Part shown: piece by piece, positions 1 to 46,209 of the stretch | Layout of the letters: every line of letters starts with the position of its first letter | Position numbering within the stretch: position 1 is the first letter of the stretch | DNA from: Conidiobolus incongruus B7586 | Taxonomy: Eukaryota | NCBI GenBank assembly: GCA_000697335.1 | Contig: JNEM01013894.1 | Span: 1 to 46,209, forward strand | Length of the DNA stretch: 46,209 nucleotides | Reading direction: 5' to 3' | Notes under the pieces: generated by a model | What the model was told of the DNA's origin: nothing | Seen by the model: the letters and a program-made list of their open reading frames with translations, nothing else | Database searches by the model: none | Made by a program: the position numbers and the translations under genes

Positions 1-524
1 TATTAACCAATAGTTAATAAAATATAATTAAATATAGCTAGTTATAATTAATTAATATAGGTAAATTATATATTTTAACTTAAATTCATTTAATTAAGAG
101 TTATTTAACATAGTAATAAATATATAAGTAATTTTAATTTTATAACTTATTTTTATAGGCTAGTATATATATATATATATAATATATTAATAAAAAGTAT
201 CAATAATACAATAAAAACAAAAATCACCTTATATTTAAGAAAACCTAGATAATTAATATTATTCAAAGATTATTAATACACTATTTAAAACAAAAGATAA
301 GTATTATATTTATTAGTTTGATTATAAATATATATATATATATATAATCCTTATAAATTTAATATTATATAAAAGATTATTATAATTAATAATGATAAAG
401 TTAAATAATATATTAGGCTATTTAAGATAAACATATATTATTAATTATAAAGAATAGTATTAGTTTAAAATATTTTATTAAAAACAACTATCTTAAAAAT
501 AAAAAAAAATTAAAAATAATATTA

Positions 525-1845
525 CTCTATATTTTTAATAATAAGAATTTTTATGATTCAAAATAAATATATATTTTAATATATAATATATAATATATAA
601 AAATAAATATATAATATAAATTTAATAGTTTTTTTTATTATTAATGACTTTTTGCTTTACTTTTAGCAACAATCTAACACCTAAAAAATAGTTTGTTTTA
701 TTAAAGACTAAAGTTTGATGTTTTACAAATTAATTAAATTTCCTTGCAAAAATTTTCTTTCTTGCAAGCTGGTTTTTTAATTGTCTAAAGCAATTATAAT
801 TATATAGGTTATAATCTAAAGAGTATACTAGATATGGTAGTTTTTTCCAGTTATTTTTAATTAGAAAGTTTTTAATAGCTTTAGATTAATATATTTTGCA
901 ATTATCATGCAAAATAATAGGTTTTTTTAAATTATATTGAAAACACCAATTAGAAATACTTTTATTTAAAAAAGCAATATCAAGTTTACTATTAATTGAT
1001 TTTCCTTCAGGAATTAAATAAGAGTAGCATATACTATTATAATCTATTATAATAATTAACATTTGCTTATTAACAAAATACTTATTTAAAGGGATTTGTA
1101 AAAGGGGTTGATTTAGCTTAGTCTAGCATTTTAATTTGTGTTTTGGTAAAAGATTATATATCAGGATTTTAGATTCATCAATTGTAATTATTCATTGTAT
1201 AAGTTTAAGCTTTTGGTAATATTTTAGTAAGTTTTATTTAATAATAACTACTCTAGCTTTTTTTAAGCTTTAGTTAAATTATAAGGTATTTATTTTATAT
1301 TTTTATTTATTAATTTGAGTTTAAACTTTAATATATATAAAATATTTGTAAAACTAATATTAAAGTACTTAGATAATTCTTTAGCTAAAATAAAAAGGTA
1401 CTTTTCAATATATTTTTTCACTCTATTAACAATTAAAAAAATAACAGTTAAAATTAGTTTTTTAGATTTTAGTAAGTTTTAGATAGTTTTACTCCTAGTT
1501 TTAAAATAATTTACCTAGTGATAAATTGTTGATTTAGATAATGCTTCATTAGCAAAAATTACTTGTAAATTTTAAATAATTTTAAAGGGTTTATGGTTAA
1601 GTTTTACTAATACTAAAATAAAAAACTTTTGATGATCATTATTCTGTTTAATTATGATTAAATTAAACAACCAATTTTAAAAAATTAATTTTTTAATCAA
1701 AAAAATTAATATATATATATATATATATTTTAAAAATATATAATTTCCTATTAACTTTGTATATATTTATTCATTTCAAACTAATAATATATTTAAAAAA
1801 TCAGAAATTAAAAAATTTCCTATTATTTCAAATTTAAGATAATAG
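525..1845 (-). mobile_element. Degenerate mariner (Tc1/mariner, DD34D) transposon, copy 1; transposase pseudogene at about 640-1640
   Basis: Minus-strand translation by hand gives mariner motifs in order: FANEALSKSTIYH*VNYFKT (HTH), *IPYNLTKA*KKARV (WVPHEL-like, ~1250-1295), IITIDES (~1171-1190), LHDNCK (~895-912) and WKKLPYLVYSLDYNLYNY (WEVLPHPPYSPDLAPSDY-like, ~795-850). Exactly 34 residues separate the HDN Asp from the last catalytic position (now AAT). Element ends are approximate. Confidence 0.85.
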
Positions 1846-3104
1846 TTATATATAAAGTATCAAAATAATAAAAAATATGTAATAATTTAATAAAAAGAAA
1901 ATATATATTTTCAATTATTAGAATTTTATTTTCAATAGAATTATTATTTAGCTATATATTTAGATATGAAATTTTATAAAAATCTTTAGAAATAATTTAT
2001 TTCAATATTAAACTGTTATATTGATCTAATTTTCCATATATTCAAATAATTTCTTATTTAAATATATTATTTTTTTCAATTTTTAGATATATTAATATAT
2101 TTAATAGATATCCAAATATAAATATAATTTAAATTATTTTTAAGAATAAAAATAACAAGATATATAATTTACCTATCTATATTCACTCTATATTAAAATA
2201 TTAAAGGAATCATATTCTTTAAAAACAAAATATATATTTTCAATTATTAGAAATTTTATTTTCAATAGAATTAATATTATCATTATTATTATTATTATTA
2301 TTATTTCCTGAGTTTGAAAAATTAGATTTACCAATTTTATATTTAAAATATAACAAAATAAATAAACCATAAGTAAAAGAAATATAAATCCAAAAATAAA
2401 TAATTAATAATTTATATGTTTTCAAAAACTAAATTGCATACTAATGGCAATCACTTAACCCTTTTACATAGGTTTATGTAAATGACCTTAATTACTCTAT
2501 TATTTTAGAAATATCATCAAACTCTTTACTTGAATCAAAATCTTTAACTTACCAATTCAATCACAATTACAGACATTCGTATCTGCCAAATATGATTAAT
2601 TTGGCAATAAAGTCTAATTCTTTTAAATCGACAAATTATTTGTAATTTTTGCTATACGAATATAGCTATTATCATATAGATTATATGGCTTTTAATTATA
2701 TTTTTCTTACCTTAATATATAGCATTAGTTTAAAAATATCTACAATATATTCTACTATTACTATTTATTTTTGTTGATAACAATTAATGGAATACTTAAT
2801 CATTAATATTTATAATTAATGTTATTATTTGAGTTATTAAATGATTTTCTTTAGAATTTGTAATAGTAGTTGTGATCTTTTAAACCAAGCGCTCATTTTA
2901 TTTCTTATCTATGAATTATATAAAAAAACCCAAAATCTATCTATTTTAGTATATATTTAAGTTTAATAGAAATAGAGTTATAATAGTATATATTTATATC
3001 AGTTATATATCTTCTATTATCGATTTAATTTAAATATAAAGTATAAGGTACTCATACTAATCATTTTCAACTAATTTTAAACTATCTTTGAGTATAGTAA
3101 TAAT

Positions 3105-3541
3105 AAAATTAATATTAAAAAATAGAAATTGTGCTAGCTCTTTTCTGAGATATATAGGTGATATTCAAAATATTTCATAAATTTATTTATATTGTTTTAT
3201 TTAGTTATAAATTTAAGATAGCTTAAATAAGATAGGTCTTTTATATAAGATCTTCTAGCATTTAGTTGATTAAACCAGTTTGCCATTCTATATTTTGAAA
3301 CCCTTTTGCCGTCAGTTGCTACTTGTGTATCTTTATGAATAATATAAAATGATTAATATAATATGATATTTTGATAACTGTTATTTGTTTAACTGATATA
3401 AAATTTGAAATTCTGTGGTTTTCAGTTATTTTATTTTTGGTTGTAAATCTCTTATAAAGGTATATTATATATATAGTGAATATGATGAATTATTAGGTAA
3501 CTTATTGTAATTCAAAATAATGCTAAAATTTAGATATTATA
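3105..3541 (-). mobile_element. Fragment of a second mariner-like family (5' part of transposase, HTH); near-identical to 12846-13282
   Basis: ~437 bp direct repeat at an offset of 9741 bp with only scattered substitutions. Minus strand of the 12846-13282 copy reads KQRTVIK...VSKYRITNWFNQLKAGRSYIKDL, resembling the mariner N-terminal/HTH W..RFK.GR.SLED.PRSGRP region; this copy differs by a few substitutions. Confidence 0.65.
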
Positions 3542-5149
3542 TAATTAATCTATAATTTATTATATAATTATTGGAAATTATTTTATCAACCATATCTTAT
3601 CTGTTAAGATAAAAATTGGAAAAATTCTTAAATATTGATCTATATTGATCTTAAAAAACTTTAGCAAATTTAAAATATAATTTATATATAACTGTTAAAT
3701 AAAAATAAGCTATATTAAAATACATATATTGATTTAAAACTTTACTTTTATTATGATACTTTAAAAATTATTTAGTCTTAAAAAATATATAAATATAATA
3801 TAAACCTCCAAAAACTTTGTTATTAATATTTTTAAAACTTAATTTTAGATCATTCAAAATTACAAAAGGACTACAAAAGCTTTTAAAGATAATATTTTAT
3901 TTGAAGTTATAATTTAATATTAGATATGTTTTTTTTTCAATAATACTAGATATTTTATAATATTATCCAAATTTCAAATATTAATTTTTATTATTATTTT
4001 ATTTAATTCTTAATATAGCGAAGAATATATATTTAATATCCATTTTTATTTAATTAAATGATTATCAAAAAAACTAAAAATAGTTCAATAAATATAATAG
4101 ATATATTTTTATTTAAATTTAAATTAAACAAAGAAAATAAAGAGCAAATACTATTTAATTAAAAAAAGTTTAGAAATAGCTCAGATAGCTATAGCTAAAC
4201 TTATCTTATTAAGATATAATTTCAAACAAACGATATTATATTATAATATAATAGTTAATAAATATTAAATTTTTTGATGTAACTTTTATAATATAAAGTA
4301 AAATATATGGTTAAGTAAAAATAATCACTGTTTTAATTCTGATAGATAAATATTTTCTTTTTATTTAGTTATTTATTTCAATGAATTAAAATATTCTATG
4401 TTTTTTTATTTAAATTATGAATATAAATCAAATAATAGCAAGTTTTTTATATCATAAGTAAAAAAACTATAAATCAATGTTTTGATTATAAATTAAAGAT
4501 ATTTATTATTATATATATTAATTATATATTATATAATTAGAACTATTATATTTTTTATAATCAAATAATAGTAATTATTATATTTAATATATTTATCATA
4601 CTAAGACCTGTTAAGTTAATAAAAATTTAAGGATTAAAAATATATATTTATAAGTAAATACTTATAAATATATTAAATTTAATTAAAAATAGTTTTAAAT
4701 TATAATAATTAAGTTAGTATATTAAATACTAAATATTAAGTAATATTATAAAAAAATCATTATTAATGAGAACAATATATTAATTATATATTATTTAATA
4801 TTATATATAAAAATTATATATTAAAAGTTAAATTTGAGTATAAAATAATATAATAATTTAATATTAATTAAAAAATTTAAAAATCTTAAATATTATTGCT
4901 TATTATCTTTAATCAAATATAAATAATTCATTTTGGAAAATAATTAAATTATTTAATATTAACCCTAAATCTGTTATTTCCAAAATTTATCAATAACTTT
5001 ATAAAATAAATATATAAATTAAGCTTTTATTAATTATATTTAAATATTTTCATATTATAAATAAAATAGCTTATAGCCTATATATTAATTTAACTATTTT
5101 ATATTAATTATTTATAATATTAATATATTACACCAAATTTAAAATATTA

Positions 5150-6410
5150 TAAGTTTATTAACAATAAATACAACCAATAATTTTAATATTTAATTTAGAA
5201 AAATGAATATATATTATAGAATCAATATTTTTTTATTATTAATGACTCTTTGCTTTTACCTTGGTAAGCTTTTAACACCTCAAAAACATTTTTTTTAAAC
5301 ATGACTAAAATTGAAAATTTTTAAAATTAATTAAATACTTTAAAGGAATTATTTTATTATAAATTGATTTTTTATTAAATAAATCAATTATAAATATATA
5401 TGTTATAATTTAGAAAATATATTTAAAATAATAATTTTAAATAATATTAATTAGAAACATTTTTAAACTTTAGTTTTTTATTTTATTTTTATTATTTAAA
5501 ATAATAAGTATTGTTAAATTATATTAAAAATAACAATTAAAAATAGTTTTCTTTAAAAAGCAATATAAAATTTATAGTTAATTAATTTTCCTTTAAAAAT
5601 AAAATAAAAATCATATATATTATTATAATTTATAATAATAACTAATATTTACTTATAAATAAAATATTTATTTATTTAAATTTGAAAAGGGGATTATTTA
5701 AACTTAACATTTTAATTTATATATTATTAAAGACTTATATAAAAGGATATATGATTTATTAACTCTAATAACTTATTATAAACACTCTAGCTTTTAGTTA
5801 TACCTTAATAAGTTTTATTTAACTACAGATAATTTAATTTTTTTGAGTTTCAATTAAATTATATAGTAATTATTTTTTATTTTTATTAAATAATTAAGTT
5901 TAAGCTTTAATATATATTATCCTTATATAATTAATATTAAAATACTTTAATAATTTTTTTCATTAAAATAAAAATTATTAATTTATATTTTTAGTTTATT
6001 CATAATTATAAGTGTAATAGTTAAAATTAGATTTTTAAATTTTGGTAAGTTTTAAATAATTTTTCTTCAAGCTTTAAAGTATTTTAACTAATAAAAAATA
6101 TTTTATTTGAATAAAATATTATTATTAAAAATTGCTTGTAAATTTTAAATGATTTTAAAAAGTTGTGGTTAAGTTATACTAATACTAAAATAAGACTCTT
6201 GATGATTATTATTTGATTTAAGCATAATTAAATTAAACAATTAATTTTTAAAAGTTAATTTTTTAATGAAGAAAATATTATATATATATATTTTAAAATT
6301 GTTTACTATCCTATTTATTCTATATACATTTTTTCTGAACCTAATAATATGTTTGAAAAATCAAAAATTAAAAAATTTCTCAATTCTTCAATTCCACGTT
6401 AATAAATAAA
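5150..6410 (-). mobile_element. Degenerate mariner transposon, copy 2 (more heavily mutated homologue of 525-1845)
   Basis: Colinear with copy 1 over ~1.2 kb (e.g. 631 ttttttattattaatgact vs ~5230; 1600-1710 vs 6170-6275). The YSPD motif reads TAT TTT CTA AAT here versus TAC TCT TTA GAT in copy 1. Ends approximate. Confidence 0.75.
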
Positions 6411-6456
6411 GTATTAAAGATAAATGTGACAAATTTTTTGTATAATTAATTAGGAT

Positions 6457-7890
6457 TTATAATTCATCAAAACCCTCATCATCTTGGACTTGAATGGGAA
6501 CAACTTGATAAAATTTAGTTAAAATTTTGACACTGTCTTGAAGATCTTTGATACCGATAACTTCACGGATAGCATTTTTGGAGAGTTGACCAGTTCCAAA
6601 GTCGACTGTTGAAACTCCGAGGAGAGAGGAAAGAGCTGATCCAAAGGTTGAACGTTCGCTAAGGTTATTACGATGAGCTTTACGTTGCAACGTGACGTTA
6701 GCAGACTTGGCAACTGTGTTAATGTGAGATGAGGTAGCAGAGTTGGTGGCATACTTTGTACCATAGTTGTAACCAATGAAGGGTCCACCATTCAAATGGA
6801 TCAAATTTTCGCTTTCGTAGAAAGAAACACCGGCAGGGTTATACGCGTGACCTTGTTCAGTGGAAACTAATAGAGAATCAGCAAGTGCTTGTTCTTGCAA
6901 AGAACTATCAGTGGATGAATTGGTGAAGGTAATACGTTTGAGAATTGAGGGTAAGAAAGTGGATTTGGCACCTTGGTAGGATGAACTACCAACTTTTTCG
7001 TGATCGAATTGGACAAAGACGCGAACTCGGCTATCTTTCTTCAAACTGTCGTCGCTGGTACTATCGACTAAAGCTCTGAGACCAGCATAAGTCATAGCGA
7101 GAGAATCAAGACGATGCCCAGTAATGACATCACCAGTTGCAAGACTGATAACTGCGTGATTGAGATCATAAAGAGCTAGATCTTGATCAACAATTTGCTG
7201 AGGTTTGATTTTATATTCTTCAGCAAGAAGTTGATGGACAAAAAGGGTATTGTTAATAGCGTTGGGCGCATTCAAAGTACCAGCAATAGGAACAAGTTCA
7301 GTTTCAGGATTAATATTGAAACCTTGAGAATCAATAGTTTTATCCAAGTGAATGGCTAACGTGGGAATACGGAATATGGGTCTGTTAATATTGACGAGCT
7401 TATTCACATAGTGGTTGGGTTTATCTTCGAGCACTAATCTACCAGCGAGTCCAAGATCACGATCAAACCATGAGTACCAGGCGCCATCGCCATAAGTGGC
7501 AAAGCCAGCTTGAAGATATTGCTTTGTGCTCTTGTTGTATTTAGGTTTGAGACGCAGAGATGGAGAATCATCGTGAGAAGCAATGATGCTAAAACCATTA
7601 CCAGGCCTGTATTCGCCACCAACAGAGAAGGCGACCAGAGAAGATTTACCACGAACAATGTAATATTTACCACTGGGCTTGACCTGGTCCTTCCAATTGC
7701 TCTTCTCACTCAATCTCTTATAACCAGCTTTCTCCAGACGTTCTTGACTACTGGCGACAGAGTGATAAACAGAAGGAGAAGAGTTTACATAATTAATGAA
7801 ATCAGAAATGACATCCGATTTTTCTGGATAAGAATTATTTTGAGCAATAATTGAGCTTACTATTAAGGATAATATTGAGCAATATTTCAT
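6457..7890 (-). CDS. M18-family aspartyl-aminopeptidase homologue, type A1: signal peptide, degenerate metal site, C-terminal FDEL
   Basis: Intronless 477-aa ORF. M18 motifs ASHDDSP, YSWFDRDLGLAGR, IPTLAIHL, RLDSL, FDHEKVGS, STEQGHA, LSKNAIRE. Hydrophobic N-terminus MKYCSILSLIVSSIIAQ; ends DDEGFDEL. Confidence 0.93.
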   Translation of the reverse strand: MKYCSILSLIVSSIIAQNNSYPEKSDVISDFINYVNSSPSVYHSVASSQERLEKAGYKRLSEKSNWKDQVKPSGKYYIVRGKSSLVAFSVGGEYRPGNGFSIIASHDDSPSLRLKPKYNKSTKQYLQAGFATYGDGAWYSWFDRDLGLAGRLVLEDKPNHYVNKLVNINRPIFRIPTLAIHLDKTIDSQGFNINPETELVPIAGTLNAPNAINNTLFVHQLLAEEYKIKPQQIVDQDLALYDLNHAVISLATGDVITGHRLDSLAMTYAGLRALVDSTSDDSLKKDSRVRVFVQFDHEKVGSSSYQGAKSTFLPSILKRITFTNSSTDSSLQEQALADSLLVSTEQGHAYNPAGVSFYESENLIHLNGGPFIGYNYGTKYATNSATSSHINTVAKSANVTLQRKAHRNNLSERSTFGSALSSLLGVSTVDFGTGQLSKNAIREVIGIKDLQDSVKILTKFYQVVPIQVQDDEGFDEL

Positions 7891-7999
7891 TATATTTAAA
7901 TTATTAAATAAGATATATAAATTTCAAGTTCTTGAGGATAAAGTTCTGAATTCTGCTAATTCACTCAAATATTGTAATTTCAATATAATTCGATCACAT

Positions 8000-8050
8000 T
8001 TAACTATTTATACCATCAATTTAACAACTTAAAGGAATCTTATAAAATCT
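8000..8050 (-). promoter_or_regulatory. Conserved promoter blocks of A1: AGATTTTATAAGATT and TATA box GGTATAAATAGTTAA
   Basis: Two exact 15-mers (8036-8050 and 8000-8014, minus strand) occur in the same order upstream of paralogue A2 (17973-17987, 18020-18034). Confidence 0.6.
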
Positions 8051-9677
8051 TTTGTAATCTTTATATTTTAAATCTTTAACTCGGCTTTTATATGAAATTA
8101 TGTCTTGAAAAAGTAAATTTAACCTTGAGAAAATAAAAAAATTATATATATCACAATTTAAGAAAAATAATATATATTTAATAATATTAAATTTCAATAT
8201 CAAAGCTTTTTACAAAATATTAATAATAACAATAACTTTAGATTCTATTAATTAAAATTATTTGAATAACATCAAAAATTCTTATGAATTCTAATTGATG
8301 GATGAATCGATATTCTAATTCAAATTCCTTCTCTTACTCATAATATTTGATCTATTCTAGTGAATATTCAAAAAAAAATTCAAATGATTTGATTTGATAT
8401 CATATTGATAATATGGTGTTATTCTACACAATTATATTGTTGTTATTATTTTGATTTTTATATGACAAAAACATTAAAAAGGCAAAGATAAAAGTATAAC
8501 AAATGCAAATTTTTATATTTAAATTTTAGAATTATAAAATTTAATTGATGGATTTTCAAATAAATTAGTATTTGATATCGAAGGATATATTAATTGTATC
8601 CATTGAATCTTATATATTGTTAAAATTAAATTTAAATTACAATAATAATTAATAGTCAACACTTTATTGGATATATATACATATTATCTATTTTAACCAA
8701 TTTTACCGCCATCAAAAAATACCTTATTTTTTATTATAACTAAAATTTGAATTATTTTAATTTAATTGAATAATTTGATCTATTTTATAATATTTCAACT
8801 TGAAGTATTGAAATTGCGGTTCAAGCCAATATGATCGAAATTATTCGATCAATATTATTAAATTCACAGAAAACATTTTAAGTTCAAGTATAAGATTGGT
8901 GAATATTAAAATCAGTACAACTACGATCAATATGATAAGATAAAGAAACTTATTTTTAGTATCATTCAAGCAACTAGTATATTCATTATATTAACGAAGT
9001 GACATGACCCAAATTGAGATCACTTTATTTAAACGGACTAGTTAAATGAATCCAAATGATATTATCCACTATGAATAGTATCATGTTTTTCAATGTTTTT
9101 TCCACTTTAATACATTATCATATGAGGAATTCATATGATTTCTTGCATTTCATATCCGAACTTGGATACTAAATCAAGTGACTTTGAGTCATATATTTCG
9201 ATCATTTGAATTATTAGTCATTTTATTAAATATTTGGATTAAATACCAAACAATTAAGGAGTTTAACTCAATGATATATTATATTAACCATTAATAAATA
9301 AATATAATAAATTATTAAATATATAGGTTAAACATTGAATAAGTAAATTTAAATATACAATAAATAAAATATAATTGAATTGAAAATTTTTGGATTAATA
9401 AATTCAAATTTATTTATGCTTTATTTTAAAAAAAAGCTTATTACTTTACATATCAACTGATCAGTGTATTGGCAGAAAAACTAGCTCATAAAGTTCTAAA
9501 ATGGATTGATAGTTGTGATTCTATTAATCAACAATTTTCAATATTCTACTTATTTAAAAGAGTCATATTGAAACACCATAATGAAATTGAAAGAAAATAA
9601 TTAGGACAAAACTTTGTTTACATGCTTTATATTGATCGATTTTCAATAGTTTAGTTAGAATCGAATAACTAACAAGA

Positions 9678-9945
9678 TGATATTGTGAGATTCCAAAGTG
9701 CTACCCTTGACACCATTTCTAACCTCGGGTTTCTGTTCTATAAGGAGCCTTTACCTTAATTGACCACTACTTGCGACATATGTTGTAATATCAATCAGCC
9801 TTAATGGTTAAATCCAATGACTTATTCCAAACACTGCTTTAGCCAATAAACCCTCAAATACACTTGTCATTATTAGGTAACAGCAACAGCCATTGCACCT
9901 CACATTACTACATCCATAATACCCATAGAGAAACTATAATATTAA
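9678..9945 (+). mobile_element. ~267 bp dispersed repeat, solo-LTR-like; inverted copy at 14422-14687
   Basis: Near-identical reverse complement at 14422-14687. Starts TGATATTGT, and the far end matches its reverse complement imperfectly (ATAATATTA here, ACAATATTA in copy 2, i.e. a decayed TG...CA). Internal AATAAA at ~9845. GC-richer than flanks. No target-site duplication found. Confidence 0.55.
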
Positions 9946-10155
9946 AAATATATATTAAAATACTAATTTTTAATCTTTATTATAAATATTATTAATAATA
10001 AATAAAAAAATTTTTAATTATATTAATAAATAATAAAATTAAAATACTAAAATATTAAGGAAATAATTAAAAAAAATTATTTTTATTATTATTATCATTT
10101 TATTAAAATTTAAAATTTAATTTAAATAGATTTGAATTAAAAAAATTAATTAAAA

Positions 10156-11671
10156 TTATTCATCAATATCTGAGTCTAATTGGCGACTGATTTGAGGGAA
10201 GTTGCGGAAATAGCTTGTGAAGAGGTCTCGAGCTTTGAGTACATCTAAAGTACCTGAAATTTCACGAGCGGAGTGCATAGAAAATTGTGTGTTACCAATA
10301 TCAACAGTGGGAATACCGCTTAAGGTACTAAGGATGGGACCAATGGTGGAACCGGGAGAACCATCGTTACGGTTGAGGAAGGTTTGAACGGTAATGTTAG
10401 CAGCTCTAGCAGCCAATTGAAGGACTAAGCCAGTATGAGCGTTGGTGGAGTATCTTTGGCCAAGGTGAATCTTCAAAGCAGGTCCTTCGTTGATGACAGG
10501 AGCGTTGTTGCTTTCAATCTTGGTGGGGTAGTTAGGATGTTGAGCGTGACCTTGGTCAGCAGAAACAAGGAAAGATTTGGCAATGCCTTGATCATAAACG
10601 GTAGGATCTTGTCCAGGTCTAGATTGTGAACTGACAACTCTTGAGATAATATTGGGGAGGAGAGTTGAACCAGCACCGTGGCGAGAACTACTTCCAACTT
10701 CTTCGTGATCGAAAATGGCAGCAACACGAACATTGGGATCGCTCTTGAGGCTATTATCAGTCAAACTGTGTAAAAGACCTTCAATGGCACCATATGACAT
10801 CATTAAGTTATCTTGACGACCTGAAAGAACGAATTCGTTACGGAAACCTCCTAATGTGGGCTTTTGTAAATCATAAGCACTTAATTCAAATCCAGAGATC
10901 TTATCAACTGGAACGCCAGCTTGGGCAGCAACTTGATTCCACAGCAATTTGCCAGCATCTACCTTGTTATTGGCAGCATTGCTCAAACCAACAAGAGGAA
11001 CTAAGTTAGTTTCCTTGTTGATCTTAATGAATGTAGTCTTAGAGTTAGCAGTATTCAATTCAACCGGTAAACCGGGAATATAGAGAACAGGCTTGTTGAT
11101 GTTGATCAATTTGGACTTGTATTTATTTCCATCTTGAACAATTACTTTACCAGCAAGGCCCAAGTTACGATCAATCCAAGTATGCCAGATACCACCACCA
11201 TAAGTTTCGACACCAGCAGTGCTGAAGCCATCCTTAGTCTTGGACCAGTTAGGCTTCAACTTAAGTTGAGGAGAATCAGTATGAGTACCAGCAATAGTAA
11301 AACCATTTCCAGCAACATATTCACCACCAACAGCAAAAGCAACTAAACTGGCGCCATTTCTAATGATATAATATTTCCCATTAGGTTGAATTTCCTTTTC
11401 CCAATCCCTAGTTTCACTAAGTCTCTTGAAGCCTTGAGCCTTCAATCTCCTGGAAGCTTCTTCAACTGCATGGAAGGGACTAGGAACTGATTGAGTCAAG
11501 AAATTGACATAATCTTGACCTACTTCGTAGAATTGGCCAGCGTCAATGTTCTATAATTAATAAATAAATAATTGGTGATAATAATAATATATGATTATTT
11601 TAAAGTACCTGTCCAGCAATAAAATGAGTTAAACTAAGTAAAATAGAAGTAAGTGAAGGATTGATCCACAT
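10156..11671 (-). CDS. M18-family aminopeptidase, type B1: signal peptide, intact dimetal site, His170->Glu; 2 exons (11671-11609, 11550-10156), 485 aa
   Basis: Exon 1 reads MWINPSLTSILLSLTHFIAGQ. A phase-0 GT..AG intron at 11608-11551 joins it to exon 2 (NIDAGQFYEVGQDYVNFLTQSVPSPFH...), in frame with the ORF track. Motifs GTHTDSP, RQDNL, FDHEEVGS, SADQGHA, GPALK, GSTIGP, SMHSARE; IPGLPVEL in place of IPxLAIHL. Confidence 0.93.
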
Positions 11672-11716
11672 AATTAAATACAAATTCTATTTTTGATCAA
11701 ATATTAAATTCAGATA

Positions 11717-11740
11717 TTGGGAAATTGATTAGCTTATATA
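11717..11740 (-). promoter_or_regulatory. Core promoter of B1: TATATAAGCT-N5-ATTTCCCAA
   Basis: The same two blocks with the same 5-nt spacing lie upstream of B2 (21156-21179, TATAAAAGCT-GTTGT-ATTTCCCAA). Confidence 0.55.
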
Positions 11741-12845
11741 TATACTCGAATCACATTCCCAAATTGCTCTCTTGATACAAAACTCATAATGAGGATTGCG
11801 AAAGTTTTCATTTGTTTGAATTGAATAATTTGATAATGTTTAAATTTTAAGTGTAATTTCTATAATAATAATAAGCCAATAATTACTGATTATTTCAATC
11901 TTATAGGATTAAAAAATATTAATAAAAATTTAGAAAAATTAATTTAAAATTACGATATATCATGTGATAACTCTTATTTAACTAAACATAAATTATTTAT
12001 TCCAGTTTTTGTATTTATTTTATATTAATATATAATTACCTTTTATATCAATTATATTTAAATAATTATTGAAAAGATATAAAAATTATCCAATTTTGAA
12101 AATTATTATATATTATTGTATGTTAAAGATTTTAACTTTTTAAATCAGGTCATAATATATGTAACAATTGTTGCAACAATTTTTTAACATTTGTTATTAA
12201 TATAATTATTGTGAGATATTAAACAAATTAATATTTTTACCAATCATCGTGGGATAATCATATAACATTAATTAAACCAAAAATATTCACTTCATTAATA
12301 ACATAATAAATTAATTAATTATTGTTATTTCAAAAGAGTTATAATGAAAATATAAATATAATAAATGATGGCTTTAAAGTTGATTTTATTTATAGATATA
12401 TTAAAAACTATTAACATATTTAATATTATTAATATCAAAATTTGTTTACCTGAAATAGAATATTCTTTTAAATTCCTATTTATTAACAGAGTTAATAATA
12501 ATCTAGATTCAGCAAAAAATTTTTGATCTTAATGGTTGTAGTTGAAGGTTTTTAAGGAATTATGATTTAAATTATAAGAAACAGTTTCTTCAATTGTTTC
12601 ATTTCTATTTTATAATATTATTAATATTTGCATCATTGTTTAGTGTAATATAATTATTGTCAATATATATTGAGCAGATATATCCAACTAATTTCTTTAA
12701 CGATTCAACAATCATCCCCAATATTGGACATCATTTGTTTTTTTCCAAATTTGACCATTTTCAAATGAGATACAATTTTTATATTTTAAAATTCAAAAAT
12801 TTTAAATATAATTTAAAAAATAATATACAATTTCATAATTAAAAG

Positions 12846-13282
12846 AAAATTAATAATAAAAAATAGAAATTATGCTAGCTCTTTTCTGAGATATATAGGT
12901 GATATTCAAAATATTTCATAAATTTATTTATATTGTTTTATTTAGTTATGAATTTAAGATAGCTTAAATAAGATAGGTCTTTTATATAAGATCTTCCAGC
13001 TTTTAGTTGATTAAACCAGTTTGTAATTCTATATTTTGAAACCCTTTTGCCGTCAGTTGCTACTTGTATATCTTTATGAATAATATAAAATGATTAATAT
13101 AATATGATATTTTGATAACTGTTCTTTGTTTAACTGATGTAAAATTTGAAATTCTGTGGTTTTCAGTTATTTTATTTTTGGTTGTGAATCTCTTATAAAG
13201 GTATATTATATATATAGTGAATATGATGAATTATTAGGTTACTTACTGTAATTCAAAATAATGCTAAAATTTAGATATTATA
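12846..13282 (-). mobile_element. Second copy of the mariner-like 5' fragment (see 3105-3541)
   Basis: Near-identical direct repeat of 3105-3541; shares the same decayed codons. Confidence 0.65.
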
Positions 13283-14421
13283 AAATGATTTATTAAACAA
13301 TAATTGTTTAAATTATAGGAAATTACTATTTGAACCAGCTGATATTACAAGTTTATTAACAGTTTTCAAATTTCACCTATTAATAAAATATCTATATTTA
13401 AAAACTACTTTAGTTCTGTTAATTATAATATACTTTCATGGGTGAATATTAATTAATAATAAATAATATAGCTATTATCAAATTAATTAGATAATGTGAG
13501 ATAATGCCCCATTTTTTCAAAATTTAGAATATTATTTTGAAAAGTTGGATATTACAATTCGCTAATTCAAAGGTGAAAAATATTAACAGTTTTCAACCGC
13601 TATAAAAAATTCAATTTAATGTTATAAATTAATTATCTGATAATTAGTGATTAAAGTGTCTGAAATTACTAAAAAATTGTTTAGTTTCAATAATATTTAC
13701 AATGAAGTATTCAAATTTGAACTTGTTAATTATTTTTATATTGTTAATATATAGTAGTATTTCAAAGAGTTAAGATTTAACACCATTAAATATTTAACCT
13801 ATAAATGTTATTTTATAAATGGGATGGTTTGAATATTAGTAATTGTTAATGAAGCGTGTTTGATATTAACAAGATTGCTTAGGATTGAACTTGTTATAAC
13901 TTGTATACAACAGATATATATATATATTCTTTTGTCCGATAAAAAGAAAATATCTTTCAAAATGTTTCATATATTAAAAATATATTCTATACATTATTAA
14001 ATTTAAATTTATATGATGTTTTTGTATATGATTTAATCTTTAGCTATACATTGAATAATTATTAAAATTCCTTTTTTGTACAATTAAAAATATTAACAGA
14101 CTAAATTATGTACCGATTCTTATTGCAATGCTATTAGAACTATTTCACTTCAAAATCCTTAATAAAAAAGGTTTTCTAAATGCTGAATTCTACAATAATA
14201 TCATTATTTTTGATTTTTTTTTTCAATTTCCTCTCCCTCCCCCCTCTCATCTTGAAAATGCAAAATTTAATTTGAAATATGTTACAAAAAAATTCGAATT
14301 CAGATTTAAATTGATATTAATTAATGAGCATCAAAAAGTGTATGAACAAGATATAACTCCTCAGTATAATAAATCCATAATATAATATTTATACAATACG
14401 AACACATGTAATCATAGCGAA

Positions 14422-14687
14422 TTAATATTGTAGTTTCTCTATGGGTATTATGGATGTAGTAATGTGAGGTGCAATGGCTATTGCTGTTACCTAATAATGA
14501 CAAGTGTATTTGAGGGTTTATTGGCTAAAGCAGTGTTTGGAATAAGTCATTGGATTTAACCATTAAGGCTGATTGATATTACAACATATCGCAAGTAGTG
14601 GTCAATTAAGGTAAAGGCTCCTTATAGAATAGAAACTCGGGGCTAGAAATGGTGTCAAGGGTAGCACTTTGGGATCTCACAATATCA
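14422..14687 (-). mobile_element. Inverted second copy of the solo-LTR-like repeat (see 9678-9945)
   Basis: Reverse complement of 9678-9945 with few differences; termini TAATATTGT...ACAATATCA. Confidence 0.55.
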
Positions 14688-15301
14688 AAAGGTTATTGTG
14701 AAAGTTAGATTGAAATAATTTTTTATAATTAGAAATATTAAAATATTGAAATAGTATTTTGTTCTCTATTTGAATTGTTTAAATTGATTCATTTGAAAAT
14801 TAATAATAATAAAATACTAATATACTTATAATCTATATTATCTTGATAAATAGTATTTTGTATATTAAATAGGTTTGTACCTAATTTTTCTTGGTTAAAA
14901 TTTTGTATTTATTACTCAAAATTATCAATATATTGTGAAAAGATTAGTATTAATTTAAGTATAAATGTAATTATTAATTAAAAACTCACTTTTATACTAT
15001 TATATTGGATAAGTATATTTAAAAGTTTAAAATTTTTCATATATAATACTTATTTTAAAAAATAACAATTTATGAATAATTTAGAAATTTTAATTCAAAT
15101 TCTTAAACATCAAACTATAGAAAAATCTTAAGAAATAAAATATATTAATGAAAAAATGATTAGATATATGAAAAAAAGATAGAATATATAGTATAAATAA
15201 AAATCTACATCAATAATTAGCGATGTATTATATTTCAAGCCGAAAAAATATTTACAGGTGGATTATTATGAAAATAATATTGAAATTTATTTAATCAGCA
15301 A

Positions 15302-15373
15302 CTTTTATTACCATTATGGTGAGTATACCCGCTTGCCATATTAGCGTCATGTGTTCAATTCCCAATTAGAGTT
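15302..15373 (+). pseudogene. Decayed tRNA-Asp copy (tRNA pseudogene)
   Basis: TGGTGAGTATACCCGC (15317-15332) and GTTCAATTCCCA match the tRNA-Asp at 23146-23217 exactly, with ungapped spacing. Acceptor and anticodon stems no longer pair; the loop reads TTGCCAT. Confidence 0.7.
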
Positions 15374-17112
15374 ATATTAAGGTAGTTTTGTTGAAAATTT
15401 AGTGATTTATTTTTTAATGGACTATCAGAGTATATATAATTCAATATACTATAAAGTATTATACTTTAACTTGCTGTATATATTATCTTTGATTGATAGC
15501 ACTCTAAATATATTTTTCAAGATTATTTAGCTACAATTTTAAAAGATTATAAAAATTGAAATGATTATTTATATTAAAGTGATTTATGGTGCTTTTATTA
15601 ATATATTTATCATACTATAGGAAATAAATATAACAACGATTGTCCAATTATGATTAGTATCATATTATCTATATAGAATATTTTATCAACTGATTAATCC
15701 ATATTGCAATGATTCTATTTTCTTGATTGATTATACACCTTATTTATTGATCTATCCTATATTTATATCTTAATCCTAAGTCTTTATTTTACAGCTACTA
15801 ATGATCTATTTCCAATAGTTAATCATATTAAACTATATATAATATAAACATATAGGTTTTATATTAGATTTAATACAAATTAATCAATATCATTTCATCA
15901 ATTTTATATTTAAATTTCTTAAAATTTTGATTTATTATTTTACAGAAATATATTAAAAAATATAGATATCTTTAATTATATATATATATATATATAGAAT
16001 ATCATACTTAACATAAATATTGATTGTCATATATTGAAATGAAAAAAATTTTATATATTAAAAATTGGTATTTGATTAATAAAATTTAATATATATCGGA
16101 TATAATTCAATAATGATCATACTATATACTATGAGAAATGATATTTTGAATAAGATACTTAATTCCTGATCGAAAATTGCAATTTATTCAATATAATTAA
16201 CATAAGAAAATGAAACAATAATTTTTCAAAATAATAGCTAATGACCATATATTTAAAATTCTTAAACATTTCGATTTTATTTTTTAACTCATCATCCCAT
16301 TAATTATACAGTTTTTAATATACCTTATGTTTTATACATTAATATTGATTGTATCATATTGTTAATTTTCAAAAGCATTATTATTATTATTATTGTACTC
16401 ACAAATGTTATAGAACTATATTAAATTGATCTATCATCAAATGAATATTCAGCTATTTCAATAATAGCATTCTAATTAATAATTGTTTGAAAATGATACA
16501 TTTAATTTTAGGAAGCAACTGTTTGAAATATATTATCAAATTCAAATTAATTCATAATGTTTTTTTACAATTTTTACTTATAACTAGGGTATGAAATTAA
16601 TATAAATTAAAAATAACTATTTTTATCAAATAACAAACGAATTAGTTAATACGAATTCAATTGTCAGATTTCAATCATCTAATTTTTTTGATACTACAAA
16701 AATATTCACGAATATCTTTATTTAGTTACTTAATTAGGAAAAGAAATTAAAGTATTACTGTATTAAATCTGTAATTATTAGATTAAACGTTATCTTTAGA
16801 AAATAATTGGATTTGTAAACTTCGAAAAATGTATTAATAAAAAGAACTTTAAAAAGTGAATTGATATATCCTTAAAATACACAAAAATGGCCTAATTGAA
16901 CTAATTTGTCAATTGAGTGACCATGTGACAGCTACTTGATGGTTTTCAGTCATCTGATGTATATTAGAGTTTATATTCTTTTTCAGTTGAGTTGTCAAAA
17001 TCAAAATAATATTTTTCTCTATGAAATAATTTCAAATAAATAAAAATATATATTTCATCTAATTTTGTAGATGAATATTAATTCTGAATCAAACTTATCA
17101 TTACTTTAAATC

Positions 17113-17183
<71 letters not shown>
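17113..17183. repeat. (TTA)n microsatellite, about 23 units
   Basis: Uninterrupted ttattatta... run. Confidence 0.95.
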
Positions 17184-17972
17184 TATAAATACCATTTTAA
17201 AATTGGTAACTAAAGATATAGGGAATTAAAATTTACCAATTTGAATTAGAGATTATTAATATTTTTTGGTTTTATAAAATGTAATAATATTCATACCTAA
17301 ATAGAATACTAATTGATAAATATAGCGTAATAATAGAATAATATTAATAATATTATTAAAATAATAAATGAGCTATATGAGAATCTTTGATATATCAATG
17401 TATTCTACTTGTTGAATATGAGCAATGTATTACAAAATAATTCAAATTCAGAATTCGATAAAATTACTGGAAAAATTAGTGTATCATTTTTCAAAAATCT
17501 TTACTTAGTTAATGTAGTACAATTAACTAAGTATTAAAGATAGCGTGTTTGAAGGAAATTAATGCGCGAGATGCTTGGGACTCTCTTAATATTGGATCTC
17601 AATGACACCATTGTCACAAATACTTAGAAATATTCAATTAAAATAAGATAATCATTAGCGATGTGCATATTTTCATAATATTCTCATTGTGTACTATTAG
17701 ATTTATTAAAATGTGATTTTTTCTAAATGCTTGATTTGATTCAATTTCAATGAAAATTTATAGCAATATTGAAATAAAATGTCAAATAATAAAGTGTAGT
17801 GTGATAAAGGATAATATACTGGCTATATCATTAGTTTCTGGAGAATTCGTTTTATCATTGTAGTAATTCAATTGACAAATCAAGTAAAGAATATTATCCA
17901 ATTGTAGAATTAATTAAAATACAAGAAAAAAATACAAAACTGATAATTTGCAGTAAGTCACACATTTAATTG

Positions 17973-18034
17973 AGATTTTATAAGATTTGAAAGGATTTAA
18001 ACTTAGAAACACAAATTAAGGTATAAATAGTTAA
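17973..18034 (+). promoter_or_regulatory. Conserved promoter blocks of A2: AGATTTTATAAGATT and TATA box GGTATAAATAGTTAA
   Basis: Exact matches to the two 15-mers upstream of A1. Confidence 0.6.
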
Positions 18035-18167
18035 TTAGAACAAATTTGATTGGAGATTATTGCAACAAGTTGAATTGGTTGTGTTTCTAATTAATTTCCG
18101 TTACGAAATCCTAAAAACTAAGATTAGAACTTTATTAATTTTATAGCTTACTCATATTTGATTCATC

Positions 18168-19610
18168 ATGGTCAAGCTCTTTTGTTCTGTATTATCCTTG
18201 ATCGTTGGCTCGATCATTGCTCAAGATACTTCATATCCCACTCATGCATCGGATGTTGTCTCTGACTTCATCAACTATGTCAACTCTTCTCCCACAGTCT
18301 ATCACTCCGTCGCCAGCAGTAAAGGACGCTTGGAAAAGGCTGGTTACAAGAGATTGAGTGAAAAAGAAAATTGGAAGGATGTTTTGAGGCCTAATGGTAA
18401 ATACTATGTTATCCGTGGTAAATCAACCCTCGTCGCCTTCTCTGTTGGTGGTCAATATAAACCCGGTAATGGATTTAGTATCATTGCTTCACACGATGAC
18501 TCTCCTTCCCTTCGTCTTAAACCCAAATACAATAAGGGCAATAAGCAATACCTCCAGGCTGGCTTCGCTACTTACGGTGATGGTGCCTGGTACTCTTGGT
18601 TTGATCGTGATCTTGGTCTCGCTGGTAGATTGATCATTGAAGATAAGCCTGGTCACTTTGTTGATACACTCGTCAATATCAATAGACCCATTTTCCGTAT
18701 CCCCACTCTAGCCATTCATTTAGACCGTACCATTGATTCTGAAGGTTTCACCATTAACCCTGAAACTGAACTTGTCCCTATTGCTGGTACTTTGAATGCT
18801 CCCAATGCTATTAATAATACCCTCTTTGTTCATCATCTTCTCGCTGAAGAGCTCAAAATCAAGCCCCATCAAATTGCTGATCAGGATTTAGCTTTATACG
18901 ATTTGAATCCCACAACTGTTGGTCTCGTCACTGGTGATGTGATCACTGGGCACCGTCTTGATGCTCTTACCATGACCTATTCCGGTCTCAGAGCTTTGCT
19001 TGATAGCTCTAATGGTGAGAACTTGAGCAGAGATAGCCGCGTTCGTGTTTTTGTTCAATTCGATCACGAAAAGGTCGGAAGTTCTTCCTTCCAAGGTGCC
19101 AAATCCAGCTTCTTGCCCTCTATCCTCAAGCGCATCACATTCGCTTCTCCTTCAACTGATGAATCTATTCAAGAACAAGCTCTTGCTGATTCCCTCTTAG
19201 TCTCTACAGAACAAGGCCATGCCTACAATCCCTCCGGCGCCTCCCTCTACGAGAGTGAACACTTAGTTCACTTGAATTCTGGACCCTTCATCGCTTACAA
19301 CCACGGCACCAAATATGCTACCAATTCTGCTACTTCCTCTCACTTGACTGCTGTTGCTAAGGCTGCCAATGTCACTTTACAACGCAAGATTCACCGCAAC
19401 GACATCAGTGAACGCACCACATTTGGTGCTGCTCTTGCTTCTCTTCTTGGTGTCTCCACAGTCGATTTCGGTACTGGTCAACTCTCCAAGAATTCCATTC
19501 GTGAAGTTATCGGGGTCCACGACTTACAAGACAGTGTCAAAGTGCTTACCAAATTTTTGGAAGTTTCTCCCATCCAACTCCAAGACGAAGATGGCTTTGA
19601 TGAATTATAA
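18168..19610 (+). CDS. M18-family aspartyl-aminopeptidase homologue, type A2: signal peptide, degenerate metal site, C-terminal FDEL
   Basis: Intronless 480-aa ORF colinear with A1. Motifs ASHDDSP, IPTLAIHL, RLDAL, FDHEKVGS, STEQGHA, LSKNSIRE. N-terminus MVKLFCSVLSLIVGSIIAQ; ends DEDGFDEL. Confidence 0.93.
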   Translation: MVKLFCSVLSLIVGSIIAQDTSYPTHASDVVSDFINYVNSSPTVYHSVASSKGRLEKAGYKRLSEKENWKDVLRPNGKYYVIRGKSTLVAFSVGGQYKPGNGFSIIASHDDSPSLRLKPKYNKGNKQYLQAGFATYGDGAWYSWFDRDLGLAGRLIIEDKPGHFVDTLVNINRPIFRIPTLAIHLDRTIDSEGFTINPETELVPIAGTLNAPNAINNTLFVHHLLAEELKIKPHQIADQDLALYDLNPTTVGLVTGDVITGHRLDALTMTYSGLRALLDSSNGENLSRDSRVRVFVQFDHEKVGSSSFQGAKSSFLPSILKRITFASPSTDESIQEQALADSLLVSTEQGHAYNPSGASLYESEHLVHLNSGPFIAYNHGTKYATNSATSSHLTAVAKAANVTLQRKIHRNDISERTTFGAALASLLGVSTVDFGTGQLSKNSIREVIGVHDLQDSVKVLTKFLEVSPIQLQDEDGFDEL

Positions 19611-21155
19611 TTCAATTCATCAAGTTTAACATACAAAAATATTTATTTTATTGTCACATTCATTAATAGTGAAGGACATATATTTTATTTATTTAAATCG
19701 TAATAATACCAATCATAGTCATAATATTAATAAAAAATATAAACACTTATATTATATAACAATGGTCTACTGATATATTTAAAACATTTATCTGATTTAT
19801 TAAATAAAACTAAGCCAAACTCAAGCGAAATTGAATAATAACAATATTTCAAACCGAAATTCAATGACAGGTCATTTATTGTTTAAATTTAGGTAATAAA
19901 TTTGAGTAAATTATGGTATAATGTTATTAAAAATTAAACCAAATCAGCCTATGATTAATTTTTTTTGTTTTCTAAGAAATATTGAAATAGTTTTTTATAC
20001 ATTATTATAAAATATTCCTAAATGCATTAATGGACTATTTTACATAATATGATAAAATTTTACTATGACTTTATTTTTAATTATTTTCAATATTAAAAAT
20101 TTAAGTAATGAGTAAAAGTAGATTTTGAAACAAAACGTGAAAAATTCTTTTTATAATTGATAAATAGTAAATTATAGTTCTAATTCTAAATTTTGAAAAG
20201 ATATTTAATTTTTCTCTCTCTCTAAATACTAGAATATATAATCGAGTTATATTATATCTATATATTTTAATTCTTAATTATTGATTCAACAAATTTGATG
20301 TCTAAATAAATAGCTGAAAAAGATCAGGAAAAAATAATTAAATAATACCAAAACAGATATTTTTCAGAAATTGATATAGTTTTAATCATTCGATATATTA
20401 CAATAATAGACTTTGCTATAGTATCAAGATGTTTAGTGCAATGCATAAAAATATCTTTATTTTGAAATTAGCAACTGAATAATAAACTTAATGAAAGCAT
20501 ATATGGTAGAATTTATGAATCTATAACCAAATTATTATTAATATAGCTAAATTTGGTCAATAAATATTAATATATTTTAACTTGCGTTTTGTTCTTTTTG
20601 CAATTTATCAATTTATATAATTGTAGATATATTTTGATCATAGAATAATAACTTGAAATTGATTAATGGTAAATTCGATCAATGATCATCTATCAACTCA
20701 ATTCAATTTTTTGATATTCAAAATTATTGCAAATATTATGAATACTATTACAAATATTCCTGAATGTTAAATGAAACTGGGTTTATGCCCAATTTTTGAA
20801 AATGAAAAATATATCATTTATATTAATTATTAGAATATATTAAATAAGGAAATATATAACTAATGATTAATATATGCACTATTAATATGGTCAAGGGTAC
20901 TTAAAAATATATTTTAAAAATTTTGTAAGAATTAGGTGATTCTTAAGAATTATTGCAAATTGAACTAAAACTGAAATAAAAATGTTAATCTTGCAAGATT
21001 GAGCTAGTTGGACTGGGATTTTAAGCTGAATAGTGGATTTGATTACAAGACAGTTTTCACATTCAGGTCGTTCGAAAGATTGCTAATGCCTGCAGAATTT
21101 TTCATTTTGAAATGATGCCATCTTATGGAATAATACCTATTGGGCAAACATTTGT

Positions 21156-21179
21156 TATAAAAGCTGTTGTATTTCCCAA
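21156..21179 (+). promoter_or_regulatory. Core promoter of B2: TATAAAAGCT-N5-ATTTCCCAA
   Basis: Shared with B1; lies 40-65 nt upstream of the ATG. Confidence 0.55.
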
Positions 21180-21219
21180 ACTAAGTTCATTAATTAATAG
21201 ATTCTTAGTATTTTGAATA

Positions 21220-22727
21220 ATGTGGATTCAAGCTTCCGTCATCCCATTATTGGTCGGTTTGACTCAGTTTGTTGCTGGTCAGGTAATTCATTCTAATTAT
21301 TCTAATTACTCAGCAATTATATTTACATTATATTTATTTAGAATGTTAATCCTGAGCAGTATTATCAAGTAGGACAAGACTATGTTAACTTTTTAGAGCA
21401 AGCTATCCCTAGTCCTTTCCATGCTGTCCAAGAAGCTGCTAAGAGGTTATCTGCCCAAGGCTTCAAGAGATTGAGTGAACAAAAGAGCTGGGAAAAACAA
21501 ATTCAACCTAATGGAAAATATTACATCATCAGAGATGGAGCCAGTTTGGTTGCCTTTGCCGTTGGTGGTGACTATGTTCCTGGAAATGGCTTTACTGTCA
21601 TTGGGTCCCATACTGATTCCCCTCAATTAAAATTAAAACCTAATTGGTCCAAGGACAAGCCTGGTTATGGACTCGTTGGTTTTGAAACATATGGTGGGGG
21701 TCTCCAACACACCTGGATTGATCGAAACTTAGGTCTCGCTGGTAAAGTCGTTGTCCAAGAAGGTGACAGATATAAGACTAAGTTGATTAATATCAATAAG
21801 CCCGTTCTCTACATTCCTTCCTTACCATTTGAATTGAATACTGCCAATTCAAAGCCAACACTCCTTAAGCTCAACAAAGAAAATAATTTAATTCCTTTCG
21901 CTGGATTGAGTAACTCTCGAAATAACAAAGCTGACCCTGGCAAGCTATTATGGAGTGAAGTAGCTACCCAAGCCGGTGTTACTCCTGACAAGATCTCAGG
22001 TTATGAATTGAGTGCTTATGATTTGCAAAAGCCGACATTGGGAGGATTTCGTAATGAATTTGTCCTTTCAGGTCGTCAAGATGATTTAATGATGACCTAT
22101 TCCGCTGTCGAAGGTTTATTACAAAGTTTAGATGATGATAGTTTGAAGGCTGATCCTAATGTCCGAGTTGCTGCTCTCTTTGATCACGAAGAAGTTGGCA
22201 GTAGCTCCCGTCACGGTGCCGGCTCTACTCTCCTCCCTAATGTCATCTCCAGAGTTGTCAAGTCACAGCTCAAATCCCAAGATCCAACTGCCTACGATCG
22301 AGGCATTGCCAAATCATTCCTCATCTCTGCCGATCAAGGACATGCTGATCACCCCAACTATCCTAGCAGACTTGAAAGCAACAACTCACCCATCATGAAC
22401 GAAGGTCCGACTCAATTTGTCAGCCAATCTCAAAGATTTGCCACCAATGTCCAAACTACTTTGGTTCTTCAACGCGCTGCTAAAGCTGCTAATGTTACTG
22501 TTCAAACTTTCATGCTTCGTAATGATATTGCTTCAGGATCAACTATCGGTCCCTTGATCAGTACCCTCACAGGTATCTCCACAGTTGATATGGGAACAGC
22601 GCAATTCTCCATGCACTCAGCCCGTGAAATGGCTGGTACTTTGGATGTCTACAAGTCCAAAGCTCTGTTCACAAGCTACTATCGCAACTACCCCAAAATT
22701 ATCAAAGAATTGGAATTTGACGAATAA
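21220..22727 (+). CDS. M18-family aminopeptidase, type B2: signal peptide, intact dimetal site, His170->Glu, Lys374->Phe; 2 exons (21220-21282, 21342-22727), 482 aa
   Basis: Exon 1 reads MWIQASVIPLLVGLTQFVAGQ. A phase-0 intron at 21283-21341 is in the same position as in B1. Exon 2 starts NVNPEQYYQVGQDYVNFLEQAIPSPFH. Motifs GSHTDSP, RQDDL, FDHEEVGS, SADQGHA, GSTIGP, SMHSARE; IPSLPFEL; ends LEFDE. Confidence 0.93.
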
Positions 22728-23145
22728 TTTGAATTTAAAGTTAAAATAATCATAATATAATTTACCATAATACTCACATATCAAAAAAAATTATTTATTT
22801 ATTTACATTATCTAGTTTATCAATAAATACTGTAATTGATACTTAAAATTTTCAATTTTACTTAGTTCAATGCAGATAAACCAGCAAATTAATTTTAGAT
22901 ATAAATAGATCACTTTGAAATATTTTTAAATCAAATCTCAAAATATATTATTAAATATGAAATAAAAAATATTATATAATATTAAAAAATTAAAAATCAT
23001 TATATTACATAAAAAATTCTTCATTTAAATATGCAATTGAAACTAAAATTATCGAAATTGATTAATTGAAGGAAAATAAATGAATTAATTTAATGATTTA
23101 AATTAAGAGGATATAATAATTGTAAAAAGTAAGGAATTGAACAAA

Positions 23146-23217
23146 CTCTCCGACTGGGAATTGAACCCAGGTCACCCGCGTGACAGGCGGGTATACTCAC
23201 CACTATACTATCGAAGA
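23146..23217 (-). tRNA. tRNA-Asp (GTC), intronless, 72 nt
   Basis: Reverse complement TCTTCGATAGTATAGTGGTGAGTATACCCGCCTGTCACGCGGGTGACCTGGGTTCAATTCCCAGTCGGAGAG folds as a cloverleaf. Anticodon arm CCCGC-CTGTCAC-GCGGG, T arm CTGGG-TTCAATT-CCCAG, discriminator G. Confidence 0.97.
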
Positions 23218-23919
23218 TTATTAAATTCCCCAAAATTTTATAAATCACTAATATCTTTATAAATCATATATTAATATTTCAAAATATATAATATCCCTGT
23301 GTTTTTATTTAATAAAACATGCTCATCAATAATCATTTTTTAAATATTTTTATTTAATTACAATAATTTTCTTGATATTTTAAATTCTCATGTCTCTTTC
23401 ATTAATTTTTATAAAATATTTTTATTATTGAATTTCTATTGGACACAAAATAAATTATTTAATTTTCTTTTAAATTTCATTTATTATATTAGTAGTTGAA
23501 TATTGACATTGTGGATATGTAAAAAAATAAATTATTAGTAATTTATGGTTCCATCTAAATCGAATCAATATTAAATGTATACATCATATGTCAAGTTTGA
23601 ATTTAAAATCAAATAATAGAGTTATTTTTTTTCTTTTGTATGCTATTGATAAATTTTATCAAAAAATACTTTAATTATTATTTAAAATAGGTATATACAA
23701 GTTAAAATTGAATTATTTGTATAAATCTAGTTTATAAATATTCAAGAATATTTTTGTATACATTTTAAATATGATTAAAAAATAGAGATATTACGAACTC
23801 CCATAATTTGTTTAAATTGTGATTCAATATATAAATTTTAAATCCAATTAATTTAAATTACGAAGGTAAAATTAATCGAATATAAAATAATAATTTTAAA
23901 AATAATTGTATTTTTATGA

Positions 23920-25764
23920 ATGATTTTACGTAATATTAGAGGGAGTATAATTTCCTCTCGATTTAAGAAATTTAAATTAACGACCTTTTCACCATTATAC
24001 ATTTCTTCATCTACAGTTGAAAAGGAACAAAATTTGGACGATCGACCTAAAACTAAAATCGAAGTGAATAGACAAGATTTAATCAAACAATTAATTAATT
24101 TATATCGGAAGAACAACGTTTCTAAGGAAGATGAGCTTGTTAATCGGAATGTTAATCAGAATTATTCCAATTGGGATTACTTAACGGCTTGTTTTGACAA
24201 GGTTAACTTCGTTGAACTTGACCAACAGCTACATAAACTCAAGGAGGAGAATCCTTCGGAAAGGAGAGAAATATTACTCAAATTCTGTACACTACTTGAA
24301 AATCCCAGTGTTTTTGAAGAAAAGAAATTTCACTCAATCACTATCGTTATAGATCATATTGTCAATTTGATAATAGAATCTTCTAATTCTAATTTTTTGA
24401 GCACTGTGAGCGAACAAATCACGGATATGACCAAATTCTTTAACCTGATATACAGTTGGATTCAACTCGACTCGGATTATAATCTAAAAATCAAATTGAT
24501 CAATACTTTTTTGTCGCATTTTGAAGCTAGTAATAATCTTCAAGGATTACATTTAATTCACAATTATTTACTCGAACTATCTCTTCCCATTCAGAATATG
24601 GAAACTTTTGATACCCAGGCGAAAAAGCTCAAGCCAGTTTGGTATCGTCTAATGTCTTGCCTTGCAGGCATAGATAACGAACTGTCATTGAAAATATTGA
24701 ACCAGCTATGGTACTCTTTCGATCCCAAAGACTCCACATTCCAAAATCCTTTGGATTATCTCATTCGACATTGTTTACAAAGTGCAAGTAAAGAGCTTAA
24801 AATGTTTCCTCAAGATCGACTACCAAAACTTCAGCTCATGTTTTCCATATATCCGATGGTTCAGGAATATTTAAAGGTCTATCCCTACACTCTCAATAGG
24901 TACAATGTAGATATTCAAAGAATTTTTGTAGGTATGGCGCACTATCACGGCTATTCCAATGATGTGGAATCGTTATTAAATTTCATGGATACCGAAGATG
25001 TTGTTCCAAAAAATCACTATGTTGCATCAACTGTTATTTATCAAATCTTTCGAATGGGCTACTGTGATTCGGGAGCTCAGATATTTAATAAGTTTATGAA
25101 AGATCACCTAGAATCCGATCCTCATGTTATGTATAATGCACCATACACTACACTTCTAAATGGATTAAGCCATAACAAACAGTGGGACGCAATGTCGCAA
25201 TATTTCCAACTGAGACACAAGTTGCCTATCAAGATCAATCCTAAATTATACAATGATATATTATTAACCTTCAGAAATAATGTCCCACCAGTGAGACTAA
25301 TACAGACCATTTATTACGGTATGGTAAATATAGATCAAATCAGACCAACTACAAAATCTCTCGATGCGATCGCTAGGCTGTTACCAAATTATCAGATTGA
25401 CTTCACGCAACAAAGTTCCGTACTACCTTTAAGTCATCGTCTCAATAACTTTTATGTTCAATTTAACCATAATCCTAATCTCGACCTTCGATTCTTTACC
25501 ACAATGATCCACGAAATTGTGACCCACACCCCCAAAGAAGAACTCGAATCCATCACTGAAATTCTTTCAAATTTATACAACGACTTAATCAAGAGAGAGC
25601 TCAAGCCCACTGGACCTTTTCTGACCACCATGCTAGTAGTCTACCTGAAACTTGGGCGACCTGAAGGCGTCCAAGAGATCCTACTCTATCTCAAAGACAA
25701 TTCACATTTAATTGATCACAAATTGAATCATTTAATCACTTCGTTAAGAATTCAAAAGTATTAA
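23920..25764 (+). CDS. Probable mitochondrial pentatricopeptide-repeat (PPR)-like protein, 614 aa
   Basis: Intronless ORF with an Arg/Ser/Lys-rich, acid-free N-terminus (presequence-like). Degenerate helical repeats such as PYTTLLNGLSHNKQWDAMSQYFQ, LYNDILLTF, IRPTTKSLDAI and LKPTGPFLTTMLVVYLKLGRPEGVQEIL. Confidence 0.65.
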   Translation: MILRNIRGSIISSRFKKFKLTTFSPLYISSSTVEKEQNLDDRPKTKIEVNRQDLIKQLINLYRKNNVSKEDELVNRNVNQNYSNWDYLTACFDKVNFVELDQQLHKLKEENPSERREILLKFCTLLENPSVFEEKKFHSITIVIDHIVNLIIESSNSNFLSTVSEQITDMTKFFNLIYSWIQLDSDYNLKIKLINTFLSHFEASNNLQGLHLIHNYLLELSLPIQNMETFDTQAKKLKPVWYRLMSCLAGIDNELSLKILNQLWYSFDPKDSTFQNPLDYLIRHCLQSASKELKMFPQDRLPKLQLMFSIYPMVQEYLKVYPYTLNRYNVDIQRIFVGMAHYHGYSNDVESLLNFMDTEDVVPKNHYVASTVIYQIFRMGYCDSGAQIFNKFMKDHLESDPHVMYNAPYTTLLNGLSHNKQWDAMSQYFQLRHKLPIKINPKLYNDILLTFRNNVPPVRLIQTIYYGMVNIDQIRPTTKSLDAIARLLPNYQIDFTQQSSVLPLSHRLNNFYVQFNHNPNLDLRFFTTMIHEIVTHTPKEELESITEILSNLYNDLIKRELKPTGPFLTTMLVVYLKLGRPEGVQEILLYLKDNSHLIDHKLNHLITSLRIQKY

Positions 25765-26459
25765 TTATTTATTAAAGCCTAAAAAATAAATTATTTATTA
25801 TCAAATTTTATTTTACACTTTTCCTAAGTACTAATCAACATAACAAATGCAGCAATTCATTAGAGTACTTAAAATTTCTATTAACAATATACTTTATTAT
25901 TTATTATTTAATATGAAGCGATGCATTCAGAATTCTAAATTAAATTTAAAACTTTTAATATCAACATTTGAACTTGTTTTTGCATAAATAATATTTTATT
26001 AATTTAACTTTATTATAAATACTTAAATTTTGATTAGAGTATTATAATAGTAAAATGAAATACATCTAAGCTAATGATTATCTCATTAATTAATTTATAT
26101 AAAAAAATACCAAATATATAGACTCTTTATACAATATTAAACGAAATATAATTGCCTACAGCATTATTTATTATATGATTTTAATCTTTGTCAATTTACT
26201 TAATAATCCAACTTATAAGATGTAATACTTTAAACTATAAATCTCAATCTTTATATTATATTTCATCACTATAAAACTGTTTATTTTCTTGATATTTTTC
26301 ATTATTTATTAAATTTCATTATTGAAATTTTGTAATCAAATTCAATATTTAATTATTCAAAATTGAACAAAAATAAAATTATTAGTTCTAAAATTGGAAA
26401 TTATTTGATTCAAATATTTTAAAATTATATATGTAAAAAATATTATTTAATTAACTTTG

Positions 26460-26805
26460 AAATGGTGAAATATAATGTTGTGTTTTATATTAAATTTTGT
26501 AAATAAAGATCATTGTTAGAAAAGTGCTTGAACTATGATTTAGTAAATAATTTATTAATCCTGCTCTTTAACATATCAGGACTGTTAATCTTAAAACTTA
26601 CTGTTGAGACATTGTAGCAGAATATCCAGAAAAACTTCTTTCTCTATCTTTATCACTTCTGGGTTTAAATAGCTGATTCAGTGAATGATATATCTAACAA
26701 AGAGTATCCTTTAATTATACACTGACAAAGCCAGCTTAAATTAGAAATAATATTGGTTTAACCATCAAACTGGAATGGGTGTATAATTTTGAAATACAAC
26801 AATAA
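26460..26805. repeat. ~340 bp dispersed repeat, inverted copy at ~35172-35510; probable decayed transposon coding fragment
   Basis: E.g. 26604 ttgagacattgtagcagaatatccagaaaaacttctt is the reverse complement of ~35334-35370; alignable over ~340 bp with moderate divergence. Confidence 0.75.
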
Positions 26806-27285
26806 GATTTTTGTTAATAAAATAAAAGATATATTTTACTTCTAATTCTATGTTTGAAAATCAGTTATTATAAAATCTGCTAATAAACTTATAATTGAAC
26901 GTGTAATTTATTAAACTCAAAATTTTTTAGTTGAAATAATAATTCAATTGACTTGTAAGATAATGATTGTATAATTTTACTAAATAATTCGTGTATAGTA
27001 AAAACTTAATTCTAGCCAATCAAATTAAATTCTGAATCACTCAATTTGAAGGAATATAAATTGAACTAAAAAACTGTGAAAATTAATTGTGTAATTATTA
27101 AATTAACATCAAACAATCAAATTTATTGAATTTTTAATAAATATAATTAATAAATATATTTATAATATTAAGTATTTATAACTAATTATTCTTTCAATAT
27201 AAGCTCAGCGCTTCCTACACCTATTAAGTAAGCTCATTTTTATCTTTTATATTTCTTTGAATAATTTACTAATTACAATAGAAAA

Positions 27286-29617
27286 ATGGATAAAATTAGG
27301 TAATAAAAAATATCAATAATAGGAAAAATATTAAATATTAATTTAATTTATTAATTTTGTTAATAATATTAACGTACATAAAATGTAGTTTATTATTCAT
27401 GAAATTGTTATTTATTTAATTAATAAATTTGAATAGAATTAGGAGTGAATCCAAAATTCTTTTAGTAAAAACCTCTCCTATTAAGAGATCGCATGGTGGT
27501 GTGTTCCATACTCCTGAAAGTATTTTATATTAATTTTTTTTAAATTGCTTTTTTTATTATTTTATTTAGAAAATATGTCAAGTCAATTAACTCAAAATAC
27601 CCAGATTATCAACTCAGCTCCCCCAAAATTCAGTAGTGATTATATCTTACATATTTGTTATTGAATTTAATGTTCTAATAATTTTCATAATATTGATTTA
27701 GATGTTGGAAAGCCTAAAAAACAAGTTACATTTTATATTCCAAAAGGTTCTAGTGGAAACTCTTCCAAAACTCCTAACAGTAAGTTAGACTCTCCAATAA
27801 CTAAAGAGCAATCTAAAGGTAGAAATGAAACCCGTAATTCGGAAGGTAAGTAATTTACACTTTTATTTTATATTTTAATAACCATATGTTTAGAGAATTC
27901 TAACAATTCTCAAAATTTAAAAATTACAAAAGATAAAGATACCAATGCTGCAACTGTGAAATTTAAACAACCTAATACAAGATATGGGAACAACCCATAT
28001 GATAAACTACTCTCCCCTAGTCCTGTTCAGCATCCTAAATCTAGTAATCGATTTAATAGTGTTCAAGGTATTTATTTTCAAAAACTATTCACTATAGTAG
28101 ACCTTAATCGCTCTATTATAGCAGATCCCAATAACCATACTGAAAATATCGATAATTCAAATAATGGGAGTGAATATGATCTAAACAAATCCCTTGAGGA
28201 AGATCCTTTAGGTAATATTTAAACACTCTATACCTTTTAAATTCATACTCATTATAGAATAGATAGATCTCTTGGTTTTAGCAATTCGGCAGATGAAGAT
28301 GATATAACTATTGCAGATATGAACAATACTTGTTCCTCATCGGTAACTCATTCAAGTGAAAAAGATTCAACAAATGCAGATTTAGAATCTGGTCCAGGTG
28401 ACAAAGATTTAGTTCCAAGTTGGGCGAATGCTGCCAATGGACGTAAAATTACATGGGACGACGATACTGAAGTAGAAACCGATGATAATCCTGATAGAAA
28501 GCGAAATAAATTGACTATACAGACCGATAGTGAGCCTAATTCAAATGCCACCAATTCGCCAATTCTCAACAATAATACATCATCTATAACTAACAATGGT
28601 AATTATCCTTATATAAAGTGATGTTTTTTCTAATTTTGTTCTCTAGATAACAATGCCAATTCACCTCCCGACAGCTCGGTTTTAGCCAGTTTGAATCCAT
28701 TAAACCATATGTTGAATGACGATTGCATAACTTTGAAGAATGATCACATCGAATATCTTGAGAAGATTTGCAAGCAGTTCAATTACAATCGCGAATCAAT
28801 AATACAGTATTTAAATTCGCTTCAAAACTTCACTTCAAGTGAGATTAATCGAAAAATCAGCGAGACAATCATTGCAACTTTAAATACATTATTAGAACCA
28901 ATAATATCTCCTGAACTTAATCAACAAACTGGCTCTGACGATCAATCCACTCTTGTCTCTAAATCGGACACTTCTGCTTCTCACAAAAAGGCTAATTCTA
29001 ATGATCAATCCTCTAATATCTCTAAATCAAAGTCTTCTCATACAATACGTCAAAAACCAAATTTTAATGATATATCTAAGCGTATATTTAGCCCAGTAAA
29101 AATTATGGTAACACACCGAAAATCTAATTTTAACAATGAATCTACACATACTCCCAACCCAGACATCTCAATCTTGGAAAATAGCGCTAGTGAAACTGAT
29201 AGCGCTGATGAAACTGATAGCGTCGAGGAAACCGATAGCGCTGATGAAACTGATAGCGCTGATGAAACTGATAGCGCTGATGAAACTGATAGCGCTGATG
29301 AAACTTATAACCCTGATGAAACTGATAGCGCACCACCAAAGAAAACCCACCACAAAAGACCGTGGACAGAGCAAGAATTAAATGCTCTAGAAGCCGGTAT
29401 CAAACGATTCGGTATGCAATGGGCCAAAATCCTCCAGCATAATATTGTCAAAGGAGACAAGTCTCTCATCAATAGAACAAATGTCAATTTGAAGGACAAG
29501 GCCAGAAACGAGAAGGCATATCGTATCAGACACCGTAAAGAATTGGGTGTCTTCAATATTAGGGACTTGAATGTAGACTCTATATTATCCAAGTATTTGA
29601 TGAAATCTCGCGACTAG
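27286..29617 (+). CDS. Telobox Myb-domain protein (TRF/Tbf1-like telomere-repeat-binding factor); multi-exon, 5' end tentative
   Basis: C-terminal Myb domain RPWTEQELNALEAGIKRFGMQWAKIL...NRTNVNLKDKARNEK carries the telobox signature. Phase-consistent exons at about 27286-27299, 27437/27443-27519, 27570-27632/5, 27702-27845, 27894-28067, 28122-28211, 28263-28598 and 28647-29617 join the three ORF-track fragments. Confidence 0.75.
29180..29332 (+). repeat. Coding tandem repeat, 18-bp unit GATAGCGCTGATGAAACT x8.5, encoding (DSADET)n
   Basis: Directly visible; five perfect units, three variant units and a final half unit. Confidence 0.95.
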
Positions 29618-30030
29618 CTGGATTCTATCTATTGATATTAGGAATAATTTTTTTATTATATTTCAACAAATTTTTAGTATATCAGGAATTAAGCAAATTC
29701 TGATAAATAGTTTGGATTTGACAAACTATTTATACAGTAAATTATAACAATACACTTTTTGTGAGAAAATAAAGTTTATTCCCATATTAATATTGGATTT
29801 CCTCTTCATTATATTCATTAATAATGAAAATCATCATTATATAAATTCATAATGTGTAATATATAATTCAATAAACTCATTTTTAGTTACTAATTTGTTA
29901 ATAAAATTTAAATATAATATGCCAATCTGACAACAAGTATTAAATTGTCAAAAGTGATAAATTTTAATATTTAATAAAAGCTAATATCATAGCTAAATTG
30001 GTTTTATTTTTTGATTAATAAATATACTCT

Positions 30031-30708
30031 TCATTTACTACGAGATTTATATCCCGCTTTATAGTTTTCTTTGTTATCTGATAGCATAGCAGATACAATA
30101 CCGGATGTTATTAATAACAAGCCACCCAACACGAAGAAACGACCCATAACATCACTAGCGCCTTCCATCTTTGGTAAGTCGTTAAAGACAGGTCTACCTT
30201 GGTGTCTGTAAGGGGTACTCGAACCGAAAGAAGGTTGATTAAACTGATCATAATGCTCATGCTGGTGTGTTTTATTGTCATACTTATCTCCCTTAAAACT
30301 CTGTTGAAAACCTTTTCTAAACTTCACATTATCTGGGTACAACTTTACTGGTTTCGGAGGTGGTGGCTTACTTCTAAACCTATTCGAAACTACATTTTTA
30401 GAAAATTTATTTGAGTTAATAAAATTTCTATCATAATCCCTCCTTCTAACTTGGTCACTTAATACACCATAAGCTTCTGTAATTTTTAAAAATTTTTCGT
30501 GAGCTTTTTCATCTTTAGGATTTTTATCCGGATGGTATTTCATACTTAGAGCGTAAAATTGACTTTTGATACGAGCTTTGTCTGAATTATGAGGAATACT
30601 CAATATATCATAATAGTTTTCTGTTTTACTCTTTAGTATGGAATTAGTACTGAATTGACGAATTAATACAGGTTTCGAAAATGGACGAAATATTGAATTG
30701 GGTAACAT
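30031..30708 (-). CDS. J-domain (DnaJ class C) protein with mitochondrial presequence and C-terminal TM helix, 225 aa
   Basis: NYYDILSI...IKSQFYALSMKYHPDKN...FLKITEAYGVLSDQVRRRDYD (HPD motif); N-terminal RQFS motif; hydrophobic FFVLGGLLLITSGIVSAML. Confidence 0.9.
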   Translation of the reverse strand: MLPNSIFRPFSKPVLIRQFSTNSILKSKTENYYDILSIPHNSDKARIKSQFYALSMKYHPDKNPKDEKAHEKFLKITEAYGVLSDQVRRRDYDRNFINSNKFSKNVVSNRFRSKPPPPKPVKLYPDNVKFRKGFQQSFKGDKYDNKTHQHEHYDQFNQPSFGSSTPYRHQGRPVFNDLPKMEGASDVMGRFFVLGGLLLITSGIVSAMLSDNKENYKAGYKSRSK

Positions 30709-33700
30709 AGTTTAATATTTATGAATTTTTACAGTAAAATATCAATTATTAAATCAAAAATAATCAATTAATTAATTAATTAATTAATGATTTAAATTAT
30801 TAAGATTATTATTTTGAATAGAAAATTATTTTTTTGTTAATTGATAATTTATGAAGTAATAATATTATTAATTATTAAGATTCAATTAATTTCAGTTCAA
30901 TTTATGGGTTAATTGAAACTTGAATATTAATAAAGGGTGATCTTAATTAGGTATGGCAATTGAATTGAATGGATAATGTTTGGATTACTAAAGTTTGTAC
31001 AGTTACATGAGACCTACTAGCAAAGTTTATTGTGTATTTTAAGGTGGAATTCTGTATTATCCATATTTGTTAATATGGATCCGCTACATATTGGATATAT
31101 TGAATTATAATGTTAAATATGAGAATATTCACCAATTGTTATTAATTAGTTTTCAAAATTGAAAAACCATTGAAAGAAATATATAATTGTATTAGTTTAA
31201 ATAAATTGAAATTATAATCGTATCAAAATAATATATATATGTTATGCAATATTAAAGATTTAATTATCTTAACACTATAAATTATTCAAAATTGTTTTTA
31301 TATATTATTTAAGTAAAATGACAAAATAAATATCTAACAACATTCAAAGCATTTTTGTGAATAATAACTTATACTTAAAGAGAAAGCTATCAAATACATT
31401 TCAAAATTTACTCCTTGCAAAGATCACAGTTAATATCAGTAGCTTCAATATTGACCAAGCATGATAAATTCAATCATCATATTTTATTCGTTTTATAATA
31501 ATCAATAACCATTTAAATCGTTTTACCTAGAGAAAAACACCAAGTTCATTTAAACATAGCTTAAAATTACTAAGGATTTATAATGACATCATTCCAAATC
31601 ATAATGACTAATTGCGATCTTGAAATAATTTTATATTTCTTATTAATTGTATTTAATTGCTGTTAACAAGTATGAAAATGTAAAAGAAAAAACTCAAAAT
31701 AAGAAAATAATATAATAAATTCATTAAAATGAACCAAATGATATTTTAAAAGCAACTTTGCCTCTTTTCACATTAAGATAATTTTCTAATTATTCTAAAT
31801 AACAGAGTTAATATGTTACAGAACAGTTAATGATTTTTTAAAATTAATAATATTCAAATTCTTATAGCTTATTAATATACTTTTAGCATTAAATATTTTG
31901 AAATTATTCAGAAATGTTTAAGTTTCATTAATTAATTTGATAAAAGAATATTTCGTCATACTTGATGAATTAAACAATTGATATTATCAACTCCGATATA
32001 AGTGAATAAAGTTTATTATCAAAATATAATTTTATATTGGATATATAATAATAGAATATACATAAATTGATATTCAAAATTGATAGGACAAATGACAATT
32101 ATTGAACATATTTTTATTTCATCAAAGTTACTTAATTTTTTTCAAACAAGTTGTATTAAAATGGAAAAATGAACCATGTAATGTATTTAGATATAAAAAT
32201 TTGAGAAATAGAATATTGCACATATTTTACTACCCAAAAATTTAATTAAGTTTATGAATGAATGGATCGTTTGGTGAAAAAATTAAAATAAGTTTATTAT
32301 GATTTTAAATGAACTTTGGTCAATACAAAACTCTAAATGTTAATCAAATTATTTGATATTACAATGAATATATTCAGTTTATAATATTATATTAACATAT
32401 TAATTACAATATTTTATATTCAACTGTTAGTTTAATTACCACTTCATAATGCCATATAATAATTGTATAGATGAGTTATTTTTATTTTGAATTTTGAAAT
32501 TCGAGAGGTATTTCTTTGATTGAGTTTGAGCTTAATTGACACTATTACTATTACTATTATCTCATATTTAACATAAATGATGAAGAATAATCTTGTCCAA
32601 CACTCAAGAAACTCTGACTATTGCACTAATGCAAGAAGTCACATTGGAAGTACTTCATTTTATGAACTAGTCTAACTTAGTGCTTTCCACCTGAAGTTAT
32701 TCATAGCCACCCAAACTCAACAATTGAACCTATTATAAGATCATCACAAGCCAATCAATAAACCAATCTTTCTATCTTCATTTTCAAAAGTATCCAGTCT
32801 CTAAGTTTTTCTCGTAACACTCACAAAACGTATTGAGTTGTGACGAGCGTGAGATATTTACTTTATTCGAAGACCTTGATTTGCAGTAAGCTATTTTCAC
32901 CCAATTTGGTGAACCCTCTTAATTTCCCTTAACCTTGTGGTAATCTATCATTTACCACTGGCGATTCCCCGTTTAAGCTCTAAAAGACTACTTCCTCCCA
33001 CGTTTACGGTCGTCATAAACATTGAAATAATCAGATCGAATAATTATATTTAACCTAAAACCTTCTCCAAAGAATACAATTGTTATCTAAAAATTAAATT
33101 CTGATATCTTAGATAATATACGTATTTAGAAAAAGCTCATTGGATTTTAATTAATCACTATTTTTAAAATATAGCAATTAGAATTATGATTTGTATAAAA
33201 ATAGTATTTTCAATTATATTCAACAATATTGAGTATAAACTGAATAGCTGGGCTCAATCACAAATTTTTATAATTAATTATTTAATATCAAATAAGGTTG
33301 ATAAAAAGACATCATTAAATAACCATTTATTAATTGGTACATTATTTTTTATAATCAACTTGAATCCCTTAGTTTTTATCTTTTTCAATACTAAATTTTT
33401 GAACATATACAAGGTCAATTCAACCTATATAGCTCCTAAAATTATTATGAATTTAGCAGTTTATAAGTTTAGTTATTTTAATTGATATTTTACAGGTTTT
33501 TTAAGTATATATTGTTAAGCAGAAGTGGAGTCCAATTGAATTATTTAATAAATTATAATTCATGATAATTGCAAGCATATAAGAATTGAATTTCAATTCT
33601 CAGTACTCATATCGAGAATATTTAAATATTAATAGCATATAATATTTTCAATCAGTTTTAATTTTGAAACAAAATCAATAAATGAAATTATACCAAATTA

Positions 33701-35171
33701 ACATAATTATCCAAAATTATAACAGTAAACACAATATTATGTCTAAACTTATTCAAATTTACTCTAAGAAATTATTAATTTTCCAATGAAACCATCCGAA
33801 CTATAATACAAATTTGGAGCTTAAGCCTCCTAAAAGTGTTGCGCATAGCCTTTCACAATTTGATATTACAATTAAAATCTTATTCTGGCAAATACAAGTC
33901 TCTCTTAAAATAATGATCGATTTTTAAAAAAAGTGGTGCATAATACTCCTAGAATATAATTAATTAAACTCAATTTTGATCGTATGTGATCTTACTAAAA
34001 AAATTGCAATAACTACCCTTTATTTAGAATATTATACTCCTAATATTCATAAAGGATGGCTATGTTAATATCAAATACTCTCTGAATATAAAAGCTATGC
34101 CAAATAATGAAATCCAAATTCCAAATTAATCATTTTTAAAATAATAAAATGAATAAATGTAATTTATGATATTGAAAAGATATGAAAAAAAGGGGAAATT
34201 AAAATGATACTATTAGCCTAAAATGTTATATTTTTTATTATTAAGACATTATAGAATATCTGACTTACTCTTTTTAAAATCCTACCATATTTTATTATAA
34301 TTACAAATATCGTTAATTTTTAATTGTATTCATATAATTAATGTATATCAAATTACTATTTTAAAAAACTAAAACCCAATATTATATTATCATATATTAT
34401 TGATATAGGTATTTAATTAGATGGGTAATAGGGATTAATTAATATAATTAAAGAAATTAATAATTTTAATAGATTTTAAATAAAATTTTGCAATATTTCA
34501 TAATTAATATATATATATATATTCACTTAAAGGATTGAGATATAAAGCTATAAATAAAAAATAATTGATATTATTTTACATTGGAAAATATTAGCATTAT
34601 AGATATAAATTAGTTCAAATAGAGTATTTTTTATACTTTTAAACAATTTATTAATTAAATGAAAATCTAATCAAAAAATTGAGATAAAATTACTTATAAT
34701 TTTATATTATGATATTCAATAGATGTATTTATTTCAAATTATTATCAATATAAAATCCATATATGGGAATGCTAATAGTAATGAAATGTTGAAATATATG
34801 TACAAATTAATAGCTATTATTAATTTAAAGTAAGAAACATCCCAACTTCTTTGGAAATATGATAATTCAAGATATATCGCTATTGTGAGGATAAATTAGG
34901 TTTCCACACTTAACTGTGAAATCAATGAGTCGAGCATGTCAAGCACAAGATCAACAAGTTCTCCACCCTTAATAAGAAAATGAGCCACCCATTCTAAGTT
35001 TATTGGTATCAAAATAGTTTTCAATTTACTCATATAAAACATTTTGTTCAATTCTATTCTCCAAAAGTAAAAAAAATGTTTGCTTTCCCTTATAACTTTT
35101 AAAATTTGCTATGAAGCTATGAGCACAAGATAATCATTTCCAACAGAGTTCTTAATTAAGCCTAATGCAAA

Positions 35172-35510
35172 CTCATTGTTGTATTTCAAAATTACCCATC
35201 CATCTCAATTTGATAGTTAAACCAATATTATTTCTAATTTAAGATGGCTTTGTCAGTCTATAATTAAAGGATATTCTTTGTCAGATATATCATTCACTGA
35301 ATCAGCTATTTAAACCCAGAAGTGATAAAGATAAAGAAGTTTTTCTGGATATTCTGCTACAATGTCTCAACAATAAGTTTTAAGATTAACAGTACCAATA
35401 CTTTAAAGAGCAAGATTAATAAATTATCTACTAAATTGTTTTTCGAGCACTTTTCTAATAACGATTTTTATTTACAAAATTTATTATAAAATGCAACATT
35501 ATCCTCAATC
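35172..35510. repeat. Inverted copy of the 26460-26805 repeat, within a longer (~34830-35640) GC-richer decayed element
   Basis: Reverse-complement similarity to 26460-26805; all frames interrupted by stops. Confidence 0.7.
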
Positions 35511-37507
35511 ATTACAATGTATAATTTAGGTGATCTGATAACTAATCACCCTTCAGAAGACCATACCTTTCCCATTCTTACTAAATATCACTGCCTCCTT
35601 GAAAAGACAGCCTTATATTATACATCCAAATAGAATAGGAAAAATAGATTTACCAAATAGATTCATAAATATAATTAATTTCAATTAACAATTTGTCATA
35701 TATTAATTTTCTACAACTATGATTTTTACATCGAATCAAAAAATACCATATCATCAAGAGCTGATTTCACCCATTAAATATATTATTAATCCTCTTATAT
35801 TTCACAAAACATTCCAAAATAATATTCTCAATTCATACTCATCAAGCTAAAACCCTTGTAAATTACACATATATTAAATCAATTCAATTTTAATATTAAA
35901 TTTAGAAATAAAATACTTCATAATTTCAAAAAATATCAAACAAAATTTTAAATAGATAAATTGATTAAAAAAAATTTTTTTTCAATAATATTAACAAATT
36001 ATAATCTATATATTTCTAAAATAAAATTTTTATTTAATTAAATTTTATAATTTTATTAAATTTTAATAAATTAAATAGTTAAACTCGTTAATTTAAAAAT
36101 TGTCTTAGTAGAAATACTCTTTCATATTTAAATTTAAAAACACAATAATTATATATCAAGGTATATTAATTAGTTTATCTTTTAATCTTTAAGTTGATTT
36201 GAATTTTATATAAATCCTTCCCGTGATACAATAAAAATTGAATATAATAAGTAAATGGATAAAGTGGTTAAAATTAGGAATTTCATGTTAAATCAATTTA
36301 ATATTTATTTGTACCATATAATATTTCAAAAATATAATTATATATTGATTAGAATATGAGTAATAATATTTTAAACATTCAAGTATATTTTTTTATTATC
36401 CTGTTTCATTAATTAATATATGATATAAAGTTAAATTATTTCAATATTATCAATTATTAAATCACTTACAATTTTTTTTTCATAAATTAATCATTCCTTA
36501 ATATTGAGATTATAGAAGGGATTTAAAGTGTTTTATCAAGTATAAAATATAACAAAAAAGAAATTGAAAGAATATACAATTTGGGCTATTAATATCTTTT
36601 TCATTTTTTATTTTTAATAAATTAAGTTATATTGAATTTTTTTTTCAGATCATGTATAAACCCCTTAATTTTTATATTACTCAATTCGGTAAATCCTCAA
36701 TAATATCAAACCATTTCAATTGTAACAATCTCATGAAAAATTATATTAATTATAACTTTATCTTTAACTAATAGTTATATAATTTAAAATATTTCGTTTT
36801 AAATATTAAATATTGTACCAAATAATTCTTATGTGATTGATAAAATAGAATTAATTTGATATTAAAAAAAATATCAAACTTACTTTTTATAGTAACTATG
36901 AGGATCGTGTAAAGAATTGTAGAAAACTATTATGGATACAATTTTTGAGAATATTTGTTAATTCATATTGATAGAGAGATATAGATTAACACACTGAGTA
37001 GCAATAAGTATTGAGAGAGATTTATATAGTATATATTTTGTTTGGATTTCAACTTAGTCATTAAAATACTGATAATTTAGCTTAAAAAAATTTTAAGCTT
37101 AAGAGTAGATGATTGACAAGGTTATGTTGACAAAGAACAAATAAAAAAATCAAGGGATGAATTGATATTAATAAACCATATCTTATAAAGCGAAATCTCT
37201 TTATGAAATGTATAATATAAGATATATCCTGTCTTCTATTATATAGATGAATAATTGAAATTGATTCATATAATCAATTAGGGTTAATTTTCTTGGTTTC
37301 AATATTGGTGAATTTTAATTGAAAATTTTGTATTTGCGTAATGATACAAGAGTGATGAGAGAAATTGGATATAATAAATAAGATTTAATGAATGTAAAAT
37401 CCACCTTAAATTCAAATTTTTATCCTTAAATCAAGAATTTATCATTCAATTGGTCAATCTAACCAAGTTACTGCTTATTTAATTTGATTGATCTTTTTAA
37501 TTTTACT

Positions 37508-39063
37508 ATGTTCGCTCGCCCCAGAAGGAGAAAAGTCGCCGATATTGGCGACACCGCCTCCAACTACTCTTCTGATGCTGAGAGCAACGACCGAGATCTC
37601 TCCGGTTTGCAAATTCCCGATGATTCTTTACCATTGCGGTTGACAGCCGTTGCCAATTCACGAATTCGTCGTTCATCATCAAATAACAACTTGGGTCCAT
37701 CTCAACTTATAACCAAACTTGGTCCAACGCCTACAAATTTATTGGGCAGCCCTGTTCGTCAACAACCGAATGGCAGGAGATCTATCTCTGGAAGTTATGC
37801 GCAAACTGTTTATAGTCAAACTAATAATTTTGGTGTTAAACCTTCTTTCAGACGATTTCGACACCAATCTTTATCTTCTCAAGAGTTACTAAGTTTGCTC
37901 AATCGCTCGCATACTTCTCGCTCTTCATTAGAAGCTTCTTTAGCTGAGTTAAGATATCATATATTGTCCGAAGGAATTAATTTAGAGGTTAGTTTTATAT
38001 CTTTTTAATATAATATAGATTTATAATTTTGAAATTAGGACGAATCAAATCCTAACTCGGCTTCAAGTATAAGATGTCGTGCTTGGAAAGCTCTCTTGGG
38101 AGTTTATCATGTGTCGGCTGGAGAATATATAGAATATGTTGCAAAAGGGCCTTCGAGTATGTATGAGAAAGTTAAGAACGACACTTTTAGGACACTTGCT
38201 ACTGATAAAAAATTCACTAATAAAGTTCAAGAACCAATGCTCGTTAGAGTTTTAAATGCTCTCGTATGGAAATCTAAAGATGCCCCTAGCTCTGGACATA
38301 GGTTTCAGTATGTTCAAGGTATGAACGTTTTGGCAGCTCCCTTTCTCTATGTTATGCCCGAACTTGACGCCTTTTACTCCTTCTCTACTTTTTTGAGTTA
38401 CAATTGTCCCCTTTATGTTCAACCTTCACTCACAGGCGTTCATTGCGGTCTTAAAGTAAGTTTTCACGTTTCTTTTTTATTGACATAGTTTTAACATTAA
38501 TTTTTATTAGCTAATGGATAGATGTCTTGAAGTTCTTGATCCCGAATTATTCGCCTTTTTATCCGATAAAGGATTATCAAGCGAAATTTACGCTTTTGCC
38601 TGTAAATAATTTTATTCTTAAATTTACGATTTACAAGTTCTCACTATGTTTTTTAGCCGTTATGACTTTTAGTGCTTGTACACCGCCACTAGACGAAGTT
38701 TTAAAACTATGGGATTTTCTACTTGCTTGTGGTGTCCATTGTAATATTATATGCATAGTAGCTCAGTTAATGATGATTAGGAGTCATTTACTCTCTAGTC
38801 CTAGGTAAATAATTATTTTAATTTTCATTTTATTACGATATTAACGTTTTTACAGCCCAATGAAAATATTACGAACTTTCCCAGATTTACAAGCAGGTCC
38901 AATTATTCAAAAAACACAGCAATTAGTCACATTACTTCCTGAAGCACTTTACGATGATTTAGTGCGACATCCTTTCGACATTACAGTGTGCGATAAATAT
39001 CTAGATATCAAATCTCCTCTTGGATTAGCCACGCCCATGACTTTTGAACATCCTCAAAATTAA
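37508..39063 (+). CDS. BUB2: Bub2/Cdc16 TBC-domain GAP (mitotic exit/septation network); exons 37508-37987, 38039-38455, 38511-38601, 38657-38804, 38856-39063
   Basis: Motifs IRCRAWKALLGV, KVKNDTFRTL, YVQGMNVLAAPFLY, CPLYVQPSLTGVHCG, YAFASVMTFSACTPPL, LWDFLLACGVHCNI, SPMKILRTFP. Four GT-AG introns of 51-55 nt with consistent phases. Confidence 0.9.
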
Positions 39064-40808
39064 ATTCCATCTCACTATAACTACACCTTCCCACGTGTTT
39101 ATCAATTTATTGGACATAATCTTTTGTTCATTGATCAAAAAATCTACCTAATTTTCACTTATTGAGGTTATGTGGTGGCCAATTACATAAATTATCAGAA
39201 AAAAAGCCTTTCGACAGCCAAACATTCTAAAATTTCTAACAATATCGAAAACCACGGGAATAATATCACTTTAATTTCTAACTAAAAAAATTCCAATTGA
39301 CCTAGTATAAACAAAAATAACATTGGAAACTCAAGAATAAACACTTTTCTCAGGCAGGACCTTCACTTCTCAATCCACCATATACTTTTTATATCTTGAA
39401 CACTTCATTACATCTCCATGAACCCTTGACTTCAATCCTTTACCAATACTATACTTGTGCAATCTATTAGTCTTTTTACTTCATCATTAGAATTCACCTC
39501 TCAATTATAATAATATACCAATGATATTTGTGTATATTATAATTTATTGAAATATTATAGTATAATGTATCAATATTTTATATAAATTGTTTTAAAACTT
39601 ACACCTAATTAATTTTTTACGAATGATTATTTTTCATACTAACTGAATAGACAATTATCAACATTAATTATTTTTTTTCACATAAAAGATTTAATATTAC
39701 ACCACAATTTTATTTAGGCAATTTCAAGTTGAAGAATATGAACCAATATACATTTTCCAAATTGTTGAATACATTCTGAATGTTATTTTCAATTATGACA
39801 TCACTTGAAATTTACTATGAAAATAGTTTAAATAAATCGATAATTGATATTAAGATAGATACGTTTAGATAAACAATCATTATATCAAATGTATTATCAA
39901 AATGTGTAAATAAAATGAATATATATATATATATATTCGAAATGATACTTGAGTTGCTTTTAATTAATATATTAATATTACTCCAAACTTTATTAGATTC
40001 CAAATTTTTATTATTAATTCAAATATTAGTTATTCAATTATTAAATGATGAAAACAAAAAATATCTATAATAAGTATTCCAATTAATAAGTAATATTTTA
40101 AATGTGAGAATTCTTTAAAATTTGTGGTTTTCACTTATTAATCAGATGATTTAATTTTTTTATTTTAATTTTACTCTTATTAAGTTTCTTAGAAAATATC
40201 ACTCAAAAGTTGTGAGATTATATATTGAAACCATACTTTATCATAGTATAATAGATATTACTGATATTTATTTTTATATTATTCTGTAAAGACTATCAAT
40301 TAGAATTTATTTTCACTAGTGTGAGTCTATAGTTGATCCAAGTGCTTAACTTAGTTCAATTTCATTAATTTTACATCATTTCAATAAATTGAATATGAAA
40401 GCAATTATAATATTAGGCCAATATATTGAAGATTAAAACTACATTTATTTTATAAATAAAACCTAGTTTATAATATTCTATATATAAATATGGAATAGTT
40501 CGAAATGATTTGATGAAAAATAAACAATGTTGATTTTATCCATCTGCATAGGATTCTCAGTCCTTTTAAAACAGCGTTTTAATGAATTATTTACCAATCA
40601 ATTTAATATTGATATTTATTCAACTTCAATTCTTTATTGTGAAAATCTGAATATATAATTAAGATAGTGAAATAATATAAATCAATGTTGGTAATAGTTT
40701 CTATATTGATCAAATTTCTTCTAAGTGCAATAACACTAACTCATTTAATGAAAACTTCAAGCTTCAAATTTTGCTAATTCAATTGAATTATTATGAATAA
40801 TATAATAT

Positions 40809-41195
40809 TGTCGCGGATTGGGAGGTCCGCTCGCCTTTCAACTTTAGTCGTCCGTCAAGATTCCAGATGTAATCCACTTACAAATATCAGGAACAATCCT
40901 TGCACAATGGAAAATTCCAGACTATAACAGAAGTTAGAGTTTCAACACATTGGCAAAGGATCAACCACACTATAAAATAGTCACTGGACAGACATTTGCT
41001 GGAGGATCACTTCGATCAGGGCCAAGCCCTACATCTTGATATTTTAATAAAACCCCTCTAAAGTATCTCGTTAGTCGTCCTTGGCCCGTTTCATCGAATT
41101 CACATAATCTTTATCGCAAGACTGCTTTCCAGAAGTCTTGCAATATAAAAATTGGCACATGGGGTCCACAAGTTATATAATGGACCTTTGCGTCA
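40809..41195 (+). mobile_element. 387-bp GC-richer island, solo-LTR candidate (or structured RNA)
   Basis: Sharp boundaries TGTCGC...GCGTCA (imperfect TG...CA inverted termini); TATAAAAT at 40971 and AATAAA at ~41046; single copy in the window and no clean target-site duplication. Confidence 0.4.
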
Positions 41196-41686
41196 ATTTC
41201 ATTTATATTTCATCTTTTTTATTATTCATGTACACTTTAAAATTTGATAATTTTAGTTTCTATTATTTCTAAATTAGATTATATATTCTCTTATAAACTT
41301 TTTAGCAATATAAACTATATTTCCATATCATTATTATATTTCAGATTCATCAAATCATTGATCATATAAGTTTATTTGTCAAATAACATAATTCTAAATC
41401 TTTGATCTATTTGAATTATACCAGAAGTATTTGAGTAAAATTTGATAAATAAATAATTAAAAGGGGTTTTTAAAGATTCAAGGTAAAGTTTTAAATTAGA
41501 TACATTTCTGGTGTATATTATATTAAAAATCGTACCTTGCAAATATATTAGTAGTATAAAAAAAGTATTGTATTTAAAATTGATTAGGACTGTTGATTTG
41601 ATGTTTCAAATCAAATTTCCCATAATTTTATTTAAACTTAAGCAATTCAAACGGAATTATTAAGTTCGATTTGAACCAACTGCTTT

Positions 41687-44513
41687 ATGTCAAATCGTAT
41701 GGAATTAAATTTTATTCCATTTAAGAATAAAAATATTAATACTACAACCCTGAGGAATGATCAAGGTATGGACGATATAAAATCAGATTCACCACCCCTT
41801 CAGCCCAATGTCATCAGAGGTTTGAGCGACAAGATTTATGACAAAAGGAAAGCTGCTGCATTTGAAATTGAAAGGTACAAACTATTTCAAATTATTGAAA
41901 TTATAATTTTGATACTTTTTTTTCTCATATATATTTATTTTATTAAATATTAAATATTAAATATTAACTCACAAATTATTTTAATAGAATAGTTAGAACT
42001 AATTTAGCTAACTCAGACGATCAAAATATTCATCAAATTATAGCTTTCCTATCCAAAGAATTTATTAAATCTGACCAAATAAATATGAAAAATGGTGGTT
42101 TAATAGGTTTAGCAGGAGTAGCTATTGCTTTAGGACAAGTAATCATTATTCATCACATTAGTCAAAATCATTTATTTATCTTAAATATTCTATTTTAGGA
42201 TATCGACCCTTATTTGGATCCTATTATTGAATCTATGTTAATCTGTTTCGAAGATCCCGATACGAGGGTGAGGTATTACGCGTGTGAAGCAATGTATAAT
42301 GTAGCAAAAGTAGCTAAGGAATTGATATTACGTCATTTTAATCCTATTTTTGACCAACTTTGTAAAATGTCTATTGTAACTGATGCACCAACGAAAAACG
42401 GATCCGCTCTGTTAAATCGATTATTAAAGGATATTTTGACTGAGCAAAGTGTTGATCCTAGACCTCATCCAGATCCACTTAATTCTGTATCTAACCACAG
42501 AGAACAGCCCCTAATTGACTCCAAAACAAGTCGCTTTAATTTGCCAGGCTTTTTACCATTACTCACAGAAAGAATGAAGACTGTGAATTCTCCATGCAGA
42601 AGTTTTCTAGTTGATTGGATTGCGTTATTGAATTCAATTCCCGATTTAGAATTGATCATTTATATTCCAGCTTTCTTGGGTGGTTTAATGGAGTTTTTGT
42701 CAGATTCGAACTCAGATGTAAAGACTATAACACATGTTTTGTTATCTGATTTTCTCAGAGAAATCAGACTCAGTGCCAGGCAAGATAATACCGTTAATGA
42801 CGACGGACTCTGGGAGCCTGGTAAAGGGGTTAAGATTGCCTATGAGCCTATCATCAACATACTTTTACCATATCTGAAGTCATCTGAAGAGGATATCCAA
42901 CAAACCGCATTGAGATGGATTGATGAGTTTATTAACCTTGCACCTGATGTAATACTCCCTATGATGCCTCAATTAATTGAATCCGTTTTACCTTGCCTAG
43001 CTCATAGTAACATTAATATCCAACACAGTGCATCTGAGTGTAATAGCCACCTATTTGCTTTGGTTGAGGACTCATATACCCAGCTTCAGTCTCCTTCAAT
43101 CCACACAAAGTCACCAGTCCCTTCAGAAAACAATTCACACAGACCACCTTCCGGGTTAACTTCAGAAACAGCTTATGATAATGCTGATCAGCAAACTGAT
43201 ACGTTATCTCAAAAAACTACAGAGTCTCGCTCTCAGTCTAGAATAGGTATGGAACACGATTTGTTTGACTATCAACTAATGGTCAACAGTTTGACACTTC
43301 AGTTTTTAAATACACATGAATCCCCCAGAATTGTAAGTTTGGACTGGTTGTTAATGCTACACAAAAAGGCGCCAAATAAAACATTCACCACAGATGACGG
43401 TACTTTCCCAGTATTACTCAAGACTTTGAGCGATCCTTCTGAAGAGGTTGTAAAGCGTGACCTTAGGTTACTGGCTCAAATATCGTCTCATACCGACAAG
43501 GAGTATTTCCACAAGTTTATGGTTGATTTACTTTCCTTATTTAGTACTGATCGTCGCCTGTTGGAGAACAGGGGCTCTTTGATTATCCGTCAGCTTTGTT
43601 TGTCTCTCGATTCAGAGCAAATTTATCGTACTTTTGCTTCAATATTAGAAAAAGATAAGGATCTTGAATTTGCTGCAATGATGGTTCAAAACCTTAATCT
43701 TATTCTGATGACTTCACCAGAATTGTCTGACCTTCGTAAGAAGCTCAAGAGTCTTGAAAGTAAAGATAGTCAGGCACTCTTCTCATGTTTGTACAGATCA
43801 TGGTGTCACAGCTCAGTATCTGCATTTTCACTCTGTTTGCTAGCCCAGGCATATGAGCATGCAGCCAACCTCTTGCATTCAATTGCTGAACTTGAGATTT
43901 CTGTTGCCATGTTGATTCAAATTGATAAATTGGTTCAATTGTTAGAATCACCAGTGTTTACATATCTGAGGCTTCAACTTTTGGAACCTGACAGATATCC
44001 ATATTTATTCAAATGTATGTATGGTTTACTAATGTTATTACCGCAGTCTTCAGCATTCGTAACGCTCAAAAATCGTCTTTCATGTGTATCGTCCATGGGA
44101 TTCCTATCGGTCAATGGTGCACCAGCGGCAAGTACGTCTAGATACACTGAGCCACTACGACGTGTGTTGAAGTCTTCTGACGGTAAAGAAACCGGACTCA
44201 AATTCCCTGAACTCCTATCCCATTTCCGAGGAGTCCAATCCAAACACGAAAAGACTCGCAAACAAGGTAAACTAACCACACTCTAGATCCATTACCCATT
44301 ACAATGAATTAAATTGTTATATAATAATTAGCCTCTCAACCCCAGCTGACCGAAGTAAAATCCAATAAACCCGCAACTCTTACTGCAAGTCCGCCCACAG
44401 TCCCTAATTCGCCAAATGTTCAATCAGGCAGAATTCCAAGGAGACCTGAATCTCCTTTATTCGTGCTCAGACATCAAAACTCAGCACCCAATGTTCGTCA
44501 GCCCCTAAACTGA
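41687..44513 (+). CDS. VAC14: Vac14, HEAT-repeat scaffold of the Fab1/PIKfyve-Fig4 complex; exons 41687 (or 41768)-41874, 41988-42138, 42199-44266, 44332-44513
   Basis: Motifs RGLSDKIYDKRKAAAFEIER, KNGGLIGLAGVAIALG, DPDTRVRYYACEAMYNVAKV, FSTDRRLLENRGSLIIRQLC, LIQIDKLVQLLESPVFTYLRLQLLEP, YGLLMLLPQSSAF; phase-consistent GT-AG introns. Confidence 0.95.
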
Positions 44514-46209
44514 AATCCAATTTAAGTAAGTAGTACTAATTTTGTTTGATAGTAATAAATTTTATTTAGTTAATTGATCACGAATGATATATTATAATTA
44601 TAAATTATTAACATTTTTTGAATTGAATCCTATATATCTGTAATTTGAAATCGATAATTTAAAAAATTTGAATTTTAAAGAATAATTTTTGAATTTAAAA
44701 AGTTTAAATATTAATTGTAATTTCATAATTTAGGATTAAATTCAATTATGTTTTTTTATAATCTTTGTAAGTTATCAATGTTATAAAGATATATTATAAA
44801 TACTTGAAATAAAGTACAATAGAAATCCAATAAATTCAAATTTAATTATTTTTAATATTAATTTAATAACTTATTAGTTTTAATCAAATTTTCATTCAAG
44901 AATTATTCCATAATTGATATATGAATTTTTCTGATCTTTTAACTTTAATTGAAAATTGAAGTATTTAATACATATCTATCAAATATTTTAAATTGGATAA
45001 TATATTATGTAGTTTATGAAAGTATGCATCAAAATCAAAATACGTATGAAGATTGTTAAGGATTTAAATTTCAGATGTAAACCTTTTTTAAACATAATTT
45101 ATTATTAAAATAAACATTACAAATTGCTTATAATATTAGAATACTATAGTAATTAATTGCTATTGTCTGTTGAAATTAAAAATTTCAAATTTTGCAATAT
45201 ATAATTAAAAAAAATAATTTTAAAAGATTTAATCTTTTTTATTAGTTATATATTTAGAAGATATTTAAAAAAGTATTACCTTTAAAAATAAGATACTATG
45301 AATCATATTGATATCAATAATTCTTGTTAAAACAAATAAATATAGATTTATCTTAAGTATATATTAATAATATTTCAAAAAGTATATAGTAAATAAAAAA
45401 ATAATAATTATTATTAAGACTTTATAAATAAAATTTAGTTTTAATATTTTTAAGCTTTTTAAATAATACTTCCTTATTTAACTTAAGTAATATTTTATAA
45501 TATTTACTTATATTATTAACAAAACATACTAAATAAATAAATATTAATATTTTATAAATAAGCCACAGGTTTAGTTTAATAATAAATCCACAGTTTTTTA
45601 ATTATTATTATTATATAAAATATAATCTATGGTAATATATAAAGAAATAGATTTCTGAATAAAATAACATTTGACTTTTTTAATTTAGATAAAGATAGTA
45701 AAAATTATATTTATATTGTTTTATTAATTATAATTGGTTATTTAGTAAATTGTTTATTTGATATTTATTTTAAATAATTTACTTAAAGATATTTTTTTTA
45801 AATAAAAGGACTATTTATAATATTATTGATATTGATTTTAATGATAGTTAAGTCTTATAAAAATTAATTTGATTTATCAAGATAAAATGTTATTAATTAA
45901 TAATAATAAAGAATAAATTATTAATATAAGGTTAATTGTTTAAATAAGAAAAAATAACCCAATCTCATTATTTAGTATTACTTCAAAAAATTACTAGTAT
46001 AATATATTAGATTATGATAAATATCAAGGATAACTCAAAAAATTTATAAGGTAAGTTTAATATATTAAAATCAAAATATATAGTAAATTATAATCCTAAA
46101 AGAAAAAAAACCATAGATTTTTTTATTTTTTTAATAAATAAACAATTATTAAACAAGTGATTTTATATTGTTTTTATTTTTAATATAATATTTAATTATA
46201 TAAAATATT

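What the first reader, a model, noticed from the sequence alone, without database searches (positions are those of the whole stretch)
6457..22727. Split-active-site M18 aminopeptidase: two clustered paralogue types with exactly complementary catalytic lesions
Established: M18 enzymes (human DNPEP, yeast Ape4) are homododecamers. Two Zn ions are bound by H94, D264, E302, D346 and H440, and each active site is completed by His170 (IPxLAIHL loop) reaching in from the neighbouring subunit. Seen: both type A genes keep this His (IPTLAIHL; codons 7348-7350, 18717-18719) but have E302->K (FDHEKVG; 6994-6996, 19071-19073), H440->N with M439->K (LSKNAIRE/LSKNSIRE; 6574-6576, 19491-19493) and D346->E. 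Both type B genes keep every metal ligand and the general base (HTDSP, RQD, DHEEVG, SADQGH, SMHSARE) but replace His170 with Glu (IPGLPVEL 11059-11061; IPSLPFEL 21831-21833). Each lesion is shared by both copies of its type, in intact ORFs. Inference: neither type should be a competent homo-oligomer, but an A:B dimer would rebuild one full site (B's metals plus A's His). That would be an obligate heteromeric enzyme encoded as a gene cluster. I know of no described M18 system like this.
Basis: partly seen in the sequence, partly recalled or inferred. Interest (0 to 1): 0.93.

Follow-up and report, generated by a model that had tools for sequence, protein, structure and literature searches.

The report
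Split-active-site M18 aminopeptidase gene cluster
A Conidiobolus-like fungus carries four clustered aminopeptidase genes of two types with complementary losses of catalytic residues, so the two types likely have to pair up to make one working enzyme, probably inside the secretory pathway, which my searches found described for no member of this enzyme family.

Summary
All four genes are M18 aminopeptidases, most likely from a relative of Conidiobolus coronatus.

Type A keeps the trans-acting His170 but has lost one zinc site and gained four basic residues in its pocket. Type B keeps the dizinc site but has Glu at 170. All 274 other top hits, and 120 of 122 fully covered diverse representatives, keep all seven catalytic residues. 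The same lesions occur in C. coronatus and in a metagenome source. Both paralogue pairs are under purifying selection (dN/dS 0.085 and 0.11). A and B group as sisters, and their losses at conserved sites fall in complementary domains (Fisher p = 0.004, weakening to 0.04-0.22 once the defining sites are removed).

New here: both B genes have an unreported 5' exon, all four proteins have likely signal peptides, and every A ends in FDEL, an ER-retrieval-like motif. B1 keeps the acidic-substrate pocket and B2 does not.

Best reading: an obligate A:B heteromer, likely in the ER or secretory lumen (0.68). There is no biochemistry, expression data or complex model, and it is one lineage only.

The parts
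6457..7890 (-). A1: type A M18 gene, 477 aa, single exon. Likely signal peptide; His170 kept (7348-7350); E302K (6994-6996), D346E (6856-6858), L400K (6679-6681), G414R (6652-6654), M439K (6577-6579), H440N (6574-6576)
   Evidence: 82% identical to C. coronatus KXN75024
6460..6471 (-). C-terminal FDEL of A1 after an acidic tail; candidate ER-retrieval signal
   Evidence: F at -4 works as well as K in a mammalian XDEL scan (PMC2140024)
10156..11550 (-). B1 exon 2: full dizinc site (H94 11281-11283, D264 10810-10812, E301/E302 10699-10704, D346 10555-10557, H440 10273-10275); His170 replaced by Glu (11059-11061); acidic P1 pocket kept (K374, Y381, H349)
   Evidence: 89% identical to KXN75023
11551..11608 (-). 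B1 intron, 58 nt, GT-AG (inferred from frame and homology; no RNA data)
   Evidence: matching N-terminus in KXN75023
11609..11671 (-). B1 exon 1, 21 codons, likely signal peptide
18168..19610 (+). A2: type A M18 gene, 480 aa, single exon. Likely signal peptide; His170 kept (18717-18719); E302K (19071-19073), D346E, L400K, G414R, M439K, H440N (19491-19493)
19596..19607 (+). C-terminal FDEL of A2
21220..21282 (+). B2 exon 1, 21 codons, likely signal peptide
21283..21341 (+). B2 intron, 59 nt, GT-AG (inferred)
21342..22727 (+). B2 exon 2: full dizinc site; His170 replaced by Glu (21831-21833); P1 pocket remodelled (K374F 22416-22418, Y381F 22437-22439); N265D

Best explanation
Types A and B are likely the two halves of one obligate heteromeric aminopeptidase: in a predicted A:B dimer, B would supply the two zinc ions, the general base and the substrate pocket, and A would reach across with its His170 loop to complete B's site. 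The reciprocal site (A's pocket plus B's loop) would be dead. There B's Glu faces an A pocket with four new basic residues (K302, K/R400, R414, K439), which may act as a charge lock that favours A:B over A:A or B:B (inferred). Six such dimers would give a dodecamer with six active sites (inferred from the DNPEP architecture). All four proteins likely enter the secretory pathway, and A's FDEL tail may hold the complex in the ER. B1 would cut acidic N-terminal residues and B2 neutral ones. Shown: residues, gene structure, conservation, selection, fold. Inferred: co-assembly, activity, location, specificity.
For: (1) His170 acts in trans and H170F is inactive (PMC3472314; S1 Table of PMC5638241). 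(2) The lesions are fixed in 5 of 5 A and 4 of 4 B proteins, against 0 of 274 other hits. (3) Of 87 columns at least 97% invariant in the family, 12 are lost only in A (11 in the proteolytic domain) and 8 only in B (6 in the dimerisation domain); Fisher p = 0.004, and 0.006 and 0.03 at 90% and 80% thresholds. (4) A's His loop is 74-81% identical to canonical enzymes, like canonical controls (75-87%); B's is 39%. B's proteolytic domain is the more canonical, 44-46% against 38-39%. (5) dN/dS is 0.085 for A1/A2 and 0.11 for B1/B2 at dS 1.3-1.6. (6) A and B group together (SH-aLRT 99) and share 17-21 rare residues, against a maximum of 11 for any of 274 controls. (7) Both types occur in all three sources: the window; C. 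coronatus KXN75022-75024 (consecutive accessions); and JGI proteins that share a 24,505-bp contig length. (8) N-terminal hydrophobicity is 2.06-2.69 against a 95th percentile of 1.82 in 268 others. There is no Cys beyond the N-terminal peptide in 8 of 8 checked, while all 274 others have at least 2. A ends in FDEL in 5 of 5, and 0 of 274 others end in EL.
Against: No activity, interaction, expression or localisation data exist here. The co-occurrence is in one lineage, so it is not an independent test. The domain-level signal weakens to p = 0.04 when the five defining sites are dropped and to p = 0.22 when two loop neighbours are also dropped. A keeps H94, D264, E301, a carboxylate at 346, H349 and Y381, so one metal site may survive. 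The two sources differ on H440: 'abolished' in PMC3472314, 'decrease kcat' in the S1 Table. One intact-site M18 from Teratosphaeria destructans has Phe at 170 (P0343), so loss of this His also occurs elsewhere; I did not look for a partner there. The A+B grouping joins two long branches and may be an artefact (warning). Signal peptides rest on a hydropathy heuristic. FDEL was validated in mammalian cells only, and it could be a chance extension of the acidic C-terminus (B2 ends FDE). The C. coronatus model KXN75022 is an A2/B2 chimera with one internal Cys, and its status is unresolved.
Confidence: 0.68

Rival explanations
1. B works alone as a homo-oligomer whose chemistry no longer needs the trans His (Glu or a cis residue stands in). 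A is a separate pseudoenzyme, for example an ER peptide-binding protein or chaperone.
For: B keeps all five metal ligands and E301. The related M28 enzyme AAP is a monomer with only a catalytic domain (PMC4012986). Plant M18 enzymes have chaperone activity (PMC5638241). One other M18 has lost His170 with an intact metal site.
Against: It does not explain why a dead A keeps its His loop as canonical as active enzymes do. His170 is present in 274 of 274 and 146 of 147 other proteins, and H170F is inactive in DNPEP. B has also lost loop-adjacent invariant residues.
Confidence: 0.15
2. A is itself a new mono-zinc enzyme (H94, D264, E346, base E301, trans His170, Lys302 in place of the second metal) acting as A:A, and B is either its partner or independent.
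For: A keeps H94, D96, D264, E301, H349, Y381, T416 and His170 in 5 of 5 proteins. That a Glu at the 346 position and mono-metal activity occur in M20 enzymes such as DapE is recalled; I saw only a reference title on mono-metalated DapE.
Against: G414R, L400K/R, M439K, N265S/A and the YGGG-to-YGDG change hit residues listed as catalytic pocket, substrate pocket or metal-orienting. A's proteolytic domain is the most diverged from the family.
Confidence: 0.07
3. A and B do co-assemble, but A is mainly a scaffold or ER-retention subunit. Its His is kept for structural reasons, and the heteromer is not strictly needed for catalysis.
For: Only A carries FDEL. Optional heterododecamers are known for M42 TET2/TET3 (PMC4220976; PMC12516491).
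Against: B lacks a residue shown to be essential in trans. The TET2/TET3 models were built from homodimers of two active enzymes.
Confidence: 0.1

Closest known systems
M18 aspartyl aminopeptidases (human DNPEP 4DYO, fission yeast Ape4 7DDE, P. aeruginosa 4NJR)
   Same: Pfam PF02127, fold (TM 0.90 for the A1 model), two-domain layout, loop-swapped site with trans His170 (PMC3472314).
   Different: Described members are homo-oligomers with all catalytic residues in each chain, found in cytosol, vacuole or chloroplast. Here no chain has the full set, and all have likely signal peptides.
Pyrococcus TET2-TET3 heterododecamer (M42)
   Same: Same clan and tetrahedral architecture; paralogues with different specificity in one particle.
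   Different: Both subunits also form homododecamers, and the published models use homodimer building blocks. Here the heterodimer itself would be required.
Mitochondrial processing peptidase alpha/beta (M16B)
   Same: A zinc-binding subunit plus a homologous metal-free subunit that is essential and contributes a loop to the active centre (PMC11266112).
   Different: Different fold and family. The alpha loop binds substrate, whereas A would donate a catalytic His. Here both subunits carry reciprocal lesions.
M20 dimers with a trans His (aminoacylase-1 His206, DapE His194)
   Same: The dimerisation domain contributes a His; the Acy1 His206Ala mutant is nearly inactive (PMC4012986).
   Different: These are natural homodimers. 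Complementation of engineered mutants (Acy1), and engineered complementary loss-of-function heteromers of yeast Fcy1, are recalled only. This locus would be a natural case.

Membership tests
M18 peptidase family (homology) | PF02127 domain above the curated cut-off | tested here: met
   4 of 4 genes, 412-442 bits against a cut-off of 24
M18 peptidase family (homology) | Two-domain M18 fold | tested here: met
   A1 model pLDDT 90.5, TM 0.90-0.91 to 4dyo and 7dde; B not modelled, sequence match E 2e-110 to 7dde_A
Canonical self-sufficient M18 enzyme | H.D.E.D.H dizinc ligands in each chain | tested here: not met
   Met by B, not by A (E302K, D346E, H440N)
Canonical self-sufficient M18 enzyme | General base E301 | tested here: met
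   Glu in all A and B proteins
Canonical self-sufficient M18 enzyme | Trans His170 on the beta8-beta9 loop in each chain | tested here: not met
   Met by A, Glu in B
Canonical self-sufficient M18 enzyme | Homododecamer of six dimers | not testable with these tools
Aspartyl aminopeptidase subgroup | Lys374 in the P1 pocket (criterion of PMC3472314) | tested here: inconclusive
   Lys in the B1 type only; Phe in B2, Gly or Ala in A
TET2-TET3-type optional heterododecamer | Each paralogue complete and active as a homo-oligomer | tested here: not met
   By sequence neither type has all seven catalytic residues; activity itself untested
MPP-like enzyme/pseudoenzyme heteromer (works-like comparison) | Metal-free homologue binds the metal subunit and is required for activity | not testable with these tools
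   The sequence pattern fits; binding and rescue need the bench
KDEL-type ER-lumenal protein | Signal peptide plus C-terminal retrieval tetrapeptide | tested here: inconclusive
   Hydropathy heuristic and FDEL in 5 of 5 A proteins; F at -4 works in HeLa cells; no signal-peptide predictor, and fungal receptor specificity unknown

The most novel reading that the evidence does not exclude
A modular, ER-lumenal M18 peptide-trimming particle built like a small proteasome. Non-catalytic A subunits donate the catalytic His and the ER-retrieval tag, and interchangeable B1 (acidic) and B2 (neutral) subunits set the specificity. It arose from one homomeric enzyme by duplication and reciprocal loss of catalytic residues, with a Glu-to-Lys/Arg charge lock in the dead site.
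Probability: 0.33. Interest if true: 0.88.

Novelty: new variant of a known kind. Interest (0 to 1): 0.74.

Why it matters
If true, this is a natural case of a homomeric enzyme with a shared active site turning into an obligate heteromer through complementary loss of catalytic residues. That route to molecular complexity is much discussed, but to my recall it has mostly been shown with engineered mutants. Here it can be tested with two proteins and one loss-of-function mutant. It would also place a self-compartmentalising M18 peptidase in the ER or secretory lumen, a location not reported in the papers I read. All three C. coronatus gene models are annotated as ordinary M18 or aspartyl aminopeptidases, so the annotation hides the feature. 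It is, however, confined to one small fungal lineage in the data reached.

Tried and rejected
No whole genome is held for this window, so a canonical cytosolic M18 gene and the tails of other ER proteins in this organism could not be checked.

The complex predictor was not available; there is no A:B model and no verdict.

Sequencing runs: no RNA holder listed. Laying contigs on 18100-22800 gave cover in X1 and none in X5-X7, which is no proof of absence.

The metagenome locus scan returned 6 loci from 123 stretches, all only 34-39% identical, so no A-type locus. The profile search of 1.84 billion representatives found one A-type cluster (1042 bits, next 366) and listed no B-type protein among its best 150. 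The ESM Atlas gave only generic M18 clusters.

A 7-mer shared upstream of all four genes is not significant: 153 of 500 random non-coding quadruples share one. Rejected as evidence of co-regulation.

Pseudogene decay: rejected by open frames, dN/dS near 0.1 and the same lesions in three sources. Sequencing error: rejected likewise.

Duplication of the A-B pair as one inverted block: rejected by gene order and orientation (B1 then A1 leftwards, A2 then B2 rightwards).

The careful 42-row tree did not finish; quick trees were used. Grouping A+B with the Neoconidiobolus enzyme is not rejected (p-AU 0.139).

Earlier-findings look-ups returned nothing. Supplement searches for M18 counts in two fungal genome papers found nothing.
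Full report
What is there. The window is low-GC eukaryotic DNA. Four genes between 6457 and 22727 match Pfam Peptidase_M18 at 412-442 bits. Their closest named relatives are from Conidiobolus coronatus NRRL 28638 (82% to A1, 89% to B1), so the window most likely comes from a related Conidiobolus. A1 (6457-7890, minus) and A2 (18168-19610, plus) are single-exon. The annotated C. coronatus protein has the same N-terminus. No RNA data confirm the splice.

Checking the observation. All eight codons read as stated, and the alignments to solved M18 chains fix the equivalences. An AF2 model of mature A1 has pLDDT 90.5 and matches human DNPEP at TM 0.90. For the background rate I aligned all 280 proteins fetched by then. 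The 274 that are not from this cluster keep H94, H170, D264, E301, E302, D346 and H440 without exception. These are top-scoring hits, so they lean canonical. I therefore also scored the 147 new proteins from a profile search of representatives at 50% clustering: 146 of 147 have His170, and of the 122 that cover all seven sites 120 are canonical. The two exceptions each have one substitution.

The premise. In the DNPEP structure paper (PMC3472314; parts 1-3 of 4 read), H94, D264, E302, D346 and H440 bind the two zinc ions, E301 is the proposed base, and His170 comes from the other subunit of the dimer. H170F abolishes activity. Lys374 marks acidic specificity. The S1 Table of PMC5638241 (supplement read, one cell cut) lists the same roles plus pocket residues. 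It gives H440 mutation as lowering kcat where the first paper says abolished.

Type A. All five A proteins keep His170, H94, D264, E301, H349 and Y381. All have E302K, D346E, M439K, H440N, G414R, L400K/R, N265S/A and K374G/A. Four listed pocket or metal positions have therefore become basic.

Type B. All four B proteins have Glu at 170 and keep every metal ligand and E301. B1 keeps K374 and Y381. B2 has K374F, Y381F and N265D, and the B2-like half of KXN75022 has the same three changes. By the published Lys374 criterion, B1 would be an acidic and B2 a non-acidic aminopeptidase.

The complementarity goes beyond single codons. Of 87 columns at least 97% invariant in the 274, 54 are kept by both types, 12 are lost only by A, 8 only by B, 4 by both, and 9 are mixed. 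Eleven of the 12 A losses lie in the proteolytic domain, and 6 of the 8 B losses in the dimerisation domain that carries the loop (Fisher p = 0.004; 0.006 and 0.03 at looser thresholds). The test is partly circular. Without the five sites that define the types p = 0.04, and without two loop neighbours as well p = 0.22. The loop itself is 74-81% identical to canonical enzymes in A (canonical controls 75-87%) and 39% in B. The proteolytic domain is 38-39% identical in A and 44-46% in B. A looks like a loop donor with a decayed pocket, and B like a pocket with a decayed loop.

Selection and history. dN/dS is 0.085 for A1/A2 and 0.11 for B1/B2, at dS 1.3 and 1.6 (near saturation), so neither type is a decaying pseudogene. 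A and B are each monophyletic on long stems and group together (SH-aLRT 99 in a 25-row quick tree; long-branch warning in the 42-row tree). B proteins share 17-21 family-rare residues with A, against a median of 2 and a maximum of 11 for single canonical proteins. The simplest history is one ancestor, duplication into A and B with reciprocal loss, then a second duplication of each.

Distribution. Linkage in the last two is inferred from those labels; I could not fetch the DNA. No A- or B-type protein appeared outside this lineage in three homologue searches (best 120 rows each, about 8,000 candidates scored) or in the representatives search. Neoconidiobolus thromboides and Basidiobolus gave only canonical proteins in those lists, which does not show absence. 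KXN75022 is an A2/B2 chimera, probably an annotation artefact.

All four proteins start with a hydrophobic stretch followed by small residues and Gln (maximum 9-residue hydropathy 2.06-2.69; 95th percentile of 268 others 1.82). This is a heuristic, not a predictor. Eight of eight full-length A and B proteins checked have no Cys beyond that stretch, while all 274 others have at least two; the chimera has one. All five A proteins end in an acidic tail plus FDEL, and none of the 274 others ends in EL. In a mammalian XDEL scan, F, W and Y at -4 were as effective as K (PMC2140024, passages). B has no such tail. A complex would then explain how B could stay in the ER, as I recall for glucosidase II. 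Fungal receptor specificity may differ, in which case the enzyme would be secreted or vacuolar.

Mechanism. The best reading is an obligate A:B dimer with one live site (B's metals, base and pocket plus A's His) and one dead site, where B's Glu meets A's new basic residues and may lock the pairing. Six dimers would give a dodecamer with six active sites. I put this at 0.68. The rivals are B active alone with A a separate pseudoenzyme (0.15), a heteromer in which A is only a scaffold (0.10), and A as a mono-zinc enzyme (0.07). Co-assembly, activity and location are all inferred.

Comparison with what is known. By homology these are M18 proteins, but neither type passes the test for a self-sufficient M18 enzyme. 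TET2-TET3 (M42) form heterododecamers from two complete enzymes (PMC4220976 and PMC12516491, passages). MPP alpha/beta is the closest working analogy (PMC11266112, passages); that review's main text does not mention M18. M20 enzymes use a trans His too (PMC4012986, passages).

Literature coverage. Ten full-text searches showed no paper on a heteromeric or split-site M18, or on these Conidiobolus genes; most hits I saw only as listings. PMC5638241 (passages) has no occurrence of 'hetero' in its main text. PMC11105155, PMC8778642, PMC9026835 and PMC13631411 (passages; supplement term searches for the first two) held nothing on M18. The library lacks most subscription journals, including the primary mutagenesis paper of Wilk et al. 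2002, which I know only through the two citing sources.

Verdict. It is a new variant of a known kind. Interest 0.74.

Noticed in passing
P0003 (KXN75022, C. coronatus): The annotated 517-aa protein is a chimera: residues 1-205 are 97% identical to the JGI A2 protein, the rest 80% identical to B2, with the loop segment present twice and a short tandem duplication later. It is probably a gene model across an assembly gap. If it is a real fusion, it would carry all seven catalytic residues in one chain.
   Followed up: partly
window 18100-22800, run X1: The run holds a second set of contigs about 88-91% identical over B2 at similar depth, with variant contigs over A2 too. Of the 40 listed differences 32 are synonymous and none lies in a diagnostic codon, but 443 rows were not shown. 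Second haplotype, further paralogues or a second strain.
   Followed up: partly
P0343 (KAH9823622, Teratosphaeria destructans): An M18 with intact metal ligands but Phe at His170 and an altered loop: a possible independent B-like protein. No partner was looked for.
   Followed up: partly
P0395: An unnamed M18 with Asn at H440 and the other covered sites canonical.
   Followed up: no
window 3094-3592 and 12835-13337: Direct repeat of about 500 bp, 93% identical, in AT-rich non-coding DNA on either side of A1-B1.
   Followed up: no
window 9678-9945 and 14422-14687: Inverted pair of 268 bp, 97% identical, GC 36% against about 20% around it; possibly a small mobile element.
   Followed up: no
window 519-1868 and 5125-6423: About 1.3-kb segments 74% alike, very AT-rich (GC 12-16%), so partly compositional.
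   Followed up: no
window 23920-44286: Unrelated eukaryotic neighbours: a 614-aa ORF with no Pfam match (23920-25764), a Myb-like protein with an acidic tandem repeat (28691-29617), a DnaJ protein (30031-30708), a TBC-domain GAP (38096-38488) and Vac14 (42214-44286).
   Followed up: no
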